Sequence record: NC_052652.1
Origin: Escherichia phage vB_EcoM_PHB05
DNA length: 64,000 nucleotides
Strand: one strand, 5' to 3'
Shown: positions 1 through 64,000 of the stretch, one piece after another
Numbering within the stretch: position 1 is the stretch's first letter
How the letters are laid out: each line of letters opens with the position of its first letter
The notes under the pieces: model-generated
What the model saw: only the letters and a program-made list of their open reading frames with translations
The model's database searches: none
What the model was told of the DNA's origin: nothing
Position numbers and translations under genes: made by a program

Positions 1-816
1 ACACCAGTGAAATTTTATGCATCCATTGCAATTGGTACAAAATGGAGTGAAATTCCAGTTACGTGTTCAGACGTTGGTTATAATCCAGTAGGTACAGAAA
101 GTATTACAGGTATTTCTTCAACGTTTACAGGCTTTTTAGATACAGGTAACTTCTATCCGTTCTCTCCAGGTACAGATGTTGAAACAGATGCAGAATTCCG
201 TTCTCGTTTCAATGATAATATGGATGAAGCTAATGCTGCTACTCGTGCTGCTATTGTTAAAGCTCTATTACTGACAGATGGTGTGACAAAGGTTAAGATT
301 TATGATAACCCTACACTACACGATCAGGAACATGCTCCAGCTATGACATTCCAGACTATTGTGTATGGTGGTACAGCAGAAGAAGTTGCACAGGTTATTT
401 ATAATACTAAGCCTATTAACACATTAACTTATGGTACGACAGCAATTACTATCGTAACAGAAGATGGTGGTCAAGAAGTAATTCGTTTTTCTCCTGGTGA
501 TAATGCGGAATACTCACTTAAACTGGTATATCAAACTGGTAATGGTAGTGTGTTAAGTACAACAGAAAGAGAAAATATTGTTTCTGCTCTTGCAAACTTA
601 CAGGCTTATTTTGAATTAGGGTCAACAGTAACTAACGACCAGATAAAAGGTGTAATTTATTCTGCACTTGCGTTCGGACGCTTGACTTCTCTCCGTGTTT
701 ATGTTAAACTTAATACTGAGGATGACAGTAAATATAATGAGGGAGATATCACTCCAGCGTACAATGTTGTACCATCCTTTGACCTTGATAATATTTCCTA
801 CGAGTACGGAGTCTAA
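1..816 (+). CDS. Virion structural protein, probable baseplate component; reading frame is open to the window edge so the 5' end may lie outside
   Basis: Track ORF 7..816 (GTG at 7), same frame has no stop back to position 1; sits directly upstream of tail-fibre and fibre-chaperone genes in a P2-like J-I-H-G order. Confidence 0.4.
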   Translation, partial: TPVKFYASIAIGTKWSEIPVTCSDVGYNPVGTESITGISSTFTGFLDTGNFYPFSPGTDVETDAEFRSRFNDNMDEANAATRAAIVKALLLTDGVTKVKIYDNPTLHDQEHAPAMTFQTIVYGGTAEEVAQVIYNTKPINTLTYGTTAITIVTEDGGQEVIRFSPGDNAEYSLKLVYQTGNGSVLSTTERENIVSALANLQAYFELGSTVTNDQIKGVIYSALAFGRLTSLRVYVKLNTEDDSKYNEGDITPAYNVVPSFDLDNISYEYGV

Positions 817-818
817 AA

Positions 819-1448
819 ATGGCAGTGAGTGTTGACCATGTGACAACGTGGGATAGTATCAATGAAGATGTTAAAGACCTACTGATTGAAGATTTTAAAT
901 CTTCTCCGAACATTGTCAAACTACTCTATATCATTTCTAGCGAAAAACAAAAGATAGATCAGGCAATGATCTATCTTGCCAAACACCGCTTAATCTCTAC
1001 TGCAACTGGTAAGTATTTAGATCTTATTGGTGAAGAGATGGGGATGGAGAGAAATGGTGCTACGGATGAAGAGTATCGTACAATATTAAAAATCAGGGCT
1101 TATCGTGTTGCGTCTTCTGGTACGCGAGATGATATCATTGATATGTTCGCTCGTTTTACAGGAACAGAAAAAGAAACGATCAATACATACGTTGGATTAA
1201 ATAAAACATTCGACGTATTCTTTTATAATTTGTGTCTACAATCCGATCAGGCAGTAGCACAGTTACTTAACGTTTTCCCGATCCTAAGTAGTTATCGCTT
1301 AGGTGCGAAAGCGGGTGCAGCCTTTGGTTTCACTTCCTATTATGCCACAAAGCCACCTCATGGTATAGGTGGTTTAGGTTCTCTTTACACAGAGGCTGAA
1401 GGAGATGATACAGGGCGAATGACTATGCTGATAGCTCAAATAGAATAA
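819..1448 (+). CDS. Virion structural protein (baseplate or fibre-proximal), 209 aa
   Basis: Tightly packed between the putative baseplate gene and the tail fibre gene; no catalytic motif recognised. Confidence 0.35.
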   Translation: MAVSVDHVTTWDSINEDVKDLLIEDFKSSPNIVKLLYIISSEKQKIDQAMIYLAKHRLISTATGKYLDLIGEEMGMERNGATDEEYRTILKIRAYRVASSGTRDDIIDMFARFTGTEKETINTYVGLNKTFDVFFYNLCLQSDQAVAQLLNVFPILSSYRLGAKAGAAFGFTSYYATKPPHGIGGLGSLYTEAEGDDTGRMTMLIAQIE

Positions 1449-1461
1449 GGAGTTACTCTTA

Positions 1462-2442
1462 ATGGCAAAGCCACAATACTACCCTGACTGGGCGACACAA
1501 ACAGTAACCCTCCCAGGAACGGGAAACACAAACAAGATTAGACCAAAAGAAACCATCCGTAATGTCGGTATGGACTTTGGTCAGATTATGACTTGTGAAG
1601 AAATGAACTGGATCTTAAACAATATTGGGTCTTGGATTCGCTATATGCAAGATGAATTCTTCCCAACATTGCCTACTACATATCTTCCTATAGTCGGTAC
1701 TAAAATTACAATGGCAGGTGATGCTACAGGTGAAGTTACATGGAACGGTAATGCTGCTGTAACATTGTCTATTCAAGTCGTAGATAACAGCCATAATCAC
1801 TTATCAGCTAACATTACAGACGCAACATCAAACCAAGTTGTAGGGAATGTCCTTGTTAAGCGTGATAATGGTGGTGCTATCTATGCAGGTGATATTTACA
1901 CTTGTGGTACAGGTGCTACAGATCCTGCAACATTATTTTTTAGAAACTATAACGGACAAACAGTAGGCAATATGTCTTCTGAACCAGGTGCAGGTGGTCA
2001 ACTCTATATTTATAGAATAAATCCATCTACTGGAGGAACATCTTGTGGAGTTCGTTTGTATGATGCAGGTTATGTTTTAATAGACAATCCTCGTTCTAAT
2101 TCTGGTCAAGACACTGGCAATGGTAATGCTCTTGTAAGATTAGATTATCTTAACTCAAGACTAAACTCATTGCAAAGTACATTGCAAAATAATATTAACA
2201 ACGTTAATAGCAACTTGCAAGGCCAAATTAATAACATTAACAATAGAGTTTCTTCTGTTGTGTCTTCTATCCGTCTAGGTACACGTATTAAAGCTGGTGT
2301 ATCTGAATCTCCTTTCTATGCTGGTCACGTGATCACAGGCTGGGGTTTTGGTGATAAGAAAGAACTTCGTGGTGCTTGGTATTGGTCTGCTCCGCTACAA
2401 TATTACATTAATGGTAGGTGGATAACAGTAACCAACGTTTAG
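1462..2442 (+). CDS. Tail fibre protein, 326 aa
   Basis: Gly/Asn/Thr-rich, Asn/Gln-rich coiled segment (LNSRLNSLQSTLQNNINNVNSNLQGQINNINN); immediately followed by a tail-fibre assembly chaperone. Confidence 0.5.
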   Translation: MAKPQYYPDWATQTVTLPGTGNTNKIRPKETIRNVGMDFGQIMTCEEMNWILNNIGSWIRYMQDEFFPTLPTTYLPIVGTKITMAGDATGEVTWNGNAAVTLSIQVVDNSHNHLSANITDATSNQVVGNVLVKRDNGGAIYAGDIYTCGTGATDPATLFFRNYNGQTVGNMSSEPGAGGQLYIYRINPSTGGTSCGVRLYDAGYVLIDNPRSNSGQDTGNGNALVRLDYLNSRLNSLQSTLQNNINNVNSNLQGQINNINNRVSSVVSSIRLGTRIKAGVSESPFYAGHVITGWGFGDKKELRGAWYWSAPLQYYINGRWITVTNV

Positions 2443-2454
2443 TAAGGAGAACAC

Positions 2455-3006
2455 ATGAAAAAAGATGTTATTTACACTGGCTTTGAACTATATCAACCAG
2501 AATTGACAGAAGAAAATGTCATGTATCTTTCAATAGGTGCTGGTTTTCTTAAAGATAAAGATGGTAATGATTGGTACGAAATTCAGAAATATTTATCCAA
2601 AAATTACCCTGATGCCTATTTCTTAACTCTAGATCACAACAATGTAGTTGTTGCAGCTACGAAAGATGTTTCTACATATTTTCCCGCTGGTCTTACTGTT
2701 CTTGTAACATACAATGTTCCAGATAAGATAGAAGAAGAAAGCAACCTAGGATCGTGGAGATATGACAATGGTAAGTTTGTTTCTCATAATGGGTTTGCAA
2801 TAGAAGATGCCAACCTTAAAATGGAAAAAGAATTAACTTGGGCCACAAATCAAATATCTGCAATTCAAGATTTAGAGGAATTACAAGGTTTATCTGAAGA
2901 ACAAAAAGATTGGTTAGGAAAAGTTAAACTATATCGTGCAACACTGATTCAAATTAACGTTGAAGATGCACCTAATATAACTTGGCCTACAAGACCTAAG
3001 AAATAG
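2455..3006 (+). CDS. Tail fibre assembly chaperone (Tfa-like)
   Basis: C-terminal signature typical of the phage tail-fibre assembly family: ISAIQDLEELQGLSEEQKDWLGKVKLYRATLIQINVEDAPNITWPTRP; RBS AGGAG upstream. Confidence 0.65.
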   Translation: MKKDVIYTGFELYQPELTEENVMYLSIGAGFLKDKDGNDWYEIQKYLSKNYPDAYFLTLDHNNVVVAATKDVSTYFPAGLTVLVTYNVPDKIEEESNLGSWRYDNGKFVSHNGFAIEDANLKMEKELTWATNQISAIQDLEELQGLSEEQKDWLGKVKLYRATLIQINVEDAPNITWPTRPKK

Positions 3007-3015
3007 GGGTAATGT

Positions 3016-3357
3016 ATGGAGCTAACAGAAGTATGGGATATCGCTAAAGAGGCGATTATCCCTCTTATTGGTGTAATCTGGGTGGTCTTCAAACAGAAGA
3101 TAGATGATATAGCAAGTGATTTGGATAAAATGGAAGACAAATACCGTGAACTAGAAAAGAAGTTGGTGTTTGTTGAATCCACTTATGCTACCAAAGCAGA
3201 ACTTGCTCAAATGCTTAACCAGATCAACTCTACATTAATGGCAAATAATACTGCCTTAGAACAGAAAATTGAAAAAATAATGGATTTAAAAAATGCTCCT
3301 GTTCAATTAATGCTAGAGGAGATTACGAAGCGCACACAAAGTAAGGACAAAAATTAA
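3016..3357 (+). CDS. Hypothetical small protein with N-terminal hydrophobic helix and coiled coil, 113 aa
   Basis: IIPLIGVIWVVF hydrophobic segment then charged helical region; ATG overlaps next gene start (TAATG at 3357). Confidence 0.35.
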   Translation: MELTEVWDIAKEAIIPLIGVIWVVFKQKIDDIASDLDKMEDKYRELEKKLVFVESTYATKAELAQMLNQINSTLMANNTALEQKIEKIMDLKNAPVQLMLEEITKRTQSKDKN

Positions 3358-5771
3358 TGGCGAATTTTCCAACATATCCTGCTACGACACTAGAACAAGG
3401 TGTTGATCTGGTTATATTCTCGTCTAACCAGATGCATGATGTTATTAACGGGGATGCTACAGCAACTGTAGAAACCGAAACAGGTTTAATACCTACACTG
3501 CGTAAAGCACTTGTTGATAACTTCTTCTTTAAGAGTCCTGTTGCTTGGTCAGCAGGATCAACTGAAACTGTATTTAACCAGTTACGTTATTTTGAAAACG
3601 GCATCTTGAGTGGGTACTACTATGCCCCATCTGCCACTACTGCGAACCCTGTACCTATGCAGGGTACACCTGTAGGAGACAGTAACTGGACTCTGTATGC
3701 TCTTAAAACTGAACAGTTAGCTTCAGATGTGTATCCTTGGTATTTTAAAGGTGCTACAGGGTATGAGACAGAAATCAGTCCTCCTTATATCTTTGATAAT
3801 GCTATTGTCACCATTAACGGTGTAATTCAGATTCAGGGTGAAGCATTTACTATCAAAGATAGTAAAATTATTCTGGCAGAACCATTAGGTTTAGATCCGT
3901 CTACTGGTCTACCTAACAAATTGTTTGCTTTTATTGGTAAAACAACAGCCTCTACTTCTTACGTAGAGAAAAACCTTTTGTCATCTACCACTGGTGCAGC
4001 AATGGTTGGTCTTCCATCTGGAGGCAATCTGTTACAAGCTCAATACTTTGTAACGCCTGAGCAGTTTGGTGCAATTGGTGATGGAGTTACCGATGATACT
4101 CAAGCAATTCTAAAAACCATTACTTTCGCTAACACGAATAACATTCAAGTACGTGCAGATAAGAATTATAGATTCACAAGCTCAATTGCTATGTCTGGTA
4201 TTCGTTGGTATGGTGGTACATTCACTGGTAACGGTGGAACAATGATTTCTACTGTGTCCTGTTGGATTGAAAACGTTCGCTTTGAAAAATGTTATGTTAA
4301 GATGTTAGGTGGTGATTGCCGATTCTATCGTAATATCTTCTCCAACGCAACATCTACAGCAGCATTCTTAATGCAAGCAATGACAAGTGAAGGTACGTTG
4401 GACTTCAGTTACAACGAGATGTATGGTTGTAAATATGCGATCCTGCAACAAGGTACTGGAGAAGTAATGACCTATGGGCGTTACTCTAACAACTACATTC
4501 ACGATATCAAAGGTGATGCTATTGAACTTAACGTAGTTCAAAGACACTACACTGAAGGTTTGATCATCGAGAATAACCACATTGCTAACGTAGATGCTTC
4601 TGGACAAGGTGCAAACTGGGGTATTGGTATTGGTGTAGCAGGTAGTGGCCCATATGGTGTTGATGCTCCTGATTCACAATATGTACGTAACTTCAGTATC
4701 GTTGGAAATAGAGTTTACAATTGCCGTCAATGTCTACACGTTGAAATGGGTAAAAACTTCACAATACGTGATAACGAAGTTTATCCTAACACAGCAGTTT
4801 CAACAGGTACAGGTTTAACTACTTGTGGTGTTGCATTATACGGATGCCAAGACTTTGAAGTTGATGGTTTAACTGGTTATCTGCTTAATGATCCGTCTGT
4901 TTCAACACGCATGGTCTTTATTGACTGGGGTGTTAACGGTGGAAGATATGCGGGGCCACCAATTAACTTTACAATTAAGAATTTGGATATTCCAGAATCT
5001 TCGATTGAGATTGCAACGGCTGGATCAGACGCCTGGGAAAACTCTACAATTGTTAGTAACATCAATTGTAATGATTTTAAATGGCGTGGGCTACCATCTA
5101 GCTCTACTTTTAATAATATTCGTTGCCGTAGTATTGACTTTATTGGTCAACACGGAAGCGGAGAAGGAAGTGGTGGCGGTTTCTATGCTCGCAGCCAATT
5201 CACTTATATGAAGTGGGTAGGATGTACAGCACTTAGCGGAGATGAAACAACAGTTTCTTTTGCTAAAATCTACACGGATCGTTGCGATCAGGTTGGAAAT
5301 AACTTTGGTGTTCCAACTGCTGTTGATGGTACAGGTCATCGTGGGCCAGTCTTAACCACTATTTCTGAACAATATTTTACAGATTATGATGAATTCCCAG
5401 GTGGGCGTGACTTCCCTACTGGAACAGTTATTCATTGTGCAAGCGGTAAAAAACACGTTGTTACAGTAGGTGGTGCTTTCTTTAGTAATAAAGAGAAAAT
5501 AAAAGCAACTGTTACAGGTCAAACCTATCTACAGTCTAATGCTTTAAACTGGGCTAGTAATGGCTACGCTAAAGCGGCAGGTACTAAGATTGTTATTCCA
5601 GGTGCAGGAGCAAATGGTGGCGATCTTGTGACAACTATAGCACGTGCTACATATGTGACAAATAGTTTGTACACAATAGATATTGCAGATCCAATTGTAA
5701 CACCTACAGCAGAGAATACACAAATTAAAGCTCTGAACCCTGTTACTTTTGTTACTGTCAATAATGCTTAA
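3357..5771 (+). CDS. Tailspike / receptor-binding protein with pectate-lyase-like right-handed beta-helix (putative polysaccharide depolymerase), 804 aa
   Basis: Motif QFGAIGDGVTDDTQAI characteristic of the pectate-lyase superfamily N-cap; repeated N/G/T-rich strands typical of a beta-helix. Confidence 0.6.
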   Translation: MANFPTYPATTLEQGVDLVIFSSNQMHDVINGDATATVETETGLIPTLRKALVDNFFFKSPVAWSAGSTETVFNQLRYFENGILSGYYYAPSATTANPVPMQGTPVGDSNWTLYALKTEQLASDVYPWYFKGATGYETEISPPYIFDNAIVTINGVIQIQGEAFTIKDSKIILAEPLGLDPSTGLPNKLFAFIGKTTASTSYVEKNLLSSTTGAAMVGLPSGGNLLQAQYFVTPEQFGAIGDGVTDDTQAILKTITFANTNNIQVRADKNYRFTSSIAMSGIRWYGGTFTGNGGTMISTVSCWIENVRFEKCYVKMLGGDCRFYRNIFSNATSTAAFLMQAMTSEGTLDFSYNEMYGCKYAILQQGTGEVMTYGRYSNNYIHDIKGDAIELNVVQRHYTEGLIIENNHIANVDASGQGANWGIGIGVAGSGPYGVDAPDSQYVRNFSIVGNRVYNCRQCLHVEMGKNFTIRDNEVYPNTAVSTGTGLTTCGVALYGCQDFEVDGLTGYLLNDPSVSTRMVFIDWGVNGGRYAGPPINFTIKNLDIPESSIEIATAGSDAWENSTIVSNINCNDFKWRGLPSSSTFNNIRCRSIDFIGQHGSGEGSGGGFYARSQFTYMKWVGCTALSGDETTVSFAKIYTDRCDQVGNNFGVPTAVDGTGHRGPVLTTISEQYFTDYDEFPGGRDFPTGTVIHCASGKKHVVTVGGAFFSNKEKIKATVTGQTYLQSNALNWASNGYAKAAGTKIVIPGAGANGGDLVTTIARATYVTNSLYTIDIADPIVTPTAENTQIKALNPVTFVTVNNA

Positions 5772-5774
5772 TTA

Positions 5775-5796
5775 AAAGGGGCGAAAGCCCCTTTAT
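5775..5796 (+). terminator. Rho-independent terminator hairpin (GGGGCGAAAGCCCC, T-run)
   Basis: GC stem with GAAA-type loop followed by TTTAT directly after the stop of the 804-aa gene. Confidence 0.6.
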
Positions 5797-5811
5797 AAAA
5801 GGAGTAGTAAA

Positions 5812-7782
5812 GTGATTTTAACACGTCCAAATAGTGCCATTGCAGACATGGTAGAGTCTCGCTATAGAAAGCGTAGAAGTTTTGCAAGTGGTTTTACCTT
5901 AAGAGATGCTCGTGAAGCATTGCTCTTTGAAGCTGACGGTAACTACTATCAGTGGAAAGGTTCTCTACCTAAAGTTGTACCTGCTAACTCTACTCCTACA
6001 TCCACTGGAGGGATTTCAGATACAGCTTGGAAAAATGTGGGTAATGCAGATGACATTGCTCAAATAGAATCAGAATTAGATGCTATTGAAGCTGAAATTG
6101 AAGATCTTAGAGAATCCATCCCAGAAGCTGGTAAATCAGCTTACCAGATTGCCGTAGACAATGGTTTCCAAGGTACTGAGACACAGTGGTTGGCTTCTTT
6201 AAAAGGTGATCCAGGTGCTCCATTAAAGCTATTAGGGACACTATCTAATACCAACCAATTACCTACAAGTGGAAACAATGCAGGGGATGCATGGATTGTA
6301 GGCGAGGATATGTATGCTTGGGATGGTACTGCTTGGAGAAAAGTAAACTCACAGGGGCCAGAAGGTAAATCTGCTTATGAAGTATGGCTTGCAGCAGGAA
6401 ATGAAGGTACAGAACTAGATTATCTTGCTTCAATTAAAGGTGATAAAGGGGAGCCTGGCCCAGAGGGGCCACAAGGTGTGCCAGGTAACAATGCTAATGG
6501 TTTTGATTACCAAGGCGCAGCTAATTCCGTTTCAGATCTTCCTTCTGCATCTCATGGAAACACATCTCAAGCATGGAGTGTTGGTACATATCTATACGTG
6601 TCAAACGGTGTAGAATGGATCAATATGGGCGCTATAGTGGGGCCAAAAGGAGATAAAGGCGACAAAGGAGATAAGGGTAACACTGGTGATTCAGCTTATC
6701 AAGTCTGGTTAAATGCTGGTAACGTTGGTACTATTGACGAATATATTGCCTCTCTGAAAGGAGAAAAAGGTGATAAGGGAGACAAGGGTGATCAAGGTGC
6801 ACAGGGTATACAAGGCTTGACGGGGCCAACTGGTGCAGGGTTGACCATTATTGACATTCTGACTAGCACTTCTGAACTGCCACAAACTGGGGAAGATGGT
6901 GATGGTTATCTGATCAATAATGAACTTTGGGTCTGGTTGCAAGGAGCCACAGAGTGGACAAATGTTGGTCGTTTAGCTGGTACTCCAATCACTGCAAAAG
7001 GACACGTTGCGTTTGCAAGTGCGCTTCCTCCTACAGCCAATTACGGTGATGCTTATCTGACGGAAGATACAGGTCATCTTTACATTTACACCTATAATGA
7101 ACAAACTCAAACTGCTGAATATGTAGATATGGGTAGTTTGAAAGGTGATAAGGGTGAAAAAGGTGAGAAAGGTGACGCTGGTACTAACGGTACAGACGGT
7201 GCAACTTGGATTGTTAAAACAACAGATCCAATCTCTAGTGATGGTAAACAAGGTGATTATGCCTTTAATATCTCCACTGGCGAAGTGTTCTTAAAAACAT
7301 CTGCAACTGTCTGGACTTCTCAAGGTACACTACCTAGTATCACAGATGCACCTAGTGATGGTAAGACTTATGCTCGTAAAGATGGGGCATGGGAAGAACT
7401 CACTAATTCTGTAGATGGTCAAGATATAGTTCCAACAAAAGTAACAACTAATTTTATAGAGGTTACAGCATATACCAATAATTCTGTTACAGGGGACTGG
7501 ACACCTCCAGGAACACATAACATGAATGTGTTGAATCTTACTGGTAACGCTACTATAAAAGCATGGCCTGGTGTCGAAGATAGTACAAAACCTAAACCAT
7601 TCTCTGCAATAGTTTATCTTATCCAAGATGCCACTGGAGGTCGTACTGTTACTTTAGATCCATCTTACAAAGTAATTGGTTCCAGTGATATTAATACAGA
7701 TCCTAACGGAGTAACAATACTACAACTAACATATTGTGGTGTTGGCGATTACGTGGATGCTATTGTTGCTAAACGCACATAA
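5812..7782 (+). CDS. Tail fibre protein with collagen-like Gly-X-Y repeats, 656 aa (GTG start)
   Basis: Four collagen-like runs, e.g. GDKGEPGPEGPQGVPG, GPKGDKGDKGDKGNTGD, GEKGDKGDKGDQGAQGIQGLTGPTGAG, GDKGEKGEKGDAGTNGTDG; RBS AAAGGAG 8 nt upstream. Confidence 0.6.
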   Translation: MILTRPNSAIADMVESRYRKRRSFASGFTLRDAREALLFEADGNYYQWKGSLPKVVPANSTPTSTGGISDTAWKNVGNADDIAQIESELDAIEAEIEDLRESIPEAGKSAYQIAVDNGFQGTETQWLASLKGDPGAPLKLLGTLSNTNQLPTSGNNAGDAWIVGEDMYAWDGTAWRKVNSQGPEGKSAYEVWLAAGNEGTELDYLASIKGDKGEPGPEGPQGVPGNNANGFDYQGAANSVSDLPSASHGNTSQAWSVGTYLYVSNGVEWINMGAIVGPKGDKGDKGDKGNTGDSAYQVWLNAGNVGTIDEYIASLKGEKGDKGDKGDQGAQGIQGLTGPTGAGLTIIDILTSTSELPQTGEDGDGYLINNELWVWLQGATEWTNVGRLAGTPITAKGHVAFASALPPTANYGDAYLTEDTGHLYIYTYNEQTQTAEYVDMGSLKGDKGEKGEKGDAGTNGTDGATWIVKTTDPISSDGKQGDYAFNISTGEVFLKTSATVWTSQGTLPSITDAPSDGKTYARKDGAWEELTNSVDGQDIVPTKVTTNFIEVTAYTNNSVTGDWTPPGTHNMNVLNLTGNATIKAWPGVEDSTKPKPFSAIVYLIQDATGGRTVTLDPSYKVIGSSDINTDPNGVTILQLTYCGVGDYVDAIVAKRT

Positions 7783-7785
7783 TCA

Positions 7786-7807
7786 AAGCCCCTTCGGGGG
7801 CTTATTA
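7786..7807 (+). terminator. Rho-independent terminator hairpin (AAAGCCCC TTCG GGGGCTT)
   Basis: UUCG-type tetraloop hairpin plus T-rich tail after the stop at 7782. Confidence 0.6.
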
Positions 7808-7821
7808 TTTAAGGAGATTAA

Positions 7822-10641
7822 ATGTATCCTATTCCTTTATTTATGTCAACAACATCAGCTTCAGTAGTAACAGCTACATCTATAACCACTTCCTCTATTG
7901 GTATTGCAATAGTTGGTAGTAAAAAGCAACTGACATACACAGTTTCACCAGAAGATGGTGCGTTATTTGATATAGCTTTTTCATCTTCAGATAATACCAA
8001 AATGGTTATAGATAATAATGGTATGATGGAGTTTGTTGCTGAAGGCGGTTTTGATGCAATAATGACAGCTAAAAATAATTTAGGTGCTGTCTTAACTGAT
8101 CAATCTGGTGGCTATGCTTCAGAATTAAGTGTGTACACTGAAAGTCTGTCTGCTATGGATGCAGGAACTACTCAACAATTGGTTGCTACAATCAGTCCAG
8201 AAGGTGCTAAAGACCTTCCAGACATGGTGATTACGTACACCACAACAGATCCAGAAGTAGCTACTGTAAGTCCTACAGGGTTAATAACTGCTCTTAAAGA
8301 TGGTAGTTGCCGTATAGGTTGTACTGCAACTTATCAAGGAACAGTGGTGGCCTCTGATAGTTCTTATTTAGGTGTTAATGCTGTTCCTGTTATTTCTAAT
8401 GTAACAGCCGTGGCAAACAGCTATGGAGACATTCGTGTTGCTTGGGATGTAGCTGATCCGCTAGATGGTGATACTTATACTGTAGAAGTATTAGATTTAA
8501 GTAATAACAGTGTCCAGTGGACTACAACAACCACGAATACTCATGCTTACTTTGATATCTCTGACTCTATTCCTCTTTATGGGTTTGCTCCAACATACCT
8601 TAAAATTAGCGTTAAGAGCACCAAAGCAGCACCCGTTATCTTTAATAACTCAATAGCTACAGATGATTCGTTCATTAAAGAAGTTATTGTCTTTGCTGGA
8701 CAAGATAACGTAAATGCACACTTTACAGAACTATCTGGTGCAAATAAAGCAGTAATGAGTAGCACAACAACCCGTAATGCATATGCTACGCAACGTGGTT
8801 TAGCAAATGCTGAAGTTCTTCCGTTAAATGCAGCTTCTGGATCATCAGCAGCAGATAAATATGCAGATGATAAAGCCGGAACAGGTACACCAGACAACTA
8901 CTGGTATGATCTGGATAACGCAGCAGATGGGCCATGCTTAACTAATTTTATCACTAAAGTCACACCTTATGCAAGTAAGGTTAAAGCAATTATTTGGGGA
9001 CAAGGTGAAAATGATGCTGTATCAGCATCTTCGACTGTTGCAGGTAGATACAGTAACACTACACGTTACCATGATGCTACGATAGCTATCTTTGATAAGA
9101 TGCGTACAATAGTTCCTGCTTCTCAAGCAAAAATTGTTTGGCAGATCCTAGGACGTTCTTATCTATATGGTGTAGAAGTTAATGGTGTGGATTGGCAGAA
9201 ATACAGAAATGTACAAAGAACCATCTCTACAGCACGTGACGATGTTATCATTGGTTCTTGGGTGGATGGTGCTGAACGCTACAGTGGTTATGTTTATGAA
9301 GAAGGTATTGATGGTCGTATCCATTATATTTCTTCTGTATACCAAACAGCAGCTACAAAACTTGCTAAATCAGCAGCAGACGGTACAGACTTAACATCAA
9401 CATCACCTGTTTGGGTTGATATGGCTGTTCCAACTGGAGCAACAGCTATTTCCCAAGCTAATCAAGATACAATTTTAGCATGGGATGCTCAAGGTTATAG
9501 TAAACACTACTTCCGTAATATTAACGTCTTAACAGCATCTGTATTAACTGAACAAACGCTTAATACGAACAGTTATACGTTTACCTATGCAGATCAAGTA
9601 GAACAATATGGTTTTGCAGCAGGTACTACGATATTTGATGTTGCATATTATGACGAAGCAAATGATGTGTTATCTCCTTTAGTACGTTTTAATGTTAGCG
9701 TTACAGCAGGAAAAGTAGAAGATAAACCTGTCGTGATGGACTATGATTTGACGCAAGAAACTCTTCCATCAGATGTTAAGGTTAATGGTGGGAACTCTTT
9801 TGCTCGTGCCTCTGGAGATATACTTGTAGCCACTAACACCTTGGTTGCTCCGTTGGAGTATGTTGGTACTACCCCTGTAGGTAGACGTGTAACAGCTAAC
9901 ACAGCTACACAAATTTTTGTCAACAACGCCTTAACAAGTGCAAGCCCGTGGGTAAAGACCAACTTAACTGTTGCAGCTTCATCTGATAAATCTCCGGCTG
10001 GAACTACTGCTAATGTATTCAAATTAACTCCGACTACAACCTCTGGTAGTCATATCTTAACTGCAACATATACTAACGCGTACAACATATCTGCCGGACG
10101 TAACTGGTCTGCCTCTGTTTTCTTGAAAGCGAACGGGATTACTAAGGCCAAACTAAGATTAAAAGCAGGAACTGAAGTTAATGAGGGTACTTTTGATTTA
10201 GCAGCAGGTACATTCACAGGAAGTGAAGCTAATATTATATCTATGGGCAACGGTTGGTATCGTGCTATTCTGCATAAAACAGGGATAGCCAAACAGTCCT
10301 CCATAAGTTTTGAAATAATTGCCTTGGATGCAACTGGTGCGGAGATTTTCGCTGGAGATGGTACTAGTAACCTTGCAGTTTGGTTGCCACAGCTTGAAGG
10401 TGCTTCTACAGGAGAAACATCAAAAGCTGGATCGCCTTATGTCTGCACATATCCTGGAAATTTAGGAGGAGTATCCTTCACTATACCAAGGAACGGACAT
10501 ACTGGTGTGGATGTTTACTATTCCAACGGAGACGTTGTTCGTGATGTATTCTCTGGCACAGCATCTACTTGGACAATAAACTACTCCAGCTTGTACGATT
10601 GGGGATCAGTCTTTATTACAGGTTTGAAATATTACGACTAA
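7822..10641 (+). CDS. Large tail fibre / receptor-binding protein with Ig-like (BIG2-type) segment and SGNH/sialate-O-acetylesterase-like carbohydrate esterase region, 939 aa
   Basis: BIG2-like stretch (ATVSPTGLITALKDGSCRIGCTATYQG); esterase-like blocks VFAGQDNVNAHF and AIIWGQGENDA resembling GQSN and W-QGE blocks of O-acetylesterases. Confidence 0.5.
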   Translation: MYPIPLFMSTTSASVVTATSITTSSIGIAIVGSKKQLTYTVSPEDGALFDIAFSSSDNTKMVIDNNGMMEFVAEGGFDAIMTAKNNLGAVLTDQSGGYASELSVYTESLSAMDAGTTQQLVATISPEGAKDLPDMVITYTTTDPEVATVSPTGLITALKDGSCRIGCTATYQGTVVASDSSYLGVNAVPVISNVTAVANSYGDIRVAWDVADPLDGDTYTVEVLDLSNNSVQWTTTTTNTHAYFDISDSIPLYGFAPTYLKISVKSTKAAPVIFNNSIATDDSFIKEVIVFAGQDNVNAHFTELSGANKAVMSSTTTRNAYATQRGLANAEVLPLNAASGSSAADKYADDKAGTGTPDNYWYDLDNAADGPCLTNFITKVTPYASKVKAIIWGQGENDAVSASSTVAGRYSNTTRYHDATIAIFDKMRTIVPASQAKIVWQILGRSYLYGVEVNGVDWQKYRNVQRTISTARDDVIIGSWVDGAERYSGYVYEEGIDGRIHYISSVYQTAATKLAKSAADGTDLTSTSPVWVDMAVPTGATAISQANQDTILAWDAQGYSKHYFRNINVLTASVLTEQTLNTNSYTFTYADQVEQYGFAAGTTIFDVAYYDEANDVLSPLVRFNVSVTAGKVEDKPVVMDYDLTQETLPSDVKVNGGNSFARASGDILVATNTLVAPLEYVGTTPVGRRVTANTATQIFVNNALTSASPWVKTNLTVAASSDKSPAGTTANVFKLTPTTTSGSHILTATYTNAYNISAGRNWSASVFLKANGITKAKLRLKAGTEVNEGTFDLAAGTFTGSEANIISMGNGWYRAILHKTGIAKQSSISFEIIALDATGAEIFAGDGTSNLAVWLPQLEGASTGETSKAGSPYVCTYPGNLGGVSFTIPRNGHTGVDVYYSNGDVVRDVFSGTASTWTINYSSLYDWGSVFITGLKYYD

Positions 10642-10643
10642 TA

Positions 10644-10676
10644 AAAAAGGAGCCATTAGGCTCCTTTTCTTTTATC
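10644..10676. terminator. Bidirectional terminator between convergent gene blocks (AAAAAAGGAGCC ATT AGGCTCCTTTTCTTTT)
   Basis: Perfect 8-bp stem flanked by A-run upstream and T-run downstream; lies between the + strand stop at 10641 and the - strand stop at 10677. Confidence 0.65.
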
Positions 10677-11108
10677 TTAATCAGTGAAAATTACGCTCAC
10701 ATCTTCTTTAGAGAAGAGTTTATGATCTTCACCTTTTGTCTCAAGAGTTTCATACAGGTTAAGAAGTTCTGAAACATCTTTCTCTACCAGTTTCTTCAAT
10801 GTTGCAATTTTCTGTTTGCGACTCTTAATACGTTCAGCTACGACCTTACGTTGGTATCCAGCAGTACGATAACCTGAGAAAGTTACACCAGTAAGACTTG
10901 CAGTTACAGGATCGTAGTGACGTTCAATCTGAAATTTATTAAAAGGTACAGCGTCATCACGAATAATCTTACCGCCATTACTTACTTGACGAAGACCAGT
11001 AACTTGTTCCAGTCGTGCCATAGAAATCTTTGGAGACAGACCAGAGTCCAGGTTCATACCGTTGTTAATCAGTGCTTTCAGGGTGATTTTGCTGTTCAGT
11101 GTACTCAT
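10677..11108 (-). CDS. Hypothetical protein, 143 aa (start may be the internal Met at 11057)
   Basis: Track ORF; overlaps the upstream methyltransferase stop by 44 nt unless the internal ATG is used. Confidence 0.4.
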   Translation of the reverse strand: MSTLNSKITLKALINNGMNLDSGLSPKISMARLEQVTGLRQVSNGGKIIRDDAVPFNKFQIERHYDPVTASLTGVTFSGYRTAGYQRKVVAERIKSRKQKIATLKKLVEKDVSELLNLYETLETKGEDHKLFSKEDVSVIFTD

Positions 11109-11796
11109 TTAGTCGTTCCTCCGCTTGCTTAAAAATATTTACATCGGCTTCACAGCCTAAGTATTCTCTACCTGTTAAAAGTGCCGCAACTTGTGTTGTT
11201 GCACTTCCAGAGAAGAAGTCTAAGACTACATCTCCTTCGTTGGTATGTATATTAATAAGGTCACAAAACAAAGTCAAGTGTTTTTGTGTTGGATGAAAAC
11301 GATCTGCTCCTTGATAGATAGGATACTCAAACACACCCTTATGGTAGGAAGCATTGAAGGTTGGCTTCGAACCTTTAACACAAACAATAGCCATCTCTTT
11401 AGCGTTACTAAGGTAGTTAACACCACTATTGATGGGTACAGGGTTTGTTTTAATCCATTCAATAGTACGGAACATACGAAAACCAAGCGGTTCAAGGATT
11501 TCACGTAGCTCCTGGATCTTCCAGATATCATACCAAACTATGCAAGTACCACCTTTTCTAAGCACCCTATAGGCTTCTTTGAATACTTCTTTAAAGTAAG
11601 GAATATCTACAACGTCCCAGTCACCAAAGTTGTAAGATACACGGAATCTATCCGTATTTTTTCCAGTAGGCTCTCCAGATTGAAAATTTGTGTCACGAGA
11701 AATAGCATATGGTGGGTCAGTAAGAATCAAATCTACACTATTGCTTTCGAGGGTTTGCAGGTAGTTTAATGCAGTGTTGTTTACAAATTCGCTCAT
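11065..11796 (-). CDS. DNA N6-adenine methyltransferase (amino-methyltransferase, motif IV before motif I), 243 aa
   Basis: Catalytic motif LILTDPPYAI (DPPY) near N-terminus and AdoMet motif VLDFFSGSATT near C-terminus. Confidence 0.7.
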   Translation of the reverse strand: MSEFVNNTALNYLQTLESNSVDLILTDPPYAISRDTNFQSGEPTGKNTDRFRVSYNFGDWDVVDIPYFKEVFKEAYRVLRKGGTCIVWYDIWKIQELREILEPLGFRMFRTIEWIKTNPVPINSGVNYLSNAKEMAIVCVKGSKPTFNASYHKGVFEYPIYQGADRFHPTQKHLTLFCDLINIHTNEGDVVLDFFSGSATTQVAALLTGREYLGCEADVNIFKQAEERLNEYTEQQNHPESTD

Positions 11797-11810
11797 TATA
11801 TCTCCTTCAA

Positions 11811-11835
11811 AGAAAAGGAGCCGTTAGGCTCCTTA
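11811..11835 (-). terminator. Terminator hairpin (AAGGAGCC GTTA GGCTCCTT)
   Basis: 8-bp GC-rich stem; on the - strand it is followed by a T-rich tract after the stop at 11857. Confidence 0.5.
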
Positions 11836-11856
11836 TATTCACACAATATTTAACTA

Positions 11857-12804
11857 TTAGAAACAGTGCAGGAAGTTTCGACCATATTGCAAACCAATAG
11901 GAGCAAACGGGATATCATCATCGAAATCTTGAACAACAGGTTCTGGTTCTTTCGGTGCTGGCTCTTTCTTCTCTACTTTTTTAGTTTCTTTCTTAACTTC
12001 TTGTACTGGGGTAGACATTCCACGGATAGCCGCAGCTACTTTATCAGACAAAGCAAGAACTTCACGAGCAGCTTCAATAATCTCTTCTGCCGTTACAGTT
12101 TTACCTGTATGATCACGACAAGCGTTAAGAATTGCGTGTCCAACTGAAGCACCAAGATCATAGTCAGTCACATCAACACCACGATCTTTAGCAATTTCAG
12201 CTTTCAGAGTAACAGTTGCAGATTGTACCACACCAGCCAAATCGAAAGCATCACCTTTCACACCAGCACGTAGAAGCTCCAGAGCGCCGTTTACAGCGTG
12301 TCCTGTTTCAATCCCTACGGTATCACGTTTTTTGTAGTTAGGCTTGTTACCGTCATTATTAGATGGCTTATTTCCACCTTTTGAAGAGGATTGCGCTTGC
12401 TGAACACCTTCTGTTGAAAGAATAGTGATTTTACCTTTAGAGGAGTTGTAGTATGTTTTGCCATTCCATTCAGAAGGTTTAACATCCATAGTTAGTTCTA
12501 CACCTTTTTCGATAGTAACCCACTTATCACCATCTTTAACTTGCAGGTTTTCATGTTCTGGGTGCAGTTTAACTTCACCTAAGCTAACCCAAACACCTTT
12601 ATCATCAGCACCAGCACCTTTCTCTTTAATAAGCAGAGATGCTTTGTGAGTTGATTCAATTTTCTTATCTGGCTGACCTGCAACCTTAATATAAGAAACT
12701 TTCATTTCATCAAACTTATCTAGTTTGACATATTCGACAATACCTTCAGCCCAGAATGCTTCTTTTTTAGTACGACGGTCGATTTCAGAATTAATTACTG
12801 GCAT
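11857..12804 (-). CDS. Putative DNA-binding / replication accessory protein carrying an SSB-like acidic motif (DFDDDIPF), 315 aa
   Basis: Motif DFDDDIPF matches the bacterial SSB C-terminal tail but here is followed by 15 further residues; Lys/Glu-rich linker; no clear OB-fold seen by eye. Confidence 0.35.
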   Translation of the reverse strand: MPVINSEIDRRTKKEAFWAEGIVEYVKLDKFDEMKVSYIKVAGQPDKKIESTHKASLLIKEKGAGADDKGVWVSLGEVKLHPEHENLQVKDGDKWVTIEKGVELTMDVKPSEWNGKTYYNSSKGKITILSTEGVQQAQSSSKGGNKPSNNDGNKPNYKKRDTVGIETGHAVNGALELLRAGVKGDAFDLAGVVQSATVTLKAEIAKDRGVDVTDYDLGASVGHAILNACRDHTGKTVTAEEIIEAAREVLALSDKVAAAIRGMSTPVQEVKKETKKVEKKEPAPKEPEPVVQDFDDDIPFAPIGLQYGRNFLHCF

Positions 12805-12820
12805 AAATTCTCCTCTATAA

Positions 12821-13219
12821 TTACATTACTTTAACACAAAACTCTCGTAAAAGAGTAGCGTCAGTTTCTTCCAACAGGTATTTACCAAGACCAATACCAA
12901 ATCCTATTTCACCACTTTCAAAATGGAGAATTTGTATCTTTTCTCCACCAAGGTTAATTACTTTTGCTTTTCCAGGATTGTCCAAAACATCTCGTATTGT
13001 GTCCTGTAGTAGCATAAGTTCACGTTTTGTGATAGTGGTTTCAGATATCTCTTTGTCTTCTACCCGCACTGTTAAACGGTTGTATCCACCAAAGAGACAT
13101 AGTATTTGAATAAAAAAGGTATTATCTTGAGGTTCAACATCTTTTTTAGTTAGTTCAAGACGATTAGTTTCTCTACTATAGAACGTCTCGACTAAGATTT
13201 TAGAACGATTGTCTGTCAT
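12821..13219 (-). CDS. Hypothetical protein, 132 aa
   Basis: Track ORF in co-directional packed array; no motif recognised. Confidence 0.4.
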   Translation of the reverse strand: MTDNRSKILVETFYSRETNRLELTKKDVEPQDNTFFIQILCLFGGYNRLTVRVEDKEISETTITKRELMLLQDTIRDVLDNPGKAKVINLGGEKIQILHFESGEIGFGIGLGKYLLEETDATLLREFCVKVM

Positions 13220-13262
13220 TCAAGTTCTCATAATAACACATAATTGTAAGGTTTGTCAACAC

Positions 13263-13877
13263 TTAAATCTTAAATTCTTCGTTGTTAAACGAATCCAGTG
13301 TACGTACTTCTGGTTCTTTGGGAATGAAAACGTCTTTTACAAAGCGGAACATAGGGAAACGTTCTGCCATTTTACGGACGTGTGCTTCTTTACCTGTGTA
13401 TCGGTGATTAATAGTGCAAATATTAGTCTTCAATGCAAAGTCAAAATCTGGATGATATACATAATTTTGACCATCCCAGTAACACAGGCAAATAGCTACG
13501 TCAAAGTTCCATACGATTTCACTGCGTACACCCTCTTCCATGATCATAAAGTTAAACTTAAGATCTTTATAGTATGCTTCAAATACCCATTTCAAATGTG
13601 GTAGTTCGGCATAAGTGTGTTCTGTTTGCTTAGTAAGTTGTTTAACATTACGTGCACCAACACCCAACATCAAAAATTTCTCTACCAGTACGGTTGTATT
13701 GTGGTTAGGCATACGCAAGTAAATGTCAATATCTTGCGCAGGTGTTTCTAATCGCCAGTCGCGTACAGCGCCGCCAGCTACAATTGCAAACGGATCTACC
13801 AGTTGGCACATACGTAATACTTCTAAAGCGCGTACTTTTTGATCTTCAATATTCATATTTTCTCCTATCGTGTCCAC
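13263..13877 (-). CDS. Nucleotidyltransferase (Pol-beta superfamily, CCA-adding / poly(A) polymerase head-domain-like), 204 aa
   Basis: Signature GGAVRD followed by DIDIYL (GGxVRD...DxD) typical of the tRNA nucleotidyltransferase/PAP head domain; protein is much shorter than full-length CCA enzymes. Confidence 0.5.
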   Translation of the reverse strand: MDTIGENMNIEDQKVRALEVLRMCQLVDPFAIVAGGAVRDWRLETPAQDIDIYLRMPNHNTTVLVEKFLMLGVGARNVKQLTKQTEHTYAELPHLKWVFEAYYKDLKFNFMIMEEGVRSEIVWNFDVAICLCYWDGQNYVYHPDFDFALKTNICTINHRYTGKEAHVRKMAERFPMFRFVKDVFIPKEPEVRTLDSFNNEEFKI

Positions 13878-14461
13878 TCTTTATGTTGTTCTACATGCTC
13901 AAGCATTTCATTATACAGTGCTTTAAGATGTGGAACAACTCTTTCATCTTCAGTTTCAAAGAATTTTGTAAGCTGTTCTGCTTTAGCTTTCAACCAGCAA
14001 AGATGCGCTTCAATTTCAGTATTAAAACGCCCCAGCGTTTTCATGCGACCGTCTACTTTTATATTGGCTTTGTATTTATTACGATCTTTTTCGTAACTAC
14101 AGCCTACCATAGTTCCATGAGATCTTTTACTTACTCTATAAGCTAAGAACTTATTAAGATCTCCTGTTACTAAAAGACAGGTATCGGGAGAGTAAACCCT
14201 CCCTCCTATAATATCTTTATCAAGTTCTAAGTTTTCCCAGTTTTCCCAAGTTTGCAACCAGGAGTAGAAATTTGAGAACAGTTTCCATTCTTCACAAACC
14301 GTCACCCCCTTATAACAAGGATCACGTTCTTGTTGGCAAGGGGAGTAACACCTCCCCAACATAGCCATCCATTTCATATAATGCGGCGTTAGTTTCTTAC
14401 TACCAGGTAGCGTACTCTCGCCTTGCAAATCATTAATACCTTCACCATATACGGTAAGCAT
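13865..14461 (-). CDS. AP2-domain DNA-binding protein, likely HNH-family homing-endonuclease-like, 198 aa
   Basis: C-terminal AP2-like pattern KYKANIKVDGRMKTLGRFNTEIEAHLCW; N-terminal W/Y/C-rich motif MKWMAMLGRCYSP...YKGVTVCEEW common in phage AP2/HNH proteins. Confidence 0.45.
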   Translation of the reverse strand: MLTVYGEGINDLQGESTLPGSKKLTPHYMKWMAMLGRCYSPCQQERDPCYKGVTVCEEWKLFSNFYSWLQTWENWENLELDKDIIGGRVYSPDTCLLVTGDLNKFLAYRVSKRSHGTMVGCSYEKDRNKYKANIKVDGRMKTLGRFNTEIEAHLCWLKAKAEQLTKFFETEDERVVPHLKALYNEMLEHVEQHKEWTR

Positions 14462-14488
14462 AAAAACTCCTTTAAAATCAAAGAGATG

Positions 14489-17068
14489 TCAGTGACAACT
14501 GGCCCATGAGTTACCAACATCGTAACCAGCAGTGAGAGGTACATTAAGATTGTAATACTCACCAGCTTTATTAACAGCGATAGATGCTAATTCTCCAGCA
14601 CGACTGTAGGCTGTAAACCAACCACCTTTCGGAGATTCATGTACGTTAGCCCAAATCTTGCCAGTACGTTTCTCTTCCTCTTCTTTCCAGGCGTTAACTT
14701 TATCCAAACATTCTTTATCAATTTTCTTTTGTTCTTCTGGATCATCAACTTGAGTCCAACCTAAAGATTCTTTAGAGAACCATTTAAAATGAACCAGATC
14801 ACGAGTTACTTCAAGCTGTGCTTCATCGTGATATGCAATCATTTGTTGAACGAATGACTTATTTTTCCAGTCATCAACAAAAAAGTCAACAGCTAATCCT
14901 TCTTCTTCGATAAGATCGTCGTAGATAACCATTGCTCTTTTTGCACAAATAACACCACCACTCTGGAACAGAGAGTTAAGTATTGCGTGTGCAGATCGTG
15001 TAGGTACTTTCCTACCATCAATACCCAGAATGTATTTCTTACCTGTTTTAACCCAGAAATCATGCAGACGTTCTTTAAGAAGTGCAAGAGGTTTTGCAGC
15101 TTCCCAGAAAGCATCGTATACAAGCTGTCCTGTATACATATCACTACCAATAGTTTTTGCTACTTTTGCAGCTTGAGCACCATAAGTAATACCATACTTA
15201 ACAGATTTAGCAGGGCTTCGTTCAAACTTACGACCAATAGTATCAGAAATACGTCGAGCCATCATTGTATGAACATCATTAGGTTTTTCCAACAACAGAG
15301 CATTACAATATTCGTGTGGTTCCTGCTCGTACCGCCAACAGTAGTGTGATTCTATTTTTGCCTCAAGAGAATCAAAGTCATAACCAATTTGGAAGTATTT
15401 TGGAACTTCTACACCAAATAAGTTACGCATTTCATATCCGTACAGAGATGTTACACGTGGGATATTTGCTACTAACCTATGTTTCATACGAGACGTAGCT
15501 GCATCACACGTTGCAGCAGGAGTTGGTATACGACCATCAGCCCTTACTGCCGCCAGATAACCTTTATCGTAATCCTCTTCATCTTCTTCCCAATCAGCGC
15601 CACCCCCTAGAATAGAGTTTCTACGATGTTTATACGTAAGATACTGCACAATCTGCGTAGCATAAGGAAACTTTTCACCTAGTGCTTCCAAGTTAGGACA
15701 AATATCCTTCTCTTGCCCTTTTGTAAAGGAAGGGTTAGTAAGCACTTTAACACCACGACCTTTAGCTTTAGCAATACGATCTCTTAGTTTCCATTCCAAA
15801 GTTTCTGGTGTGCACTCCAGATGATCACATCTGTCCTGGCAGAAGTTAGATGCTAATGTTTGATCAACATAGTCACGAATAGCTTTCTCCATTTGTGCTT
15901 CATCTTTCTTAATCTTAGTGCCAGATTTAAGAGTGATATCTTTATCTTTATATTCAGATGGACTCCAACCTAAACCAACTAACCAATTTTTAATATGTGT
16001 AGTGTCGTCTAAAGTAGCAGGCACTGTAGGATCACAAATAGGTTCTTCTGCTGGAATAGGTAGTTTAAACTCTTTACCTAATGCAAATAACCACCAACCA
16101 TCTTCTTTTTGTACAAGTTCACCAGAATGTTTCTCTGCAAACTTTATCATGTTACTTGAAGGCTCACCATTCTTTTTAAACTGGAGTTTAGGTGGAATGA
16201 ATGATTTCAAATAACCTTTAGTAGCAGGTTTAGGAGGTAGCACAGGTTCTGCCTCTAAACGACATGCTTCCATTCGAGCATCCAGATCACGAATATTATC
16301 TTCTGCTTGTTTCATATTGAAAGCAAAGCCACGGTGCTCTTGACGTGTAATAATATCAGCTACACGTTGTTCTAAGTTAAATGGTTCAGACCACTTATTA
16401 TAATCACCCCACTCTTCCATCAAATAACGGAACACTGCGGTGTTAGCTTTGTTATCGTAAATACAGTAATACAGCATATCTGCTGCAAATGTTCTAAATC
16501 TTTCAGTTTCAGGAATGTTTTTTCTAAAATCAATTTTAACATCCCCTCCAGCTTTCTTAGATAACTCTGCCAGACTATGACCACCGAAGCGATCAGGGTT
16601 TAGTGTCTTACTTAAGATCATAGTATCACAAATTTCAATGTTACTATTACCCCAAGTATTGTACTTAATACTGTAGTTGAGTTTAAAAAATAATTTAATT
16701 GCCAGTAAGTCGAAGTTAATGATGTTGTGTCCAACTACTTTGGTAATTTTATAGTTTGAATTACCTTTAAATTTACCTGTTCCATTTACAAAATCAGGAA
16801 AATCTTTAAGAGGGAAATGGGTATATTCTAAATGCTCATATTCCTCCAGTCGGTATTCATACTTTCCGTCAGTCTCAATATACGGACGACCATCGAAAAG
16901 ATATTTATCACCATCATGGAAAGCAATAATCTCTCCAGTATCATGACTTTCACACACAATACAGTGCATTGCAAAACTATCTTTTAAACGATATGGACTT
17001 GCCAAGTAATCTACACTTTCGTCATTAAGCAAGTTGTTACTTTCAATGTCGAAAGTAAAAGCTCCCAT
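14489..17068 (-). CDS. DNA polymerase, family A (T7 gp5-like) with 3'-5' exonuclease domain, 859 aa
   Basis: Exo motif FDIESNNL at N-terminus; block TMILSKTLNPDRFGGHSLAELS parallels T7 gp5 TLVLSRLIHSNL...GSHALEAWG; size and Lys/Tyr-rich palm region consistent with Pol I family. Confidence 0.85.
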   Translation of the reverse strand: MGAFTFDIESNNLLNDESVDYLASPYRLKDSFAMHCIVCESHDTGEIIAFHDGDKYLFDGRPYIETDGKYEYRLEEYEHLEYTHFPLKDFPDFVNGTGKFKGNSNYKITKVVGHNIINFDLLAIKLFFKLNYSIKYNTWGNSNIEICDTMILSKTLNPDRFGGHSLAELSKKAGGDVKIDFRKNIPETERFRTFAADMLYYCIYDNKANTAVFRYLMEEWGDYNKWSEPFNLEQRVADIITRQEHRGFAFNMKQAEDNIRDLDARMEACRLEAEPVLPPKPATKGYLKSFIPPKLQFKKNGEPSSNMIKFAEKHSGELVQKEDGWWLFALGKEFKLPIPAEEPICDPTVPATLDDTTHIKNWLVGLGWSPSEYKDKDITLKSGTKIKKDEAQMEKAIRDYVDQTLASNFCQDRCDHLECTPETLEWKLRDRIAKAKGRGVKVLTNPSFTKGQEKDICPNLEALGEKFPYATQIVQYLTYKHRRNSILGGGADWEEDEEDYDKGYLAAVRADGRIPTPAATCDAATSRMKHRLVANIPRVTSLYGYEMRNLFGVEVPKYFQIGYDFDSLEAKIESHYCWRYEQEPHEYCNALLLEKPNDVHTMMARRISDTIGRKFERSPAKSVKYGITYGAQAAKVAKTIGSDMYTGQLVYDAFWEAAKPLALLKERLHDFWVKTGKKYILGIDGRKVPTRSAHAILNSLFQSGGVICAKRAMVIYDDLIEEEGLAVDFFVDDWKNKSFVQQMIAYHDEAQLEVTRDLVHFKWFSKESLGWTQVDDPEEQKKIDKECLDKVNAWKEEEEKRTGKIWANVHESPKGGWFTAYSRAGELASIAVNKAGEYYNLNVPLTAGYDVGNSWASCH

Positions 17069-17135
17069 TCTCCCTCCTTAAAATATTTCTAAAGTCTTAA
17101 TTTGTTAATACTGTACCATAAATTAATTGTTTTGT

Positions 17136-17155
17136 AAAGGGGCTTTCGCCCCTTC
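17136..17155 (-). terminator. Terminator-like hairpin (AAAGGGGC TTTC GCCCCTT)
   Basis: 7-bp GC stem with tetraloop between the genes at 17159 and 17068. Confidence 0.4.
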
Positions 17156-17158
17156 TTG

Positions 17159-17554
17159 TTATTTATTGTCAGCACTTAATTGTACTTTAATAAGGCAATT
17201 AGGGACACCATTGGTATTTCTCAAGCCTACACGGTCAATTTTAACTGTTCCTGTTAAGCCACTAAAAGTGGAAACAATGTTATTAATGTTTTCATCCTTA
17301 CTAGCGATATCAAGAACAACTTTATCACTAACATTTTTCAGCATGCGATCTACAAGCTCTCCCACAAAACCACTGGTAGTTTGAATGAGAAGGTATAGGC
17401 AACCATCCTCAAACCACAAATGTTCGCCATAAGCATAACCGTATGGTTCTAACTCCGATCCATCTTGAAATTTAAACTTGGCAATAGTTTTCGTATAATC
17501 ATACCCTAACGCAGAAGGGGATACCCCATAGAGGATATTTTCGTTGTCTTTCAT
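17159..17554 (-). CDS. Hypothetical protein, 131 aa (start trimmed to the internal ATG with RBS)
   Basis: Track ORF 17159..17683 overlaps the primase-helicase gene; internal Met (MKDNENILYG) at 17554 has RBS AAGGAGAGAAAT and follows the upstream stop. Confidence 0.4.
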   Translation of the reverse strand: MKDNENILYGVSPSALGYDYTKTIAKFKFQDGSELEPYGYAYGEHLWFEDGCLYLLIQTTSGFVGELVDRMLKNVSDKVVLDIASKDENINNIVSTFSGLTGTVKIDRVGLRNTNGVPNCLIKVQLSADNK

Positions 17555-17564
17555 ATTTCTCTCC

Positions 17565-19337
17565 TTAATAAGAACCATCAGGAATATTCTCTGGGTTACT
17601 TGTGTATTGATCGTAATCGTGAAGTGTCGCTGTTTTAATCTCATAGAAGAAACTACCTGCTGCACCAGTCTCTGAGAACTCACGGTTCTTTAGGATGTAG
17701 CAATATGTGCGGTTACGTTCCATAGGATCTTCAGCTTGTTTATCACGCTCCAGCGCAATTGTGATACCAGCACCTTTAGCAAGGAAGCTACTACCCATTG
17801 CATCATCTTCTACAATATGTTCATTACTATTGTTAGAAGACTTTTTAACGTGTGAAATTACAACAATGGTAATTGCGTACTCTTTCATAATGCGTTTGAG
17901 CCACGTCGCAAGTTCCTCTTGTTGTGACACGTCCATACCAGAAAGCAAGTCAGAATAAGGGTCGATAACAAGAATGGTTACTCCGAAATAAATAATCATT
18001 TCCAGAACCTTCTCTTTAATCACATCTACGTTAGCTCCACGATCATCACAAACATAGAAACGTGGTGTTCCATCTTCTCGTTCGTAAAAATCACGAATCT
18101 TTTCTTCATTATCTTTTAAAATCTTTTCCTTCTCTTCTTTTGTTTTACGGTGAAGAGGGATGTGCAAGAATGAAGACAATAAGTTACGAGAATACTTCTT
18201 ATACGTTGCCTCCAAAGATAAAATACCAAGAGTATGTTCTGGGTGTGCAAGAATAATGTGCTTTGTAATCTCGTTAACCAACAGTGTTTTACCGATACTT
18301 GTTTTTGCAAGTATAACAGTAATTTCTTCTTCTACCAAGCCTCCACCTAACATATTAGAAGCAACACGCATGAATGGAGGAAGGGTGATCATTTTAGCTT
18401 CCAGGCATTCCAAGGCTGCTTCATACAGTACGTTAGAAGCATAAACACCAGCAGGTGTGTACAGTTTAGCTTTGAAAAAACGATCAAGAAAGTGATCAAT
18501 TTTTCCTTCTACTAGTGCCTGGTTAGGATCTTTAACATCCGTTAGTTCCATCACATAAACTTTATTACGTGGTAAGATTTTAACACATTTCTCAACTGCT
18601 GCACGTCCAGCTTCATCATTATCCATACACAGAACAATCTTTTTAAATTGATCTAAAAATTTATAACGATGTTGAAGCTGCTTATGCAGAGATGTTTCGC
18701 CACAAGTACCAGATACTACAGCAGGAACAGGATATTTACCGCCCTTGTTATAATCTTTTAGCATCTGTGTTGCAGCCAGCATATCGTGTTCACCACCAAC
18801 GATTAGAATAGTACCGCTGTGGTTACGATATTTAAACTCCCCAAAAAGATCACAATCCTTTCCTGTTTCACCAATAGGATGTGAAAAATCTTTTGGATCG
18901 ATACGTTGTTTATACCCAGCAATATTGTAATCTTTAGTTGTAGGGTATAATGTTGAAATTACTTCGCCAGTAGCTTCATCGTACATATAGCGTACACCGA
19001 AAGGTTTAGAGATATCTTCACGAATACCGCGATAACCTTTTGGATTAGTTCCAGTGCTGGCTTTTAGCTTATCATGTACTTCTGGATTAAACTCACTACC
19101 CAAGATATCCTCCTCTTCAATTTCTTCGCCGTGTGCATTTAACCATTTTTGATCAGGGATAGTAAAGCCACAAGAAAAACAATGTGCGCCTCGATGGTCT
19201 TCATCGGCATCTAAGCCATATACCATCAAATTGTTTTGTGATCGATCACGCCCTCCTTTCATACAACGAGGACACCCAGTATGTCCTTCTTGACTTAGGT
19301 CAATGTTATACCCATATTTATTTACAACATAAGACAC
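17565..19337 (-). CDS. Bifunctional DNA primase-helicase (T7 gp4-like: zinc-binding domain, TOPRIM, DnaB-family helicase), 590 aa
   Basis: Zinc ribbon CPRC...CFSC; TOPRIM block ILIVGGEHDMLA...CMDNDEAGR; Walker A AKTSIGKT and Walker B-like VIDPYSDL in C-terminal half. Confidence 0.85.
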   Translation of the reverse strand: MSYVVNKYGYNIDLSQEGHTGCPRCMKGGRDRSQNNLMVYGLDADEDHRGAHCFSCGFTIPDQKWLNAHGEEIEEEDILGSEFNPEVHDKLKASTGTNPKGYRGIREDISKPFGVRYMYDEATGEVISTLYPTTKDYNIAGYKQRIDPKDFSHPIGETGKDCDLFGEFKYRNHSGTILIVGGEHDMLAATQMLKDYNKGGKYPVPAVVSGTCGETSLHKQLQHRYKFLDQFKKIVLCMDNDEAGRAAVEKCVKILPRNKVYVMELTDVKDPNQALVEGKIDHFLDRFFKAKLYTPAGVYASNVLYEAALECLEAKMITLPPFMRVASNMLGGGLVEEEITVILAKTSIGKTLLVNEITKHIILAHPEHTLGILSLEATYKKYSRNLLSSFLHIPLHRKTKEEKEKILKDNEEKIRDFYEREDGTPRFYVCDDRGANVDVIKEKVLEMIIYFGVTILVIDPYSDLLSGMDVSQQEELATWLKRIMKEYAITIVVISHVKKSSNNSNEHIVEDDAMGSSFLAKGAGITIALERDKQAEDPMERNRTYCYILKNREFSETGAAGSFFYEIKTATLHDYDQYTSNPENIPDGSY

Positions 19338-19349
19338 ATGATTCTCCTA

Positions 19350-19619
19350 CTAAAATGATTCGTTTGTCTCCATAATATATTGCATTTCCAAATCTTCCAT
19401 ATGTTTCTTAAATTGGTAAACAATTTCCGATGGGGAAATATCTATATCAAAAAGTTCTTTTGTACCAGAATAGAACCTAATACCATCAACAATAAGGCCA
19501 CCATAATAATCCCAATCACTTTCTCGTGAAAAAGGATTAGGTTCTTCATAATAGTAATCTACTTCAACAATAATAGGTTCTTTATTATCTTGTTTATACT
19601 CAAAATCAAAAGTGTTCAT
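19350..19619 (-). CDS. Hypothetical protein, 89 aa
   Basis: Track ORF; acidic/aromatic, no motif recognised. Confidence 0.35.
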   Translation of the reverse strand: MNTFDFEYKQDNKEPIIVEVDYYYEEPNPFSRESDWDYYGGLIVDGIRFYSGTKELFDIDISPSEIVYQFKKHMEDLEMQYIMETNESF

Positions 19620-20563
19620 TATAAATCCTCGATAAGCAGTCTGCGGGTTTCATTTAAATCATCAATATTGTAGTTATCTCTTACATACTTAGCAAGAGCT
19701 AATCCTTTCTCAATACAAACATCAGGAGATTCGATTAAGTATTCTACAATATCTTTCCACTCTTTAACTGAATCAGCAAAGAAGATTAGATCTTTAAATT
19801 CTTCAGTATAGTAGTTCTCTCGTGGAGAACAAACGAGTGGCAAACCTTTAGCACCAGCCTCAAGAATTTTTAAATTACTTTTGGCATTATTAAAATGATT
19901 ATTTACTAATGGAGCTATGGAGATTTGATGACCATCGTATGCTTCCATATAACACTCATAAGGACGAATACCTTCATAAACACAATCTGGTTGAATCTCT
20001 TCTTTAATTTGCAACCATTGAGCACTACTTAACTCTTCGTGATCTCTACGAAATCCACATAACGTTAAATCTTTACCAAAAGTAGGAAGAATTGCTAAAT
20101 CATGTTTATGTGTTTCACTTCCCGCCCAAACCAGTGGGCTTTTAGAATAACGATCTTTAGTAAGAACAAACTGCCCTTCATCAAAAGGTAGTCCGTTAGG
20201 CACAATATGTACATTATCATTGTATTGGCTTAATTCAACCTTTAATGCTGGAGTTGTTGTAGTTACAAGATCGCTTCTTTCAAGGAACCATTTTAGGTCA
20301 TCTCGGATTTGATTTTCAAATAATCCTTCCAACATATGCCCTTCAGGAATAATTAAAGAATCATCCAGATCCATTACCAATTTAAACCCAAGTTGTTTAA
20401 GAGCCAGGAAACCTGGCTTTCCACGAGTTGGTACTCCATTGAACACAAAAATATTATGCTTAGGATTAATGGTCAGTTTGCGTTTATATGGCAAAATGAT
20501 TCTATGAAAATCACATACACTATACCTTTCATGTCCACGTGTGTCAAGAATAATATTAGGCAT
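19619..20563 (-). CDS. Glycosyltransferase-like protein (GT-B fold suspected), paralogue 1, 314 aa
   Basis: Clear paralogy with the adjacent gene (shared blocks DFHRI, DEGQF-LTKDRYS, ISIAPLVNN-FNN-KSNLKILEAGAKGLP); KILEAGAKGLP resembles the GT4 E-x7-E region. Confidence 0.5.
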   Translation of the reverse strand: MPNIILDTRGHERYSVCDFHRIILPYKRKLTINPKHNIFVFNGVPTRGKPGFLALKQLGFKLVMDLDDSLIIPEGHMLEGLFENQIRDDLKWFLERSDLVTTTTPALKVELSQYNDNVHIVPNGLPFDEGQFVLTKDRYSKSPLVWAGSETHKHDLAILPTFGKDLTLCGFRRDHEELSSAQWLQIKEEIQPDCVYEGIRPYECYMEAYDGHQISIAPLVNNHFNNAKSNLKILEAGAKGLPLVCSPRENYYTEEFKDLIFFADSVKEWKDIVEYLIESPDVCIEKGLALAKYVRDNYNIDDLNETRRLLIEDL

Positions 20564-20574
20564 ATGGCTCCTTG

Positions 20575-21549
20575 TTAAAGACTTTCAATAACTTGACGAC
20601 GCAGTTCATTGGCATCTGCAAGATTATAATTAAGACGAACGTGTTCTGCAAGCATCATACCACGATCTTCTGTGTATCTAGGGTTCCTCATTAGCTTGAC
20701 AACTTCATAATGCCAAGATGCTTTAGAATCTGCATAGATAACAGCCTTTGCATCTACCGGATTGAAGTACGGCAGCACAGGAGAACAGATAATAGGAAGA
20801 CCCTTTGCACCTGCTTCCAAAATCTTCAAATTGCTTTTACAGTTGTTGAAGTCATTATCTACCAGAGGAGCAATTGCAATACTGTGACCGTCATACACAG
20901 ACATATACTCACCTAAATTTTTAATAGCTGGTTTATACTGTGCATTTGGAATTTTACGTTTTACTTTAACCCACTCCGCAGTAGTTAGATACTGACTATT
21001 ATTTCCAACAGGTGCAGAAGGATACACTTCATACCCTGCAATTGTCAATAGTGTATCATCAAATGTATTAGCTACAAGAGATAAATCAGGTTCATGGCTT
21101 GCTCCTCCAGCCCAAATAATAGGCGTGTCAGAATAACGGTCTTTTGTCAAAGTAAATTGACCTTCATCGTAAGGTAGTGCGTTTCTAATAACGACAACAT
21201 TACGATTTAAATGACGAATTTTGTAAGCCAGGTATTCTGTTGTTACAGTAACAACATCTGCTAACTTAATCATCTCTACAATAGTCTTTGAGTGATTAGT
21301 AAATACGCCAGCCATATAATGTTCAGGATTAAGCGAATAAAAGTCATCTAAATCAACAATAATCTTAACACCTTGTGCCTTCAGGCGTTTAACTTCGTCT
21401 GATCCACGAGAATACACTCTATTAAAAACTAAAACGTCTTTCTTAGGCTTAAACGTATTTCCCGCAAATGGCATTACAATACGATGGTAATCACAACCAC
21501 TGCCTAACTTATTATCACACTTAAGTACAGGAGTATTAGGATTTACCAT
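20575..21549 (-). CDS. Glycosyltransferase-like protein, paralogue 2 (start at internal ATG with RBS GAGGAGG), 324 aa
   Basis: Paralogue of 19619..20563; track ORF extends to 21588 but the Met at 21549 has a strong RBS and minimises overlap. Confidence 0.5.
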   Translation of the reverse strand: MVNPNTPVLKCDNKLGSGCDYHRIVMPFAGNTFKPKKDVLVFNRVYSRGSDEVKRLKAQGVKIIVDLDDFYSLNPEHYMAGVFTNHSKTIVEMIKLADVVTVTTEYLAYKIRHLNRNVVVIRNALPYDEGQFTLTKDRYSDTPIIWAGGASHEPDLSLVANTFDDTLLTIAGYEVYPSAPVGNNSQYLTTAEWVKVKRKIPNAQYKPAIKNLGEYMSVYDGHSIAIAPLVDNDFNNCKSNLKILEAGAKGLPIICSPVLPYFNPVDAKAVIYADSKASWHYEVVKLMRNPRYTEDRGMMLAEHVRLNYNLADANELRRQVIESL

Positions 21550-22222
21550 ATTTTTGAGCCTCCTCATAAGAGATAAAAGTTTTACCATTGCGAAGATCCT
21601 CCAGTGATTGTTTATATTGTTCCCAGTTTACACCAATCCCCTGTTCTTTCTCTTCTTTTGACAGATTCGCAAAAGGTAAAGGATTATCTCCAAACACATC
21701 GTCAGGATGGATAAACGCCATAATTCGAATAGGACATGGTACGCCGTGAATACCTCGGTTCAAACCTGCCAGTGGAACGCGCTGAATCCACTCTGCATCC
21801 TCATACCCATAGCCGTGGGTGTATGAGCGGAAATAGCCAGCTTTCTCAATAACTGCACGGGAATACATACCAAACTGGCACATGCCTAGTTCCCAAATAA
21901 CCACTTCACCTTCAATACCTTTTACTTTATCTTTAAAGTATTCAGGCATACCAAAGAAATCCCAGCCATTTTCCTTAGCCTGTTTTACAAAATATGTTTC
22001 CCAACCTGTCACAACCGGATAGCAATCATCATCAAAAATAAACCAGTAATCATACCCTTCATCATAAAACTTTTTCATCAGTTCATTACGGGCATATGCA
22101 ACACCTTTTCGTTCCCGATCATACTGTACAACAAAAGTAGCATTAGGATCAGTCACAAGATAATCTTTAAGAGGACGCTTACCTACAGTAATAACACCAA
22201 CACCAATTTTTGTATTTTCCAA
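21536..22222 (-). CDS. Glycosyltransferase, GT-A fold (DxD type), 228 aa
   Basis: DxD motif in YWFIFDDDCYP preceded by hydrophobic strand; GYGYEDAEW downstream; typical small GT-A layout. Confidence 0.5.
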   Translation of the reverse strand: MENTKIGVGVITVGKRPLKDYLVTDPNATFVVQYDRERKGVAYARNELMKKFYDEGYDYWFIFDDDCYPVVTGWETYFVKQAKENGWDFFGMPEYFKDKVKGIEGEVVIWELGMCQFGMYSRAVIEKAGYFRSYTHGYGYEDAEWIQRVPLAGLNRGIHGVPCPIRIMAFIHPDDVFGDNPLPFANLSKEEKEQGIGVNWEQYKQSLEDLRNGKTFISYEEAQKYGKS

Positions 22223-22231
22223 AATAACTCC

Positions 22232-22795
22232 TTAAATAATTTTATTCATGTCTTGACAATGTAAAAGGTGTGAAACAGCTTTTCTAGGATCATCATTACC
22301 TAAACGGTATGTGTGAAATAAATATAACCCACGTAGTAAACCTAGCCTTTTATTGTTAGCGTGTAATGCTTTAGAGAAAATTATATCAAACTGTATTGAT
22401 CTTTCCTCAAAAGGGATTTCATTCCACAGACTCTTACGAAAGAGAAGAAAGAATCCTGCTAAGATAGCATCTGTAGGTACTTCCTCTATTGAGTTTCCCC
22501 ATTCTAGATGTGCTCTTTTTGCAATCTCAATGTGGTGTAATATATTTGGATCTTCACTTCTTTCATTATTAAATAATTGATATGTTGATCCCAATCTATT
22601 ACAAGATGCACCAAGAACATCAAAATCAGGATTTGAACGGACTATTGATTCCAACCAAGCAGGTTGTTCTGGAAGAAGAAACATTGTATCAATGTCTCTT
22701 AGGCAAATCCAACTATCTTCTGGTAAGACACTTATTGTGTCATTGATACCTTTTCCAATATCTCCAGAAAGATAGGGAGTTATGTGAAATATCAT
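22232..22795 (-). CDS. Hypothetical protein, possibly a further glycosyltransferase-like enzyme, 187 aa
   Basis: Track ORF adjacent to the GT cluster; acidic motif ICLRDIDTMF could be a DxD-like site (weak). Confidence 0.3.
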   Translation of the reverse strand: MIFHITPYLSGDIGKGINDTISVLPEDSWICLRDIDTMFLLPEQPAWLESIVRSNPDFDVLGASCNRLGSTYQLFNNERSEDPNILHHIEIAKRAHLEWGNSIEEVPTDAILAGFFLLFRKSLWNEIPFEERSIQFDIIFSKALHANNKRLGLLRGLYLFHTYRLGNDDPRKAVSHLLHCQDMNKII

Positions 22796-22852
22796 ACTCC
22801 CTCCGTATTATTACTTTAGCATTTTTAGACTAAAAAGTCCAAATGGTTTTAC

Positions 22853-23047
22853 CTATTGATTACGTTTTGCGAGTTCCATTTGGATAGCTAAACTGTGATC
22901 TCGTGCTTCCATATACTCTTTATATGTTTCATTAAGATGATCACGACAAACATCACGCAGTTTAATCAGTTTATCTGTAGGGATACCACTAAGATCATCC
23001 CAAGATTTTACAACTTCACCAGTATCATTGATCCCAATGGTTTTCAT
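22853..23047 (-). CDS. Hypothetical small protein, 64 aa
   Basis: Track ORF in packed co-directional array. Confidence 0.3.
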   Translation of the reverse strand: MKTIGINDTGEVVKSWDDLSGIPTDKLIKLRDVCRDHLNETYKEYMEARDHSLAIQMELAKRNQ

Positions 23048-23303
23048 CTACAACCTCCTTAATTGCTACAGCACAGTTTTTGCAGATACACTGCCCTTTA
23101 CCTTTAGAAATCTGGATGTAAGGTTCATTTTCATCTTCGCCCTTACGTGAGTCATATATTACAGAATTAAAGCACACAACGCAAATATTTTTTAAGATTG
23201 TATACTTATCAACTTTCTTTTTTGTTTTAAAGTTAACTTCAATAACATCAGCCATCAGTGTAACACTCCCAGTATGTTGTTTTGTGACATAACCATAGAA
23301 CAT
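23025..23303 (-). CDS. Hypothetical Cys-rich small protein (possible zinc ribbon), 92 aa
   Basis: CVVCFN ... CICKNCAV cysteine pairs. Confidence 0.3.
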   Translation of the reverse strand: MFYGYVTKQHTGSVTLMADVIEVNFKTKKKVDKYTILKNICVVCFNSVIYDSRKGEDENEPYIQISKGKGQCICKNCAVAIKEVVDENHWDQ

Positions 23304-23533
23304 TCAACATTATCGTGACTACGTGAAAAACGTTCCCAAACATCTTCATCGACTCGTAAAGCTATACAAGGATAGACGTTATCATTGATCATTTCAATTG
23401 AATAAACATCCACATTGTCTTCGTCTTCGATGAACATCATTGCAAACTGTTCTAAATGTTTCCTAATGTAATGTACATCCTCTTCTGTAAGACCAATAAC
23501 AAGATAACTTGCAACGATAACGCCATCTTTCAT
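23255..23533 (-). CDS. Hypothetical small protein, 92 aa
   Basis: Track ORF. Confidence 0.3.
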   Translation of the reverse strand: MKDGVIVASYLVIGLTEEDVHYIRKHLEQFAMMFIEDEDNVDVYSIEMINDNVYPCIALRVDEDVWERFSRSHDNVECSMVMSQNNILGVLH

Positions 23534-23543
23534 CTATATCTCC

Positions 23544-24053
23544 TTAGCGATAGAATTGATGTTCTTTGTAGCGGTACACTAGAACCATATCTTTTTCCCA
23601 GTGTGCTCTTATTGTAGATTTTTTAAAGTATAATGCTCCTTTTGTAATATCTAATGCAATTCGTAGTTCTGGAAAATGGTTATCGAGATAAAGTAGACGT
23701 TCTGCTATAGCCTTAGCTTCCTTCCACTTATCGTGTTCCATAACGTTGAATGTCTTCGTGTAAGAGAATTGTCCTTTCTGAAACAAAACTTCTTTTATAG
23801 TATCAGGGAAATATGAATCTCTAGCCCTATTCAATACTACATTACCAACAGCAGACATACCGCGCTTTCCTTGATTACGACTTTCTGCATAGATTGCACA
23901 AGCTAATAGATTTTCTTTACTATCACGCTTTGTACACTTGTGAACTACTTTAGCAGTTTTTACGTTTGCAGCTTCGGCTTGCGCCACAACAGGTGTAAAT
24001 GTAAAAGCAGTTAAGGATAGTAACGCAATTGCGACAAAGGTTTTTATTGACAA
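23544..24053 (-). CDS. Secreted cell-wall hydrolase (SleB/Hydrolase_2-like), candidate endolysin, 169 aa
   Basis: N-terminal signal peptide (MSIKTFVAIALLSLTAFTFTPVVAQA); motif LACAIYAESRNQ...GMSAVGNVVLNR typical of SleB-family cell wall hydrolases. Confidence 0.55.
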   Translation of the reverse strand: MSIKTFVAIALLSLTAFTFTPVVAQAEAANVKTAKVVHKCTKRDSKENLLACAIYAESRNQGKRGMSAVGNVVLNRARDSYFPDTIKEVLFQKGQFSYTKTFNVMEHDKWKEAKAIAERLLYLDNHFPELRIALDITKGALYFKKSTIRAHWEKDMVLVYRYKEHQFYR

Positions 24054-24117
24054 ACTTGCCTCCTATTTTGTTAAACGAACTTTTATTGTAACACAGAAGA
24101 GGCTGTTTTGCAAGTGG

Positions 24118-24138
24118 AGGGGGATAATCCCCCCTCTT
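24118..24138 (-). terminator. Terminator-like hairpin (GAGGGGGG ATAAT CCCCCCTC)
   Basis: 8-bp perfect G/C stem in the 93-nt gap between genes. Confidence 0.45.
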
Positions 24139-24146
24139 AGACTCTG

Positions 24147-24749
24147 TTAGATATTGTAAACCTTTGTATGAGTTACTACACCATCTTCTACAAAATCAAT
24201 ACGTTCTTGATCCGTAACTAGTGCAGACAACACTTTAAATTTAATTTTTACACGCTCAAAAGCTGGTTGACCATCTTTAAGATAATTATGTTCAGTTGTC
24301 ACTGTCTTGTTTACAAAATCAACTTTTGCTTTACCGTTTTCGCGTAAGTGGAATGTTTTTCCTGCTTTATACACAATTTCAACATTACCTTCGAGAGTAA
24401 TTCCTTCAAAAAGTTCACCCTCTTCTTCATTTTCTTCACTTTTGAACAGACGACGAAATTCTTCCATATCAAGATAAACAACACCTTCAGAATAATTATC
24501 AGTAAGATATGTCTTACCACCCATTAGCCCGAAATATTGCCAGATTGCCGAATAAACATCACTAGATGATCCAAGGGTTTCTCTGAGTTTAGTTCCACGA
24601 ATTACTTCATAAACTTCAAAATTGAAACCAGCCTGCAAAGCATCAAACAGCACATCACTAACTTCTAAAGCATAATCTTGATTGTGTTCAATATCTACAA
24701 GAAAATTGCCGCTACGAATAAGTTTTTGACCTTCTAAAGTAATACCCAT
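24147..24749 (-). CDS. Hypothetical protein, 200 aa
   Basis: Track ORF; acidic run EENEEEGELFEG; no motif recognised. Confidence 0.4.
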   Translation of the reverse strand: MGITLEGQKLIRSGNFLVDIEHNQDYALEVSDVLFDALQAGFNFEVYEVIRGTKLRETLGSSSDVYSAIWQYFGLMGGKTYLTDNYSEGVVYLDMEEFRRLFKSEENEEEGELFEGITLEGNVEIVYKAGKTFHLRENGKAKVDFVNKTVTTEHNYLKDGQPAFERVKIKFKVLSALVTDQERIDFVEDGVVTHTKVYNI

Positions 24750-24777
24750 TGTTTTCTCCTCTTTTATTTCAAATATG

Positions 24778-24793
24778 CGCCCCGAAGGGCGCT
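24778..24793 (-). terminator. Terminator-like hairpin (GCGCCC CGAA GGGCGC)
   Basis: 6-bp GC stem with tetraloop immediately downstream (on - strand) of the TerD-like gene. Confidence 0.45.
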
Positions 24794-24813
24794 ATGATTT
24801 ATTACTTGACTTA

Positions 24814-25410
24814 TTACTCGAACCAATCGTCGCCAGCGCCGAACGCTTTAACTACATCGTAAATGTCAAGCCCAGCTTTACCCACACCATACGCTTTCAG
24901 TTTCCATTCACTATCTTCCCGTACCAGGGAGGCAACGTGGCAAATGGTGTTACCTGCAAGTTCTGGAGCCAAGAAGTCAAAGTCCAGCAGTTCAACATTA
25001 CGTTCATCATCGAAGATTTTAAGGAAACCTTCGGTAGCGTGACCAAGGCGTTTCTTACCCGTTTCGTCATCAATAGTAATTACAAATGCAATTTCCTGTG
25101 CTTCAGCAGAGATATTATCCAGTGTAACATCAATCTGCTCCATCTGTCCTACACCGTCACGAACATCTTCACCTGCAAAAGTAGAACGTTCAGGATCAAA
25201 TTTCTGCGCGTAGCACACCAGGTGACGAGGAGACAACAGTTCCGGCAGACCAGATGCATTGTGTCGGCAAATCAGAGCACTAACATCCAGATCCAGTTTT
25301 TCGTTAGATTTCCAAGAGAATTCCAGACGAATGCGTTTCAGTGCTGGTGCAATCTTTTTCAGAGAAACTTTTTCACTAGAACCTTTTTTCAGGGAAATTT
25401 TCTGAGTCAT
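24814..25410 (-). CDS. terD: TerD-domain stress protein (tellurium-resistance TerD family), 198 aa
   Basis: N-terminal ISLKKGSSEKVSLKK strand pair, LDLDVSALICRHN block and acidic Ca-binding-like segment (FAGEDVRDGVGQMEQIDVTLD, ITIDDETG) as in TerD/TerE proteins. Confidence 0.65.
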   Translation of the reverse strand: MTQKISLKKGSSEKVSLKKIAPALKRIRLEFSWKSNEKLDLDVSALICRHNASGLPELLSPRHLVCYAQKFDPERSTFAGEDVRDGVGQMEQIDVTLDNISAEAQEIAFVITIDDETGKKRLGHATEGFLKIFDDERNVELLDFDFLAPELAGNTICHVASLVREDSEWKLKAYGVGKAGLDIYDVVKAFGAGDDWFE

Positions 25411-25482
25411 AATTTATTATCTCCTTTGTTGTTAATTTACGTTGTCTATTTTACTAATCTTTTCTACAAAGTCAAGCGTTTT

Positions 25483-26277
25483 TTACGCTTTTGCTCCGAA
25501 TTTTTTAACCCACTCACCAAACTCTTCGGATAACAGCTTATCGTAAAGTTCTTCATCAGACAAGGACAAATCTGCAATACCGATAAAATCAACATTATCG
25601 TATTCTTTTGCCAAGTCTTTCAGGAATTTAAAGTTTGCATTACCTACACCAACCATAAACCAGTAAACAGGCGTATTGCGGTGTTTGTTCAGTAAGCTAC
25701 GTACTGCTGAAGTATCCATGTTCTCCCCGTCAGTTTGGAAGAAAATCATTGCAGGAGTACGATCAACTTGTGCATCAGTATCTACAACCTGTTCTACAAC
25801 AGTACGTGTTACTTCTACAAGTTCTTTTTTACCAGTTAGTTTAGCAAGGAAACCCTTAGCCGGGACTTCTTCATACTCAACGACTTCGCGTGTAATATTT
25901 TTCATAGGTACACTACCGAAGTATGTATCATAGATCTCTTGCATTACTGGAGCATAAGCAGTACCACCGTTGATGCAAACATTAGACATGCAAGAGCCGA
26001 CATAATCATCATACACACCAGCCGTTGCAGGAGGCAGTTCAAAAGAAGAACTATTGAAAGCCCACATGTCAATCTGTGCATTATCATCAAACTTCATACC
26101 AAACGGCAGCAGTTTACCTACAAAATCACTAACAGTGCCATCACGATACAGCTCACACATACTACCCGAAATATCTAAGGCGCTACCGACACGAAGAACA
26201 ACATCGTTAATCTTTTTCTTACGCAGAGATACAGTAAGAGTTTCTTGACGTTTTTTAAGACTGATTTTATTGGACAT
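25483..26277 (-). CDS. von Willebrand factor A (vWA) domain protein with TerD-like N-terminal strand (TerY/TerF-like), 264 aa
   Basis: MIDAS motif VGSALDISGSM (DxSxS); N-terminus ISLKKRQETLTVSLRK mirrors the TerD N-terminus. Confidence 0.55.
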   Translation of the reverse strand: MSNKISLKKRQETLTVSLRKKKINDVVLRVGSALDISGSMCELYRDGTVSDFVGKLLPFGMKFDDNAQIDMWAFNSSSFELPPATAGVYDDYVGSCMSNVCINGGTAYAPVMQEIYDTYFGSVPMKNITREVVEYEEVPAKGFLAKLTGKKELVEVTRTVVEQVVDTDAQVDRTPAMIFFQTDGENMDTSAVRSLLNKHRNTPVYWFMVGVGNANFKFLKDLAKEYDNVDFIGIADLSLSDEELYDKLLSEEFGEWVKKFGAKA

Positions 26278-26278
26278 A

Positions 26279-26548
26279 TTATTTCTCCTTTCTGAGTGTA
26301 ATGTTAGTAACTTCTAAATCCACTTCTACTACTTCTGTATCATATAAAATACAGTTAAGTTGACCTCTTTGTGAACCGTTCAGACACATTGCTTGGTTTG
26401 TATTAACCTTAATAAACACTAAGTTTCTGAACGTATCTAAACCAGATTCTTGATAGGCAACATAATATACAAATGTATCACCTGCGTCAAGTTCTCCAAA
26501 ACATTTAGGTTCATCTGATTTGTCGTCTTTGATATTAAATTTAAGCAC
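26279..26548 (-). CDS. Hypothetical small protein, 89 aa
   Basis: Track ORF. Confidence 0.3.
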   Translation of the reverse strand: MLKFNIKDDKSDEPKCFGELDAGDTFVYYVAYQESGLDTFRNLVFIKVNTNQAMCLNGSQRGQLNCILYDTEVVEVDLEVTNITLRKEK

Positions 26549-27104
26549 TGTCTTCTCCTTTACCTGCTCTCCAGCCTAAATAGAAAGCCTCTCTGGTGAT
26601 CTTTTGCAACTCGTTTAAAGAGATAGTTACAACTAAATCATCTTCAATTTCTAGCTTTGAGTCTTCTTCTGTCTCAATGCAAGTATTATGCACTTTGTGG
26701 TAAGGATTGTCAACACGTTTAAATTTATTATTTTCAGTGCTGAAGAAGCAATCTGGATCTTCTTCTCCATCACCCCAGCCCTGGTTAGGGTCTTCTTCAG
26801 ATCTTTCTGTTGGGATCTCCCCTGTAAAGTGCTCTTCTAATACCATAGCGATACCATCCCCAGGATCGGAAGAGAACATCAAATTACAAACTTCTTCCCA
26901 AGGCATAGACCACTTGAATCTTTTACGATTGCCATGTTTATCTTCTTCGTTAGAGAAAACACTACCATAGCTATCATAATTGCCATACATCTCTTCAACA
27001 ACTTTACCACCTTTCAAAAGAAATAGGTAGCAAGGAGAGCCATCGAAAGAGGTAGAAAGAGCAGCATTACCAGACTCTTTGCACAAGAAACTAAAACACC
27101 CCAT
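26541..27104 (-). CDS. Hypothetical acidic protein, 187 aa, C-terminal motif shared with the next gene
   Basis: C-terminal LNELQKITREAFYLGWRAGKGEDS resembles N-terminal LTREELQTIMEDAFIDGWKQGQESD of 27104..27304. Confidence 0.35.
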   Translation of the reverse strand: MGCFSFLCKESGNAALSTSFDGSPCYLFLLKGGKVVEEMYGNYDSYGSVFSNEEDKHGNRKRFKWSMPWEEVCNLMFSSDPGDGIAMVLEEHFTGEIPTERSEEDPNQGWGDGEEDPDCFFSTENNKFKRVDNPYHKVHNTCIETEEDSKLEIEDDLVVTISLNELQKITREAFYLGWRAGKGEDSA

Positions 27105-27304
27105 TATACACCAGCCTTAAGATCAACTAAAGCCAAAGTTGTTTCAGAATGTGTTTGCTCGTCTACAGGTGCAGTCATATGATAATACAAAAAGTCTTCG
27201 GCATCATACCAATCTGACTCTTGACCTTGTTTCCAACCATCAATGAAAGCATCTTCCATAATGGTTTGTAATTCTTCACGAGTTAAGTGAATATCTTTAT
27301 TCAT
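27104..27304 (-). CDS. Hypothetical small protein sharing the AF-x-GW motif, 66 aa
   Basis: See previous entry; translationally coupled. Confidence 0.3.
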   Translation of the reverse strand: MNKDIHLTREELQTIMEDAFIDGWKQGQESDWYDAEDFLYYHMTAPVDEQTHSETTLALVDLKAGV

Positions 27305-27537
27305 TACACATTCTCCTCTTTTACCAATTCCATCGTTGAACTATCAAAACCATCTTTAGAAGAATAGGTATAGACAGAACGTAGTTCTCGCAGGACAGTA
27401 AACACATTAGGATCATCTAACCAAGCATCCTGGAGGAGAACATAACGATCTTCATTGTCGTACTGGACAGCGATCATAGAACCAGACAGTTTGTAAATTT
27501 TAATATTCATAATATATTTCTCCTTAAAGTAGACCAC
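27304..27537 (-). CDS. Hypothetical small protein, 77 aa
   Basis: Track ORF. Confidence 0.3.
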   Translation of the reverse strand: MVYFKEKYIMNIKIYKLSGSMIAVQYDNEDRYVLLQDAWLDDPNVFTVLRELRSVYTYSSKDGFDSSTMELVKEENV

Positions 27538-28627
27538 GTTTAACAGTTTGAATCATACCATCTTCAAGAGATTGCACTTCTTGAATGTAATCAATACGAG
27601 CAGCACGGGCTTCAGTGTTGATCCGATTAGTTTCTTCCAACATTTTAACTAAGTTTTCTTGATCGCGACGTAATGTTTCAATATCCAATACTTGACGATT
27701 AGCAAGTTGCGTAGCTTCAATTTGGTTTTGTGCAGCCAGATCACTACCCATTGCAATAGCAGCATTAAACTCATTCAGTACATTGTTCTGTGTATCGGCT
27801 GCTTTCTTCTGGCGTAGACTTTCAATATACATAGAAAAGTTTGCAGAGTAAGCAGGAATAACATTATTCACAATATTACGGGCTGATCGCATCAAACTTG
27901 CAGATACTTTCTGCATACTTTGTACACGTGGCCCCATCTGAACACACAGTAAACGCAAGGCTTTCAGGTCTGCAATACGAATTTCAAGCAGATCCATAGT
28001 ATCACGAGTACGTTGACGCTCTTCTACTTCATTTTCAGGTAGTGTATTAAGGCGAACTTCTTCTTTTTCATAAGTAGCTGTTAGAAGCTCTATATCCCTG
28101 TTTAAGCTAAGAGCATATTTTGCAATAGCCTCTTCTAAACGTTGCAGATATCGTAAAGAATCTTCTTCTTTTTTCAAGTCTGTTTGGAGTGTCTTTACCA
28201 AACCTTCAATACGATTATTGATGGTGTCAAATTCTCCAAACAAATCTTCTTTCATACCTAATACTTTCTTAACTAACTTACCTAAGCCTTTAGATTGTTT
28301 AATAGAGTTAGGATCAAGTTGCTTTGCTTGCTTAATAAGTGCAGTTAAACGTTCACTCATTTCATCTCCCTGAGATGAACGCTGGTGTTTAAGCACTTCA
28401 GCATTAAGGTTACGAAGAGTAAGTCCTGCATCAGCACCAACTTGTTCAATCTCTTCACGAGACATTGGAGGCAGCATTTGTACAGGTCGTGCAACAGCAG
28501 GGGCATATACAGGGCTTGCATCCATAGCACTTGGAGCAAACAAAGACTTACTTTTTTCTGTTGTTGCCGTGAATACACTCATTTCAGACGGTTTGCTTTT
28601 TACGGCACTGATAAAAGGACTGGACAT
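27524..28627 (-). CDS. telA: TelA-like toxic-anion-resistance family protein (coiled-coil), 367 aa
   Basis: Length, predicted all-helical coiled-coil architecture with E/R/L-rich heptads and position next to TerD/TerC genes match TelA/KlaA family; assignment by resemblance, not verified. Confidence 0.5.
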   Translation of the reverse strand: MSSPFISAVKSKPSEMSVFTATTEKSKSLFAPSAMDASPVYAPAVARPVQMLPPMSREEIEQVGADAGLTLRNLNAEVLKHQRSSQGDEMSERLTALIKQAKQLDPNSIKQSKGLGKLVKKVLGMKEDLFGEFDTINNRIEGLVKTLQTDLKKEEDSLRYLQRLEEAIAKYALSLNRDIELLTATYEKEEVRLNTLPENEVEERQRTRDTMDLLEIRIADLKALRLLCVQMGPRVQSMQKVSASLMRSARNIVNNVIPAYSANFSMYIESLRQKKAADTQNNVLNEFNAAIAMGSDLAAQNQIEATQLANRQVLDIETLRRDQENLVKMLEETNRINTEARAARIDYIQEVQSLEDGMIQTVKRGLL

Positions 28628-28695
28628 TCAATTTCCTCCATATTCTTTAGTAGATGGTGATACCTCTGTACCACCATCATAACACAAATTAAGTA

Positions 28696-29547
28696 TTAAA
28701 CAAACATATCTAAATAATTTGTAGTAATAAATGCTCCATCTGCTTCCAGATTAACATAACCAGTAGCATTAGTGGTTAAGAAATCCAGATCGAAGGACTC
28801 TTTAACACCCCGTACCTCAACACGAGAGATATCGAATACAGGTAGTGTAACAGCCTCTTCGTGCAATACCGTACCTTTGTAGGTTGCCTTAATGATAAAC
28901 TTGATATTACCCGTTCCCGCATCATACAAAACACTTTCAAACCCTTTGAGAGTATACTTATCACCAGAAGTGAAGTGCAAAGTTGCTTTGTTTACAGTAC
29001 GTTTTTTACGAGGAGTTCCTTTCACACGTTTATGATCACTACGTTTTTTGTATTTAGGAGTGAATACAAACGATACACTCTCAAGAAAGGTATCAACATC
29101 AAGGATTTCAATATCCTCTGTTGCAGCAAATTTTGAAGTCGTTGCATCAAAATGCTTTCCCCTGCGATCATACATAAAGATATCAAACCGATCTTCTAAA
29201 TCAAACAAATTATGTATCTTAATTTCAGAATGCTTGCACATTGCAGCAACCTTAAACTCTTCAAAACGTGGGTGTTCTACAAGCTCTTCAAGTTTTACAC
29301 CAAAGACAGTATATTGTTTCGAAGTTTTTTCTGGCGTTGGCATTACAGAAGCATAATCACCGATTGCGCTTTTAAAGCAAAATTGTTCTTGACCTGTATT
29401 TTTACCAACGAATTTACAGTATTCGTCATCGTGCATACTTTCTTTGGTAGTACCAACAAACTCAAAACCATCCTTATTCTTCTCAAGAATTTCTTGATTA
29501 AAGATCCAACCTTCCAGGCGATACACTTTACCAACTTCTAGTTTCAT
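28696..29547 (-). CDS. Hypothetical protein, 283 aa
   Basis: Track ORF between TelA-like and lipoprotein genes; basic KR-rich linker; no motif recognised. Confidence 0.4.
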   Translation of the reverse strand: MKLEVGKVYRLEGWIFNQEILEKNKDGFEFVGTTKESMHDDEYCKFVGKNTGQEQFCFKSAIGDYASVMPTPEKTSKQYTVFGVKLEELVEHPRFEEFKVAAMCKHSEIKIHNLFDLEDRFDIFMYDRRGKHFDATTSKFAATEDIEILDVDTFLESVSFVFTPKYKKRSDHKRVKGTPRKKRTVNKATLHFTSGDKYTLKGFESVLYDAGTGNIKFIIKATYKGTVLHEEAVTLPVFDISRVEVRGVKESFDLDFLTTNATGYVNLEADGAFITTNYLDMFV

Positions 29548-29582
29548 CTGTTCCTCCTTCTTATTTAATCTGTATTAAATTA

Positions 29583-30188
29583 TTAACGGCGACGTGAGCT
29601 ACTAAAACTACGTTTCGACGAAGAATAACTTTTCGAAGACTTACTATAAGAGCTAATAGGGCTTGAGTAAGACTTACGAGCAGAGTAATCACTATTCACT
29701 TTTGTTGTTGATGGGCGTGAATACGTTTGTACACTTTGCTGCTTAATTGTGTTTTGTTTAGTTGTTGTATATGTATTCCCTTGTTTATCATAAAAACTAT
29801 GCTTTTGTGTTGTATATGATTTACTGTTAGTTGTAGGAGCAGCGTTGTTATTAATAATTGTTGTATTGCTACCGCCATCTCTATAACCACCACCGCCACT
29901 ATTACCACTCAACATATGACCAAGAAGCATACCTGTAGCAAATTCACCTACACCAGAAGAACCACTACCGCCTCCTTGCACAACAACTGTTGAAGGCTGT
30001 GCAGGTGCTGCTTGAACAACTTGAGGTGCAGGTTGATTTACATATTGTTCATCTACCATCTGATTTGGTGTTTGTTGGTAACGTTGGTTTTGTACATTTT
30101 CAGAATCATCACAACCTACCAGCAATGCACTGCCTAAAACAACTGCAACAATAAAAGATTTAATGTTTTTCATTTGTAACCCTCTCAT
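29583..30188 (-). CDS. Lipoprotein with glycine-zipper segment and S/Y/Q/N-rich low-complexity tail, 201 aa
   Basis: Signal peptide plus lipobox (ALLVGC); GMLLGHMLSG glycine zipper; extreme S/Y/T/K-rich C-terminus. Confidence 0.55.
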   Translation of the reverse strand: MRGLQMKNIKSFIVAVVLGSALLVGCDDSENVQNQRYQQTPNQMVDEQYVNQPAPQVVQAAPAQPSTVVVQGGGSGSSGVGEFATGMLLGHMLSGNSGGGGYRDGGSNTTIINNNAAPTTNSKSYTTQKHSFYDKQGNTYTTTKQNTIKQQSVQTYSRPSTTKVNSDYSARKSYSSPISSYSKSSKSYSSSKRSFSSSRRR

Positions 30189-30366
30189 TTAAAGTCTCAA
30201 CACAATTTTTAAAATCTCTAGAGAAACAATACATCTGTTCTCCGTTCCTGTTGATAGTAATTGTATGGTTATCAATATATGTTGTCAATATAAAAATCAA
30301 ACAAAATAGCCCTAAAGCAAAACAAATATTTTCAAACAGAATCCAAAGAACACGTAAAACCACCAT
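30160..30366 (-). CDS. Small membrane protein, 68 aa
   Basis: Single hydrophobic helix (ICFALGLFCLIFILTTYI). Confidence 0.3.
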   Translation of the reverse strand: MVVLRVLWILFENICFALGLFCLIFILTTYIDNHTITINRNGEQMYCFSRDFKNCVETLNERVTNEKH

Positions 30367-30382
30367 CAGATCACCTCAACAA

Positions 30383-30398
30383 AGCCCCCGAAGGGGCT
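30383..30398 (-). terminator. Terminator-like hairpin (AGCCCC CGAA GGGGCT)
   Basis: GC stem with tetraloop between the TerC-like gene and downstream genes. Confidence 0.4.
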
Positions 30399-30405
30399 TA
30401 ATGAA

Positions 30406-31383
30406 TTAAGCAACAGCCTGGTCTTCTTTTTCAGGGAAGATTAAACTTGCAATAACACCCAGCCCCAGAGTACCTAACACAATATACATACTGATCGTCG
30501 GATCAATGTGTGCTGGCAGGAAACTCACTTTTGCGTGCAGAGTTTCTGCAAATGGGTGATACATCAGTTTTACACCCACAAATACCAGGACTACGATAAC
30601 TGCTTTCTCCAGATGAACCAAATATTTCAGTGCAACACTAAGGACAAAGAACAGAGCACGTAGACCTAAAATTGCACACAGCATTGAAGAAAATACAAGC
30701 AGAGGTTCTTGTGTCACTGCAATTACTGCTGGAACAGAATCTACTGCAAAGATTACGTCAACCATTTCCATTACAAACACACAAACCAATGCAGGAGTTG
30801 CTACACGAACACCATTTTTGATTGTGAAGAACTTCTCACCATCCATCTGATCAGATACAGGGAACAGCTTACGAACAATGCGAGTAGCCCAGTGTTTAGA
30901 GTAATCAACTTCTGCGTCATTATCTCCAGCGAATACCATTTTAGCTGCACAGAAAAGGATGATCGCACCGAAGAAGATATTAACATACCAGCCCAAACTC
31001 AACAAGTAAGTGCCTACTGCTACAAACACACCTCGGAAGACAATCGCACCTGCAATACCCCAAAGTAGAATCTTGTGCTGCAAGTGTGTGCTTTTAATAC
31101 CAAAACTTGCGAATACTGCCACAAATACTACTAAGTTATCTACAGAAAGAGATTTCTCCAACACATACCCACTCAAGAACAAGCTCGCAAAATCAGCACC
31201 GTGTTGGAAGTATACAAAACCATAGTAGGCTAATGATACCCCAATCCAGAAAATTGACCAGCCAATTGCAGATTTAAATGAAATTTCTTTGTTTTCTCTG
31301 TGTCCAAAGAAATCAATACAAATCGACAAGACTAAAATACCCACTAAAACAACCACATCAATAATTGGGAAACCCAGTTGCAT
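30406..31383 (-). CDS. terC: TerC-family integral membrane protein, 325 aa
   Basis: Multiple TM helices and hallmark motif LEKSLSVDNLVVFVAVFASFG of the TerC/Alx family. Confidence 0.7.
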   Translation of the reverse strand: MQLGFPIIDVVVLVGILVLSICIDFFGHRENKEISFKSAIGWSIFWIGVSLAYYGFVYFQHGADFASLFLSGYVLEKSLSVDNLVVFVAVFASFGIKSTHLQHKILLWGIAGAIVFRGVFVAVGTYLLSLGWYVNIFFGAIILFCAAKMVFAGDNDAEVDYSKHWATRIVRKLFPVSDQMDGEKFFTIKNGVRVATPALVCVFVMEMVDVIFAVDSVPAVIAVTQEPLLVFSSMLCAILGLRALFFVLSVALKYLVHLEKAVIVVLVFVGVKLMYHPFAETLHAKVSFLPAHIDPTISMYIVLGTLGLGVIASLIFPEKEDQAVA

Positions 31384-31401
31384 TCTTTTCTCCTCTTTAA
31401 T

Positions 31402-31420
31402 GCGGAGGACAATCCTCCGC
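31402..31420 (-). terminator. Hairpin (GCGGAGGA CAAT CCTCCGC) upstream of the TerC-like gene, possible terminator of the preceding transcript
   Basis: 7-bp stem in the 77-nt intergenic gap. Confidence 0.35.
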
Positions 31421-31460
31421 TCTATGTCGTATACTATAAACTGTTTTTAAAGAAAGTCAA

Positions 31461-31709
31461 CTAGTTCAGTTCTGTAATTTTAAGTTTATCTTCTTTGTTA
31501 ATGATAGGGAAAGCTACAGCATCACCTACATCATCAATAAAGCAAACAGCAAGACCACCTTCCACTTTGCTAACCTGACCATTAAAGGCGTGATACGGGG
31601 CAGGAACAATATCTCCATCTTCAAGGAGAATAGCCTCATAAACCTTACCAACAGTACAATCACGAGTGTTTATAAATTTTTCAAGCACTTCAACATTTAC
31701 TTTACGCAT
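31461..31709 (-). CDS. Hypothetical small protein, 82 aa
   Basis: Track ORF. Confidence 0.35.
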   Translation of the reverse strand: MRKVNVEVLEKFINTRDCTVGKVYEAILLEDGDIVPAPYHAFNGQVSKVEGGLAVCFIDDVGDAVAFPIINKEDKLKITELN

Positions 31710-31724
31710 ATAAAAAATCCTCTC

Positions 31725-31931
31725 TTATTTGTTAGATTGAAAGATACCACGAAGTACCGCAAGAATGAACGTCACACAGACTACACTCCAAAACGTTACA
31801 GGAACATGATGCCAGTCTAAACCGATAATGTCAATCATATAGTTGTATGCTAAAAGCAGTAGCCAACTAGGGATTAACACAATCAAGAACACAACAATAA
31901 AACAACCTAATACTGCTAAAACACCTGCCAT
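31725..31931 (-). CDS. Small membrane protein, 68 aa
   Basis: Two hydrophobic helices (LAVLGCFIVVFLIVLIPSWLLLLAY; VTFWSVVCVTFILAVL). Confidence 0.35.
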   Translation of the reverse strand: MAGVLAVLGCFIVVFLIVLIPSWLLLLAYNYMIDIIGLDWHHVPVTFWSVVCVTFILAVLRGIFQSNK

Positions 31932-31940
31932 ACTTTCTCC

Positions 31941-32657
31941 TTATTTCAGTTTGTAAACAATTACATTTAAACCTTTGTTCACTAGAGTTTCTTCGATCAT
32001 AAGTTTTACAATATTCCAAGAACCTCCAGCCAAACCACAACCAAGCATTGGTAAACCTACAATTTTACCGCCTGAAGATACAACATCGTCTCCCATACTA
32101 TCTAACGCATTGTAGATAGCTTCATAATTCAGGTCACGCTTACCTTCCTCACGACGACTATAACCATATTGTCCATATAAATTATAAATTGTCAAATTGT
32201 TTTCTGTATACTTAGTAAACGTACCTAATTTTTTATAATCACCACGTTTAGTGGCACAATCTGCTTTAAACGCACCAGGCCACTTGCTTTTAATTTTTGG
32301 TGCAATACCACTACCCATAGTGCAAAAACAGTTACAGCAGTGTGCTATAGCGTCTATATCGCCTCTCTCGGCTGCTGCTAAAAGATCACCGTATACCTCA
32401 ATGATACCTGCTGGATAACTTGTTACAATTTCATCTTCCCAATACATTTTCTCTACACCACCGATCAGTGCAAAGTTTTGTGTAATGCGATCATCAATAT
32501 AGTTAAGACCTGAAACATACACAGCATATTCATCCTGTGCTGTAATGCCTTGTACACGAATTCTTAAGACACCATCTTTATCTGTTGCTACGCGCCCAAA
32601 ATCTTTTTCTGTAATATTGGTGATAGGATCTCCGAAAGTCGTCACTTTATTAGACAT
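31941..32657 (-). CDS. Macro-domain protein (Poa1p-like ADP-ribose-derivative processing enzyme), 238 aa from internal start
   Basis: Motif IDAIAHCCNCFCTMGSGIA matches the H-x-CN...MG-GIA signature of Poa1-type macro domains; start set at the Met with RBS AAGGGG, giving an 8-nt overlap with the upstream gene. Confidence 0.5.
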   Translation of the reverse strand: MSNKVTTFGDPITNITEKDFGRVATDKDGVLRIRVQGITAQDEYAVYVSGLNYIDDRITQNFALIGGVEKMYWEDEIVTSYPAGIIEVYGDLLAAAERGDIDAIAHCCNCFCTMGSGIAPKIKSKWPGAFKADCATKRGDYKKLGTFTKYTENNLTIYNLYGQYGYSRREEGKRDLNYEAIYNALDSMGDDVVSSGGKIVGLPMLGCGLAGGSWNIVKLMIEETLVNKGLNVIVYKLK

Positions 32658-33507
32658 AATAATCCCCTTTAACATTAGATTTGTTGATAATGTTGCTTTC
32701 AAAAAATTGACGCAGGAAATCAAAGTTCTCTTTGTATTTTTCAATATTATTGTAACCTTCTGCAAGGCAACCAAAGAACAGTTGTTCTACATAATACAAA
32801 GGAAGTTGTGAAAGTGCAATTTTAAAATCAACTTCGCTTTGACTCATTAGATACTTAATAGGACGAACCAAACATTTAGCATCAGTTTCTTGCTTAATCA
32901 TTTTAATAAAAGCTGCCAAGTTATTGATATAGTTGAAGTTAAGCGCAGCTTCGGTGTTGGCTTCTGTACCTTCATACTTTGCAAAGTACAGGAAAAACGT
33001 ATCGTTTTCAACACCTTCTTTGTCTAAAATTTCAATAAGTTTTTCTTCGTGTGTTCCTGTAATATTAACATCATCAATGAAAATCAGAGTTTTATTACCC
33101 CAGAAATCACGATTGATAGAGAAAGTGTCACCATCAATCAAAGCCTTACGATCTTCTTTGCTAAGAAATCCATAATCATTGATATAACTCACTTTACGAT
33201 GAACGATATCCCACTCTACTGCTTTACCTCCTTTGATAGAGATTAGGTAGTTGAGGTGATCTACAAAATGTTCAGATAACACTGTAGCTGCATTTTTCAC
33301 ATAGTTGTATGGAGATGGAATAACAACAAAACTTTCATTTACTAGTCGTTCTTCATATTTAGAAAAGAAACTTTCAGCCAGAATGCGTCCCATTCTTTTT
33401 GCTGCCTGGTTACTACCAAACTTTAGTTTGGAATAATCTGCAATGTTAAATTTTGCTTCCTTCAGGTTAGTAAAAGTATTAGCAAAATGTTGAATTTGAT
33501 TACGCAT
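32650..33507 (-). CDS. Phosphoribosyltransferase (type I PRTase fold) family protein, 285 aa
   Basis: PRPP-binding motif TLIFIDDVNITGTHEEKL (hydrophobic strand, two acidic residues, TG-T). Confidence 0.55.
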   Translation of the reverse strand: MRNQIQHFANTFTNLKEAKFNIADYSKLKFGSNQAAKRMGRILAESFFSKYEERLVNESFVVIPSPYNYVKNAATVLSEHFVDHLNYLISIKGGKAVEWDIVHRKVSYINDYGFLSKEDRKALIDGDTFSINRDFWGNKTLIFIDDVNITGTHEEKLIEILDKEGVENDTFFLYFAKYEGTEANTEAALNFNYINNLAAFIKMIKQETDAKCLVRPIKYLMSQSEVDFKIALSQLPLYYVEQLFFGCLAEGYNNIEKYKENFDFLRQFFESNIINKSNVKGDYYV

Positions 33508-34156
33508 TAATAAGTTCCTCTTTTTTAAGTTTAGCCAACAAATCTTCTGGATTAATAATATGACAGAACTTCATCCCTATGTCAACAGCTTTTCCATCAT
33601 AGATCAAACTATCTCCAACGTGTAAAATCTCCTCTGGTGCGAGATCAAACGTTACCATTTCATCAAAAGAGAGTTTAAAAAACCTAGGATCTGGTTTACA
33701 CAAGCAAAACTCATCAGAAAAATGCATAAAGTCAAATGGTAATTTTGTTAAGCCAGAATATACAGCTAAGAAACTACCTGGTACAAAATTAGTATTGCTC
33801 TTAATACTCAAAGAATAGGTTGAACTTAGCTCTTCCAACTTCTTGCAAAGCTCATGGTTCAATATTGGAGGATGTTTTATAAACATTGCTAAACAGTCTC
33901 TTTTTAATCCATCCACTTTATCAAGATCAATGTTCAAACGAGTAGAAAGTGTTTCCCAAGCATTCCTAGACGTTCCACAAATGCCTTTTTCTGCTTTTAA
34001 ATCCAGGAGAGTTTTTACCTCTTTATATACGGTAGCTGCTTCTGCCTCAGAACAAGAGGTATACTCGGCAATAACCTTGTTGCGTTCTTCTGCATACAAA
34101 GGATTAGCAGTAATAAGAGTATTCCATACATCAAAAGAAATATGCTTAACAGTCAT
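33500..34156 (-). CDS. HAD-superfamily hydrolase-like protein (phosphatase/nucleotidase-like), 218 aa from internal start
   Basis: N-terminal ISFDVWNTLI (motif I-like, second Asp replaced) and C-terminal HVGDSLIYDGKAVDIG (motif IV-like); start at the Met with RBS GGAGG. Confidence 0.45.
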   Translation of the reverse strand: MTVKHISFDVWNTLITANPLYAEERNKVIAEYTSCSEAEAATVYKEVKTLLDLKAEKGICGTSRNAWETLSTRLNIDLDKVDGLKRDCLAMFIKHPPILNHELCKKLEELSSTYSLSIKSNTNFVPGSFLAVYSGLTKLPFDFMHFSDEFCLCKPDPRFFKLSFDEMVTFDLAPEEILHVGDSLIYDGKAVDIGMKFCHIINPEDLLAKLKKEELINA

Positions 34157-34325
34157 TTTTAATCCTCCGTCCAAAAGAATATCATCTGCTTAATTTTATT
34201 AATCTCTTGACGTAGTAACTTTCCAGCATGTGCTTGATCTTTAAGATTTGCAGCAAGAGTTTCAAGCTCCGTTAGTTTTTCCTGGATAGCTTTATATTCA
34301 TCATCTGTAAGCATTTTCTTCCCCT

Positions 34326-34529
34326 TTAGAATGGTAATCTTTGTATATCACTTATCCCCACACCAAGAAGTCTAGCAATATCCTTATCTAAAAGCAACTC
34401 TTTTTGTTCTAAAATGTTAATCAGATCTCCTAATACTTCTTTAATGTCACGATCATTTTTAGCAACGTGACCACCTGCTGTATCAACTTTATCTTTAAAA
34501 ACAAAATAATGATCCATAATACCCTCCAT
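34326..34529 (-). CDS. Hypothetical small protein, 67 aa
   Basis: Track ORF. Confidence 0.3.
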   Translation of the reverse strand: MEGIMDHYFVFKDKVDTAGGHVAKNDRDIKEVLGDLINILEQKELLLDKDIARLLGVGISDIQRLPF

Positions 34530-34536
34530 ATAAATA

Positions 34537-34560
34537 AAGGAGGCTTTCGCCTCCTTTTAT
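34537..34560. terminator. Terminator hairpin flanked by A- and T-runs (AAAGGAGGC TTTC GCCTCCTTTT)
   Basis: Perfect 7-bp stem, symmetric A/T flanks. Confidence 0.55.
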
Positions 34561-34563
34561 CAC

Positions 34564-35724
34564 TTAGTAAGAACGACCACCAAACACATACTCTGTGTAG
34601 TTTTTACGTTCTTTGTTTTTAATAACAACTTCAATGTTGTTACCTTTATCATCGGTGAACATAAAGTGATAACCGTCACCACCCATTGTACGAATGTGTT
34701 TTTCATCATACGTTAGCAAGATACGGTCTACACCCCAGTAGTAGTCACCTTCTTCATCTTTATCTTCTACGGTAACGATCCCTTCCATTTCAGGAAGATG
34801 CTCTTCTCCTGACTTATGATCTACAGCTACAACATAACGATTACCGCTAAACAAACCTTGTGCTGTCATACCGTCAATATCGGTATCTGACGAAACATCC
34901 CCTGTACGATCTACACCGTTAACTTTCAGAAGTTTAACTTCTTTTGCAGCATAGCGGTGTTCAGTAATACTGATACCCATTAATGCAAGTGCATCAGAGA
35001 ATTTGTCATTAGGGTAACGGTTAAGTTCTTCTACTAATGACTGAACAATATCAAAGTTCAAATCCACGGAGAGATTATAAAGCGTTTCAAAATCTGGTAA
35101 GAAGGCTTTGTTCTCCAGATTTTTAGCCAGATAATCATCCATAGTAGCTTTAGGTAGTTTCTTATAGCTAAAACTGTAGAAAATACGGCTAGGACGATTA
35201 CGCAAAAATTCTGATACATAACCATCATTTTTAGTCAATACAAACAGCTTGTCATAACCACCAACACCATCCAGCAGGGTAAGCAGACCATCTTGTGCAT
35301 CTTTTTCAGCATACAGTTTATCAAATTCATCGATCATAATCATCACAGGTTGTGTGATTTTAGACATAAAATTGATAAAGCCTTCACCATTAAAAGCACT
35401 ACCGATAGAAATAGTAGGAATACCCATTTCACGAAGAGCAGAAGACAGCATTTTAGCTTGCAAAGTTTTACCGCTACCTTTCGTACCCTCAAGGAGAACA
35501 CCTGTGTTTTTACCTTTGCGGCTAAGGAACGTCTTGATAATACGTTCTGATTTATCATCAGTATCACCGTATGTTACTGAAGGGACTTCCATATCGTTTT
35601 TAGGATACAGGAAGAACTCGCCACTTTGAGTAACACCTACACCAAAAGTTCCTGCTGGAATTTCTTCAATATCTGTACCAGACTTCTGACGCAGGAAGAT
35701 TTGATTGCCGAATACTGTAAACAT
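34564..35724 (-). CDS. P-loop AAA+-type ATPase, copy A (RFC/clamp-loader-like motif layout), 386 aa
   Basis: Walker A GTKGSGKT, Walker B MIMIDEFDK, sensor-1-like VLTKNDG, arginine motif NRPSRIFY; paralogue of 50489..51616. Confidence 0.6.
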   Translation of the reverse strand: MFTVFGNQIFLRQKSGTDIEEIPAGTFGVGVTQSGEFFLYPKNDMEVPSVTYGDTDDKSERIIKTFLSRKGKNTGVLLEGTKGSGKTLQAKMLSSALREMGIPTISIGSAFNGEGFINFMSKITQPVMIMIDEFDKLYAEKDAQDGLLTLLDGVGGYDKLFVLTKNDGYVSEFLRNRPSRIFYSFSYKKLPKATMDDYLAKNLENKAFLPDFETLYNLSVDLNFDIVQSLVEELNRYPNDKFSDALALMGISITEHRYAAKEVKLLKVNGVDRTGDVSSDTDIDGMTAQGLFSGNRYVVAVDHKSGEEHLPEMEGIVTVEDKDEEGDYYWGVDRILLTYDEKHIRTMGGDGYHFMFTDDKGNNIEVVIKNKERKNYTEYVFGGRSY

Positions 35725-35744
35725 AGTTTTCTCCTCTATTTAAT

Positions 35745-36215
35745 TTAGTCAGATTCCCAAATGTTGTCTTTCTTAACCCACATTCGTTGATTATCTGAAC
35801 CTCTATAACGTTTCGTTGTTGGTTGATTCATATCATACTTACCATCTATCACTATGTCAACCAGTTTTTTAATTTTCTCTGGAATTTCTTCAAAAAGATA
35901 TCCTGTATATAAGACAATATCTTTTTTGTTTCCAAAACAATCTCTTACCTTCTCAAGAACATACTCTACAGTGTCAATGTTCTCTTTGTCAAGAGGTTCA
36001 CCACCTAAAACTGTTAATCCTTTAATGAAAGGTCGAGATAAATCTTCCAAGATAAGATCTAATGTTTCAGCAGTGAACTCTTGTCCGTAGTTATACGACC
36101 AGGCTTTCTGGTTAAAGCAGCCACGGCAACCGTGGCTACAACCGCTCACCCACAAAGAGCATCTTACACCGTCACCGTTGAGCATGTCAACAGGTTCATA
36201 TCCGGCGTAATTCAA
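35745..36215 (-). CDS. nrdG: Anaerobic ribonucleotide reductase activating protein (radical SAM)
   Basis: Cys cluster CSLWVSGCSHGCRGC near N-terminus; 156 aa; translationally coupled downstream of nrdD. Confidence 0.8.
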   Translation of the reverse strand: MNYAGYEPVDMLNGDGVRCSLWVSGCSHGCRGCFNQKAWSYNYGQEFTAETLDLILEDLSRPFIKGLTVLGGEPLDKENIDTVEYVLEKVRDCFGNKKDIVLYTGYLFEEIPEKIKKLVDIVIDGKYDMNQPTTKRYRGSDNQRMWVKKDNIWESD

Positions 36216-38011
36216 AAATGTTTCTCCCTTTCTAGTACCTCTTGCATTTTACCTTTATTATAAGGGCGAGAGTTAGGAGCAGAAAGGTATCCTGACACTC
36301 TTCTGATCACAGATATGGATTCTTCTTCATGATTACCGCAACTTGGACACTCGAAGCCTTTAGCCGTTGCTTTAAATTCACCATGAAAACCACATTTGAA
36401 ACACTGATCTACAGGTTGGTTCACGCCAAAATAAGGAATTTTATTGTAGGCATAATCTACAAGAGTTTCCAGTGCTTGCAAGTTATTTTTAAGGTTTGGT
36501 GTTTCTACATAACCTATGTTCCCACCATTGCTAATTTGTGCAAAACCTTCCTCATAATCCCACTTTTGGAACGGGGTAGTGTGCATCCATACAGGTTGAT
36601 GGAAAGAGTTTGTCAAGTAGTCACGATCAATAGAGCCAGGATAGCGATCATTTAATGCTTTGGCAAATTTATAGCACAAGGATTCTGCTGGTGTTCCATA
36701 CAAACTAAAAGCTAAACCAGAACGTTCTTTAAATGTGCAACAGATATCCTTCATATATTGAAGGATGTTTTTACCCATTGCTTTTGGATTGGTGTTATTT
36801 GGGTATAAAATCTCCATAGCTTCTGCTAAACCTACATAACCGATACTAATAGAGGCATAACCACCTTCAAATAGTTTACCAATCTCTTCATTAGCTTCTA
36901 GTCGAGCTAAAGCCCCTTCCATAAACAATGTAGGGTTTTGAGATGCTTTGGTATGTCTAATACGGTTAACACGTAGCATATGCGCCTTATACGCCATCTC
37001 CATATGTTGTTCCAACAGTTCAGTAAATAAGATGCCCTTTTCACGGGACTCTGCTGCAATGATAGGTAAATTTAAAGAAACTACGCCTAAGTTGAAACGA
37101 CCATCATATTTTTCACCTTGCTCTGTTGCGTAGTATGACAAGAAACTACGGCAACCCATGCTTGTGACGCGACCATCTGAAGATCCTGTAACTTCTTTGT
37201 TTAAAGGTACAGAAATAAAATCAGGATAAATGCGTTCAGCACAACACTCCATTGCCAGTTGCTTCAAATCATAGTTTGGATCGCCAGCTTTCATGTTAAC
37301 ACCATCTTCCAAGAAGAAGATAACTTTAGGGAACACAGGAGTTACCCTATCTTTTCCTAAGCCTTGTTTGTGCACCATTAGGTAGTTTTTAGCGATCATT
37401 CTACCAAAAGCAGAGGTATCCAAGCCTAAACTAATTGTTATAAAAGGTGACTGACCATTTACACTCATTAGGGTGTTCACCTGGTAGATTAAAGTTTGCA
37501 TTGCATCATAAACCTGTTTATCTACCATACGCATAGCAATATCATAATCACCAACGTCAGCATAGATTTTATTAAAACTTGCTTTAACGTATTGACTAAG
37601 CCCAGTATCAATATGTGCACAAGTTTGTCCACCATATTGGCTAGAAGCTACTGCTTGAATAATTTGAGTTAGAACAGTAGTTGCTACACCGATAGATTTT
37701 GGTTTTTCAATATGTGCATTACCAATACGGAAACCGTTCTCAAGCATATCTTGGTAATTTACCAGGCAACAATTAGTTAAAGGTGAGAGTAAATAATCTA
37801 AATCGTGAATGTGACCATACCCGCTTTTATGCCATTCTGCTAGATCTTCCGGTAAAATATGGGTCATTGCCATGTGCTTGCTCAGGATACCTGCTAGTAA
37901 GTCTCGGTGAGTATTAACAATCATTGCAGGTTTGTTTGCATTTTCACGAGTAAATTCTTCGGATGTTTGTTCGAGGAATCCGATTACATCCTCATATAGT
38001 TTTTGGGTCAT
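36212..38011 (-). CDS. nrdD: Anaerobic ribonucleoside-triphosphate reductase (class III RNR)
   Basis: C-terminal Zn ribbon CFKCG...CPSCG and glycyl-radical motif RVSGYL; 599 aa. Confidence 0.85.
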   Translation of the reverse strand: MTQKLYEDVIGFLEQTSEEFTRENANKPAMIVNTHRDLLAGILSKHMAMTHILPEDLAEWHKSGYGHIHDLDYLLSPLTNCCLVNYQDMLENGFRIGNAHIEKPKSIGVATTVLTQIIQAVASSQYGGQTCAHIDTGLSQYVKASFNKIYADVGDYDIAMRMVDKQVYDAMQTLIYQVNTLMSVNGQSPFITISLGLDTSAFGRMIAKNYLMVHKQGLGKDRVTPVFPKVIFFLEDGVNMKAGDPNYDLKQLAMECCAERIYPDFISVPLNKEVTGSSDGRVTSMGCRSFLSYYATEQGEKYDGRFNLGVVSLNLPIIAAESREKGILFTELLEQHMEMAYKAHMLRVNRIRHTKASQNPTLFMEGALARLEANEEIGKLFEGGYASISIGYVGLAEAMEILYPNNTNPKAMGKNILQYMKDICCTFKERSGLAFSLYGTPAESLCYKFAKALNDRYPGSIDRDYLTNSFHQPVWMHTTPFQKWDYEEGFAQISNGGNIGYVETPNLKNNLQALETLVDYAYNKIPYFGVNQPVDQCFKCGFHGEFKATAKGFECPSCGNHEEESISVIRRVSGYLSAPNSRPYNKGKMQEVLEREKHF

Positions 38012-38038
38012 TAATCCTCCGTGGAAAATAAAAGCCAG

Positions 38039-38063
38039 CTTAATGCTGGCTTTAGGGTGGATC
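38039..38063 (-). terminator. Terminator-like hairpin (AAAGCCAGC TTAAT GCTGGCTTT)
   Basis: 9-bp stem upstream of the nrdD start, downstream of the 38101 gene stop. Confidence 0.45.
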
Positions 38064-38100
38064 TTTATTTTAAATCTTTTTCGTAAGATTGTCCTTGATC

Positions 38101-39051
38101 TTAGTCAAGGTTTTTGGTAATACGTGTACAACCATCAGAAGTCAAACCGTCAACTTGAGTTTCCCAAGTACCATGAATATTTCGGAACAATGTTGTTACA
38201 CCTTTTGGTTCATTAATAATGATTGCCATAACAAGTTTAGGATCGATAACAGACATAATCTTTTCCTCAATACCCTCTGTAATAACATTATTGCGCACAA
38301 TATTAATTGCATCTTCTTGTACAGTAAGAACACTTACGTTCTTAAGAGTATATACCTGCTGTGTAGTGTAAATGATACGAACATAACTTACAGAACGAGT
38401 AGGCACAGGTTTACGCGGTCGGCGAAAACGTGGTTTTGGTGAAGATTCAGTTTTACTTTCATCTTTTGAATAATACTCCTCAAACAGTTTAGTAAATGTT
38501 TTTACATCAACTACAAACCGATCTTTCCGATATGGAGAATTCTTATGTGCACCATTAATACCACTGTTTTCATCGAAGAAAGTAATGTTTTCTTCAGTTG
38601 AATACATTAGATAATGATCTGCATTTTTCCAATGTGGTTGTGGACAACGAGGATTACAAACGGAAAGCAGATAACTAATATCTTCTTCCGTGGCATCAGT
38701 ATCCAGGAAACACGTATTATGCACAGTCAGTTGTACTTTTTCAGCCATATCTTTTTCTTTATCCTCTTTAGCAAGATATTCAGTACGAATAATCTCCAGA
38801 AAATTTTCAGGTGTTACTTCCATAAATGTATATTCAGGATGAAGTTCCATATATTCAAATCCACAACCATCTAACTGCTGTAGAAAGTTAGGGTAGAAGA
38901 ACAAATCATTAACACTGTGAATCAGATCATTGATTTCTGCTTCAGTTGTGTAACCAAAACTCTTGTGAATTGCTTCGTTAAGAATATGCAGGATACCCAT
39001 CTCTTCTGCTGCTTTTTTAACTTCCAGTTTATTAGCGTAAAATGCAATCAT
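38101..39051 (-). CDS. Hypothetical protein, 316 aa
   Basis: Track ORF; no motif recognised. Confidence 0.4.
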   Translation of the reverse strand: MIAFYANKLEVKKAAEEMGILHILNEAIHKSFGYTTEAEINDLIHSVNDLFFYPNFLQQLDGCGFEYMELHPEYTFMEVTPENFLEIIRTEYLAKEDKEKDMAEKVQLTVHNTCFLDTDATEEDISYLLSVCNPRCPQPHWKNADHYLMYSTEENITFFDENSGINGAHKNSPYRKDRFVVDVKTFTKLFEEYYSKDESKTESSPKPRFRRPRKPVPTRSVSYVRIIYTTQQVYTLKNVSVLTVQEDAINIVRNNVITEGIEEKIMSVIDPKLVMAIIINEPKGVTTLFRNIHGTWETQVDGLTSDGCTRITKNLD

Positions 39052-39068
39052 TATGTTCTCCTTCTAAA

Positions 39069-39503
39069 TTAGTTTAAAATTTCTTTTGCAATGGTAGAAG
39101 CAAGTTTTCCATCATATTGATTCGGATACTCTGCTTTAAGGTGTTTCATCATATCTGGCATTTTCTTGCCTGTCAAGGCAAATTCTTCAGCAATAGCGCG
39201 AAGATCATCTTCAGATAGCATTTCTGGTAAATATTTTTCAAGAGTGGTGATATCACGCATAGCTCGCTCACATTTGCTAATAGAGGCATTAACTTTCTTA
39301 AGCGAGTCTAGTTCCTCTTTAGCGTGTGCAATACCAATCTTAACAATGTTAATCATAATATCGTCTTCTGATTTGTTTAGATTTGCCTTTTGAGTACGAG
39401 CAAGGTCAAACTCACCAATAATATTAGTTAACAAAGCAAAAGCACCCTTATCGGTTGTACGTGCTAAGATACGATCTGCTTTCATTTGTGTCACAATAGA
39501 CAT
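39069..39503 (-). CDS. GatB/YqeY-domain protein, 144 aa
   Basis: C-terminal block LEKYLPEMLSEDDLRAIAEEFALTGKK...DGKLASTIAKEILN matches the YqeY family pattern (EEYLP..LSEEE...GK.V...VK..L). Confidence 0.5.
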   Translation of the reverse strand: MSIVTQMKADRILARTTDKGAFALLTNIIGEFDLARTQKANLNKSEDDIMINIVKIGIAHAKEELDSLKKVNASISKCERAMRDITTLEKYLPEMLSEDDLRAIAEEFALTGKKMPDMMKHLKAEYPNQYDGKLASTIAKEILN

Positions 39504-39515
39504 TCTATTCTCCTT

Positions 39516-40088
39516 TTATTTGCTAATGCTTTGAATGTTATTTACAACACGGTTTATTGCCAGTGAAGCCCTAGGCTCTGCAATACCTGTTGCATAGATA
39601 TAAGGATGACCTCTTGGAGACTCCCTCATACCGAATGAACCTAATTCTAAACCATATTCATCCTCTACGTCAACCCCAATATTAGTGGGTACTAAATATG
39701 TTTTAACTCCATAGTAAGTAGAGAAGAAACAGCGCATAGCGTTAGCATACTCTTCAATTGTAGCATCAGGGTAGAACTCAATCAACTCCAATTTCAAGAA
39801 AATATTAAAATGGGTATCATCTAAATTTTCTTCTGTACGGTAACATGGCGTTAGTGCCATATACGGATTACCTGCTGCAAATTCAAAACCATCCTTCTCC
39901 ATTTGCAGGAAAGATTGTTCTGCACTAGCTACATAGTATTTACCGTTAGGATGCCCTAATGGGCGATCCTCTTTATTTTCTGGTAGTGTGTACGCCAGTA
40001 TATCAGCATCCACGAGATATGGAACTTCCAACATTTGTGCAAACCGACCATAGTAATCAATAGCTTGAGCTATTACTGCAACATTCAT
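39516..40088 (-). CDS. Class II aminoacyl-tRNA-synthetase-like catalytic core (stand-alone amino-acid ligase-like), 190 aa
   Basis: Motif-2-like CYRTEE...THFNIFLKLEL and motif-3-like GMRESPRGHPYIYATGIAEPR; no anticodon-binding domain. Confidence 0.4.
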   Translation of the reverse strand: MNVAVIAQAIDYYGRFAQMLEVPYLVDADILAYTLPENKEDRPLGHPNGKYYVASAEQSFLQMEKDGFEFAAGNPYMALTPCYRTEENLDDTHFNIFLKLELIEFYPDATIEEYANAMRCFFSTYYGVKTYLVPTNIGVDVEDEYGLELGSFGMRESPRGHPYIYATGIAEPRASLAINRVVNNIQSISK

Positions 40089-40336
40089 GATCGACCTCCA
40101 TTGCGGAATGCACGTTTAGTAATGTTTGACATAGTGATCAAATCTTGAAGCGTCATATCAGGAAAATGCTGTTCAAGAACACCTTCAACAGCGCCTACAA
40201 TATCTGATAACTCAATAAGTTGCATCAGCTTGCAATCTTGATCAATAGCATCCTGAAGTTCATAAAGCTCTTCTTGAATCTTAGCAACAGAACCATAGTC
40301 CTCTTTGCTAATCTCCTTCAAATGATACCCTGCCAC
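40085..40336 (-). CDS. MazG/HisE-like all-alpha nucleotide pyrophosphohydrolase, 83 aa
   Basis: Acidic helices IQEELYELQDAI and IELSDIVGAVEGVL resemble the E-x2-E...E-x2-D metal-binding pattern of MazG-like NTP-PPases. Confidence 0.4.
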   Translation of the reverse strand: MAGYHLKEISKEDYGSVAKIQEELYELQDAIDQDCKLMQLIELSDIVGAVEGVLEQHFPDMTLQDLITMSNITKRAFRNGGRS

Positions 40337-40346
40337 TTTAACCCCC

Positions 40347-43121
40347 TTAGTTTACCAGTTTATTTATATCTGGTAAAAGATTTATTTCACCTAAGAAATC
40401 ACCTTCACCTTCCTCTAGCCAACTCTCATATGCTTGTGCATGATTATAGTTACCATCAAAAGAATCTGCAACAAATTTTTCTACAGTTTTTCGAGATGTG
40501 CCAGCGCCAAATACACCAAGTTTAATACCATTGATCGGTAAAGTGGTGCTTGTGGGTACTTTCTCTGTTGCAACACGGTTGATATCTATAATCTCCTGTA
40601 CGGTTGTATTCCATTGTAAGCATTTAACACAACGGGTGTGCGCTACATACAGTAGGTTTCGCTCTGCCTCTTCTAGTCCTACCCATTCACCAGTCTTTTT
40701 ATCATAGTTGGAAGGAAAATCATTAGCAACAATAACCTGATCCCACTCCAAACCTTTAGACTTATGTGCTGTAGTCAGTGTGACTTTTGCTGTAGGAGAA
40801 TTTCTATGCGTTCTAAGTGTATGTGCTATAGTGTTTGCCTTACCAGAAACTACAATGTTTAACAAGCGTTTAGCATCTGGATCAGCCTCTGCACACTCAA
40901 CAAATTCATTCCAGTCTGCGTAAGGTAATACAGTTTCATGTTTTACTTTCTCAATATCTCCTCTCCGAAGAGCATTAACACTATCTACCATAGAGATAAA
41001 ATCCCTGGTATCTACGTTAATAATAATTTCTTCCCCATCTGCAATACGATCCATTGCCTCCATAAGCAAGGTTAAATTCTTGCGAAAGATGATAGTGTAA
41101 GGTTTTGTATAGTCTACAACATCTGATTTGTAGCTACCTACTACAGTATCAAAGCCTTTACCAACCAAAGGATGACGCAAAGGTTCTTTATCACTTAAAA
41201 TCATATTCGCAATGTTTGCCACTTTGGGGCCAAAACGGAAGCAAGCAGTTAATGGAAGCTCTGCCCCATACTTAGCTGTTTCAATCATCATATTAGAGCT
41301 ACCTCTAAATTGATAAATGCAGTTATGGCTAAGAATTTCATTGCCAAAGAAGTTAGCAGTATCCTCTACTTCAATATCATAATAGATACCATCACTATCT
41401 ACAATGTCCACAATTTCTTCTGCCGTTACAGTATCACCATCTTTTACCAACACAGACATGCCTTTAAACAAACCCGCTGCCGGAATTAAATTATATTTGG
41501 CAGTGTTCACAGAGGACATGCATTCTTTTAAAGATGCAAACGGAACTATTTCAAGGATCTTTTGTGCAAAACTCAATGCTTCACGATAAGAATTGAAATA
41601 TTTACGTACACGGTAACGACCTTCCAATTTAGCAACACTTACACTTACACCTGCTTCAATGAGTGAAGCATAGATTGGCATTTCACTTTCTGTCCACTCA
41701 AAGCTAACTTGTGTTCCTTTACAACCTTGTGCTCGCAAAGTCACTGTTAACATTTTTCTTGCATCTACTGTACAATTGATGCTGTGCCAATGTGGATAAG
41801 CAAAATGATAATCTTTATCCTCTAAAAGTTTAAAACCATTTTGTCCGAATTGTTCAAAGATATTGTTGATCCTTTCTTGATTAATACCGCGTGAACTTGC
41901 CTCAAATACACAAGTAGGAATGCCATATTGTAAACTGTATGCCATTTCTTTTTCCATAGCAGCTTCACGGTTTTCAACAATATCCAACACCCACAACTTC
42001 TGTGCTTTTTCAGAACGTGTACGTTGCCCCAGTTTAGAAAAACCTTCTTTATCATCGAATTTGTTAGTGATCCCTACTCGGAAACCTAAATCTTTTCTCC
42101 ACATTAGGTATACCACCATCTGATCATCTTTCAGAACATAAGGTGAAGCCCAAATACGATGGTTATGTGTCATATCTAAAGTCTTACCTTTAGCAGTAAT
42201 AATATTCCTACCTTTTGTACGTGTAGATAAAGTTTTATTTGTTACTTTTCTAAATGTAACTTTACCGTTAGAATAAGACTCTACCTTATCACCGATTTGC
42301 AGGTCTTTCATTGTAACCTGACCATTTTCGGTATTAAGTACCGTGTTTTCTGACACACATTGGAATTCATCACCAACTACCACAATTTGTTTGGCAGATT
42401 TAGCATTCCGCAGAATAGACAAGAATGCAGGGTTAACATCCTGGAATTCATCCCCAAAAATAATGTCATAACCAAGATCAGCACCAGACAATTCAAACAA
42501 TTTTACATAGGTGTCATGCGTCATCAAAGTATCTGTGTTAGGGTCAATGCGCTCTCGCCACAATTGTTTTGCATACTTAACTACTTCTGTAATTAGTTTG
42601 TGTTCGTTAATACCTTTTCTTTTAATATCTGCAAGATGTACACTAGGAAAATGTTTACGGCTGATAAAAGGATCATCCGAAAATTCAAACTTACCTACGG
42701 TTTGCTTGATCATTAAACCAATCATAGCACGAGTTAAAAGTGTTTTCCCTCGTTTATCAATAAGATTATTAATCTTAAATTTCTTTGCTATCTCACTACC
42801 TGTACCTGCAACGTTAACATACTGTCCTTCTGGTCGTGACAGTTTTGCACGTAAACGATGATCCAGGAATTGATAGCAAATGGAATGCAATGTACGGCAT
42901 TCTACATTTGGTGGCATCTTACGCCGTGCTTCTTCTGCCATGCTTTTATTGAAAGCTAAGTAAAGAATGCGATCTTCTGTACTGTTAGCCAGCAAATAAA
43001 GTGTTGACGTTTTTCCTGATCCAGATTTAGCTTGGATAGTTAAAAACCGATGATCTGGAAAAGCCTCCTTAATAGCTGTTTGCTCTTCTGTTGGAGTAAA
43101 ACTCAACTCTTTCTTAGCCAT
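40347..43121 (-). CDS. UvrD/PcrA-like SF1 DNA helicase precursor containing an intein in motif III, 924 aa from Met-14
   Basis: Walker A AKSGSGKT, motif II IIFGDEFQD, motif III split as VVVGDEFQ | intein | CIYQFRGSS; start at internal ATG to avoid overlap. Confidence 0.75.
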   Translation of the reverse strand: MAKKELSFTPTEEQTAIKEAFPDHRFLTIQAKSGSGKTSTLYLLANSTEDRILYLAFNKSMAEEARRKMPPNVECRTLHSICYQFLDHRLRAKLSRPEGQYVNVAGTGSEIAKKFKINNLIDKRGKTLLTRAMIGLMIKQTVGKFEFSDDPFISRKHFPSVHLADIKRKGINEHKLITEVVKYAKQLWRERIDPNTDTLMTHDTYVKLFELSGADLGYDIIFGDEFQDVNPAFLSILRNAKSAKQIVVVGDEFQCVSENTVLNTENGQVTMKDLQIGDKVESYSNGKVTFRKVTNKTLSTRTKGRNIITAKGKTLDMTHNHRIWASPYVLKDDQMVVYLMWRKDLGFRVGITNKFDDKEGFSKLGQRTRSEKAQKLWVLDIVENREAAMEKEMAYSLQYGIPTCVFEASSRGINQERINNIFEQFGQNGFKLLEDKDYHFAYPHWHSINCTVDARKMLTVTLRAQGCKGTQVSFEWTESEMPIYASLIEAGVSVSVAKLEGRYRVRKYFNSYREALSFAQKILEIVPFASLKECMSSVNTAKYNLIPAAGLFKGMSVLVKDGDTVTAEEIVDIVDSDGIYYDIEVEDTANFFGNEILSHNCIYQFRGSSNMMIETAKYGAELPLTACFRFGPKVANIANMILSDKEPLRHPLVGKGFDTVVGSYKSDVVDYTKPYTIIFRKNLTLLMEAMDRIADGEEIIINVDTRDFISMVDSVNALRRGDIEKVKHETVLPYADWNEFVECAEADPDAKRLLNIVVSGKANTIAHTLRTHRNSPTAKVTLTTAHKSKGLEWDQVIVANDFPSNYDKKTGEWVGLEEAERNLLYVAHTRCVKCLQWNTTVQEIIDINRVATEKVPTSTTLPINGIKLGVFGAGTSRKTVEKFVADSFDGNYNHAQAYESWLEEGEGDFLGEINLLPDINKLVN
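41322..42359 (-). mobile_element. Intein (about 346 aa) inserted in helicase motif III, with probable endonuclease-sized insert
   Basis: Begins with Cys (CVSENTVL), block B MTHNHRI, C-terminal block GIYYDIEVEDTANFFGNEILSHN followed by +1 Cys; flanking exteins rejoin into a canonical motif III. Confidence 0.7.
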
Positions 43122-43122
43122 T

Positions 43123-43599
43123 TCAACCTCTCTTAATTTGTTTAACAAGCATAGGAACAAAATCTCGTTTTAAAATTTGTTCAATAATATGATCAGGTAG
43201 CTGTTGGAAATTATAATTAAACGCTACTGTCTCACCTTTAGGTGTTTCTACCCGCACATATAGCATGTTACGAAGTTTATCCACTTGTGCTGTATATTCT
43301 AAACCACGTAATTGATGCATTGCAAACATCAAATCCTCAGTTTCAGTTTGGAATCTATCCCTTGTTTGCATCAAGGATAAGGCAAAAGGTAGATTTTCCC
43401 TAAGAGCCACCTTCTTAGGCACTAGTGAAGGGAAATACTCCCCAATAACTTCCTGTGTAAGCTGAATACACTCTTTTTCAAGCTGGTTTTGTTCCTTGAG
43501 TTCACAAACACTTTTTTGTAAAGTGTTAACCTCTTTTTGCAAAGCTGCTAGTTGAGCACTTAACTTTCTTTTTTGATTACGACCGAAACGTTTAGACAT
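43123..43599 (-). CDS. Hypothetical protein, 158 aa
   Basis: Track ORF; coiled-coil N-terminus. Confidence 0.4.
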   Translation of the reverse strand: MSKRFGRNQKRKLSAQLAALQKEVNTLQKSVCELKEQNQLEKECIQLTQEVIGEYFPSLVPKKVALRENLPFALSLMQTRDRFQTETEDLMFAMHQLRGLEYTAQVDKLRNMLYVRVETPKGETVAFNYNFQQLPDHIIEQILKRDFVPMLVKQIKRG

Positions 43600-43607
43600 A
43601 TTTCCCC

Positions 43608-44123
43608 CTAGTAAAACCCCTTAACAATTTGTATTAACTCGGCACAACGGTTGACCAACTTTTCATCGTACAATACACGTTGTGGCATATGTTGTATAAT
43701 ATACTCCATTTGCTCATGCCATGTCCACTTTTCTTTTTTGTCCGGGATAACATCACTAGCACGAGAATTATCTTTTAATGTTTGTATAATCCAATTGCTT
43801 GGAAAGTGCTCTCCACCTTTCTTAAATGGTTTATAGTGGCCTAGAGTGAATTGAGAATCCCCTGTTAGAGCACCCAATTTATTTAGATGGATAATCAAAC
43901 TACGAAACACATAATATTCATAGATGTTATCCACCGTATAGCAAGCATAATATTTCAAGATGCCCTTATCTCGCGGATACTTACCAACATCCAGATTACA
44001 CCAGTTGACATTTTCTGGATCATAGTGGTGTTCCTTAAGCCATATTTCTCTTTCATCAAAGTCTGGATATATTACCGCCCTGCTTACAGAGTCAACAAGT
44101 GGAGATTGAGCATCAAAAAACAT
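43608..44123 (-). CDS. Hypothetical protein, 171 aa
   Basis: Track ORF. Confidence 0.4.
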   Translation of the reverse strand: MFFDAQSPLVDSVSRAVIYPDFDEREIWLKEHHYDPENVNWCNLDVGKYPRDKGILKYYACYTVDNIYEYYVFRSLIIHLNKLGALTGDSQFTLGHYKPFKKGGEHFPSNWIIQTLKDNSRASDVIPDKKEKWTWHEQMEYIIQHMPQRVLYDEKLVNRCAELIQIVKGFY

Positions 44124-44145
44124 TATATTTTTCCTTATTGGTTTA

Positions 44146-44511
44146 TTAAACGTTTTCTAAATCTTTTAAGGCATTACCCAACGTTAGAACAATAACATCG
44201 TTTGCTGCCTCTTCCCCATTGATATTGGTGAAATTTGGTGTGACAAAAGTAACCATATAAAACTCGTCCACCTGGAAGACAGCAATAACACCGTCCATCT
44301 TAACATCTTGACGAAAGGAAAAACCAAGCATCTTCTCTTGCAAAGGCATATCCCCTTCCTTCATTACTGCCAGGGAGTTTTCAGGAATGTTATATTTATC
44401 TGCTCCGATGTAGATGTACGTAATGTTATCTTTATCGTGATGATACAGGGTTGCTTTTTCCATATCTAAACCTGACAGATCAAATACGTTAATTTCTTGT
44501 GTAGTCTTCAT
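44146..44511 (-). CDS. Hypothetical protein, 121 aa (internal start with RBS GGAGG)
   Basis: Track ORF 44146..44586 trimmed to the Met at 44511. Confidence 0.35.
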   Translation of the reverse strand: MKTTQEINVFDLSGLDMEKATLYHHDKDNITYIYIGADKYNIPENSLAVMKEGDMPLQEKMLGFSFRQDVKMDGVIAVFQVDEFYMVTFVTPNFTNINGEEAANDVIVLTLGNALKDLENV

Positions 44512-44875
44512 AAATATCCTCCCAAATCCAATAATCATCTGTGTAAGTAGGATGCCTTTTATCCCACTCTGTTCTAGCCCAAGCAACCGCTGCTACCAAC
44601 ACATCACCATGACAAGGTTGAGGTGCGCAGAAGCAAACTAAGTCTTTCCCTTCTAATTCTAACAAATCCTCAAGAGTGATTTTACCACAACGAATTTGTT
44701 CCCACAACCACTCTTTATATCTTTGTATAGTTGACCCTCGTGGTTCATCATCCTTTAACTTAAAAGGATTTGCAAACTTTGAGGCTTTTAACCCCATATG
44801 AGGCATAGCTTTGCCAATGTACACTGCACCTTCAGGTATTACTTTACCTAAGTGGTAAAAATTTAATACTTTCAT
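44489..44875 (-). CDS. DUF4326-like protein, 128 aa
   Basis: Motif GKDLVCFCAPQPCHGDVL (C-x-C-x-P-x2-CH) preceded by NPF, characteristic of DUF4326; start at MKVLNFYHLGK. Confidence 0.45.
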   Translation of the reverse strand: MKVLNFYHLGKVIPEGAVYIGKAMPHMGLKASKFANPFKLKDDEPRGSTIQRYKEWLWEQIRCGKITLEDLLELEGKDLVCFCAPQPCHGDVLVAAVAWARTEWDKRHPTYTDDYWIWEDIYEDYTRN

Positions 44876-44876
44876 A

Positions 44877-45227
44877 TTAACCCAAACACATCTGTGCAAT
44901 CAAGCCCTGTATAAATTTATTAGCTTCTTTACTGTCGTAGTCAGTCTCTTCTGGATATCCATCTTCATCGTACACAACTGTACCTTCAATATACCCTGCC
45001 TCAATTAAGGCGCGGATCATATCAAATTGCCAGCATGAGTTACCAAATGGACGTTTACCATTAAAACACTCTTCTTCTCTCCATAACGTAGAGAGTAGTT
45101 GTCGGAAATATTCCCGTACAGTGACAGTACCAAGATCTGAATCCTCAAACATAACATCCAAGGCATCAGGATTGCTTTTCTCTACATAAGGAATATATTT
45201 AACACCATTAATAGTTACATCAAGCAT
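44877..45227 (-). CDS. Hypothetical protein, 116 aa
   Basis: Track ORF. Confidence 0.35.
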   Translation of the reverse strand: MLDVTINGVKYIPYVEKSNPDALDVMFEDSDLGTVTVREYFRQLLSTLWREEECFNGKRPFGNSCWQFDMIRALIEAGYIEGTVVYDEDGYPEETDYDSKEANKFIQGLIAQMCLG

Positions 45228-45590
45228 TTATTTCTCCTTATCATCATATTCTAGGAACATATCTGCACGATATGCTTTACGCTCTTCAAACTTAGCAGGA
45301 TCTACAACAATAAGCAATACAAGGTTAACATCTAAATACTTCTTAACAAATAGAAATAAATCTTTTCCACAGTTAAAACCTACACCAGTATAGGCATCCC
45401 CATATTGATCTACTGATTTAATCTTCTTACTAACCGTACACTCTATGCTATTCTTTTCTTCTTGGTATAAGGCTTTCCCACCCCAATATGTAAAGAATTT
45501 AGTACCGTCAGCACCAAGTTTAAAACCCTCTGTTGCATGTCCAGCAAATGAAAGTAAACATAACCAAGTGATCATCAGGTACTTTAGCAT
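45228..45590 (-). CDS. Putative secreted protein, 120 aa
   Basis: Signal-peptide-like N-terminus MLKYLMITWLCLLSFAGHA at the internal start. Confidence 0.35.
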   Translation of the reverse strand: MLKYLMITWLCLLSFAGHATEGFKLGADGTKFFTYWGGKALYQEEKNSIECTVSKKIKSVDQYGDAYTGVGFNCGKDLFLFVKKYLDVNLVLLIVVDPAKFEERKAYRADMFLEYDDKEK

Positions 45591-45591
45591 T

Positions 45592-46074
45592 TTAACCACC
45601 CAATTGCAAATGTTTAGAAAGAACAATATCCCATTGATCACCACAACCGTTATCTATGCGGAACATAATGTACGTATCATCTTCTTCTACAACATATAAC
45701 ACCTCATAGGAATTACAACAGCCTTCCCAATTTTTAACAGCCTCTGGTGTATCATGTGTAAAAATTTCATTACCATCATATGACCAAAACAAAGGGGTGA
45801 GGTTTTCGAACGTCAGTGAAGTAGGGTTCACTTCATCTTTAACTGCTTCCTCATACTCCTTATGCGTTTGTACTGCTTTAGTTAGTGTACTCATGTCTAT
45901 CTCCTTTTCTCCTTCTTGACTATGGAGGATAGCGAACTCTCTAAACTCCACTTCACGCCATGTTTTCAGGTAGTGCTTTATAATTTTATCAACATCTGCC
46001 TGTTCAACATTACTTTTCAAGCAATAGTAATCATGGTCTTCACCCATTCTACCCCATATGCTATACATTGTCAT
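45592..46074 (-). CDS. Hypothetical protein, 160 aa
   Basis: Track ORF. Confidence 0.4.
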   Translation of the reverse strand: MTMYSIWGRMGEDHDYYCLKSNVEQADVDKIIKHYLKTWREVEFREFAILHSQEGEKEIDMSTLTKAVQTHKEYEEAVKDEVNPTSLTFENLTPLFWSYDGNEIFTHDTPEAVKNWEGCCNSYEVLYVVEEDDTYIMFRIDNGCGDQWDIVLSKHLQLGG

Positions 46075-46342
46075 CTGATTGATCCTTTACATTGTTCTTG
46101 GCATACACAGGAATAACATCATTATGATCTTTATTACTTTCATCTGTTAAAGCCCAAAACAACTTACCTGCTGGATGTTTAAAGATGTAAGCAATAGGTT
46201 CCTCTTCCTGGGCTTCTTTGCTACGGATACCATCCCGCCAGGCAAGCCAAGTGTAGATCATCACTTCTTGACGTTCTTCTTCGTTAGGCCACATATGTGG
46301 TGGAAAGTTTTTATCAAACCATTGCTTAAATTCTTCAGTCAT
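46061..46342 (-). CDS. Hypothetical protein, 93 aa
   Basis: Track ORF. Confidence 0.35.
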   Translation of the reverse strand: MTEEFKQWFDKNFPPHMWPNEEERQEVMIYTWLAWRDGIRSKEAQEEEPIAYIFKHPAGKLFWALTDESNKDHNDVIPVYAKNNVKDQSDDNV

Positions 46343-46517
46343 AGTCTACTCCTTGGCGTACAAAGTTAACTTCTGCTTCTTTCAGCTTTGACACTTCTAC
46401 ATAACCACCATGATCATCTTTAATCCATTCTTTTCCTTTACGGATGATAACAGGATACGTAGAGTGAGTAAGTTTAGGTACAGATCTTTTTGTTTTAGTG
46501 ATAGAAATGTTTTGCAT
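46335..46517 (-). CDS. Hypothetical small protein, 60 aa
   Basis: Track ORF. Confidence 0.3.
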   Translation of the reverse strand: MQNISITKTKRSVPKLTHSTYPVIIRKGKEWIKDDHGGYVEVSKLKEAEVNFVRQGVDYD

Positions 46518-46577
46518 AGTAGTCTCCTTAGTAAATTTTACATAGAGTCTAGATTATTTAGTAGGTAAAGTCAATAA

Positions 46578-46844
46578 TTAATTACTGTTAGATCTGTATT
46601 CTGTCTTCCATTCGCAATGGTAAACTTCAACAGGTTCTAACTTCCAGTGTTCAGGAACTAATTCAGGGCAATATCTACAAAAGAGAAATAGATAGATAAT
46701 TAAGACAGGTATTAAATAGTAAAATGGTATACGATCATAACCATACTTACGAGATAACATGTAGACATATAGATAGGGTATAACAATTAAACCTATAACT
46801 ATAAGTAAGAAGAGAAGTATAAACCTCAGTGTAGTAACATCCAT
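46578..46844 (-). CDS. Small membrane protein (two TM helices), 88 aa
   Basis: LRFILLFLLIVIGLIVIPYLYVYML and IPVLIIYLFLFC hydrophobic helices. Confidence 0.35.
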   Translation of the reverse strand: MDVTTLRFILLFLLIVIGLIVIPYLYVYMLSRKYGYDRIPFYYLIPVLIIYLFLFCRYCPELVPEHWKLEPVEVYHCEWKTEYRSNSN

Positions 46845-47008
46845 AGTATTCTCCTATACAGTAATATACTCTGTTCCTGCCCCTCCATGAGTGACAGGAA
46901 CAATATCTATAGAGAATACTAACTCGCTTCGCTCGTCACCTTTCAGGTTTAGGGTAGCATGTTTTTCTGAAAAAGTCAATACTCTCCACAAAACTTTACA
47001 AAATGTTT

Positions 47009-47281
47009 TTACATAGGTACAACAGAGTCTGTTTTGAAGTCGTACATATGATTTACACCTGTGATTTTTGACATAGAGATTGCACGTTTAGCACCTGCAA
47101 TTACCTGGTCTGTCTTCTTAATCTCTTCACGGAACTTACGTACAGTTAGAGAGAAGAAACGATGATCCATCCATTGACGATTCACACGATCACGCTTGAA
47201 GTGACGGAAATCTTCAATCTGTTTATTGCGCAATCGGCGCAGTACATGCAATAATTTATAGTAAGGGTGTTTATTTTTCAT
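47009..47281 (-). CDS. Hypothetical basic protein, 90 aa
   Basis: Arg/Lys-rich (RRLRNKQIEDFRHFKRDRVNRQW). Confidence 0.35.
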   Translation of the reverse strand: MKNKHPYYKLLHVLRRLRNKQIEDFRHFKRDRVNRQWMDHRFFSLTVRKFREEIKKTDQVIAGAKRAISMSKITGVNHMYDFKTDSVVPM

Positions 47282-47284
47282 AAT

Positions 47285-47713
47285 TTATTCTCCAAATCGA
47301 AAATCGTCAATATCATCAAACCATACACAATGGCGAGTCCTTTCTTTTTCTGTTGCAGACATTGTTTCAACAGCTTTAGGACTAAGCACAACAGGAATGT
47401 AACGAACAGGTCGTTCATAATAGTAGCCATACTTTTCTGTATTAGCTGCCTCAAAGACTTTACGGCGTTCTTCAAGATCTTCTATGGTGAATCCTACCAT
47501 ATAACCATCATGTTTGCTACCCCATCCTTCCTCACTTTCAACAATCGGGATATAAAAGCCGTTACGCGTCCCTGACGCTGGTTCTTCTTGAGCCTGAAGG
47601 CAAGCCTCCCATCCTGCTTTAAAGACGTTATAGAGCGATTTACGCACGTTATGAGTGCCGCTTTCGCTTGCTGGATAGAGTTCATTAAATTTGTCTTGGA
47701 TTTGTTGCGTCAT
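47285..47713 (-). CDS. Hypothetical protein, 142 aa
   Basis: Track ORF. Confidence 0.4.
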   Translation of the reverse strand: MTQQIQDKFNELYPASESGTHNVRKSLYNVFKAGWEACLQAQEEPASGTRNGFYIPIVESEEGWGSKHDGYMVGFTIEDLEERRKVFEAANTEKYGYYYERPVRYIPVVLSPKAVETMSATEKERTRHCVWFDDIDDFRFGE

Positions 47714-47856
47714 ACTCGCCCCTTAGTGATTATTTGACCAGCTAAACAAATAGCTTGTAGTACAATAAAGAAGTAGCCTAATTTTACACTACCTAATACC
47801 CAGAATGCAATGTTTGCAAACAAACAGAAAGCAATATTAAGTCTAAAGAATAACAT
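47710..47856 (-). CDS. Small hydrophobic peptide (about 48 aa), not in ORF track
   Basis: ATG at 47856 with RBS AAGGGG; translation MLFFRLNIAFCLFANIAFWVLGSVKLGYFFIVLQAICLAGQIITKGRV; stop overlaps next start (ATGA). Confidence 0.3.
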   Translation of the reverse strand: MLFFRLNIAFCLFANIAFWVLGSVKLGYFFIVLQAICLAGQIITKGRV

Positions 47857-48123
47857 TTAATCCCCTTCATATTTAGGTAAAGGCATATATGCCACAATAG
47901 GAGGGTAATCAAAGTGAAAATGATGGTTCACCACAATAATCTTACCAGACATACTTTTATGCACTTCACAATACCCTTTTCCACCATCTTCCATTACCAC
48001 CACATACTCACCTAGTGGGATATCGTATGGATCTTCTACTTTTACCCATCCTGTCATTTTGTAAACTCCTCGTAGTAAGGTAAAGCCTTGATCAGTTGTT
48101 CTGAAGTGCCATTTTGCACCCAC
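47857..48123 (-). CDS. Hypothetical protein, 88 aa
   Basis: Track ORF. Confidence 0.35.
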   Translation of the reverse strand: MGAKWHFRTTDQGFTLLRGVYKMTGWVKVEDPYDIPLGEYVVVMEDGGKGYCEVHKSMSGKIIVVNHHFHFDYPPIVAYMPLPKYEGD

Positions 48124-48189
48124 GTAACACCATTGTCAACAGAAACATACCCTTTTTTGTCAATAAATTTACGCAGACAGCCAGTGAAC

Positions 48190-48369
48190 TTATTTTTGTA
48201 GATCATTTCTTCTTTCCTTTTTGATTACAGCCCCATCACTCCCTTGCCAAACTTCCGATCTGAATTCCATCTCAAACCACTCACCACCGCAAAAACGGCT
48301 ATGTTCAACACGTCTATCTTCCTTCATTGCTTCTTTAGCTTCGATAGAAGTTAGTTCGATGTTTTGCAT
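48190..48369 (-). CDS. Hypothetical small protein, about 59 aa (first gene of the leftward block)
   Basis: Track ORF 48190..48543 trimmed to internal Met (MQNIELTS) with RBS AAAGGAG. Confidence 0.25.
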   Translation of the reverse strand: MQNIELTSIEAKEAMKEDRRVEHSRFCGGEWFEMEFRSEVWQGSDGAVIKKERRNDLQK

Positions 48370-48487
48370 TTGTTTTTCTCCTTTCATTTGGTGTGCGTTA
48401 ATCTTAACAAAATAAAAATGTATGTCAATACTTGATTTGAAATTAGTTTCTGGTACTCTGTGTGTATCGTAACAAAAGAGGTTAGAT

Positions 48488-48778
48488 ATGAACATCACAC
48501 TAGCAACTAAGAATATTACAGAAACTTTCGATGGTTTTGGCATTATTATTGCTGTTCATGGACATAACGAAAAATGGTTAGCCTCTTTTGAAGAGGACAA
48601 AGAACGCAATGTACGTTTGAATGCACCAATCAAAGTTTTACACCAGGTAGGTGAGAATAAGAAACAATGGAGATCATACAAAGAGTGGAACATTACAAAC
48701 GAATTAATACACAAACTTGACAAAGTGATAAACATGTTCGACAATGCACCAAGCAGTGCAAAACGTGTTTTACTATAA
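48488..48778 (+). CDS. Hypothetical protein, 96 aa
   Basis: Track ORF; first gene of rightward block. Confidence 0.4.
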   Translation: MNITLATKNITETFDGFGIIIAVHGHNEKWLASFEEDKERNVRLNAPIKVLHQVGENKKQWRSYKEWNITNELIHKLDKVINMFDNAPSSAKRVLL

Positions 48779-48789
48779 AGGAGAGTGAT

Positions 48790-49143
48790 ATGAAAATTGT
48801 ACACGATGAAATTCAATTTGAAGAGAGTGATCTTCTTGATCTGGATGTGACACTAAGTAAACTGATCTACAACGCACTTTCTGCATATCGTGCAAAAGTG
48901 ATAGCCACAAACAATGTTAAAATTCCTAGCGGGTTACTTCGTCGGATGTACCCACACGCTAAAGGTGACTATCTACCTTATATGGAAGAACGAGCAGCAA
49001 TACACTGGTTAGAAATTCTTGAAAAAATGGAGTCCTCTTTTAAGGATTCAACTCCACCTGAAGAAGTTAATGAAAAACAACGGCAAGAGCGTTTAGAAGG
49101 TCGTATTTTGTTTGCTAAGTATTTCCATAATTTGTGGAGCTAA
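48790..49143 (+). CDS. Hypothetical protein, 117 aa
   Basis: Track ORF, RBS AAGGAGAG upstream. Confidence 0.4.
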   Translation: MKIVHDEIQFEESDLLDLDVTLSKLIYNALSAYRAKVIATNNVKIPSGLLRRMYPHAKGDYLPYMEERAAIHWLEILEKMESSFKDSTPPEEVNEKQRQERLEGRILFAKYFHNLWS

Positions 49144-49241
49144 ACATATCTGGTAAAATCACTTATATGTTCTTAGTATACTTGTGTAAAGAAGTTATCT
49201 AACAGGTGTTGAGTGGACTATTAAATTAGGAGGGCTTTAAT

Positions 49242-49580
49242 ATGTTTAGTAAAGAAATGAGAGAAGTAATTGCCACTTTGGTAGTTGATCATGGTGTTGA
49301 AGTTGAGCGTCACGTTTGGAACGATGAACCTCCTTTCTTCGATTTGGCATCACGAGCTAAAAGTCATATGCACCTGCTGGAAGACGGTAATGAGTTTGTT
49401 CTCCGTATGCGTTATGATCGAGAGTTTCGAATTCCGCTTGACACTGAACCAGATGGTGTAGTAATGTGGTTGGCAGAACATTTCGCATACGATGCACTAC
49501 ATGGAAGAAGTTTTGGTAATGAGCGTTGGGATGCCATTTGTCGTAAGCATAATATTGAACCAGAGTACGGGAGTATGTAA
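49242..49580 (+). CDS. Hypothetical protein, 112 aa
   Basis: Track ORF. Confidence 0.4.
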   Translation: MFSKEMREVIATLVVDHGVEVERHVWNDEPPFFDLASRAKSHMHLLEDGNEFVLRMRYDREFRIPLDTEPDGVVMWLAEHFAYDALHGRSFGNERWDAICRKHNIEPEYGSM

Positions 49581-49831
49581 TGTTAAGTATCAAACCTAAA
49601 ATGATAACAGAAGACGAAGCAGACTTTATTTTCAAATGTGGGCGTGTATGGAGAGAATTCACAAAAGGGAATGAAGTGGTTGTTGTTGTCGAACACAAGA
49701 TATCTATCCAGGATCTGTTTGGACAATATGTTGATGTTATTAAATTAGGTATTGACAAGGGTTTAGTTGAGGTGTTAACATTAGATCAAGTTGAAGCAGA
49801 GCACCTCGATAAAGTGGTGGTTGAATTTTAA
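49580..49831 (+). CDS. Hypothetical protein, 83 aa
   Basis: Track ORF, start overlaps previous stop. Confidence 0.35.
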   Translation: MLSIKPKMITEDEADFIFKCGRVWREFTKGNEVVVVVEHKISIQDLFGQYVDVIKLGIDKGLVEVLTLDQVEAEHLDKVVVEF

Positions 49832-49851
49832 AATACAGACGGGAGAAAGGT

Positions 49852-50025
49852 ATGAGTTTCTTTGTTACAGTATTTATGGCTATCTGGATTGTAGTCTCAC
49901 TCGTTCTTTTCCTGGTGGGTTGTCTGGAAGAGATTAAGAAAGCGATTATTTGCGGTTTCTTTGGCTTTATTATCTCTCCTGCCTGGATGTGGTTCTTCAT
50001 TATGATTGGTTTCCTTAAAAGGTAA
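49852..50025 (+). CDS. Small membrane peptide (about 57 aa), not in ORF track; coordinates approximate (+/-1)
   Basis: RBS GGGAGAAAGG then ATG; translation MSFFVTVFMAIWIVVSLVLFLVGCLEEIKKAIICGFFGFIISPAWMWFFIMIGFLKR. Confidence 0.3.
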   Translation: MSFFVTVFMAIWIVVSLVLFLVGCLEEIKKAIICGFFGFIISPAWMWFFIMIGFLKR

Positions 50026-50039
50026 GTGAGGAATAAAGA

Positions 50040-50477
50040 ATGAGTAAAACAAACGCAATCGCAGATAAAGCAACGGATGTACTTCTGAACATGGTTAACG
50101 TCACTATTCAAACAATGAGTGATGTTGTAGAGTTTGGAAAACAACAAATTCCAGAAGTAATCCATCAATTACTAGTGTGGAAAGCAGTATCCGCAGGTTT
50201 ATGGCAACTTTTTAGTATTTGCTTTATGTTTATTACTTTTATTGCTGTGCGGAACCTCGTAAAAGCAATTAAAGATAAAGAATGCCTGTGGTCACGAGAT
50301 CGCTATGGTGAAGTATCTGCTTTACCTATTGTTGGTCTTGTTGTCTGTGCTTTCTTTTTCTTTTTAGGATTTGTTATTTTCTTTTCGAATTTTGATTGGC
50401 TAAAAATCATTATTGCACCAAAAGTGTATCTGATTGAATTTGCTGCTGATTTAATTCGTTCATCTCAACAAAAATAA
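50040..50477 (+). CDS. Membrane protein, 145 aa
   Basis: Two long hydrophobic helices (LWQLFSICFMFITFIAV; LPIVGLVVCAFFFFLGFVIFF). Confidence 0.4.
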   Translation: MSKTNAIADKATDVLLNMVNVTIQTMSDVVEFGKQQIPEVIHQLLVWKAVSAGLWQLFSICFMFITFIAVRNLVKAIKDKECLWSRDRYGEVSALPIVGLVVCAFFFFLGFVIFFSNFDWLKIIIAPKVYLIEFAADLIRSSQQK

Positions 50478-50488
50478 AAGGGGTTAAA

Positions 50489-51616
50489 ATGAAATACACG
50501 ATTTATGGTGATATTGTAAGTGTAAATAAAGATATGGGTGTGGAATCTAATTATCTTCCACCTGGATTCTATACTGTTAGTCGTGATCCCCTTGGCAATT
50601 ATTTTTTAAGCCGTGGTAATCTAACAGGTGTACCGGATGTTCTGTATGGTGAAACAGAAAAACGAGCAAATCACGTTATCCGTACATTCCATCGCCGGAG
50701 TGCACAAGGTAAAAATACAGGTTTGCTTCTGACAGGAACTAAGGGCAGTGGTAAAACTATGTTAGCCAAGCTCATTAGTCGTGACCTTGTAGAAGAAGGT
50801 ATTCCAACTATTATGGTTACTCAAGCCTACAGTGATGCTAATTTCATTGAACTTATTAGCAAGATCACCGACAAAGCAGTGATTATTTTTGACGAGTTTG
50901 ATAAAGTATATGAGAAGAAACAAGATCAAGAAGCACTTCTCACTTTGTTAGATGGTACTGGCAGTGGTAATAAACTGTTTATTCTAACTAAAAACAGTGG
51001 CTTTATCTCTGAATTCTTTCTAAATCGTCCTAGTCGTGTGTTTTATAATTTTAATTATGATAAAATCTCACTAGAAACTATGATTGACTATTTAGATAAA
51101 AACCTGGATAACAAAGCACACTTTGATAATTTCCAAAGACTTTGGGATGTAAGTTTAGAGTTGTCCTTTGATGTGATCCAAGGTATAGTAGAAGAACTTA
51201 ATTTCTACCCTGATTTATCCTTTAAAGAATGCATCTCTATGATGGGCGTTTCTTTGGGTGGTGGTAATAAATGGGATATCAGTAGCGTTATTATTAATGG
51301 AAAACTTCAGAAAGTTAGCTGGGTATCTAGTTGGCATAACTTTACACCTGCAATCTTTTTAGGTGGCTCGTGCACACTAGACGTGTACTTGTCATCTCCA
51401 AGTGATGCAGATTCTAAAGAAGCCCTTGCTAATAGCTCTTACGTGGTTTTTGATGATGAAGGCGATGCTCGAATTCCGTTGAATGCGACAAAAATGAAAG
51501 CAGACCTTATCACAGGCGGTAAAATCGTTGTGTTTAGTGATGATCCAGAAGATTCTTTCCGTATTGTTCTGGAACCAACTATCACCAATGGTGCAACTTT
51601 GGCAAGTGTGTTTTAA
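50489..51616 (+). CDS. P-loop AAA+-type ATPase, copy B (paralogue of 34564..35724), 375 aa
   Basis: Walker A GTKGSGKT, Walker B VIIFDEFDK, ILTKNSG, NRPSRVFY; N-terminal 80 aa and ATPase core align with copy A, C-terminal third diverges. Confidence 0.6.
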   Translation: MKYTIYGDIVSVNKDMGVESNYLPPGFYTVSRDPLGNYFLSRGNLTGVPDVLYGETEKRANHVIRTFHRRSAQGKNTGLLLTGTKGSGKTMLAKLISRDLVEEGIPTIMVTQAYSDANFIELISKITDKAVIIFDEFDKVYEKKQDQEALLTLLDGTGSGNKLFILTKNSGFISEFFLNRPSRVFYNFNYDKISLETMIDYLDKNLDNKAHFDNFQRLWDVSLELSFDVIQGIVEELNFYPDLSFKECISMMGVSLGGGNKWDISSVIINGKLQKVSWVSSWHNFTPAIFLGGSCTLDVYLSSPSDADSKEALANSSYVVFDDEGDARIPLNATKMKADLITGGKIVVFSDDPEDSFRIVLEPTITNGATLASVF

Positions 51617-51632
51617 GTAAGCCAGCAAATAA

Positions 51633-51656
51633 AAACCCGCTTCGGCGGGTTTTCTT
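51633..51656 (+). terminator. Rho-independent terminator (AAACCCGC TTCG GCGGGTTTTCTTG)
   Basis: 8-bp stem, UUCG loop, T-run. Confidence 0.65.
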
Positions 51657-51690
51657 GTATTGATGCCAGATTTAATAAAAGGAGTAGTAG

Positions 51691-52863
51691 ATGGTAGCAC
51701 TAAAATCATGGGAACAATATAAAGAAGAATTAATACCCCTTGCTAAAAATCACAATATTCAAATCTTGGGTTATGTTGGTGAATGGAAAGGGAACAAGAC
51801 TAAACTTAAGCTATCTTGCCCTAAACATGGAGAGTGGAACACCACGAACATTAATGATTTTAAGAAGGGACGTGGTTGTCCTATCTGTTCTGGTAAGAAG
51901 CCGTTAACATGGGAAACAGAATTGCCGATCTTGGAAGAGATAGCACAGAAGAGGGGGTATCAGGTGTTAGGGTACGTGGGAGAATGGAAAGGGAATAAAA
52001 CAAAACTTGATTTGTTGTGTCATTGTGGTAATAAATGGGATACTACAAGTATTAACAATTTTAAACGTGGTAGCGGTTGTCCACAATGTAAGAGGGAGAG
52101 ACAAACAATGTCCGACGATCAACATATTGCAGATTTCTTTTCTACAGGGGAATTTAAGGAAGGCACTATCTTCACCAATACAGGGAAACGTAACAAGCGT
52201 GATGCAGTATGGATGGTTGAGTGTCCTGTTTGCTCCCATGATGAATATGTTCAAGCAGGTGTTTGTGATGGTAAATTTTACTCTGCAGGACATAACCTTA
52301 AACAAGGGTATATTCCGTGTCGTTGTGGGAACTATCAGTATACAGAAGACCAGATCACCTATAGGGTAAAAAAGGAAGTAGAAGGGAAAGGGTATGTCTG
52401 GGTAGATTGGATTACCAAACCCTCTTCTATAGGTAAGTTTAAATATCTTTGTCTTGTGCATGGTGAGCAGATAGGGAGTGCTCGTAATTTATTAAGCCTC
52501 GGTCAAGGTTGTCCACAGTGTGCTGGTCATAATCAACAGCAATTATATATTAATATTGTTAAAGATAATGGTATTATAGTTGCTCTTAAGTTTGGTATAT
52601 CTAAAGATAGCGATAGACGATTAAACGGTCAAAATAGCCGTAATCTGTTTTTTATGGAGCGTATTTGTTTATATGATTTTAGCACAGTGAAACAATGTAG
52701 GGCTGCTGAAAGAGCTATAAAGAAAAAATTAAAAACTGGTATTTTAACGGCAAGAGAGTTGAAAGATGGTTATACAGAAACAGTAAGTGTTTCTGATTTG
52801 GAAAATCTTCAAAAAATTATTACACAATATGGTGGCAAATTAGTATACAGTAAGGAGGTGTAA
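51691..52863 (+). CDS. Tandem zinc-ribbon-repeat protein with C-terminal GIY-YIG/T5orf172-like domain (putative nuclease), 390 aa
   Basis: Repeated modules GYVGEWKGNKTKL-L-C-HGEW-TT-IN-FK-G-GCP-C (four copies, paired cysteines); C-terminal IVALKFGISKDSDRRL resembles the T5orf172 signature. Confidence 0.4.
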   Translation: MVALKSWEQYKEELIPLAKNHNIQILGYVGEWKGNKTKLKLSCPKHGEWNTTNINDFKKGRGCPICSGKKPLTWETELPILEEIAQKRGYQVLGYVGEWKGNKTKLDLLCHCGNKWDTTSINNFKRGSGCPQCKRERQTMSDDQHIADFFSTGEFKEGTIFTNTGKRNKRDAVWMVECPVCSHDEYVQAGVCDGKFYSAGHNLKQGYIPCRCGNYQYTEDQITYRVKKEVEGKGYVWVDWITKPSSIGKFKYLCLVHGEQIGSARNLLSLGQGCPQCAGHNQQQLYINIVKDNGIIVALKFGISKDSDRRLNGQNSRNLFFMERICLYDFSTVKQCRAAERAIKKKLKTGILTARELKDGYTETVSVSDLENLQKIITQYGGKLVYSKEV

Positions 52864-53415
52864 ATGCGGATTACTGATAAGTATGTGTTCTTCTTCTCGG
52901 CAAAAGATGAATTTAGCAACTGGTATCTATCATCTTTTATTGAACCTTTAGCACCCAAGTATAATAATTCTATTACAAGTTCTGTTGAATTTACTTGTGT
53001 GGAACAATATATGATGTGGAGAAAAGCATGTTTGTTTTATGATTACAGTATTGCATCTTCTATTTTAACCGGAGATCTAAGATATACAGGAGAAAAAGAA
53101 CAAGCATATTATAAACGACTAGGCAGATTAGTTAAAGATTATGATGAAGATACCTGGGCTTCTTTACGGGAGAAGATTGTCAAGCGTGGTTTGTATCTTA
53201 AATACACACAAAATGAAGATCTCAAAAATAAACTTATCGCTTACGCAGATAAGGAGTTCGTAGAGGCAAGCCCCTATGATTCTATTTATGGTATCAAAAT
53301 GGGGATGTGGGATCGGGACGTGGAAAATAAGGATTGTTGGAAAGGACAAAATCTTTTAGGAAAATGGCATACAGACCTTGCTGTTTATCTAAAATCACAA
53401 TCTGATATTTCCTGA
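52864..53415 (+). CDS. NADAR-domain protein (YbiA-like), 183 aa
   Basis: Motif FFFSAKDEFSNWYLSSF ... FTCVEQYMMWRKACLFYD matches the NADAR/DUF1768 signature (FF..SNW...F.S.EQ.mM..KA..F.D). Confidence 0.6.
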   Translation: MRITDKYVFFFSAKDEFSNWYLSSFIEPLAPKYNNSITSSVEFTCVEQYMMWRKACLFYDYSIASSILTGDLRYTGEKEQAYYKRLGRLVKDYDEDTWASLREKIVKRGLYLKYTQNEDLKNKLIAYADKEFVEASPYDSIYGIKMGMWDRDVENKDCWKGQNLLGKWHTDLAVYLKSQSDIS

Positions 53416-53631
53416 TATTTTGAAAATTTTTATTTTTATAAAAAGGGGTGTGGGTTTCATGTACGGAAATCCACCCTCTGAATAATATATCCAGAGTAAG
53501 TAGTATTCTATACCCTGTTAATAAAGTATTTAATTTGTTTGTTGGACTATGGTATCTGATCTTTAAAAGGCATACTATCTCTTAACTACTACTTATAACA
53601 GAACAGTAAAATCATTTTTATAAAAAGTACA

Positions 53632-53845
53632 AAATTATTTAAAGTTTTTACAGATTTTTGGATACAAATTTTGAAAATGAAAAGTTCAAGTTTGGTCAAA
53701 ATTATTTAAAGTTTTTGTACGTATTTCTATCCAGATTTTGAAAATGAAAACTTCAATTTTTTAAAAATTCCCCAGTTTATTTAAAGTTTTTTTGCCTTTT
53801 TCCGTAGAAAAATCAAAAATGAAAAGTTCAATTTCGTGTTTTTAT
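53632..53845. repeat. Three tandem direct repeats of about 68 bp (core ATTATTTAAAGTTTTT ... ATTTTGAAAATGAAAAGTTCAA)
   Basis: Core strings TATTTAAAGTTTTT and TTTTGAAAATGAAAAGTTCAA each recur three times at about 68-bp spacing. Confidence 0.6.
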
Positions 53846-53857
53846 GGGTATGCGTAT

Positions 53858-53975
53858 GATAATCATTCTCATTTGTAAATGAGAATCATTATCATTTAAT
53901 TATGTAAATGATAAGCATTCTCACTAAGAGAATGAGAATCATTAGCAAATGAGAATTTTTCTCATTTAGAGAATA
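53858..53975. promoter_or_regulatory. Array of Fur-box-like palindromes (AATGAGAAT C ATTCTCATT and GATAATCATT units)
   Basis: TGATAATCATTCTCATTTGTAAATGAGAATCATTATCATTT... contains several overlapping near-matches to the enterobacterial Fur box GATAATGATAATCATTATC. Confidence 0.45.
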
Positions 53976-54228
53976 ACGCGCAGGGGCGGTGTTTGTCTCG
54001 CGCTCCCGTGTCCCCTCGCCATACAATAAGAATAGCATAACCAACAACAAAAGCAAGCGATTATTTTTATCTTTACATTTCTTTACAAATTTATTTTGGA
54101 CGAGCTACCGGCGATCAACCTTCCAACCAGTGCCCCCTGGTATGTTAGCCCCGCCTTTACGCCGTGGGGGTGGCGTTTCCTCTTCTGTATGTAAAACAGT
54201 ATAAGCCCGATCCCTGGGCTTGTCAAGA

Positions 54229-54495
54229 TTATTTTTTGTTTTCTTGCCAGGAAAGGACACCTAACCAAAAATACATATCGCCCCGCGCCCCTGGCGGGAT
54301 CTTGCTTTCCCCGCCGCCACTGCAAGCCCATAAATAACCATTTACGAACGTATCAAAGTGATCTATCTCTTCCACCTTATGATCGCCCAGGTTGAGAACG
54401 GTTTCAACCTTTAAGCCCGTTGCGCTTGCTACCTGGTGCACCGTGCCGCCTTGCCAGCCCAATGAGTGCATGAGATGTAAAGGAGTATTTGTCAT
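54229..54495 (-). CDS. Early-block small protein (leftward gene of divergent promoter pair), 88 aa
   Basis: Track ORF; preceded on the - strand by a TTGCTA-17-TATTAT promoter, a GC stem-loop and AGAAAGGG RBS, the same cassette layout as the + strand early genes. Confidence 0.4.
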   Translation of the reverse strand: MTNTPLHLMHSLGWQGGTVHQVASATGLKVETVLNLGDHKVEEIDHFDTFVNGYLWACSGGGESKIPPGARGDMYFWLGVLSWQENKK

Positions 54496-54516
54496 GGTAT
54501 CGCCCTTTCTTTGATG

Positions 54517-54575
54517 TGCGCCCTGGTTGGCGCGGTAGAAAGATAATAGCCGTTTCCTTTATAGATAGCAAGCAA
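54517..54575 (-). promoter_or_regulatory. Leftward early promoter (TTGCTA -17- TATTAT) plus leader stem-loop (GCGCC AACCAG GGCGC)
   Basis: Read on the - strand; mirrors the + strand cassette architecture. Confidence 0.45.
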
Positions 54576-54605
54576 AAAAGAAATGAAAAAAAGATTAAAA
54601 AAATG

Positions 54606-54658
54606 GTTGACGTTCCTCACCTGGTAGCGTAGTATTCATCTTGTCGAGGGGGCAATAG
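54606..54658 (+). promoter_or_regulatory. Rightward early promoter (TTGACG -17- TAGTAT) plus leader hairpin (GGCA ATAG TGCC)
   Basis: Divergent from the previous promoter; followed by RBS and ATG at 54689. Confidence 0.5.
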
Positions 54659-54688
54659 TGCCGCTCATAACAGAAGAGAGAAATAATC

Positions 54689-54961
54689 ATGGCATCATAT
54701 AGCGCATCAATGATCGTAATGGGTATCACTGGTAAACCTATGCGCGGTGGCGGATCTTTCGCTAATATTAATATTGATGGGCGTTTATCCCTGGATGCAG
54801 CGATCACAGTGGCACGGGAAACATTTAAAAAAGAATGTAATTTCAATAAACAAGATTATCTCGGTTTCGCTATTGAAAAAACCGCGCGCTTTGTGGATTA
54901 TAAAAGCCCGAAAATGATTGATACTACACTAAAAGCGCAAGATGTAGCGTTTTTGCTTTAA
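54689..54961 (+). CDS. Early small protein, 90 aa
   Basis: Track ORF with promoter and RBS. Confidence 0.45.
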   Translation: MASYSASMIVMGITGKPMRGGGSFANINIDGRLSLDAAITVARETFKKECNFNKQDYLGFAIEKTARFVDYKSPKMIDTTLKAQDVAFLL

Positions 54962-54964
54962 GGC

Positions 54965-55025
54965 TTGACACTGAAAAATATTTTGGTAATATATACCACA
55001 TAAGGCGGGGAAATGGTTTCCCGCC
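54965..55025 (+). promoter_or_regulatory. Early promoter (TTGACA -17- TAATAT) followed by conserved leader stem-loop GGCGGGGAAATGGTTTCCCGCC
   Basis: Exact -35 consensus, 17-bp spacer, stem-loop at about 55004..55025, then CAAAGAAAGGG RBS and ATG 55048. Confidence 0.6.
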
Positions 55026-55047
55026 AAATCAAAGAAAGGGTAATGCA

Positions 55048-55410
55048 ATGAGCAAGCAAATCAATACTATCATGTTTAATCTGGTATCTTTCCGCGATGA
55101 CGTGAAAAACCTTTCGCGTGATGCAGTGGATGCACGGATCGAAAGCTATCGCACACAGATCGCAACGTTACCGCTGAAACGTGATCAACATGCCGCTAAT
55201 ATGATGCTTGATGCTATGATTAAAAAGATGATTCAATGTGATCTTACCATGGCTTATGAATATGCTGGCGATCTCTTTGTAACATATAGCAAGCCCGTTC
55301 CAGGTATGAGCACCACGGAAGAATTGCATGCCTTAAATCTGCGACAAGATGCATGGGATAACATGCGCCGTGTTATGGTATGGGTAGAAAGCGGTAAAAT
55401 TTACGAATAA
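55048..55410 (+). CDS. Early small protein, 120 aa
   Basis: Track ORF with cassette upstream. Confidence 0.45.
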   Translation: MSKQINTIMFNLVSFRDDVKNLSRDAVDARIESYRTQIATLPLKRDQHAANMMLDAMIKKMIQCDLTMAYEYAGDLFVTYSKPVPGMSTTEELHALNLRQDAWDNMRRVMVWVESGKIYE

Positions 55411-55416
55411 AAACGG

Positions 55417-55471
55417 TTGACATTGCACTAAAACCTGATAAGCTATCTTAAAGCGGGAATAGTTCCCGCTT
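55417..55471 (+). promoter_or_regulatory. Promoter-like TTGACA plus stem-loop AAGCGGGAATAGTTCCCGCTT
   Basis: -35 exact; -10 weak (TAAGCT); hairpin variant with compensatory changes. Confidence 0.4.
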
Positions 55472-55488
55472 ACATAGGATAAAACTTT

Positions 55489-55635
55489 ATGAAACAATAT
55501 GTAATGAGTATTCACACCAAAAACGGCGCTACTGTTACGACTCCGGCACGGTTTGCACTTGTAAACCGTTGCAAGAGACTAAAACGAGAGTTAAAAAATA
55601 ACCGTGCAACGGGCTTTAAACGCTGGGGAGGATAA
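55489..55635 (+). CDS. Small basic peptide (48 aa), not in ORF track
   Basis: ATG follows the stem-loop and AGGAT RBS; translation MKQYVMSIHTKNGATVTTPARFALVNRCKRLKRELKNNRATGFKRWGG. Confidence 0.3.
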   Translation: MKQYVMSIHTKNGATVTTPARFALVNRCKRLKRELKNNRATGFKRWGG

Positions 55636-55637
55636 TC

Positions 55638-55898
55638 TTGTTTTTTCTAAAAGTTTTTGATAATGTGATCGCTTTTGAACATGCTACAACGTTCGACCTG
55701 GCGAGATACGCTATCAGGTTTAAAGATAATGTTTATCCCCGTGCTGGCGGCGGTTACACTATTTTTAATCATCGCAACGCGCAACTGACTGATATAACTA
55801 ATCCAGGCCCTGGAGTGTATCGCATAGGCTGGCTACCGTCAAAAGACGCTGCAAGCATGTTTAAGGTATGTAAACTACTAACAGAAGAGGCGAACTAG
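55638..55898 (+). CDS. Early small protein, 86 aa (TTG start per ORF track)
   Basis: Track ORF; GGGGAGGA RBS 6 nt upstream of the TTG. Confidence 0.35.
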   Translation: MFFLKVFDNVIAFEHATTFDLARYAIRFKDNVYPRAGGGYTIFNHRNAQLTDITNPGPGVYRIGWLPSKDAASMFKVCKLLTEEAN

Positions 55899-55899
55899 C

Positions 55900-56445
55900 A
55901 TGGGGCGTGAATATGTGATCCAGTCCTGGGTAAAGCATGACGCAAATGATCCGCGCATAATACCAGATGACATGATCGATCACATGGTAGGGTATAGCGG
56001 GGAGCAGATAGGAAATCGAGCGGCAAAGAGCAACGGCAACACCAGGACGAGATCCGTTCGCCCTGGATGGCTGGCGAATGGTAATGCTGACATTGCAAGC
56101 GCCGCAGATCCAAGCGATGACGCTAAAAATAATCCCTTATACAGCATTGATCCGGCTTTTAAGGTGTTGGAAGAGTATCCCGCTAAATTAGCCGCACTAG
56201 ATAAGGCATACGCAGAAAAGCGCATGGCATGGACTGTATACAACACCGCTAAAATGGTGCTAGATGCAAAACTAATTAAAGCCCAGGAGAAGATCAATAA
56301 ACTTGTCACCATAGCGCAAGAGGAAGACCAGGAGGAAGAGGAAGAAATCATGCCTAACCTGGAAGAGGAAGAGATCCAGCCATACACGCCGACAGAAGAG
56401 GAAAAAATACAAGCCTTAAAAAATTATAAAAATTGTATTGTGTAA
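55900..56445 (+). CDS. Early protein with strongly acidic C-terminal tail, 181 aa
   Basis: C-terminus QEEDQEEEEEIMPNLEEEEIQPYTPTEEEKI; coiled-coil middle region. Confidence 0.45.
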   Translation: MGREYVIQSWVKHDANDPRIIPDDMIDHMVGYSGEQIGNRAAKSNGNTRTRSVRPGWLANGNADIASAADPSDDAKNNPLYSIDPAFKVLEEYPAKLAALDKAYAEKRMAWTVYNTAKMVLDAKLIKAQEKINKLVTIAQEEDQEEEEEIMPNLEEEEIQPYTPTEEEKIQALKNYKNCIV

Positions 56446-56448
56446 GGC

Positions 56449-56507
56449 TTGACATATGCAAACAAGCCCCGTAATATGTACCACATAGAGCGGGGCAACC
56501 CCCCTCA
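56449..56507 (+). promoter_or_regulatory. Early promoter (TTGACA -17- TAATAT) plus stem-loop variant (GAGCGGGG CAA CCCCCCTC)
   Basis: Cassette copy immediately upstream of the consensus promoter at 56528. Confidence 0.45.
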
Positions 56508-56527
56508 AAGGTGAAATAAAAAATCAC

Positions 56528-56555
56528 TTGACAACTGAAATCAGTAAGCTATAAT
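56528..56555 (+). promoter_or_regulatory. Consensus sigma70 promoter (TTGACA -16- TATAAT), no leader hairpin
   Basis: Both hexamers are exact consensus; about 37 nt upstream of ATG 56593. Confidence 0.6.
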
Positions 56556-56592
56556 GCTTATATAAATTGAAGCGTTACTAAGGAATAAAATC

Positions 56593-56958
56593 ATGGCTAA
56601 AAATATTAATGTTTCCGCTTATGCTACCATGGCTAACACGGCTAAAATTGAACTGTCCAGCATTGAAGCGGTGCATATTAGCGCCCGTCGCTGGTTTCAA
56701 AAATCTTATGGTAACACTTATTTCTCTTTGATGGTTGACGTTGAGATCGGCGGTAAACTGATTGAAGTCGTTAACGTTCCGTTTCAATATGGTTATGGTG
56801 ATCATTTTGATACCGTTGCCCTAGAAGAGTTTAGCAAGGTTATCAACCTGGAAGGTAAAGACTTTTCAAATTATGCTTACCTTTCCAGTTTTTGCCGTGA
56901 CAATGGGATCGCTGTATACAGCCATGCAAGCGATGTTAAACGTAAAAAAGATCTATAA
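56593..56958 (+). CDS. Early small protein, 121 aa
   Basis: Track ORF with AAGGAAT RBS. Confidence 0.45.
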   Translation: MAKNINVSAYATMANTAKIELSSIEAVHISARRWFQKSYGNTYFSLMVDVEIGGKLIEVVNVPFQYGYGDHFDTVALEEFSKVINLEGKDFSNYAYLSSFCRDNGIAVYSHASDVKRKKDL

Positions 56959-57047
56959 AAAGCATTGACAGCACGAATAAAAAGTGTAAAATGTTTCATA
57001 TCAGGACGGGGAACGGTTTCCCCCTCCTAACAAGGAGAGAAATAAAA

Positions 57048-57230
57048 ATGGCTAAATGCACTATCTGTAAGAAAGAAATAGTATTAGTTCCAAGTGCCCG
57101 TGAACGTGCCGCTAAGTTCGGTGGCAAACCGTCAGACTATACGAAAATGTTTACTACCCATGCAGCTTGCCAGGTAGCAAAACGTTCACAAGAAAGCGTA
57201 GAATTAATGCGTAAACTTTCCAAAAAATAA
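57048..57230 (+). CDS. Early small protein with CxxC...HxxC (possible zinc-binding), 60 aa
   Basis: Start at Met-20 of track ORF 56991..57230, just after stem-loop and AGGAGAG RBS; CTICKK ... HAACQ. Confidence 0.4.
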   Translation: MAKCTICKKEIVLVPSARERAAKFGGKPSDYTKMFTTHAACQVAKRSQESVELMRKLSKK

Positions 57231-57315
57231 TATTGACAAAGTATTTTATTATTATATAATGGTTTACATCGAGAGCGGGAATAGTTCCCGCCTCACTGAA
57301 AAAGAGATTAACATC

Positions 57316-57555
57316 ATGGCTAAATCTAAAATGTACAACGGTCACAAAAATAAAACTCATTGGAATGTAAGCCTTTGGATTAATAACGATCCAGGTTTTT
57401 ATAATATGGCAAAAGAATTTATAGCCGTGAACAACAATAAAGATAACGCCGCGCGTGAAATGATGTCATTACTTAACGAAATGGGCCAAAATACTACGCC
57501 AGATGGCTATAAATTCAGTAAAACCAGTATCCGCGCCGCTATGGTAGGAATGTAA
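57316..57555 (+). CDS. Early small protein, 79 aa
   Basis: Start at Met-20 of track ORF 57259..57555, after the stem-loop; RBS AAAGAGA. Confidence 0.4.
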   Translation: MAKSKMYNGHKNKTHWNVSLWINNDPGFYNMAKEFIAVNNNKDNAAREMMSLLNEMGQNTTPDGYKFSKTSIRAAMVGM

Positions 57556-57564
57556 TAAAAGCAG

Positions 57565-57624
57565 TTGACAACGTTTTTTAATCTGGTATAGTTTATCACA
57601 TAGGGCGGGAAATGGTTTCCCGCC
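57565..57624 (+). promoter_or_regulatory. Early promoter (TTGACA -16- TATAGT) plus stem-loop GGCGGGAAATGGTTTCCCGCC
   Basis: Cassette copy; ATG at 57647. Confidence 0.55.
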
Positions 57625-57646
57625 AAATGAAAGAAAGGTTATCATT

Positions 57647-57874
57647 ATGGCTATCGTTATTGTTCGCGTATCCGGCACGGTTGGAATCTCCCAGGTAGTA
57701 GCAGTTATCACCGAGAAGAAAGGGGATGATCTTCACTCCTCCTTGAATAGCTGGGCGGTCGCTAATTTCGGGCAATGGTCGAGCGTTGAGTATATCGAAT
57801 CCTACCAGGTGCCAACGATTAGCCTAACCGATCTGAATGTTGATCGCTTGTTGTGCCTGGATGGATTAAACTAA
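57647..57874 (+). CDS. Early small protein, 75 aa
   Basis: Track ORF with cassette. Confidence 0.45.
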   Translation: MAIVIVRVSGTVGISQVVAVITEKKGDDLHSSLNSWAVANFGQWSSVEYIESYQVPTISLTDLNVDRLLCLDGLN

Positions 57875-57961
57875 AAATAATCTTGACAAGATAACTAAAA
57901 TCAGTAAAATGTAATGCATAGGGCGGCAATAGTGCCGCTCATAGTAAGAGAGATTATCAAA

Positions 57962-58177
57962 ATGGCTAATATCCGCACACTGTTAAAAAATGCAAGTCAA
58001 GTTTTATTTTCAGATGACGAGTATTTCAACAAAGACATTACAGGCGTGAAAAATTTAAAAGACGTGAAGGATGTTATCGGTATCCGTGGATCTTTACGTA
58101 AAGGTGACATATACGGTAACAAGGTGCAATATAAACTATCAAAAGATTATGATTTTACTTTGACAATTATTTCATAA
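57962..58177 (+). CDS. Early small protein, 71 aa
   Basis: Start at Met-17 of track ORF 57914..58177, after promoter TTGACA (57883) and stem-loop GCGGCA ATAG TGCCGC. Confidence 0.4.
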   Translation: MANIRTLLKNASQVLFSDDEYFNKDITGVKNLKDVKDVIGIRGSLRKGDIYGNKVQYKLSKDYDFTLTIIS

Positions 58178-58266
58178 AACTACTTGCAAACCTGGTAAAA
58201 TAAAGTAAACTATATTCATTAAGGCGGTGGAATAGCCCACCGCCTAACAAAGAGAAGAGGAAACAT

Positions 58267-58437
58267 CATGATCACTTTCGCTACCCGTGAAGCCGCTCGC
58301 AACGTTGCACGTAAAGTTAACGCCGCCAACCTAGGCGCTACGCTTAAAGCCCCGGTGAAAGATGAATCAGGAAAATGGATCTTTCCTGGTCTGCGTCACG
58401 CTGATAAGCTGGGGACATTAACGTTAAAAAATAAATA
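58267..58437 (+). CDS. Early small basic protein (56 aa), not in ORF track
   Basis: Follows stem-loop GGCGGTGG AATAGC CCACCGCC and RBS AGAGGAAAC; frame checked start to stop. Confidence 0.35.
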
Positions 58438-58569
58438 ATATCCGCTTGACAGTAGCATCATTTATAAGTAAAGTAACAACAACGGCGGGAAAATTATTGG
58501 TTATATATTGCAAGCATGATCATAACTTTAGCAAAATATCATAAAGTAGCGTAATTAAGAGGAAGAAAC

Positions 58570-58707
58570 ATGAACGCATCACAGCAGATCGAAAAATTCA
58601 ACCGCAGCAAGGCGCGTAAAGATTGGAACGAAGAGATCACCAAAAAAGGTGACAAGCGGAACAAAACAAAGAGAGATCGCAGCACAAAAAGATACTGGAA
58701 CGAATAA
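58570..58707 (+). CDS. Small highly basic peptide (45 aa), not in ORF track
   Basis: RBS AAGAGGAAG then ATG; K/R-rich translation MNASQQIEKFNRSKARKDWNEEITKKGDKRNKTKRDRSTKRYWNE. Confidence 0.3.
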   Translation: MNASQQIEKFNRSKARKDWNEEITKKGDKRNKTKRDRSTKRYWNE

Positions 58708-58710
58708 CAA

Positions 58711-58737
58711 AAAAAGGGCGCAATAAGCGCCCTTTTA
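58711..58737 (+). terminator. Rho-independent terminator (AAAGGGCGC AATAA GCGCCCTTTT)
   Basis: 9-bp stem plus T-run. Confidence 0.6.
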
Positions 58738-58826
58738 GCTTATATAGAGGCTTGTTACCCATAGGCAATGGTAACGCCAGGGCAAGCCTATAAATCAACG
58801 TTAGACGGCTTTACAGGAGCTTTAAA

Positions 58827-59009
58827 ATGAGATTAGAAGAAATAAGCAAGGCACTAGCCCAGGGGCAAAGGTTAAACGCCCGTTATCGTGATCAATATGG
58901 CTTTATAACTAGCGGCGTGATCCTGGGGATTGAAGACAATAAGATTTTTATTGACACGTTGAAAAACGTTGTATATAGTGACAATATAATCTCAATAAAA
59001 CATATATGA
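58827..59009 (+). CDS. Early small protein, 60 aa
   Basis: Track ORF; RBS ACAGGAG. Confidence 0.4.
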   Translation: MRLEEISKALAQGQRLNARYRDQYGFITSGVILGIEDNKIFIDTLKNVVYSDNIISIKHI

Positions 59010-59017
59010 GGCAAGAA

Positions 59018-59419
59018 ATGAAAAAATTATTGATCGCTGGTTTAATCTCTTTTGGCATGGTTGGAACATCTAGCGCGGCGATATCCTCCACAGTAGCAGA
59101 ATTAAGCGCCGTTGATGCAATGGAAAACGTCATGATCATTAATAATGCGATCCCCGATGAAATCATGGAGGATTCACACATGATCGCTTATGGTGCTGTT
59201 ACACAATTAACGGCAAAAATAGATAAATCTATTGTTAATGGCTTAAATGAAGATGTACCATGTGAAATTATTACCAGTGTGCTAACGACTCAAAATTTTA
59301 CGCCGTGGCTAAAAAGTATTCAAAAGGTACACAGCACCGCCGCAGATCGTAGCAATGAAAAACTAGTGTCAGCACTTGCAACGTATACCCTAGCAAAATG
59401 TACCGAGATAAAAGGTTGA
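59018..59419 (+). CDS. Secreted/periplasmic small protein with signal peptide, 133 aa
   Basis: MKKLLIAGLISFGMVGTSSAA signal peptide; start at Met-5 of the track ORF with GAGG RBS. Confidence 0.45.
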   Translation: MKKLLIAGLISFGMVGTSSAAISSTVAELSAVDAMENVMIINNAIPDEIMEDSHMIAYGAVTQLTAKIDKSIVNGLNEDVPCEIITSVLTTQNFTPWLKSIQKVHSTAADRSNEKLVSALATYTLAKCTEIKG

Positions 59420-59466
59420 CAATATAGAAAGCACGTTATAAGATACACACAACAAAGGAGAACTAC

Positions 59467-59769
59467 ATGAACGGCATAGCTAAAACGTTTTTTCTTTTTT
59501 CTGGTGTAAATGATCCATCAATAAAAGTCGATAGTGTAAAAGAAAACAATACTATCACCGCTAAATTGTTTCAAGATGAAACAAATAACGTGCTAATCAT
59601 TAATCTTAAAGAAATAACGAAAGGTTATTATACTATTGCTTACCATGCGATCTATCATGCGGGTACTAGTGAGGAAGTGCAAACAAGCAACAACGAAAGC
59701 GCGGCGCTACCTGGTGATCTGGTGCTGGGCGTTATCAGTTCAATTGTCAATGATTTTTTTAAGGAGTAA
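59467..59769 (+). CDS. Early small protein, 100 aa
   Basis: Track ORF; promoter TTGACA at 59416 and RBS AAAGGAG. Confidence 0.45.
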   Translation: MNGIAKTFFLFSGVNDPSIKVDSVKENNTITAKLFQDETNNVLIINLKEITKGYYTIAYHAIYHAGTSEEVQTSNNESAALPGDLVLGVISSIVNDFFKE

Positions 59770-59773
59770 AACC

Positions 59774-59869
59774 ATGCCCTATTTACATTTATTTTTCGGT
59801 ATCTTATTGACAGGATCTTTTTTCTTCTGTATGCTTGTTTCTATTGTAAACCACGTTTTAAGACATTAA
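59774..59869 (+). CDS. Small hydrophobic peptide (31 aa)
   Basis: RBS AAGGAG 8 nt upstream; MPYLHLFFGILLTGSFFFCMLVSIVNHVLRH; part of track ORF 59636..59869. Confidence 0.3.
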   Translation: MPYLHLFFGILLTGSFFFCMLVSIVNHVLRH

Positions 59870-60098
59870 GGAAACAGCATGAAAATTATTCCCGTACAGT
59901 ATAGCGTAATAAATCCAGCATATGAGGAAGGAAGGAAAACAAGCATGGCTTTATGTTGTATTACTACTATAGCCATGTTATTATATATTGTGTTTTAATA
60001 GGTTTTATAGTTGTACGCTTTAAAGGCTTGACAATTTTTTGTTATGCTTTAAAATATATCTTGAAAACGGCAAAGGCCGCAAACAAAAGGGTAAAATT

Positions 60099-60422
60099 AT
60101 GAAATCTGTGATCGGTGTTTATTTGGATAACTCTGATTTTTTCTATCATCGTGCGCGTTTCCTTGATGCGATTGAAATGATAGAATCAGGCTTTAAAGAG
60201 TATCGCCTTGCACATGATGACCTGGAAGCATTACAGGGCAATAGTGTTTTTACATTGCAAGCTAAAGCACTATGTAAAAGCCGGATCGACATTGCGAGCA
60301 AAAAGATAGAACGCGGCATGTCCTGGTTACGCACCGCAGAAATTAACATGGGGCAATGGTACGGCGAAAACTTAGAAAATAAACTCACTTTTGTAAATGT
60401 AGAAAATATTAAAGATTATTGA
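60099..60422 (+). CDS. Early small protein, 107 aa
   Basis: Start at Met-21 of track ORF 60039..60422; promoter TTGACA at 60028. Confidence 0.4.
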   Translation: MKSVIGVYLDNSDFFYHRARFLDAIEMIESGFKEYRLAHDDLEALQGNSVFTLQAKALCKSRIDIASKKIERGMSWLRTAEINMGQWYGENLENKLTFVNVENIKDY

Positions 60423-60485
60423 TTGACAGCACACCTGATAAGTAATATATTGTATCTCATAGAGCGGGGAAATGGTTTCCCCGCC
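60423..60485 (+). promoter_or_regulatory. Early promoter (TTGACA -17- TATATT) plus stem-loop GCGGGGAAATGGTTTCCCCGC
   Basis: Cassette copy; ATG at 60505. Confidence 0.55.
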
Positions 60486-60504
60486 TTAACAGAAGAGATA
60501 AGAT

Positions 60505-60789
60505 ATGAAGATCACAAAAGCACTTTCCAACTATGCAGCACGTCGCGGCTTATGCTTATCCGTTGAAAACTTAGAGAAAGAAGATTTTTTGTGCTTTTGG
60601 GAGCTTGAGAATGATAATGAGTGGATCTTCTCTTATTCTATCTGCAAAGATCAAAATGGTTGCTTGTTAACCTGGCGCGGTAATATCTATTTGCCGGAAG
60701 AAATAAAACAAGAATTACCAGGCACGATCATGACTGAGAAACAGCTTAAGGAAGTGATCAATTTTGTAGGGCAAAACATTAAAAAATAA
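60505..60789 (+). CDS. Early small protein, 94 aa
   Basis: Track ORF with cassette. Confidence 0.45.
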   Translation: MKITKALSNYAARRGLCLSVENLEKEDFLCFWELENDNEWIFSYSICKDQNGCLLTWRGNIYLPEEIKQELPGTIMTEKQLKEVINFVGQNIKK

Positions 60790-60873
60790 TTTGACAGTAG
60801 GCAAACAACGTAGTAAAGTTTACCACATAGGGCGGGAAATGGTTTCCCGCTCACAGCAGAAGAGAAACAAATC

Positions 60874-61044
60874 ATGATCCCGACTATGTTTTACGTATCG
60901 CGCAAAGGTCACAATATTTTTTGGTCTGAAGATTTAAATGAAGCCATGACGTTTGCCCGTGATCGTGTTGCTATCGGTGGCGTTAATATTACCGTAACCG
61001 ATGAAAACGGCATTGAATACTATAACGGCGACGATGAAGAGTAA
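60874..61044 (+). CDS. Early small acidic protein (56 aa), not in ORF track
   Basis: Follows promoter TTGACA (60791) and stem-loop GGCGGGAAATGGTTTCCCGC; frame checked. Confidence 0.35.
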   Translation: MIPTMFYVSRKGHNIFWSEDLNEAMTFARDRVAIGGVNITVTDENGIEYYNGDDEE

Positions 61045-61092
61045 TTAATAAGGCGGGGGGAGTATTCCCCGCCATCAATAAAGAGGTAAATC

Positions 61093-61401
61093 ATGAAAAT
61101 ATCTTTGGACGTTGCAATCAAGGCCATCGAATCCGGTTACACCCTGGTAAAAGATGATAAGGCTAAAATAGTGCATCATGTTAACAAGGAAACAGGCGAA
61201 AGCATGATCACATATAAAGCCGCCTATTTTCTCCAATCAGTAGCAGATCCGCGCGTACAACGCCAGGTTACGGCGGCTATTGCTAAAAAATTATGTGCTT
61301 TACAGGGTACAAGTTTTAACGAGATCCCGCCGTGTTTTGACTGGGCGAGCTTGAAAAATAGTTTGACAATATGCGGTTATCTGGTAATATATACCACATA
61401 A
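61093..61401 (+). CDS. Early small protein, 102 aa
   Basis: Track ORF; preceded by stem-loop GGCGGGG GGAGTA TTCCCCGCC and AGAGG RBS. Confidence 0.45.
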   Translation: MKISLDVAIKAIESGYTLVKDDKAKIVHHVNKETGESMITYKAAYFLQSVADPRVQRQVTAAIAKKLCALQGTSFNEIPPCFDWASLKNSLTICGYLVIYTT

Positions 61402-61423
61402 GGCGGGGAAATGGTTTCCCGCC
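61364..61423 (+). promoter_or_regulatory. Early promoter (TTGACA -17- TAATAT) plus stem-loop GGCGGGGAAATGGTTTCCCGCC; promoter lies inside the 3' end of the preceding ORF
   Basis: Cassette copy nearly identical to the one at 54965. Confidence 0.55.
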
Positions 61424-61441
61424 AGAATAGAGAGAACTAAA

Positions 61442-61546
61442 ATGATTATTCTTACCATGATGTGCGCGGCGGTTATTATTCCTTTGATAACGCTTATTGT
61501 TTCTGAGATCGATGATCTTCTCTTTGAAAGAAGTTTAAAAAAGTAA
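61442..61546 (+). CDS. Small hydrophobic peptide (34 aa), not in ORF track
   Basis: MIILTMMCAAVIIPLITLIVSEIDDLLFERSLKK; follows cassette and RBS AGAGAGAA. Confidence 0.3.
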   Translation: MIILTMMCAAVIIPLITLIVSEIDDLLFERSLKK

Positions 61547-61626
61547 TTGACAACGGCTAATAAGCTGATAATATGTATCACATAGGGCGGGGCAATAAGG
61601 CAACGCCCACTAATGAGGGTAGCATC

Positions 61627-61731
61627 ATGTTAGAGAAAATTTTCACGGTTGTAATAGTGGGCCTGGCGTTATCGGTTGGAGTGATTGCAACTATGGCTAA
61701 CATGATCCTATCTTCCCACGGTATCGGCTAA
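61627..61731 (+). CDS. Small hydrophobic peptide (34 aa), not in ORF track
   Basis: MLEKIFTVVIVGLALSVGVIATMANMILSSHGIG; follows promoter TTGACA (61547) and stem-loop. Confidence 0.3.
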   Translation: MLEKIFTVVIVGLALSVGVIATMANMILSSHGIG

Positions 61732-61745
61732 AAGAGAAACACAAC

Positions 61746-62132
61746 ATGAAAACAGAAATCATTATTGAAATCATCAACGGTTATAAAGAAGCCTTTATTT
61801 TTGCTGAATCAGCAAGGGATCATGAAGGTAATTTTATTGATAACTTAGACGATTATGATTTTTCAGATCAAGCCCATCAACGGATCATTAATGACGTAGC
61901 GGCTTATTGTGATGCCAATGATGCTGCTATCTCTGAGGCAATGAGCGACGGCGCAACAGCAAACCAGATCGGGAATGATTTACATTTTACCCGTAACGGT
62001 CACGGCGTAGGTTTTTGGGATCGCCCTGAAATATACACTACTAACACCGCCAACCGCCTAACAAATGCAGCTAGATTAATGCCATCGGTGCATGCTTACA
62101 TTGGTGAAGATAATTTGATTTATATTGAATAA
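61746..62132 (+). CDS. Early small acidic protein, 128 aa
   Basis: Track ORF. Confidence 0.45.
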   Translation: MKTEIIIEIINGYKEAFIFAESARDHEGNFIDNLDDYDFSDQAHQRIINDVAAYCDANDAAISEAMSDGATANQIGNDLHFTRNGHGVGFWDRPEIYTTNTANRLTNAARLMPSVHAYIGEDNLIYIE

Positions 62133-62138
62133 AAAGTG

Positions 62139-62197
62139 TTGACACCGATCCCCAATATGGTATTATTTACCACGTAGGCGGGAAATGGTTTCCCGCC
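62139..62197 (+). promoter_or_regulatory. Early promoter (TTGACA -17- TATTAT) plus stem-loop GGCGGGAAATGGTTTCCCGCC
   Basis: Cassette copy; ATG at 62222. Confidence 0.55.
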
Positions 62198-62221
62198 AGG
62201 TAATCAAAAAAGGTAAACATT

Positions 62222-62611
62222 ATGCGCAACCTGGTTTCTGTTTCTAACGTTGAAAAATTTCAATCCTTGCAGGGTATCATTAACAACGTAGCGCCTTTTT
62301 TAGTCAATGGCTTGATTGCAAAGATGAAAAATAAACATCATGCGGCATGGTCTGCTTATTGCTTTGATAATGATGAAAAAGCGGCTGAAATGATGTTAAA
62401 TATGCTTTTGGATAGTGTAGAATCATCTTTACCGGAAAACATCGCAGAAGAGATCACCTATCGTTATAATATGGCGATCACTTACCAGGAGGTTGCGCAA
62501 TTCAACATGATGGATGATGACGAACAACAGGATCAAGAAATGTTCTGGGAGTATGCTGATCGTCAATCGGCTTTTGATGAAAAGTTAGCGATGTATTATA
62601 ATGAATATTAA
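62222..62611 (+). CDS. Early small acidic protein, 129 aa
   Basis: Track ORF with cassette. Confidence 0.45.
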   Translation: MRNLVSVSNVEKFQSLQGIINNVAPFLVNGLIAKMKNKHHAAWSAYCFDNDEKAAEMMLNMLLDSVESSLPENIAEEITYRYNMAITYQEVAQFNMMDDDEQQDQEMFWEYADRQSAFDEKLAMYYNEY

Positions 62612-62622
62612 TACACGGTAAA

Positions 62623-62653
62623 AGAAAGGGGCGCACTAAGCGCCCTTTTTTGT
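62623..62653 (+). terminator. Rho-independent terminator (AAAGGGGCGC ACTAA GCGCCCTTTTTTG)
   Basis: Perfect GC stem and T6 run closing the early block. Confidence 0.65.
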
Positions 62654-63189
62654 ATTCTTTTTTCACGATGGAAACAACACGTAAAAAATAGGCGTAAAGG
62701 TGGCGTAAAACCATCTAAAACCGACTGTAACCGCTTAAACAGGGTAACAATGAGTAATCACCTTACCAGGATGAAAAAGCTGTTATAAAGCTATTTAGAG
62801 CGTTTAAAGCACACAGGAAATAATTTGCTTTTTATCTTGCCTTTTATTCTGCTTTTGATTATTATTATGGAACGGGCGGCACCTGGGGACAGGGGAAGAT
62901 AATCACCGGAAGATCCCGCTATATATTGATAGCTTCTACCTATTAAACAACAAAACATCAAAGAAATAAACTATCAAATCTTTTTACCTAAATAAAGATG
63001 ATAACTTTTACCTATCAAAAACGTTCACCGAAAAAAGTGAATAGATCGCGGTATTGAGCTAATCAAGGAGCAGATGAATAACCATACCATGAAGATCATA
63101 AGGCGCTTACAGCGTGTTTTAGACCGCTTATTTTTAATTTCTTCATGCAACTATCTGGCAAAAACAGCCTTTTTCTTGTCTTTCCTCTT

Positions 63190-63260
63190 AAATAATAATC
63201 ATTCTCATTTATAGCTGATTATTTATGCAATAAACTGAATAATATAATAATGATAATCAT
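63190..63260. promoter_or_regulatory. Second Fur-box-like element (AATAATAATCATTCTCATTT ... AATGATAATCATTCTT)
   Basis: Same TAATCATTCTCATT core as at 53862; lies on the far side of the early block. Confidence 0.4.
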
Positions 63261-63616
63261 TCTTAACTTAAGGCCATCTAACCTATAAAATAATAAGCTA
63301 TCTAACTAAATTAAAGCTAATTATCTCACCTTTATTTATAACTTACTGTTATTATCTCATTGATAACCTTATATTAAACAACAATAACTAATATAAATCA
63401 TTACCAAACTAAATATAATCTATCTAACCTTTAAAACTATAACTATAATCTATCGAATTGTTGCACAAAGTAACTATTAAATTGTTAGTAACATTACTAA
63501 ATAATTAATATCCTATCTATTTATGATCTAATCTTTACCTTACTATCTATTACCTAAATAATCATTTCATACAATAATTATAACAAGAAATATAATTAGC
63601 AAGCGTATCATTAGCA

Positions 63617-63790
63617 GCCTATGCCGGACACATAGGCGGCTAATAATAACGCAACTACACATCCCACATAATAACCATCACCGATAGTTATTATTTGTGC
63701 TTATGTAGCTTGCAACAACTGCAAGCGCAACAATATACATGGTATATTGTATCCCTTACATTGTTGCGGTGCGTTATTATTAGCTAATGT
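63617..63790. repeat. Nested inverted repeats in AT-rich non-coding DNA
   Basis: Outer 13-bp arms CTAATAATAACGC / GCGTTATTATTAG, inner 9-bp arms CGCAACAAT / ATTGTTGCG, central palindrome CAATATACATGGTATATTG; plus hairpin GCCTATG-N7-CATAGGC. Confidence 0.5.
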
Positions 63791-64000
63791 TTGGAACATT
63801 GGCTATAATATAAGCTATCCAATAATAAACATAGGGAAAATGACACTGATGATCATAATGCGCCACCTTCCAGGGGGCGCTATGTGAACACAAAGAAACC
63901 TTTCTTGTCAAGAAAAATATTACCATTATTGCGCAAAATTATTTATATATGAATAGATGGTTTTTCATACTATTGCCCCCATATAGCTTATCATTTGTTG

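What the first reader, a model, noticed from the sequence alone, without database searches (positions are those of the whole stretch)
52864..53415. NADAR-domain protein plus macro-domain protein: candidate ADP-ribosylation counter-defence
The 183-aa ORF carries the NADAR signature (FFFS..SNWY...EQYMMWRKACLFYD). NADAR and macro domains both hydrolyse ADP-ribose conjugates; a phage encoding both (macro at 31941..32657) may reverse ADP-ribosylation of DNA or proteins imposed by host systems. The NADAR gene sits at the end of the middle-gene block just before the regulatory repeats.
Basis: partly seen in the sequence, partly recalled or inferred. Interest (0 to 1): 0.6.

Follow-up and report, generated by a model that had tools for sequence, protein, structure and literature searches.

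The report
Known phage enzyme that un-tags DNA
This gene encodes a phage enzyme already shown in near-identical form to strip a toxic ADP-ribose tag that the bacterial DarTG1 defence puts on viral DNA; a second, distant gene probably removes the sister tag made by DarTG2, so the finding is correct but largely already published.

Summary
Window 52864..53415 (+) is a 183-aa NADAR protein (Pfam E 3.4e-36), and 31941..32657 (-) is a macro-domain protein. The window is a Justusliebigvirus (rV5/phi92-like E. coli myophage).

The NADAR is 181/183 identical to bas60_0111 of phage Bas60, and Bas60-62 are the phages whose NADAR was published as AdfN^Bas60 (Johannesman et al., Nat Commun 2025). That protein neutralises DarT1 toxicity, rescues three phages on DarTG1 hosts, and does not counter DarTG2. 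All mapped catalytic and ADP-ribose-binding residues are present. This part is already known.

The macro protein has not been tested. It is a Gln-type ALC1-like macrodomain. It is 30% identical to T4 Tk.4 (AdfM, anti-DarTG2), and its best solved relative is SCO6735, which cleaves thymidine-ADP-ribose on DNA. It keeps SCO6735's essential Asn and Gln. It is therefore a likely anti-DarTG2 arm, as in T4.

The two genes are 21 kb apart on opposite strands here. The macro sits in a HAD-PRTase-macro operon inside a Ter cluster. In 20 of 80 other viral loci, however, the same two subfamilies lie within 600 nt of each other (25 of 80 within 6 kb).

The parts
52864..53415 (+). NADAR gene (183 aa), an ortholog of AdfN^Bas60 and a Glu-type NADAR DNA ADP-ribosylglycohydrolase. 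Key residues are E47, K54, K84, R88, Y93 and E134.
   Evidence: ORF. Pfam NADAR E 3.4e-36. 181/183 identical to bas60_0111, 179/183 to bas62_0106, and 100% to phage ALITA. Best PDB hit is 8BAU, PnNADAR, E 6.5e-13. Residue mapping.
52851..52859 (+). Shine-Dalgarno sequence TAAGGAGGT, 4 nt before the NADAR ATG and lying inside the last codons of the upstream gene. This indicates co-transcription and translational coupling.
   Evidence: Sequence read directly.
51691..52863 (+). Upstream neighbour: a 390-aa protein with three CapR zinc-ribbon repeats and a T5orf172 domain (endonuclease-like). It shares an operon with the NADAR gene, and no role in ADP-ribose removal is inferred.
   Evidence: Pfam CapR E 3e-43 and T5orf172 E 5e-4. 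PHROG 681 'endonuclease'. Its length varies between relatives: 467 aa in Bas60 and 329 aa in KMB37.
31941..32402 (-). Macro domain (residues 86-238) of the 238-aa protein, plus its stop codon at 31941-31943. It is a Gln-type ALC1-like/Tk.4/SCO6735-class domain. Key residues are N109, Q163, G165, G206 and a basic loop (R168, R169, K173, R174).
   Evidence: Pfam Macro. PDB sequence hits are SCO6735 (E 3.3e-15), BT1257 and TARG1. 30% identical to T4 Tk.4, E 1e-17. Alignments A1 and A4. AF2 pLDDT 91-98, with Foldseek TM 0.90 to TARG1 and 0.80 to DarG.
32403..32657 (-). N-terminal ~85-aa all-beta module of the macro protein. It has no known family and looks like a portable module of unknown function.
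   Evidence: Only 68 of 2971 phage records with a macro homologue cover it. Only P0007 and P0008 among 151 homologues have it. Its own relatives P0003, P0004 and P0006 carry other C-terminal parts. AF2 gives beta strands with pLDDT 52-74 and no structural match.
32650..33507 (-). PRTase_3 (ComF-like phosphoribosyltransferase), overlapping the macro start by 8 nt. It is an operon partner of the macro gene; a role in ADP-ribose reversal is not supported.
   Evidence: Pfam PF15610 E 1.1e-41. ORF overlaps. In unrelated phages the pair partner is HAD, not macro.
33500..34174 (-). HAD-family phosphatase, overlapping PRTase_3 by 8 nt. It is the first gene of the HAD-PRTase-macro operon.
   Evidence: NCBIfam HAD-IA hits. 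PHROG 14393 'hydrolase'. Annotated as HAD in KMB37.

Best explanation
The 183-aa ORF encodes an orphan-antitoxin-type NADAR enzyme, an ortholog of AdfN^Bas60. When a host DarT1 toxin attaches ADP-ribose to the N2 amino group of guanines in single-stranded phage DNA and blocks replication, this enzyme binds the ADP-ribose and hydrolyses the N-glycosidic bond. K84, R88 and Y93 contact the diphosphate and adenine; E47, K54 and E134 surround the distal ribose. Free ADP-ribose is released and the DNA is restored, so the phage escapes DarTG1. The activity is shown for a 99%-identical protein and is inferred here by near-identity.

The separate 238-aa macro protein is most likely the complementary arm. 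It is a Gln-type (SCO6735/T4 Tk.4-AdfM class) macrodomain that would remove ADP-ribose from thymidine N3, the DarT2 product. Q163, locked by N109, would position the distal ribose for water-mediated cleavage. This step is inferred from homology only. Together the two genes would give the phage cover against both DarTG types, as T4 has with AdfN plus AdfM.
For: NADAR, shown or directly measured:
- Pfam NADAR E 3.4e-36.
- 181/183 identity to Bas60 bas60_0111 and 179/183 to Bas62 bas62_0106.
- Bas60, Bas61 and Bas62 are the phages whose NADAR was named AdfN^Bas60. It neutralises DarT1 without any phage factor, restores RB69, T5 and Bas25 to full titre on DarTG1 hosts, and has no effect on DarTG2 (PMC11825919).
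- The residues mapped in PnNADAR and E. coli C7 NADAR (E43/E88, K50/K95, K75, R79, Y84; PMC11543638) align to E47, K54, K84, R88 and Y93. The last-strand Glu is E134.
- The two substitutions relative to Bas60 (A99T, S178T) lie outside these positions.

Macro, inferred:
- Pfam Macro. The only hits in PADLOC and NCBIfam are DarG, over its macro half.
- 30% identical to T4 Tk.4 (E 1e-17), whose knockout sensitises T4 to DarTG2 (preprint 10.1101/2025.11.20.689424).
- The best PDB sequence hit is SCO6735. It cleaves DarT-made thymidine-ADP-ribose and rescues E. coli, with Gln85 and Asn27 essential (PMC9411070).
- The equivalents Q163 and N109 are nearly invariant across 42 family members.
- The confident AF2 model is closest to TARG1 and DarG.

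Linkage: homologues of both subfamilies are immediate neighbours in metagenomic phage contigs. They lie within 600 nt in 20 of 80 viral loci, on the same strand and in both gene orders.
Against: - No deletion of the NADAR gene in a native Bas60-type phage is reported. The published tests were ectopic, so necessity in this phage is not shown.
- I could not confirm the accession used for AdfN^Bas60, because the paper's supplementary tables are not held.
- The macro protein lacks the DarG2 K80 / TARG1 K84 lysine and the DarT-binding domain.
- It carries an unexplained N-terminal module.
- It is translationally coupled to PRTase_3 and HAD inside a Ter cluster. This synteny is kept in Phapecoctavirus, a Pseudomonas phage and a metagenomic relative.
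- Many loci that link NADAR and macro also carry NAMPT, PRPP-synthetase-like, Nudix and SIR2 genes. That could point to soluble ADP-ribose metabolism rather than DNA repair.
- In this window the two genes are 21 kb apart on opposite strands.
Confidence: 0.8

Rival explanations
1. Both enzymes mainly process soluble ADP-ribose derivatives rather than modified DNA. Candidate substrates are immune signals, O-acetyl-ADP-ribose or ADP-ribose-1''-phosphate, and by-products of NAD turnover. This would make them part of a phage NAD-centred metabolism and counter-signalling network.
For: Iyer et al. 2022 argued this for phage Macro and NADAR domains from contextual analysis (PMC9503650). In 80 viral loci with this NADAR subfamily, NAMPT-like genes occur in 30, PRPP-synthetase-like in 16, Nudix in 10, SIR2 in 9 and SLOG in 7. 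The contigs L019-L021 show the order Nudix-SLOG-NAMPT-NADAR-Macro-HAD.
Against: AdfN^Bas60 directly neutralises a DNA-modifying toxin in cells and rescues phages. SCO6735 and T4 Tk.4, the macro's nearest characterised relatives, act on or against DNA thymidine ADP-ribosylation. Clustering with NAD-reconstitution genes may simply reflect anti-defence islands with a shared NAD theme. No NAMPT or Nudix gene is annotated in the window-equivalent region.
Confidence: 0.12
2. The macro protein is a working part of the HAD-PRTase_3 module of the phage Ter system. It would trim a phosphoribosylated, nucleoside-like metabolite made by PRTase_3 and HAD, and would have nothing to do with the NADAR or with host ADP-ribosylation.
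For: The three ORFs overlap by 8 nt each. They lie between TerC/TelA/TerD/vWA-TerF and the anaerobic ribonucleotide reductase genes. The HAD-PRTase-macro-TerC order is conserved in Phapecoctavirus (PRTase 65% identical; macro is the N-extension-less 157-aa form), in Pseudomonas phage PsgM04F (macro 49% identical) and in a metagenomic relative (macro 53% identical). PRTases and HAD enzymes are described as the metabolite-making part of Ter systems (PMC7824862).
Against: In unrelated phages (Rhizobium, Caulobacter) the HAD-PRTase_3 pair occurs without any macro. The same macro family occurs in thousands of phages without PRTase_3, including T4 and a Certrevirus. None of the 80 NADAR loci with nearby macro genes has this PRTase_3 or HAD. 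The phages that conserve the synteny share overall genome synteny, so the adjacency may be inherited rather than selected.
Confidence: 0.15
3. The NADAR is a YbiA-like N-glycosidase that destroys reactive riboflavin-pathway intermediates. This is the housekeeping function used in the deposited annotations ('putative YbiA-like N-glycosidase', 'GTP cyclohydrolase II').
For: It scores 110 bits on NCBIfam TIGR02464, 'riboflavin biosynthesis intermediates N-glycosidase', above the 73.7-bit cut-off. It has the Glu-type last strand shared with YbiA. Records annotate it this way.
Against: TIGR02464 is in effect a model of the NADAR domain and does not separate subfamilies. The protein is closer to PnNADAR (E 6.5e-13) than to YbiA (E 0.037). 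The published phylogeny places AdfN^Bas60 with non-YbiA bacterial NADARs. E. coli YbiA fails to protect against DarT1 in cells, whereas AdfN^Bas60 does. No riboflavin genes are annotated nearby.
Confidence: 0.04
4. The hydrolases reverse ADP-ribosylation of proteins, either host proteins modified by a phage transferase or phage proteins modified by the host. This is the protein-substrate half of the first reader's suggestion.
For: SCO6735 and TARG1 also hydrolyse protein Glu/Asp-ADP-ribose. T4-like phages encode ADP-ribosyltransferases next to such genes.
Against: The papers read here report NADAR activity only on nucleic-acid bases and riboflavin intermediates, not on proteins. No ADP-ribosyltransferase is annotated in the window-equivalent region. 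The window macro lacks the TARG1 K84/D125 dyad used for protein de-modification.
Confidence: 0.04

Closest known systems
AdfN^Bas60 (anti-DarT factor NADAR of BASEL phages Bas60/61/62; Johannesman et al., Nat Commun 2025, PMC11825919)
   Same: Essentially the same protein: 181/183 identical to bas60_0111 and 179/183 to bas62_0106. It has the same length and the same genomic position, after the AAA ATPase and the CapR/T5orf172 gene. It is a stand-alone core NADAR with no N-terminal extension.
   Different: Two conservative substitutions (A99T, S178T). It comes from a different isolate; the protein is 100% identical to that of phage ALITA. The window protein itself has not been tested.
T4 AdfN (gp30.3) plus AdfM (Tk.4): a two-enzyme cover against DarTG1 and DarTG2
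   Same: One phage carries a NADAR and a small macro protein at separate loci. The macro domains are homologous: 30% identity, a shared AHxCNCFxTMGSG(I/V)A motif, and Gln at the DarG-Lys position.
   Different: The NADARs are of independent origin. T4's is the His type and shows no detectable pairwise similarity (E 2.2). It also needs a T-even factor for full activity, whereas AdfN^Bas60 does not. The window macro has an extra 85-aa N-terminal module and sits in a HAD-PRTase operon.
SCO6735 of Streptomyces coelicolor (PDB 5E3B), a Gln-type ALC1-like macrodomain
   Same: It is the best solved-structure sequence match (E 3.3e-15). The window protein conserves Asn27, Gln85, Gly87 and Gly126 as N109, Q163, G165 and G206, and has a long basic mobile loop.
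   Different: SCO6735 is a bacterial, DNA-damage-linked protein without the N-terminal module. Val25 is Cys in the window protein (a backbone role is proposed for this residue), and Lys89 is Ser with Arg-Arg next to it.
DarG1 and DarG2 antitoxins of DarTG toxin-antitoxin systems
   Same: The enzyme superfamilies are the same (NADAR for guanine-ADP-ribose, macro for thymidine-ADP-ribose), and so is the chemistry being reversed.
   Different: There is no adjacent DarT gene. The NADAR lacks the DarG1 N-terminal extension and has Glu rather than Asp in the last strand. The macro lacks K80 and the C-terminal DarT-binding domain: it scores 48.9 bits against the 250-bit cut-off of the DarG model and matches positions 4-147 of 338.
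PhiKZ gp104 AdfM (chimallivirus DarG2-like macrodomain, PMC13309987)
   Same: It is a phage-encoded stand-alone macro protein that counters DarTG2 by removing ADP-ribose from DNA.
   Different: PhiKZ AdfM keeps the DarG2-type Lys (K78) and is only 19% identical to the window protein in alignment A1. The window macro is the Gln type.

Membership tests
NADAR superfamily (Pfam PF08719) | Significant match to the family profile over the whole domain | tested here: met
   E 3.4e-36, 125.4 bits against a 35.1-bit cut-off; residues 13-168 match profile positions 9-154 of 163.
NADAR superfamily (Pfam PF08719) | Catalytic Glu and Lys (E43/K50 in PnNADAR, E88/K95 in E. coli C7 NADAR) and the ADP-ribose contacts K75, R79 and Y84 | tested here: met
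   E47, K54, K84, R88 and Y93 align to these positions. E47, K54 and R88 are invariant across the window protein, phAPEC8, T4 gp30.3, YbiA and PnNADAR.
AdfN^Bas60 orthologous group | Near-identity to the NADAR of Bas60/61/62 at the syntenic position | tested here: met
   181/183 identical to bas60_0111 and 179/183 to bas62_0106, with the same flanking genes. The accession used in the paper could not be checked because the supplements are not held.
AdfN^Bas60 orthologous group | Neutralises DarT1 and rescues phages on DarTG1 hosts; no effect on DarTG2 | not testable with these tools
   Published for the 99%-identical protein, not for the window protein itself.
DarG1-type (DarT1-associated) NADAR | Asp instead of Glu in the last strand, an N-terminal fold extension, and an adjacent darT1 gene | tested here: not met
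   The last strand reads FVE134AS. The domain starts at residue ~8 with no extension. The neighbours are the CapR/T5orf172 gene and an ORF-poor region.
T4 gp30.3-type phage NADAR (AdfN^T4) | His replaces the last-strand Glu; sequence similarity to gp30.3 | tested here: not met
   Glu is present. BLASTP against gp30.3 gives E 2.2.
YbiA-type riboflavin-intermediate N-glycosidase | Match to TIGR02464 and Glu-type last strand | tested here: met
   110 bits against a 73.7-bit cut-off; E134. The model does not discriminate between NADAR subfamilies.
YbiA-type riboflavin-intermediate N-glycosidase | Closest similarity to YbiA, and fusion to or neighbourhood with riboflavin genes | tested here: not met
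   E 0.037 to YbiA against 6.5e-13 to PnNADAR. No riboflavin genes are annotated nearby. The published tree places it with non-YbiA bacterial NADARs.
Macro domain (Pfam PF01661), ALC1-like/TARG1/DarG class | Profile match and macro fold closest to TARG1, BT1257 and DarG | tested here: met
   Pfam E 2.2e-7. PDB sequence hits are SCO6735, BT1257 and TARG1. The AF2 model has pLDDT 91-98 in the domain, with Foldseek TM 0.90 to TARG1, 0.82 to BT1257 and 0.80 to DarG.
DarG2 antitoxin / PhiKZ-type AdfM | Catalytic Lys (Taq DarG K80, PhiKZ K78) and, for DarG2, a C-terminal DarT-binding domain | tested here: not met
   The position holds Gln163. The protein ends after the macro domain. The DarG model matches only positions 4-147 of 338, at 48.9 bits against a 250-bit cut-off.
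SCO6735-type Gln macrodomain (thymidine-ADP-ribose DNA hydrolase) | Gln85 and Asn27 (both essential), Gly87, Gly126, and a long basic mobile loop | tested here: met
   The equivalents are Q163, N109, G165, G206 and the loop R168-R169...K173-R174. N109 and Q163 are at least 90% conserved in 42 homologues. Val25 is Cys107; only a backbone role is proposed, so this position is inconclusive.
T4 Tk.4 / AdfM^T4 family | Homology to Tk.4 | tested here: met
   30% identity over 139 aa, E 1e-17. Genes annotated tk.4 in T4-like phages are tblastn hits.
T4 Tk.4 / AdfM^T4 family | Protects the phage against DarTG2 | not testable with these tools
   Shown for T4 tk.4 only. No DarTG phenotype of Justusliebigviruses was found in the literature.
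Ter-system metabolite module (PRTase + HAD) | The macro gene co-occurs with PRTase_3-HAD wherever that pair is found | tested here: not met
   The pair occurs without a macro in Rhizobium and Caulobacter phages. The macro is adjacent only in Stephanstirmvirinae-like phages.

The most novel reading that the evidence does not exclude
Justusliebigviruses may carry a three-base DNA de-ADP-ribosylation kit. Because AdfN^Bas60 is a Glu-type NADAR, it would remove cytidine-linked as well as guanine-linked ADP-ribose. Glu-type NADARs were shown to do this, while Asp-type DarG1 and His-type T4 NADARs do not (PMC12945103). The N-terminally extended Gln-type macro protein would be a new architectural variant of AdfM that removes thymidine-linked ADP-ribose. 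Its portable beta module, also found fused to other C-terminal regions, would target it to a partner or to DNA.
Probability: 0.3. Interest if true: 0.4.

Novelty: already known. Interest (0 to 1): 0.2.

Why it matters
DNA ADP-ribosylation by DarTG systems is an established anti-phage defence, and orphan-antitoxin enzymes are how phages undo it. Identifying this gene as AdfN^Bas60 corrects misleading database labels ('YbiA-like N-glycosidase', 'GTP cyclohydrolase II').

It also predicts that phages of this genus, which are used in therapy and biocontrol collections, resist DarTG1 hosts.

What remains open is modest:
- Is the macro protein the matching anti-DarTG2 arm?
- What does its N-terminal module do?
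- Why does it sit in a HAD-PRTase operon of a phage Ter cluster?

Each of these can be tested with existing DarTG plasmids and the BASEL phages.

Tried and rejected
- **NARP3.** I considered whether the PRTase next to the macro belongs to a phage NAD-reconstitution pathway. NARP3 is PnuC plus NadR and is unrelated.
- **Anantharaman 2012 Ter paper.** I tried to read it for a macro link, but it is not held.
- **AdfN^Bas60 accession.** I tried to confirm it from the paper's supplements, but none are held.
- **Single-sequence AF2 of the macro protein.** The model was useless (pLDDT 37.7). It was repeated with a 42-sequence alignment.
- **N-terminal module against 1.84 billion representatives.** Only six hits came back. 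Two are giant cadherin/repeat proteins, which I regard as spurious short-stretch matches. No Pfam family was found for the real ones.
- **DarG2-type mechanism for the macro.** Rejected, because the catalytic Lys is Gln.
- **Macro as an obligate part of the PRTase_3-HAD module.** Rejected, because the pair occurs without a macro in unrelated phages.
- **AAA ATPase link.** I checked whether the ATPases near both genes match the AAA gene in the metagenomic NADAR-macro islands. Only generic AAA similarity was found.
- **ORF-poor stretch after the NADAR gene.** Rfam and tRNA scans found nothing.
- **Native phenotypes.** No published DarTG phenotype of native Bas60-type phages was found.
Full report
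**What is there.** The window is a Justusliebigvirus (phi92/rV5-like, Stephanstirmvirinae) E. coli myophage. The 3 kb around the finding is 98.5% identical to phage JohannJBalmer (Bas62) and matches 139 phage records. The region around the second gene is 99.2% identical to several relatives. It matches Pfam NADAR at E 3.4e-36, well above the curated cut-off. A strong Shine-Dalgarno sequence, TAAGGAGGT, sits 4 nt before the ATG, inside the last codons of the upstream gene, whose TAA abuts the ATG. The NADAR gene is therefore co-transcribed and translationally coupled with a CapR-repeat/T5orf172 endonuclease-like gene.

**The NADAR is a published counter-defence enzyme.** The deposited BASEL records call the ortholog a 'putative YbiA-like N-glycosidase'. 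Johannesman et al. (Nat Commun 2025, PMC11825919) reported that Bas60, Bas61 and Bas62 encode a distinct NADAR, which they named AdfN^Bas60. When expressed ectopically:
- it neutralises DarT1 toxicity in E. coli without any phage factor;
- it restores RB69, T5 and Bas25 to full titre on DarTG1 hosts;
- it does not change T5 plaquing on DarTG2, so it is specific for guanosine-linked ADP-ribose.

The window protein is 181/183 identical to bas60_0111, 179/183 to bas62_0106 and 100% identical to the protein of phage ALITA. I could not check the accession used in the paper because its supplements are not held. These are, however, the only NADAR genes annotated at this locus in those phages.

**Residues and subfamily.** The closest solved structure is the Phytophthora NADAR 8BAU (E 6.5e-13); E. 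coli YbiA is much weaker (E 0.037). The residues that Schuller et al. (PMC11543638) mapped for ADP-ribose binding and catalysis are E43, K50, K75, R79 and Y84 in PnNADAR, with E88 and K95 the equivalents in E. coli C7 NADAR. They align to E47, K54, K84, R88 and Y93 in the window protein. E47, K54 and R88 are invariant across the window protein, phAPEC8, T4 gp30.3, YbiA and PnNADAR. The last-strand charged residue that separates the subfamilies is Glu (FVE134AS). It is not the Asp of DarG1 or the His of T4 gp30.3. There is no detectable pairwise similarity to T4 AdfN (E 2.2), which fits the published view of independent acquisition. The protein also passes NCBIfam's 'riboflavin intermediates N-glycosidase' domain model. 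That explains the database labels, but the model does not separate subfamilies. YbiA itself fails to protect against DarT1 in cells, while AdfN^Bas60 does.

**Distribution of the NADAR.** Homologues of this NADAR type occur in 723 phage records, mostly large myoviruses: Kayvirus, P100-like, SPO1-like and Phapecoctavirus (58% identity). In phAPEC8 the gene keeps its place at the end of the ATPase-endonuclease block and is followed by a terminator and a promoter-rich early region.

**The macro protein.** ORF 31941..32657 (-) matches Pfam Macro over residues 106-217.
- Sequence relatives with structures are SCO6735 (5E3B, E 3.3e-15), BT1257, TARG1 and, more weakly, DarG.
- Its only hits in PADLOC and NCBIfam are DarG models, over their macro half only and far below the equivalog cut-off.
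- It is 30% identical (E 1e-17) to T4 Tk.4. A 2025 preprint shows Tk.4 is the single T4 gene needed to resist DarTG2 and names it AdfM.
- A second, independently named AdfM, PhiKZ gp104, keeps DarG2's N22 and K80 as N23 and K78.

In alignment A1, the window protein keeps the Asn (N109). At the Lys position it has Gln (Q163), as do T4 Tk.4, SCO6735 and BT1257. This is not a defect. SCO6735 cleaves DarT-made thymidine-ADP-ribose in vitro and rescues E. coli from DarT. Its Gln85 and Asn27 are essential, and a longer basic loop aids DNA binding (PMC9411070). The window protein has the equivalents N109, Q163, G165 and G206 and a long loop with R168, R169, K173 and R174. N109 and Q163 are at least 90% conserved in 42 homologues. 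An AF2 model built on that alignment is confident in the macro domain (pLDDT 91-98). It is closest to TARG1 (TM 0.90), BT1257 (0.82) and Taq DarG (0.80). The most likely function is therefore removal of thymidine-linked ADP-ribose from DNA, an AdfM-like anti-DarTG2 role. This is inference from homology and nothing here tests it.

**What argues for caution on the macro.** The protein has an 85-aa N-terminal module that only 68 of 2971 phage records with a macro homologue cover. Among 151 database homologues, only two clusters have it. A search with the module alone against 1.84 billion representatives found three credible relatives. They share the motif AD.GR[IV]AVS..G.YRI ... LIGG..M[FY]WEDE but have different C-terminal parts or none. 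The model predicts a small all-beta domain of moderate confidence with no structural match.

The gene also overlaps a ComF-like PRTase_3 gene by 8 nt, and that gene overlaps a HAD phosphatase gene by 8 nt. The trio lies inside a Ter cluster: TerD, vWA-TerF, TelA and TerC. The HAD-PRTase-macro-TerC order is kept in Phapecoctavirus, in Pseudomonas phage PsgM04F and in a metagenomic relative with a 53%-identical N-extended macro.

Against a functional tie:
- the PRTase_3-HAD pair occurs without a macro in Rhizobium and Caulobacter phages; a Nudix gene follows the pair in the Rhizobium phage;
- the macro family occurs without PRTase_3 in a Certrevirus and in T4.

**Are the two genes linked?** In this window they are not physically linked: they are 21 kb apart, on opposite strands and in different operons. 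Elsewhere they are linked. A 45%-identical macro homologue lies 3 nt downstream of a NADAR gene in three metagenomic phage contigs, in the order Nudix-SLOG-NAMPT-NADAR-Macro-HAD...SIR2...PRPP synthetase. That NADAR is 36% identical to the window's (E 2e-31), has the same Glu type, and shows no similarity to T4's.

I then took 80 viral-contig loci carrying this NADAR subfamily. A Tk.4/SCO6735-type macro gene lies within 6 kb in 25 of them (31%), always on the same strand. It lies within 600 nt in 20, and both gene orders occur. With roughly one such gene per 100-300 kb genome, chance would give about 1% or less for the 600-nt class. The loci are not phylogenetically independent, so this is a count and not a statistic. 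The same loci often carry NAMPT-like (30), PRPP-synthetase-like (16), Nudix (10) and SIR2 (9) genes. This fits the co-occurrence described by Iyer et al. 2022. It keeps alive the rival view that these enzymes also handle soluble ADP-ribose derivatives.

**Comparison with what is known, and novelty.** The NADAR is a member of the AdfN^Bas60 group and is essentially the same protein. It is not a DarG1-type or T4-type NADAR, and not a YbiA housekeeping enzyme by closest similarity or context. The macro is a member of the Gln-type ALC1-like class with SCO6735 and T4 AdfM, not of the Lys-type DarG2/PhiKZ AdfM class. The idea of a NADAR-plus-macro double cover is already demonstrated for T4.

The finding is therefore correct but already known for its primary gene, and a new, untested member of a known kind for the second. 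One small testable extension follows. Glu-type NADARs were recently shown to remove cytidine-ADP-ribose as well, unlike the Asp and His types (PMC12945103). AdfN^Bas60-type enzymes may therefore cover C as well as G.

**Limits.** Necessity of the NADAR in its native phage has not been reported, since only ectopic tests are published. No DarTG phenotype of Justusliebigviruses was found. All claims about the macro rest on homology and context.

Noticed in passing
window 32403..32657 (-): The macro protein carries an ~85-aa N-terminal all-beta module that is absent from almost all homologues. Its few relatives (P0003, P0004, P0006) share the motif AD.GR[IV]AVS..G.YRI...LIGG..M[FY]WEDE but have different C-terminal parts or none. 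It looks like a portable module of unknown function. By eye, the C-terminus of P0003 looks MazG-like (untested).
   Followed up: partly
window 24814..34174 (-): The phage carries a Ter ('tellurite resistance'-type) cluster: TerD, vWA-TerF-like, TelA, TerC, then macro, a ComF-like PRTase_3 and a HAD phosphatase, next to the anaerobic ribonucleotide reductase genes. The HAD-PRTase_3 pair recurs in unrelated Rhizobium, Xanthomonas, Caulobacter and Brevundimonas phages. In the Rhizobium phage a Nudix gene follows the pair.
   Followed up: partly
window 50489..51616 (+) and 34564..35724 (-): Two paralogous AAA ATPases are 47% identical over their first 254 residues, with unrelated C-terminal ~120 residues. 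One lies two genes upstream of the NADAR and the other a few genes upstream of HAD-PRTase-macro. They are annotated variously as 'FtsH-like protease' or 'ATPase or Zn metalloprotease'. Their function is unknown.
   Followed up: partly
window 51691..52863 (+): The gene translationally coupled to the NADAR has three CapR zinc-ribbon repeats and a T5orf172 domain (PHROG 'endonuclease'). Its length differs between close relatives: 390 aa here, 467 aa in Bas60 and 329 aa in KMB37. That variation suggests a mobile or rapidly changing gene.
   Followed up: no
window 53500..54500: The ORF-poor stretch after the NADAR gene has a very AT-rich segment (20-24% GC) with three tandem ~70-nt repeats at 53614-53834. 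A ~50% GC patch with hairpins follows at 54000-54500, in a genome of 37.8% GC. There is no Rfam or tRNA match. It could be a promoter cluster, an origin or a non-coding RNA region.
   Followed up: partly
window 55003-55042, 57602-57641, 58222-58261: A repeated 40-nt element with a GC-rich hairpin (AGGCGGGGAAATGGTTTCCCGCC...) recurs between the small + strand genes downstream. In phAPEC8 the equivalent region is annotated with repeated phage promoters.
   Followed up: no
window 19600..22800 (-): Four consecutive glycosyltransferase-like genes lie next to the primase/helicase and DNA polymerase genes. One of them (21536..22222) gives a sub-threshold hit to the TET-associated glycosyltransferase family (E 1.5e-5, 25.5 bits against a 27.5-bit cut-off). 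This raises the possibility of DNA or surface-glycan modification.
   Followed up: no
L019 2569-11062 (also L020, L021, L017): Metagenomic phage contigs carry compact NAD-themed islands in the order Nudix, SLOG (YAcAr), NAMPT-like, NADAR, Macro, HAD_SAK_2, NT5C, SIR2, SET and a PRPP-synthetase-like gene. The NAMPT-like plus PRPP-synthetase-like pair resembles the published NARP1 NAD-reconstitution pathway. L017 has two tandem macro paralogues instead of NADAR plus macro.
   Followed up: partly
L015 16525-17076 (phage KMB37) and other records: Orthologs and homologues of this NADAR are annotated 'GTP cyclohydrolase II' or 'YbiA-like N-glycosidase' in many phage records. These labels are probably carried over from riboflavin-enzyme fusions and are misleading, given the published anti-DarT1 activity.
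   Followed up: yes

What the first reader, a model, noticed from the sequence alone, without database searches (positions are those of the whole stretch)
53632..53845. Three tandem 68-bp direct repeats in an AT-rich intergenic region
The strings TATTTAAAGTTTTT and TTTTGAAAATGAAAAGTTCAA each recur three times with about 68-bp periodicity, immediately upstream of the Fur-box-like array. Tandem iteron-like repeats next to a palindrome-rich AT region are typical of replication origins, packaging sites or arrays of regulator binding sites.
Basis: seen in the sequence. Interest (0 to 1): 0.5.

Follow-up and report, generated by a model that had tools for sequence, protein, structure and literature searches.

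The report
Three conserved protein-binding repeats in phage
The three AT-rich repeats are real; they are most likely docking sites for a phage DNA-binding protein inside a long-conserved non-coding control region of phi92-like and rV5-like phages, a region that a published transposon screen indicates the related phage Bas54 cannot do without, possibly because it is its replication origin.

Summary
The window is a phi92-like phage (Justusliebigvirus). It carries three direct repeats at 53631-53845, spaced 67 and 75 bp rather than 68. Each unit has two conserved boxes, TTATTTAAAGTTTTT and TGAAAATGAAAAGTTCAA, exactly 37 nt apart, around a variable spacer. Both boxes occur nowhere else in the ~148 kb genome. 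There is no ORF, no sigma-70 promoter and no Rfam match.

Ten or more genera of Stephanstirmvirinae and Vequintavirinae have three units at the same place, spaced about 63-78 bp in most of them. The box sequences differ by lineage (three types). The Fur-like boxes next to the repeats stay constant. This pattern fits iterons read by a phage-encoded protein, placed beside sites for a host factor.

The array is the second least stable 400-bp stretch of duplex in the window. It lies in a ~0.8-kb conserved non-coding module, about 11.7 kb (8%) from the right genome end. In the rV5-like phage Bas54, published transposon data show the homologous module does not tolerate insertions, although the genes on both sides are dispensable.

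Best reading: an iteron array of an essential cis-acting element, most likely a replication origin (confidence about 0.4). A packaging site is unlikely. A regulatory array or an entry or terminus-related role remains possible.

The parts
53631..53697 (.). Repeat unit 1 (box A 53635-53649 TTATTTAAAGTTTTT; 22-nt variable spacer; box B 53672-53689 TGAAAATGAAAAGTTCAA)
53698..53772 (.). Repeat unit 2 (box A 53702-53716; box B 53739-53756, 1 mismatch), followed by the conserved linker TTTTTTAAAAATTCCCCAG
53773..53845 (.). Repeat unit 3 (box A 53777-53791; box B 53814-53831, 2 mismatches), followed by the conserved TTTTTATGGGTAT motif
53402..53420 (+). Tandem TGATATTT motif (two copies). It marks the left edge of the conserved non-coding module in all lineages and also occurs at the inner end of the phi92 terminal repeat.
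53442..53480 (.). AAAGGGGTGTG motif with a weak hairpin. The pairing TGATATT-N(21-24)-AAAGGGGTGTG recurs only twice more, just inside the left genome end.
53481..53630 (.). Poorly conserved AT-rich spacer (GC 0.25). Together with the repeats it forms the second least stable 400-bp duplex segment of the window.
53852..53968 (.). Array of 4-5 Fur-box-like 19-bp palindromes (core AATGAGAATCATTCTCATT). Present in every lineage regardless of iteron type.
53975..54190 (.). GC-rich (0.48), highly conserved non-coding element found in 351 phage records. A + strand terminator-like hairpin lies at about 54140-54176. This may be a transcript, but the strand is unresolved.
54198..54226 (-). Conserved sigma-70 promoter-like site TTGACA-17-TATACT (11/12; 12/12 in an Av-05-like relative). 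It points leftward, toward the Fur array and the repeats.
54229..54495 (-). 88-aa ORF (phi92 gp224, phrog_19316, function unknown) bordering the module. Absent from rV5-like phages.

Best explanation
The three units are an array of bipartite binding sites ('iterons') for a sequence-specific DNA-binding protein encoded by the phage. They form the AT-rich, easily melted half of a ~0.8-kb non-coding cis-acting module. From left to right the module holds two TGATATTT motifs, an AT-rich spacer, the three iteron units, an array of host Fur boxes, and a GC-rich conserved element, with conserved promoters at its border. It sits at the inner border of the right-terminal block of small, presumably early, genes. 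Shown: the boxes are unique in the genome; they are under purifying selection while the spacers drift; and three units recur across two phage subfamilies (spacing 63-78 bp in most genera) even though the box sequence has been replaced at least twice. Shown by others for a homologue: insertions in the module are not tolerated. Inferred: a phage protein oligomerises on the three units, with Fur bound alongside, and builds a nucleoprotein complex that opens the AT-rich DNA. The conserved leftward sigma-70 promoter transcribes into the complex and may activate or prime it. On this reading the element is the phage's origin of DNA replication.
For: Uniqueness: boxes A and B occur only here in the window and in the rest of a Justusliebigvirus genome. 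Selective pattern: across four genera, box A and the core of box B are invariant or nearly so while the spacers diverge. Among six Justusliebigvirus genomes the copy number is always 3 and all four variable positions fall in spacers. Conserved geometry with replaced sequence: spacings are 67/75 (window), 67/76 (Citrobacter Tr1), 67/75 (Klebsiella phi1_175008), 74-75/67 (Av-05-like, KpS8, SSE121), 76/69 (Erwinia Hena1), 78/63 (Certrevirus) and 65/52 (rV5-like), with three unrelated box types. Phages that all infect E. coli carry different boxes, which argues for a phage-encoded reader. The adjacent Fur-like boxes are constant, which argues for a host reader there. Non-coding and not promoters. 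Low duplex stability: 53515-53914 is the second least stable 400-bp stretch in 64 kb, about +3.7 SD. Conserved promoter aimed into the element. Essentiality of the homologue: in Bas54, the mini-ORFs annotated over the module score 1/3 TA sites hit (bas54_0100, repeat units), 0/11 'Essential' (bas54_0101, end of unit 3 plus spacer) and 5/15 'Strong fitness defect' (bas54_0102, Fur box plus GC element). Flanking genes 0096-0099 and 0104-0109 are non-essential and 0103 is intermediate (12/14). The physical termini, the other obligatory cis element, lie elsewhere.
Against: No replication start has been mapped here. No cognate initiator was identified. The nearest AAA+ ATPase, two genes upstream, has only weak DnaC or clamp-loader-like PHROG hits. 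There are no consensus DnaA boxes or IHF sites. GC skew does not change sign at the locus, although transcription bias may mask that. The 67-75-bp period is long for classical iterons. The T5 region that shares the Fur-like arrays is not where T5 origins were mapped, according to the Davison preprint. The Bas54 essentiality could reflect an essential RNA or real micro-ORFs rather than a DNA site. It was measured in a different genus, and only 3 TA sites lie in that phage's repeat units.
Confidence: 0.4

Rival explanations
1. Regulatory binding array. The three units are operator or enhancer-like sites for a phage regulator that controls transcription at this boundary. Possible targets are the Fur-overlapped promoter-like site reading into the GC-rich element, the leftward promoter, or the early-to-middle switch of the right-terminal gene block. 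The essential product would then be the RNA or the timing of expression, not replication.
For: The array lies directly upstream of the Fur boxes. A conserved promoter-like arrangement (-35-like hexamer, TTGAAT in many lineages; 18-bp spacer; nAGAAT) has the last Fur box between its hexamers. The tool detects it in an Av-05-like relative, and the -10-like AGAAT is conserved in most lineages. A + strand terminator-like hairpin with conserved G-U pairs follows about 200 nt later. Conserved divergent and convergent sigma-70 promoters flank the module. The lineage-specific boxes fit a phage-specific regulator.
Against: In the window itself the -35 of the putative Fur-overlapped promoter is poor (GCAAAT), so the scan does not call it. 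The + strand RNA folds no better than shuffled sequence (z +0.7), and covariation is negligible on either strand. The units lie 130-350 bp upstream of the putative start, which is far for sigma-70 control. In Bas54 the least tolerant segment is the DNA between unit 3 and the Fur boxes, not the RNA body. All downstream genes are dispensable, so loss of their regulation should not be lethal.
Confidence: 0.25
2. Genome-entry or terminus-related architectural element, analogous to the T5 injection-stop region. The repeats and Fur boxes would assemble a complex that pauses or organises the incoming DNA after the first ~8% (the early-gene block) has entered, or that pairs this site with the Fur-box-bearing genome ends.
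For: The array lies about 11.6-11.8 kb from the right end of the 148.6-kb phi92 genome, or 7.8-8.0%. T5 first-step transfer covers 7.9%. T5-like phages carry arrays of the same Fur-like boxes, a 65-bp tandem repeat and short iterons in the non-coding region that holds the injection stop signal. In phi92, Fur-like boxes otherwise occur only about 1.1 kb from the right end and inside the terminal repeat. The TGATATTT and AAAGGGGTGTG motifs of the module recur only at the terminal repeat and the left end.
Against: No two-step DNA entry is known for these myoviruses. The terminal repeat is 343 bp, not a 10-kb repeat enclosing the block. The T5 model rests on paired DnaA boxes, which are absent here. 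Similarity to T5 is limited to the Fur-like boxes. The 8% match may be coincidence.
Confidence: 0.15
3. The repeats act at the RNA level, as repeated motifs of a long non-coding transcript. That transcript would start at the conserved leftward promoter (54226-54198) and read through the Fur array into the repeats.
For: A strong conserved promoter points into the region. The minus-strand 343-nt RNA folds better than shuffles (z -4.6), but this is driven by the Fur palindromes.
Against: No convincing terminator lies beyond the repeats; the hairpin at 53445-53480 is weak and its U-run is displaced. The repeat units themselves contain no stable stems. There is no Rfam family. A bipartite box pattern with fixed spacing is more typical of DNA sites.
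Confidence: 0.08
4. Packaging (pac or cos) recognition site for terminase.
For: Phased repeats are typical of terminase small-subunit sites. Several GenBank records happen to start within 0.1-2.5 kb of the array.
Against: phi92 and BME3 have experimentally assigned 342-343-bp direct terminal repeats about 11.7 kb away. In rV5-like phages, long reads place the terminal repeat region about 11-12 kb to the right of the homologous module. Record starts in databases are mostly arbitrary.
Confidence: 0.04

Closest known systems
Iteron arrays of replication origins (lambda ori, P1 oriR, pSC101, T4 oriE with its primer transcript)
   Same: Several direct repeats of a binding motif that is unique in the replicon. 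They lie next to an AT-rich, easily melted stretch and host-factor sites, with transcription entering from a nearby promoter. The repeat sequence changes between related replicons while the architecture is kept.
   Different: The period is 67-75 bp with two boxes per unit, instead of roughly 20-bp units. No initiator gene was identified. The host-factor sites are Fur-like rather than DnaA or IHF. No initiation has been mapped. These comparisons with classical origins rest on general knowledge.
Phage T5 untranslated 'Repeat Region 3' holding the injection stop signal (Davison, bioRxiv 10.1101/866236)
   Same: A large conserved non-coding region about 8% in from a genome end, packed with direct repeats (including roughly 65-66-bp tandem units), short iterons and palindromes. 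It shares arrays of Fur-box-like sequences by BLAST.
   Different: T5's region lies at the inner end of a 10-kb terminal repeat and carries paired DnaA boxes. Here the terminal repeat is 343 bp and DnaA boxes are absent. The repeat sequences are unrelated. Two-step entry is not known for these phages.
F-plasmid sopC-type centromeres (long-period tandem repeats, each holding one protein-binding site)
   Same: Long-period (tens of bp) tandem units in which only short internal boxes are recognised, forming a higher-order nucleoprotein complex (from general knowledge).
   Different: A virulent phage has no known need for partition. No ParA or ParB-like genes were seen nearby. There are only three units.
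Three tandem early promoters of T7 (A1, A2, A3)
   Same: Three tandem AT-rich units near an early-gene block of a virulent coliphage.
   Different: The units contain no -35/-10 pair at 16-18-bp spacing on either strand in any lineage, and they lie upstream of a convergent region rather than of genes.

Membership tests
Iteron-type replication origin | Several direct repeats of one binding motif, confined to one locus of the replicon | tested here: met
   Three units; boxes A and B occur nowhere else in about 148 kb
Iteron-type replication origin | Adjacent AT-rich region of low helical stability (DNA unwinding element) | tested here: met
   53515-53914 is the second least stable 400-bp stretch of the window, about +3.7 SD; GC is 0.21-0.25
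Iteron-type replication origin | Cognate initiator protein encoded by the replicon that binds the repeats | tested here: inconclusive
   Lineage-specific boxes imply a phage-encoded reader, but none was identified. The AAA+ ATPase two genes upstream has only weak DnaC or clamp-loader-like hits. gp224 has no informative match.
Iteron-type replication origin | Host initiation-factor sites (DnaA boxes, IHF) | tested here: not met
   No consensus DnaA or IHF sites in 53300-54700. Fur-like boxes are present instead.
Iteron-type replication origin | Required in cis for propagation | tested here: inconclusive
   The homologous module in Bas54 is insertion-intolerant (0/11, 5/15 and 1/3 TA sites) among dispensable genes. 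This is another genus, the data are gene-level, and cis versus trans was not separated.
Iteron-type replication origin | Replication initiates at the site | not testable with these tools
   Needs marker-frequency sequencing, 2D gels or an origin-cloning assay
pac/cos packaging site | Lies at or next to the physical genome ends or the terminase cleavage site | tested here: not met
   The phi92 terminal repeat is annotated at 148,270-148,612 and the array at 136,770-136,967. BME3 has a 342-bp terminal repeat.
Tandem sigma-70 promoters | A -35 and -10 hexamer pair at 16-18-bp spacing in each unit, conserved among relatives | tested here: not met
   The scan finds only one 9/12 match, in unit 2 on the minus strand, and none in units 1 or 3. 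The conserved boxes are 37 nt apart. No such pair occurs in the other iteron types.
T5 injection-stop region | Large conserved non-coding repeat region about 8% from the first-entering end | tested here: inconclusive
   The position matches (7.8-8.0% from the right end), but which end enters first is unknown
T5 injection-stop region | Located at the inner end of a long terminal repeat, with paired DnaA boxes | tested here: not met
   The terminal repeat is only 343 bp and there are no DnaA boxes
T5 injection-stop region | Two-step DNA transfer | not testable with these tools
   Needs interrupted-infection experiments
CRISPR array | Identical contiguous repeats separated by unique, strain-variable spacers; cas genes or a leader nearby | tested here: not met
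   The repeat is bipartite. The 'spacers' are about 22 nt and nearly identical in six genomes. No cas-like genes are nearby.

The most novel reading that the evidence does not exclude
The repeats are the phage-specific half of a composite, essential cis-acting switch. In it, host Fur (a readout of iron status) and a phage iteron-binding protein together gate replication initiation or the early-to-middle transition. The same logic (Fur-box arrays plus roughly 65-bp repeats and short iterons, about 8% in from a genome end) is shared with the T5 injection-stop region. That would imply that several families of large virulent enterobacterial phages use Fur at a key non-coding control point, possibly including staged genome entry.
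Probability: 0.15. Interest if true: 0.85.

Novelty: new variant of a known kind. Interest (0 to 1): 0.6.

Why it matters
Phi92-like and rV5-like phages are widely used in therapy cocktails and in model collections, yet their origins of replication and non-coding control elements are unknown. This array marks a module conserved across two subfamilies (351 phage records match its core). Published transposon data indicate that it is one of very few insertion-intolerant non-coding stretches in Bas54. Identifying the protein that reads the repeats would give a direct handle on how these phages start replication or switch programmes. It would also test whether host Fur is recruited by virulent phages, and it would tell genome engineers which region must not be disrupted.

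Tried and rejected
1. Sigma-70 promoters within the units: none on either strand, in this or the other iteron types.
2. Dispersed phage promoter motif: rejected, because the boxes are unique genome-wide.
3. Known RNA families and tRNAs: none.
4. Host-derived DNA: no match in 5,426 E. coli genomes.
5. CRISPR-like array: rejected, because the 'spacers' are conserved and the repeat is bipartite.
6. Copy-number variation within the genus: none. The apparent two-piece BLAST hits were off-diagonal joins.
7. A-tract phasing or curvature: not significant (p 0.05-0.15). DnaA and IHF consensus sites are absent, and there is only one GATC.
8. Box B as degenerate Fur hexamers: 9/12 in this genus only, not in the others. 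This was judged by eye and dropped.
9. RNA structure of the GC-rich element: little covariation on either strand. The + strand folds no better than shuffles.
10. Leftward terminator at 53445-53480: weak.
11. gp224 as a recognisable DNA-binding protein: no Pfam or PDB support.
12. A loose three-box pattern scan of IMG/VR returned mostly chance hits in AT-rich giant viruses and was discarded.
13. The 2-kb no-insertion intergenic region of Bas54 highlighted in the HIDEN-SEQ text turned out to be the terminal-repeat region, not this locus.
14. Per-site transposon counts were not retrievable.
15. The original phi92 genome paper is not in the library.

Full report
WHAT THE WINDOW IS. The 2.4 kb around the finding is 96-98% identical to many Escherichia phages of the genus Justusliebigvirus (phi92-like, Stephanstirmvirinae). 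In phi92 the same array lies at 136,770-136,967 of a 148,612-bp genome. That record annotates a 343-bp right terminal repeat at 148,270-148,612. Phage BME3 was reported to have a 342-bp direct terminal repeat (PMC12210895). The array is therefore about 11.6-11.8 kb, or about 8%, inside the right physical end. It sits between the gp221-223 genes (AAA ATPase, endonuclease, NADAR) and a block of about 24 small rightward genes that runs to the end.

THE OBSERVATION. It is confirmed, with small corrections.
- The repeat finder gives three copies in register, spaced 67 and 75 bp. TRF sees only the first two, with period 67 and score 185.
- TTATTTAAAGTTTTT (box A) is exact three times.
- TGAAAATGAAAAGTTCAA (box B) recurs with 0, 1 and 2 mismatches, against 0.26 chance matches expected in the window.
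- Box A to box B is exactly 37 nt in each unit.
- No ORF of 40 aa or more covers the array.
- The GenBank records of phages inny, alia and muut already carry an uncommented 'repeat_region' feature here.

ANATOMY AND SELECTION. Each unit consists of box A, about 22 variable nt, box B and a linker. Neither box occurs anywhere else in the window or in the remaining ~84 kb of a Justusliebigvirus genome. This excludes a dispersed promoter or terminator motif. In an alignment with three other genera (Phapecoctavirus ESCO13, Citrobacter Tr1, Klebsiella phi1_175008), box A and the core of box B are invariant or nearly so, while the spacers have diverged. Among six Justusliebigvirus genomes there are always three units, and the four variable positions all lie in spacers. 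In the other Stephanstirmvirinae genera, box B reads AAATTTAAAGTTT. There the array is effectively six copies of a TTTAAAG-type core, at alternating distances of about 45 and 22-30 bp.

THE DECISIVE COMPARATIVE RESULT. The repeats belong to a much larger conserved non-coding module. From left to right it contains:
- two TGATATTT motifs;
- a non-conserved AT-rich spacer;
- three tandem units;
- Fur-box-like palindromes;
- a GC-rich element that is highly conserved, with 351 phage records matching;
- a leftward sigma-70 promoter-like site.

The module is present throughout Stephanstirmvirinae and Vequintavirinae. In every genus examined except Klebsiella 05F01 (two clear units) and the W70-like phages (four copies at irregular spacing), there are three units at the same place. 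Spacing is similar in most:
- 67/75 in the window, 67/76 in Tr1, 67/75 in phi1_175008;
- 74-75/67 in Av-05-like contigs, KpS8 and SSE121;
- 76/69 in Erwinia Hena1;
- 78/63 in Certrevirus;
- 65/52 in rV5-like phages.

The recognised sequence, however, differs. There are three unrelated box types: TTATTTAAAG..., GGTTCTCGATCG...ATCGTATTT, and GGAGACTTGAGAGGTTTTTC.... Phages of the same host (E. coli) carry different types, whereas the adjacent Fur-like boxes are the same everywhere. The simplest reading is that the units are read by a phage-encoded protein whose specificity has drifted together with its sites (classical iteron behaviour), and that the palindromes are read by a host protein, presumably Fur. 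This step is inference; no binding was tested.

WHAT IT IS NOT.
- The units contain no -35/-10 pair.
- There is no Rfam family or tRNA, no similarity to E. coli DNA and no CRISPR-like behaviour.
- There is no significant A-tract phasing, and there are no DnaA or IHF consensus sites.
- A packaging site is unlikely because the termini are about 11.7 kb away. In rV5-like phages, long reads place the terminal-repeat region about 11-12 kb to the right of the homologous module (bioRxiv 10.1101/2025.04.16.649189).

FUNCTIONAL EVIDENCE FROM THE LITERATURE. The HIDEN-SEQ transposon screen of the rV5-like phage Bas54 (bioRxiv 10.1101/2025.11.20.689424, Extended Data Table 8) treats three mini-ORFs that merely overlie the homologous module as genes.
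- bas54_0100 covers the repeat units: 1 of 3 TA sites hit, with about 5 reads against about 200 in neighbouring genes.
- bas54_0101 covers the end of unit 3 and the spacer before the Fur boxes: 0 of 11 sites hit, called 'Essential'.
- bas54_0102 covers the Fur box and GC element: 5 of 15 sites hit, called 'Strong fitness defect'.
- Of the flanking genes, 0096-0099 and 0104-0109 are called non-essential (86-100% of sites hit), 0095 is 'Reduced fitness' and 0103 is 'Intermediate' (12/14).

These ORFs have no counterpart in the window, so the signal most likely reflects the non-coding element itself. Polar effects cannot explain it, because the downstream genes are dispensable. The caveats are that this is a different genus, the data are gene-level, and cis action versus a trans-acting product was not distinguished.

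MECHANISM. An internal, essential, non-coding element has these properties: unique lineage-specific iterons, host-factor sites, the second least stable 400-bp duplex in 64 kb, and a conserved promoter transcribing into it. These best fit a replication origin. The proposed sequence is that a phage protein oligomerises on the three units, the AT-rich DNA is opened, and transcription activates or primes the site. I put this at about 0.4. The weaknesses are listed under the best explanation: no initiator was found, there are no DnaA boxes, GC skew shows no shift and initiation has not been mapped.

The main rival (about 0.25) is a regulatory array for the adjacent transcription units. There is a conserved promoter-like arrangement (-35-like hexamer, 18-bp spacer, nAGAAT) with a Fur box between the hexamers. 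About 200 nt later, a + strand terminator-like hairpin follows, and its conserved G-U pairs favour the + strand. This hints at a Fur-repressed small RNA opposed by the leftward promoter. However, the -35 is weak in this window, and the RNA shows neither excess stability nor covariation.

A third reading (about 0.15) links the module to genome ends and entry. Fur-like boxes otherwise occur only about 1.1 kb from the right end and inside the terminal repeat. The TGATATTT and AAAGGGGTGTG motifs recur only at the terminal repeat and the left end. T5-like phages carry the same Fur-like arrays, a 65-bp tandem repeat and short iterons in the non-coding region that holds the injection stop signal, also about 8% from an end. 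That preprint does not mention Fur.

NOVELTY. Iteron-like arrays are a known kind of element. This one is unannotated apart from bare repeat_region features. Its long-period bipartite units, the fixed three-unit geometry with swapped recognition sequences, and the partnership with Fur boxes in virulent phages were not described in any paper I could find. I rate it a new variant of a known kind. Interest is moderate to high, mainly because it pinpoints a testable, probably essential control element in a poorly understood but much-used phage group.

Noticed in passing
window 53852-53968; window 63191-63264; phi92 L015 48343-48559 (inside the terminal repeat); T5-like Gostya9 L007 2960-3240: Near-consensus Fur boxes cluster at only three places in the phi92-type genome: beside the repeats, about 1.1 kb from the right end, and inside the 343-bp terminal repeat. 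Arrays of the same boxes occur in the non-coding injection-stop region of T5-like phages and in the terminal repeat of Klebsiella jumbo phage Muenster. The T5 preprint I read that describes that region does not mention Fur.
   Followed up: partly
window 53975-54226: A GC-rich non-coding element is conserved at the DNA level in 351 phage records of two subfamilies. It is bracketed by a possible Fur-overlapped + strand promoter (-10-like GAGAAT at 53969-53974), a + strand terminator-like hairpin with conserved G-U pairs (about 54140-54176), and a conserved leftward TTGACA-17-TATACT promoter. This may be an iron-regulated small RNA with an antisense partner. Strand and ends are unresolved.
   Followed up: partly
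window 53402-53452; Justusliebigvirus alia L018 2565-2781; phi92 L015 48565-48612: The composite motif TGATATT-N(21-24)-AAAGGGGTGTG occurs only at this locus and twice just inside the left genome end. TGATATTTGAGGGGGACGG at the inner end of the phi92 terminal repeat resembles the start of the homologous module in Certrevirus CB7. This suggests an evolutionary or functional link between the module and the genome termini.
   Followed up: partly
window 63181-63597 and 46410-46870: These are two other very AT-rich, low-stability stretches. The first is the least stable in the window (GC 0.17-0.21); it is part of the non-coding right-terminal region and has its own short repeats. The second lies in a gene-poor stretch near the switch from leftward to rightward genes.
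   Followed up: no
window 54198-54226: The spacer of the conserved leftward promoter is itself a conserved hairpin whose sequence changes in a compensatory way between lineages. The hairpin looks like the terminator of the 88-aa gene just upstream, so a terminator and a promoter appear to overlap.
   Followed up: no
database records MG065639, MG065645, MG065656, MG065689 and others: Several records labelled 'Campylobacter phage' with host Campylobacter jejuni are about 97% identical to this E. coli phage across the region. The host labels are probably wrong.
   Followed up: no
window 6646-7175: Runs of 9-bp and 18-bp tandem repeats (GGAGACAAG, AAAGGTGAA) lie inside a 656-aa ORF. They are compatible with collagen-like Gly-X-Y repeats in a tail-fibre-type protein.
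   Followed up: no

What the first reader, a model, noticed from the sequence alone, without database searches (positions are those of the whole stretch)
53858..53975. Fur-box-like palindrome array upstream of the early block, with a second copy at 63190-63260
The sequence TGATAATCATTCTCATTTGTAAATGAGAATCATTATCATTT and three further AATGAGAAT / ATTCTCATT units form overlapping near-matches to the enterobacterial Fur consensus GATAATGATAATCATTATC. A second instance of the same TAATCATTCTCATT core occurs at 63196, so the two sites bracket the early-gene block. This may couple early expression or replication to host iron status, or the palindromes may be operators for a phage regulator that happen to resemble Fur sites.
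Basis: partly seen in the sequence, partly recalled or inferred. Interest (0 to 1): 0.7.

Follow-up and report, generated by a model that had tools for sequence, protein, structure and literature searches.

The report
Host Fur-box arrays in virulent phages
A virulent E. coli phage carries clusters of near-perfect binding sites for the host iron sensor Fur at both edges of its early-gene block, and matching clusters occur in phage T5's unexplained "injection-stop" palindromes and in other phage lineages, which suggests these phages use a host iron regulator on their own DNA.

Summary
A Fur matrix learned de novo from 11 E. coli K-12 Fur-regulated promoters gives the phage sites 14-24 bits; genuine sites score 11-21. 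The six best scores in the 64 kb all fall in the two reported loci.

The window is a Justusliebigvirus (phi92-like). The innermost box is kept in 22 of 27 aligned relatives, on seven host genera, and extra copies often sit exactly 29 bp apart. Half-sites vary independently, so these are sites for a dimeric protein, not hairpins. None of these phages encodes a Fur homologue.

The same boxes form T5's annotated palindromes E/G/H/I at the first-step-transfer boundary. They also form arrays in jumbo phage K64-1 and in many uncultured viral contigs.

The boxes do not overlap any of the 18 strong sigma70 early promoters. The main array lies downstream of two conserved leftward promoters and in front of three conserved ~70-bp iterons. 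It is ~10 kb from a reported genome terminus that itself starts at a Fur box.

Best reading: host Fur binds here and forms an iron-dependent barrier or operator in cis at the edge of a terminal early module. Fur binding and the mechanism are inferred, not shown.

The parts
53614..53834 (.). Three ~67-79-bp AT-rich direct repeats (iteron-like). Each contains ATTTAAAGTTTTT and the palindrome TTGAAAATGAAAAGTTCAA.
   Evidence: family D1/D3. Six other genera each have three 61-79-bp repeats at the same place; the sequence has diverged but number and period are kept.
53849..53873 (.). Fur box 1: 53855-53873 TATGATAATCATTCTCATT, 22.8 bits, plus a 6-bp-shifted site at 53849 (14.6 bits).
53872..53896 (.). 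Fur box 2: 53878-53896 AATGAGAATCATTATCATT, 24.3 bits. The 19-mer is identical to T5 palindrome G.
53901..53925 (.). Fur box 3: 53907-53925 AATGATAAGCATTCTCACT, 14.4 bits, plus a shifted site at 53901 (11.9 bits).
53925..53949 (.). Fur box 4: 53931-53949 AATGAGAATCATTAGCAAA, 18.7 bits, plus a shifted site at 53925 (11.4 bits).
53948..53966 (.). Fur box 5: AATGAGAATTTTTCTCATT, 18.5 bits. This is the family-conserved box.
   Evidence: A homologous site of 12-24 bits is present in all 11 isolates compared and in 22 of 27 aligned sequences.
53967..54022 (-). GC-rich conserved block between the predicted +1 of P_D (~54022) and box 5. Invariant GAAT..C..GCA and GGTG.TT. Function unknown.
   Evidence: Invariant columns in A1/A2. 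A second, inverted copy of box plus block lies ~7 kb away in other genera.
54029..54056 (-). P_D, a conserved leftward sigma70-type promoter: -35 TTGCTT (54056-54051), 16-nt spacer, -10 TATTCT (54034-54029).
   Evidence: The TTG of the -35, A-11 and T-7 of the -10, and the predicted +1 all fall on invariant columns of the 27-sequence alignment. The promoter is recovered in all 27 sequences at 7-10 of 12 matches.
54072..54086 (-). Exact CpxR-type motif GTAAAGAAATGTAAA (GTAAA-N5-GTAAA), at -50 to -64 of P_D.
   Evidence: exact in 19 of 27 relatives. Motif definition from PMC9600279. The same motif-promoter-Fur-array order occurs in K64-1.
54087..54190 (-). Ultra-conserved non-coding block that starts at the predicted +1 of P_C. 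Candidate leftward early ncRNA or leader.
   Evidence: 83-85% DNA identity across distant genera. Invariant CCGGCGAT..ACCTT. One covarying hairpin. No Rfam hit. Fold z-score ~0.
54198..54226 (-). P_C, a strong conserved leftward sigma70 promoter TTGACA-17-TATACT (11 of 12).
   Evidence: Conserved at 9-12 of 12 in all 27 relatives.
54229..54495 (-). ORF88, a conserved 88-aa protein of unknown function with an HTH-like stretch.
   Evidence: 150 phage records, none evidently T5-like in the organism summary or the rows shown; phrog_19316.
63191..63209 (.). Fur box of the second gap: AATAATAATCATTCTCATT, 21.0 bits, identical to the E. coli ryhB box.
   Evidence: Conserved in alia, ECGD1 and ukendt.
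63243..63267 (.). Two overlapping Fur sites: 63243 (17.6 bits) and 63249 (13.9 bits).
54965..62166 (+). Context: the early block bracketed by the two Fur loci, with 18 strong TTGACA-16/17-TAnnnT promoters.

Best explanation
The palindromes are high-affinity binding sites for the host ferric uptake regulator Fur. The phage does not encode this protein.

Fur loaded with iron would occupy the array of five sites (53849-53966), plus the sites at 63191-63267 and further sites just beyond the window. The bound protein would act in cis as a barrier or operator at the edges of the early-gene module.

The main array is not placed on the rightward early promoters. It lies downstream of two conserved leftward host-type promoters: P_C at 54226-54198 and P_D at 54056-54029 (P_D is preceded by a CpxR-type motif). 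It lies upstream of three iteron-like repeats. No convincing intrinsic terminator lies in between.

The most likely action is therefore a roadblock. With iron-loaded Fur bound, leftward transcription out of the early module is stopped at the array. When iron is scarce the barrier opens.

Shown: the sequence match, its conservation, its independence from base pairing, its position relative to conserved promoters and repeats, and its recurrence in unrelated phages.

Inferred: that Fur binds, that it blocks RNA polymerase, and what the read-through does. Candidates for the last are activation of a replication origin, entry or expression of the rest of the genome, or antisense transcription.
For: - A de novo E. 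coli Fur matrix scores the phage sites 14-24 bits against 10.6-21.2 for genuine sites, and they are the top six scores in 64 kb.
- The 6-bp offset sub-sites match those of Fur clusters (PMC2189734).
- A box of 12-24 bits sits at the homologous position in all 11 isolates compared, on seven Enterobacterales host genera. Extra copies lie in exact 29-bp register.
- The second gap keeps its boxes in the sister genus despite 70-75% flank identity.
- Half-site position 6/14 is complementary in only 20 of 39 distinct boxes. That equals the expectation for independent half-sites, so the selection is for protein recognition, not pairing.
- No Fur homologue exists in these or T5-like phages.
- The same boxes occur in T5 (17-24 bits), T5-like Gostya9, jumbo K64-1 and more than 100 unrelated viral contigs, often at 28-29-bp spacing. 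No ORF is shared between this early block and the T5 terminal repeat.
- P_C and P_D are conserved in 27 of 27 sequences, with invariant TTG, A-11 and T-7.
- The only minus-strand terminator-like sites between 55200 and 53300 are a hairpin inside the P_C spacer and a weak hairpin inside the array itself.
Against: - No binding or expression data exist.
- The boxes do not overlap a promoter's -35/-10, which is the usual Fur arrangement. Box 5 is at about +57 to +75 of P_D.
- No iron-related gene is nearby.
- Phage half-sites prefer TGAGAAT (59%), whereas E. coli sites mostly use TGATAAT.
- Some metagenomic relatives (L055, L113, L114, L132) hold other sequences in the same slot, and L122 lacks a box. 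The slot can therefore serve other binders.
- These phages propagate in iron-replete media, so an absolute Fur block cannot be essential-negative.
- The sites beyond the window coincide with a reported genome terminus. That fits a packaging, end or injection role at least as well as a transcriptional one.
Confidence: 0.45

Rival explanations
1. Fur binds, but the role is architectural at genome ends and boundaries rather than transcriptional. Like IHF at lambda cosB, Fur bound at or near the terminal repeat and at the inner edge of the terminal early module would help one of several processes: terminase recognition, end protection or circularisation, or staged DNA entry (a T5-like first-step transfer).
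For: - In BME3 (97% identical), the authors' PhageTerm-derived 342-bp DTR (PMC12210895) maps to just past the window end. One boundary lies 3 bp outside a Fur box, and the DTR contains a 23-bit box.
- The main array is then 10.2-10.6 kb from a physical end. T5's Fur-type palindromes are 9.47-9.64 kb from its left end, at the FST shear point and 7.9% nick.
- In uncultured contigs L170 and L189 the arrays lie ~0.7 kb upstream of the large terminase gene.
- E. coli's Qin prophage has a validated Fur site upstream of nohA (PMC2189734). That nohA is a terminase-small-subunit homologue is from my own knowledge.
Against: - The DTR position rests on one paper and on a record whose terminal region is visibly duplicated.
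- Other records of the genus start elsewhere.
- Which end enters first is unknown.
- An intracellular protein cannot by itself stop ejection.
- The main array is 10 kb from the cut site.
Confidence: 0.2
2. The boxes are operators of a phage-encoded protein, or of another host dimeric protein, whose specificity happens to coincide with Fur. ORF88 (HTH-like) and an unidentified early protein are candidates. Fur itself would be irrelevant.
For: - ORF88 sits 260 bp from the array, has an HTH-like segment and is conserved in 150 records.
- Phage half-sites are biased to TGAGAAT.
- The operator slot is occupied by other palindromes in some relatives.
- The site position is atypical for Fur repression.
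Against: - ORF88 is absent from T5-likes and is replaced by unrelated ORFs in GAP31, KpS8 and KP2025, which keep 24-bit boxes.
- There is no blastp similarity between any early-block ORF and any ORF of the T5 terminal repeat.
- A phage regulator and its operator would be expected to co-diverge. Instead the boxes stay at the host Fur optimum in at least three unrelated lineages and include exact copies of the ryhB box.
Confidence: 0.15
3. Fur decoy or sponge. Replicating phage DNA, with about 10 or more boxes per genome, titrates Fur and derepresses host iron uptake and RyhB. That supplies iron for phage ribonucleotide reductase or raises receptor levels.
For: - There are many very high-affinity sites with no adjacent regulated gene.
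- Box number turns over while affinity is kept.
- Multicopy Fur boxes are known to derepress the regulon; this is the principle of the Fur titration assay (own knowledge).
Against: - The position is strictly conserved relative to promoters, iterons and the 29-bp register. A sponge would not need that.
- T5 degrades host DNA early (preprint 10.1101/866236), which makes host derepression pointless there.
- The lytic cycle is short.
Confidence: 0.08
4. The palindromes act as nucleic-acid hairpins (terminators, cruciforms or RNA elements), and the Fur resemblance is coincidental.
For: - They are perfect or near-perfect inverted repeats.
- One terminator-like hairpin is scored inside the array.
- They lie between convergent transcription units.
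Against: - The only frequently variable pair is complementary at chance level (20 of 39), and pair 5/15 is A-G in 10 boxes.
- A 9-1-9 hairpin has a 1-nt loop.
- The probability of hitting the Fur optimum repeatedly in unrelated lineages is negligible.
Confidence: 0.03

Closest known systems
Enterobacterial Fur boxes and Fur-site clusters (e.g. ryhB, fhuA, fecI, fhuF, fepA-fes; Chen et al. 2007, PMC2189734)
   Same: - The same 19-bp 9-1-9 consensus AATGATAATnATTATCATT, with scores at or above genuine sites.
- Overlapping sites offset by 6 bp.
- Clustering of several sites.
- One phage site is identical to the ryhB box.
   Different: - The boxes are not on a promoter's -35/-10 and not next to iron genes.
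- The arrays are in 23-29-bp register, spread over ~120 bp.
- The G-variant half-site predominates.
- The carrier is a virulent phage genome.
- Binding by Fur is untested.
Phage T5 LTR 'repeat region 3' (palindromes E, G, H, I and direct repeat C) at the injection-stop / first-step-transfer boundary (Wang et al. annotation in AY587007; Davison preprint 10.1101/866236)
   Same: - Identical or near-identical 19-mers (17-24 bits).
- A large ORF-free region with many repeats.
- A position ~10 kb from a genome end, at the inner edge of the first-expressed gene block.
- No function has been assigned to them.
   Different: - T5 pairs the boxes with DnaA boxes, nick sites and DRD repeats, inside a 10-kb terminal repeat.
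- This phage pairs them with a CpxR-type motif, two leftward promoters and three 70-bp repeats.
- Its reported DTR is only 342 bp.
- No DnaA boxes lie in its gaps.
- The Davison preprint (the one T5 source read in full) never uses the word iron in its text, and in the one search that returned it, 'Fur' occurs zero times in that paper.
Fur-regulated genes carried by temperate phages and prophages (sitABCD on lambdoid phages, PMC6969025; nohA, ydfK and ynaE in Qin/Rac, PMC2189734; stx1, from own knowledge)
   Same: Host Fur boxes located on phage DNA.
   Different: Those are single operators on the promoter of a cargo gene in lysogens. Here, arrays sit in cis-acting non-coding regions of virulent phages with no cargo gene.
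Phage replication origins made of promoter plus iterons or an AT-rich element (lambda ori with transcriptional activation, T7 primary origin, T4 oriF/oriG; own knowledge)
   Same: Conserved promoters pointing into three phased AT-rich direct repeats with A/T tracts. The repeat sequence diverges between genera while the architecture is kept.
   Different: - No initiator gene has been identified.
- No origin mapping exists.
- A host-regulator array between promoter and iterons is not a feature of those origins.

Membership tests
Fur box (enterobacterial Fur operator) | 19-bp inverted repeat matching GATAATGATAATCATTATC / 7-1-7 TGATAATnATTATCA at the level of validated sites | tested here: met
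   A host-derived PWM gives 14.4-24.3 bits, against 10.6-21.2 (leave-one-out) for 12 E. coli sites. The consensus search finds 4 hits against 0.08 expected.
Fur box (enterobacterial Fur operator) | Clusters of overlapping sites offset by 3 or 6 bp | tested here: met
   There are four pairs offset by exactly 6 bp. The criterion comes from PMC2189734.
Fur box (enterobacterial Fur operator) | Overlaps the -35/-10 of the regulated promoter | tested here: not met
   No promoter of >=10 of 12 matches overlaps a box. Only weak 9-of-12 matches, made by the boxes themselves, are found. Box 5 is at about +57 to +75 of conserved P_D.
Fur box (enterobacterial Fur operator) | Adjacent gene belongs to iron uptake, storage or sparing | tested here: not met
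   The neighbours are NADAR, a CapR/T5orf172 protein, an AAA ATPase and ORFans with no Pfam or PHROG function.
Fur box (enterobacterial Fur operator) | Bound by Fur-Fe2+/Mn2+ in vitro or in vivo, with iron-dependent expression | not testable with these tools
   This needs EMSA or footprinting, a Fur titration assay, ChIP, and delta-fur or chelator infections.
T5-type iss-region palindrome array | Array of the same palindromes in a large ORF-free, repeat-rich region at the inner boundary of the first-expressed terminal gene block | tested here: met
   The 19-mers are identical (window 53878 = T5 9577). The region is ORF-free for 1.2 kb and holds 3 iterons. It lies ~10.2-10.6 kb from the reported terminus, against 9.5-9.6 kb in T5.
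T5-type iss-region palindrome array | Paired DnaA boxes, the IRC/IRD inverted repeats, and location inside a long terminal repeat | tested here: not met
   No DnaA box (<=1 mismatch) lies in either gap. The reported DTR is 342 bp and does not contain the main array.
T5-type iss-region palindrome array | Two-step DNA transfer that halts at this region | not testable with these tools
   This needs blender or shear experiments, or time-resolved entry assays.
Iteron-type phage origin | Several phased direct repeats plus an AT-rich segment with inward transcription | tested here: met
   Three ~61-79-bp repeats are found in seven genera. P_C and P_D point at them.
Iteron-type phage origin | Cognate initiator protein and mapped initiation site | not tested
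   No initiator was identified and no replication data are available.
CpxR-activated promoter | GTAAA-N5-6-GTAAA tandem repeat upstream of the -35 | tested here: met
   An exact match lies at 54072-54086 (-), 15 bp upstream of the P_D -35. It is exact in 19 of 27 relatives. Within the window alone the motif is only weakly enriched: 2 matches against 0.34 expected.
Intrinsic terminator / structural hairpin | Stem maintained by compensatory changes | tested here: not met
   Pair 6/14 is complementary in 20 of 39 boxes, which equals the random expectation. Pair 5/15 is A-G in 10 boxes.

The most novel reading that the evidence does not exclude
Virulent phages of at least three unrelated lineages (phi92/rV5-like, T5-like, K64-1-like, plus many uncultured ones) have independently built arrays of host Fur boxes in a 28-29-bp register. 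The arrays sit at their genome termini and at the inner edge of the first-entering early module, sometimes alongside other host-regulator motifs (a CpxR-type motif here, DnaA boxes in T5).

In this reading the arrays are a general host-state checkpoint. Fur-Fe bound there gates leftward, RNA-polymerase-driven progression out of the early module, and iron status would decide whether the infection proceeds. Progression could mean transcription, origin firing or internalisation of the rest of the genome. The long-unexplained T5 injection-stop palindromes would be the same device.
Probability: 0.25. Interest if true: 0.85.

Novelty: new variant of a known kind. Interest (0 to 1): 0.68.

Why it matters
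Fur boxes on phage DNA are known only as operators of cargo genes in temperate phages. This case is different. Consensus-grade Fur sites form conserved arrays in the cis-acting control and terminal regions of virulent phages, with no iron gene attached.

If Fur really binds, three things follow:
- Lytic phages would read the host's iron state directly through a host regulator.
- The palindromes of the T5 first-step-transfer region, whose function the Davison preprint calls impossible to guess, would get a concrete and testable identity.
- A conserved control module of the therapeutically popular phi92/phAPEC8/rV5 group would be defined: Fur array, iterons, two leftward promoters, a CpxR-type motif and a 125-nt conserved element.

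Iron limitation is the norm in infected tissue, so an iron-gated step could affect how well phage therapy works.

Tried and rejected
- Known RNA family: Rfam at E<=1 over 52-64 kb gave only a sub-threshold STnc320 hit elsewhere.
- Stable RNA structure for the conserved block: z-scores were +0.09 and +0.86 on the two strands. RNAalifold found only one covarying hairpin.
- Captured ryhB promoter: identity is confined to the 19-bp box.
- Phage-encoded Fur: none found among 50,697 phage records for these groups. The query was validated by a 99.3% hit to a Salmonella record that is probably host contamination.
- ORF88 as the binder: it is not co-distributed with the boxes.
- A protein shared with the T5 terminal repeat (A1, A2, dmp and others): no blastp hit at E<=0.01.
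- A rightward Fur-repressed promoter P_A (TTGAAT-17-CAGAAT with the box in the spacer): rejected as a general feature. The would-be A-11 varies (A/T/G) and the -35 is absent in this genus.
- DnaA boxes in the gaps: none.
- Iron-related neighbours: none.
- Literature: six of the nine full-text searches found no paper linking Fur to T5-like or rV5/phi92-like repeats. The phi92 genome paper and the Seo et al. Fur ChIP paper are not held.
- phiWec187 record ends: they fall inside the early block, so they say nothing about the termini.

Full report
**Identity of the window.** The region is 97-98% identical to Justusliebigvirus coliphages (phi92-like, Stephanstirmvirinae) such as W22, alia and PaulScherrer. 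Its right end is 99% identical to ECGD1.

The finding lies in a 1.2-1.6-kb ORF-poor gap. The gap follows the + strand genes for an AAA ATPase, a CapR/T5orf172 protein and a NADAR protein, the last ending at 53415. To the right, 54965-62166 carries 18 strong TTGACA-16/17-TAnnnT promoters, roughly one per small ORFan gene. This is a typical host-RNA-polymerase early block.

The quoted sequences are at the stated coordinates. The classical 19-bp Fur consensus with <=3 mismatches occurs 4 times, against 0.08 expected.

To avoid relying on memory, I fetched 11 upstream regions of E. coli K-12 Fur-regulated genes. I learned a palindromic 19-bp motif from them by EM, starting from about 1000 arbitrary seeds. 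It converged on AATGATAATCATTATCATT and picked the known boxes.

With this matrix and the phage's own base composition as background:
- The window's six best scores are 24.3, 22.8, 21.0, 18.7, 18.5 and 17.6 bits, and all lie in the two loci.
- Genuine E. coli sites score 10.6-21.2 bits when left out of the model.
- Sites of >=14 bits number 9, against 0.32 in shuffles.
- 879 kb of unrelated viral DNA has none of >=16 bits.
- Sub-sites are offset by exactly 6 bp, as in Fur clusters (PMC2189734).
- The site at 63191 is an exact copy of the ryhB box, with no similarity beyond the box.

**Conservation.** Distant blastn and alignment were run on ten isolates from other genera, on E. coli, Salmonella, Klebsiella, Cronobacter, Pectobacterium, Serratia and Erwinia. 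All of them keep a 12-24-bit box at the position of box 5, and one to three more copies often sit at exactly 29-bp spacing.

An IMG/VR scan added 16 more sequences. In four divergent metagenomic relatives the slot holds other sequences; in two of them this is the palindrome TTAGTCACGGTGAGTAA or a near variant. One relative lacks a box altogether. The slot therefore behaves like an exchangeable operator position.

The second gap keeps its boxes in alia, ECGD1 and the sister genus Phapecoctavirus. Two further strong boxes lie just beyond the window's end, at ECGD1 L023 4546 and 4741.

**Protein site or hairpin?** Among 39 distinct boxes of >=16 bits, the only frequently variable symmetric pair (positions 6/14, T or G variant) is complementary in 20 of 39. 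With G at 59% and T at 40%, that is the value expected for independent half-sites. Pair 5/15 is A-G in ten boxes. The selection is therefore on half-site identity, AATGA[T/G]AAT, as for a dimeric protein, and not on base pairing.

**Whose protein?**
- tblastn with E. coli Fur finds no homologue in Stephanstirmvirinae, Vequintavirinae or T5-like phages.
- The neighbouring ORF88 (54229-54495, minus strand) is real and has an HTH-like segment. However, no T5-like record appears among its hits, and unrelated ORFs replace it in GAP31, KpS8 and KP2025, which keep 24-bit boxes.
- No ORF of the early block resembles any ORF of the T5 terminal repeat.

A host factor with conserved specificity across Enterobacterales, namely Fur, is the most economical binder. 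It has not been demonstrated.

**Anatomy around the main array.** Reading leftward on the minus strand:
1. ORF88.
2. P_C, a strong promoter (TTGACA-17-TATACT, 54226-54198).
3. A 125-nt ultra-conserved non-coding block that begins at P_C's predicted +1.
4. An exact CpxR-type motif, GTAAA-N5-GTAAA (54086-54072; definition from PMC9600279).
5. P_D (-35 at 54056-54051, -10 at 54034-54029).
6. A GC-rich conserved block.
7. Fur boxes 5 to 1.
8. Three ~70-bp AT-rich direct repeats (53834-53614).

Both promoters are recovered in all 27 aligned sequences. For P_D, the invariant alignment columns fall precisely on the TTG of the -35, on A-11 and T-7 of the -10, and on the predicted start. Three repeats of 61-79 bp precede the array in every genus examined, although their sequence has diverged.

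No strong promoter overlaps a box. A rightward promoter with the box in its spacer is not supported, because the would-be A-11 is variable. The minus strand has no convincing terminator between P_C and the repeats. In other genera a second, inverted copy of the unit [P_D - GC block - box] lies ~7 kb away, so the two units flank the early block and read outward.

**The same boxes elsewhere.** The 127-bp array matches 346 phage records, including more than 100 T5-like phages.
- In T5 itself the matrix gives 19.0, 24.3, 20.2 and 17.1 bits at 9473, 9577, 9612 and 9618. These are the annotated palindromes E, G, H and I and direct repeat C of LTR repeat region 3. They sit beside the 7.9% nick and the first-step-transfer shear point.
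- The Davison preprint says of these repeats that it is "impossible to guess" their functions. The word iron does not occur in its text, and in the one search that returned it 'Fur' occurs zero times.
- Jumbo phage K64-1 has at least eight sites of 16-24 bits, preceded by a GTAAA-N5-GTAAA motif plus a promoter-like sequence and followed by CAGTACT repeats.
- The exact 19-mer of box 2 occurs in at least 120 IMG/VR contigs. Most are unrelated to these groups. Twenty carry arrays of >=3 boxes, several at 28-29-bp spacing, and two arrays lie ~0.7 kb upstream of a large-terminase gene.

**Relation to the genome ends.** A paper on BME3 (97% identical) reports a 342-bp direct terminal repeat found with PhageTerm (PMC12210895). 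Another paper states that Stephanstirmvirinae genomes end in DTRs (PMC12695924).

The annotated DTR maps to ECGD1 L023 ~4543-4883, which is window-equivalent ~64142-64482. One boundary lies 3 bp outside a Fur box, and a 23-bit box lies inside the repeat. The main array is then 10.2-10.6 kb from a physical end, strikingly like T5's 9.5-9.6 kb. This rests on one record whose ends are visibly duplicated. phiWec187's record ends are uninformative.

**Interpretation.** I put the probability that host Fur binds these sites at about 0.7.

The best-supported mechanism is a cis-acting, iron-dependent protein barrier or operator at the edge of a terminal early module. It would stop leftward transcription from P_C and P_D before the iteron-like repeats (composite confidence 0.45).

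Rivals, in order:
- An architectural role of Fur at termini, in packaging or in staged entry (0.2).
- A different binder that mimics Fur's specificity (0.15).
- A Fur sponge (0.08).
- Hairpins or coincidence (0.03).

The idea of a link to replication or another genome-level process remains open.

**Novelty.** Fur boxes are a known kind, and Fur-regulated cargo genes on temperate phages are known. Conserved arrays in non-coding control and terminal regions of virulent phages were not found in the held literature. Neither was the equation of the T5 palindromes with Fur boxes. I classify this as a new variant of a known kind, with interest 0.68.

Noticed in passing
window 54029-54086 (-): A conserved leftward sigma70 promoter, P_D. 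The only invariant bases there are the TTG of the -35, A-11 and T-7 of the -10, and the +1. An exact CpxR-type motif, GTAAA-N5-GTAAA, lies 15 bp upstream of the -35. The same motif, promoter and Fur-array order occurs in the unrelated jumbo phage K64-1.
   Followed up: partly
window 54087-54226 (-): A 125-nt block that is 83-85% identical across distant genera and starts at the predicted +1 of the strong promoter P_C. It has no ORF, no Rfam family and no significant fold, and only one covarying hairpin (CCAACC..GGTATG). It is a candidate novel early ncRNA or leader.
   Followed up: partly
window 53614-53834: Three ~70-bp AT-rich direct repeats. Every related genus has three repeats of 61-79 bp with GAAAAAATTTTTT tracts at the same place, but with diverged sequence. 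They look like iterons and could mark a replication origin.
   Followed up: partly
L144 (T5 AY587007 9473-9637): T5's annotated palindromes E, G, H and I and direct repeat C, at the first-step-transfer / 7.9% nick boundary, score 17-24 bits with the E. coli Fur matrix. Palindrome G equals window box 2.
   Followed up: yes
L145 (K64-1 AB897757, locus 186-1582): At least eight Fur-matrix sites of 16-24 bits lie in a 1.4-kb ORF-free stretch of a 346-kb Klebsiella jumbo phage, followed by repeated CAGTACT motifs.
   Followed up: partly
L206 10734-10892; L224 3514-3644; L170 3901-3998; L189 2216-2313: Uncultured viral contigs unrelated to the above carry 4-5 Fur boxes in exact 28-29-bp register. 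In L170 and L189 the array lies ~0.7 kb upstream of the large terminase gene.
   Followed up: partly
L023 4543-4883 (window-equivalent ~64142-64482); L266/L267: The 342-bp DTR annotated in BME3 starts 3 bp outside a Fur box and contains a 23-bit box. The BME3 record itself repeats this segment three times, which suggests an assembly or annotation artefact at its ends.
   Followed up: partly
L055 ~13010-13033, L113, L114, L132, L122: In divergent metagenomic relatives the Fur-box slot holds other sequences (TTAGTCACGGTGAGTAA in L055 and a near variant in L113) or nothing, while the downstream module is kept. This looks like operator swapping. The hosts are unknown.
   Followed up: no
window 41791-41819: The only perfect DnaA box in the window (TTATCCACA, minus strand, 41791-41799) directly abuts a weak Fur-like site (41801-41819; 12 bits; 3 mismatches to the consensus). 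Both lie inside a 937-aa ORF, so this may be chance.
   Followed up: no
window ~63985-64000 and L023 4390-4470: Four copies of CTATTTGTTG, spaced ~20 bp apart, lie in the second gap just before the reported terminal repeat.
   Followed up: no
window 54965-62166 (+): Eighteen near-consensus sigma70 promoters (perfect TTGACA, 16-17-nt spacer), one per small ORFan gene. A strong terminator follows the last gene, at window-equivalent ~62623-62651 (seen in ECGD1 at L023 3024-3052).
   Followed up: yes
records MG065639, MG065645, MG065656, MG065689: GenBank records named 'Campylobacter phage' (host C. jejuni) are ~97% identical to this coliphage over the region. The host labels are probably wrong, or the records are contaminated.
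   Followed up: no
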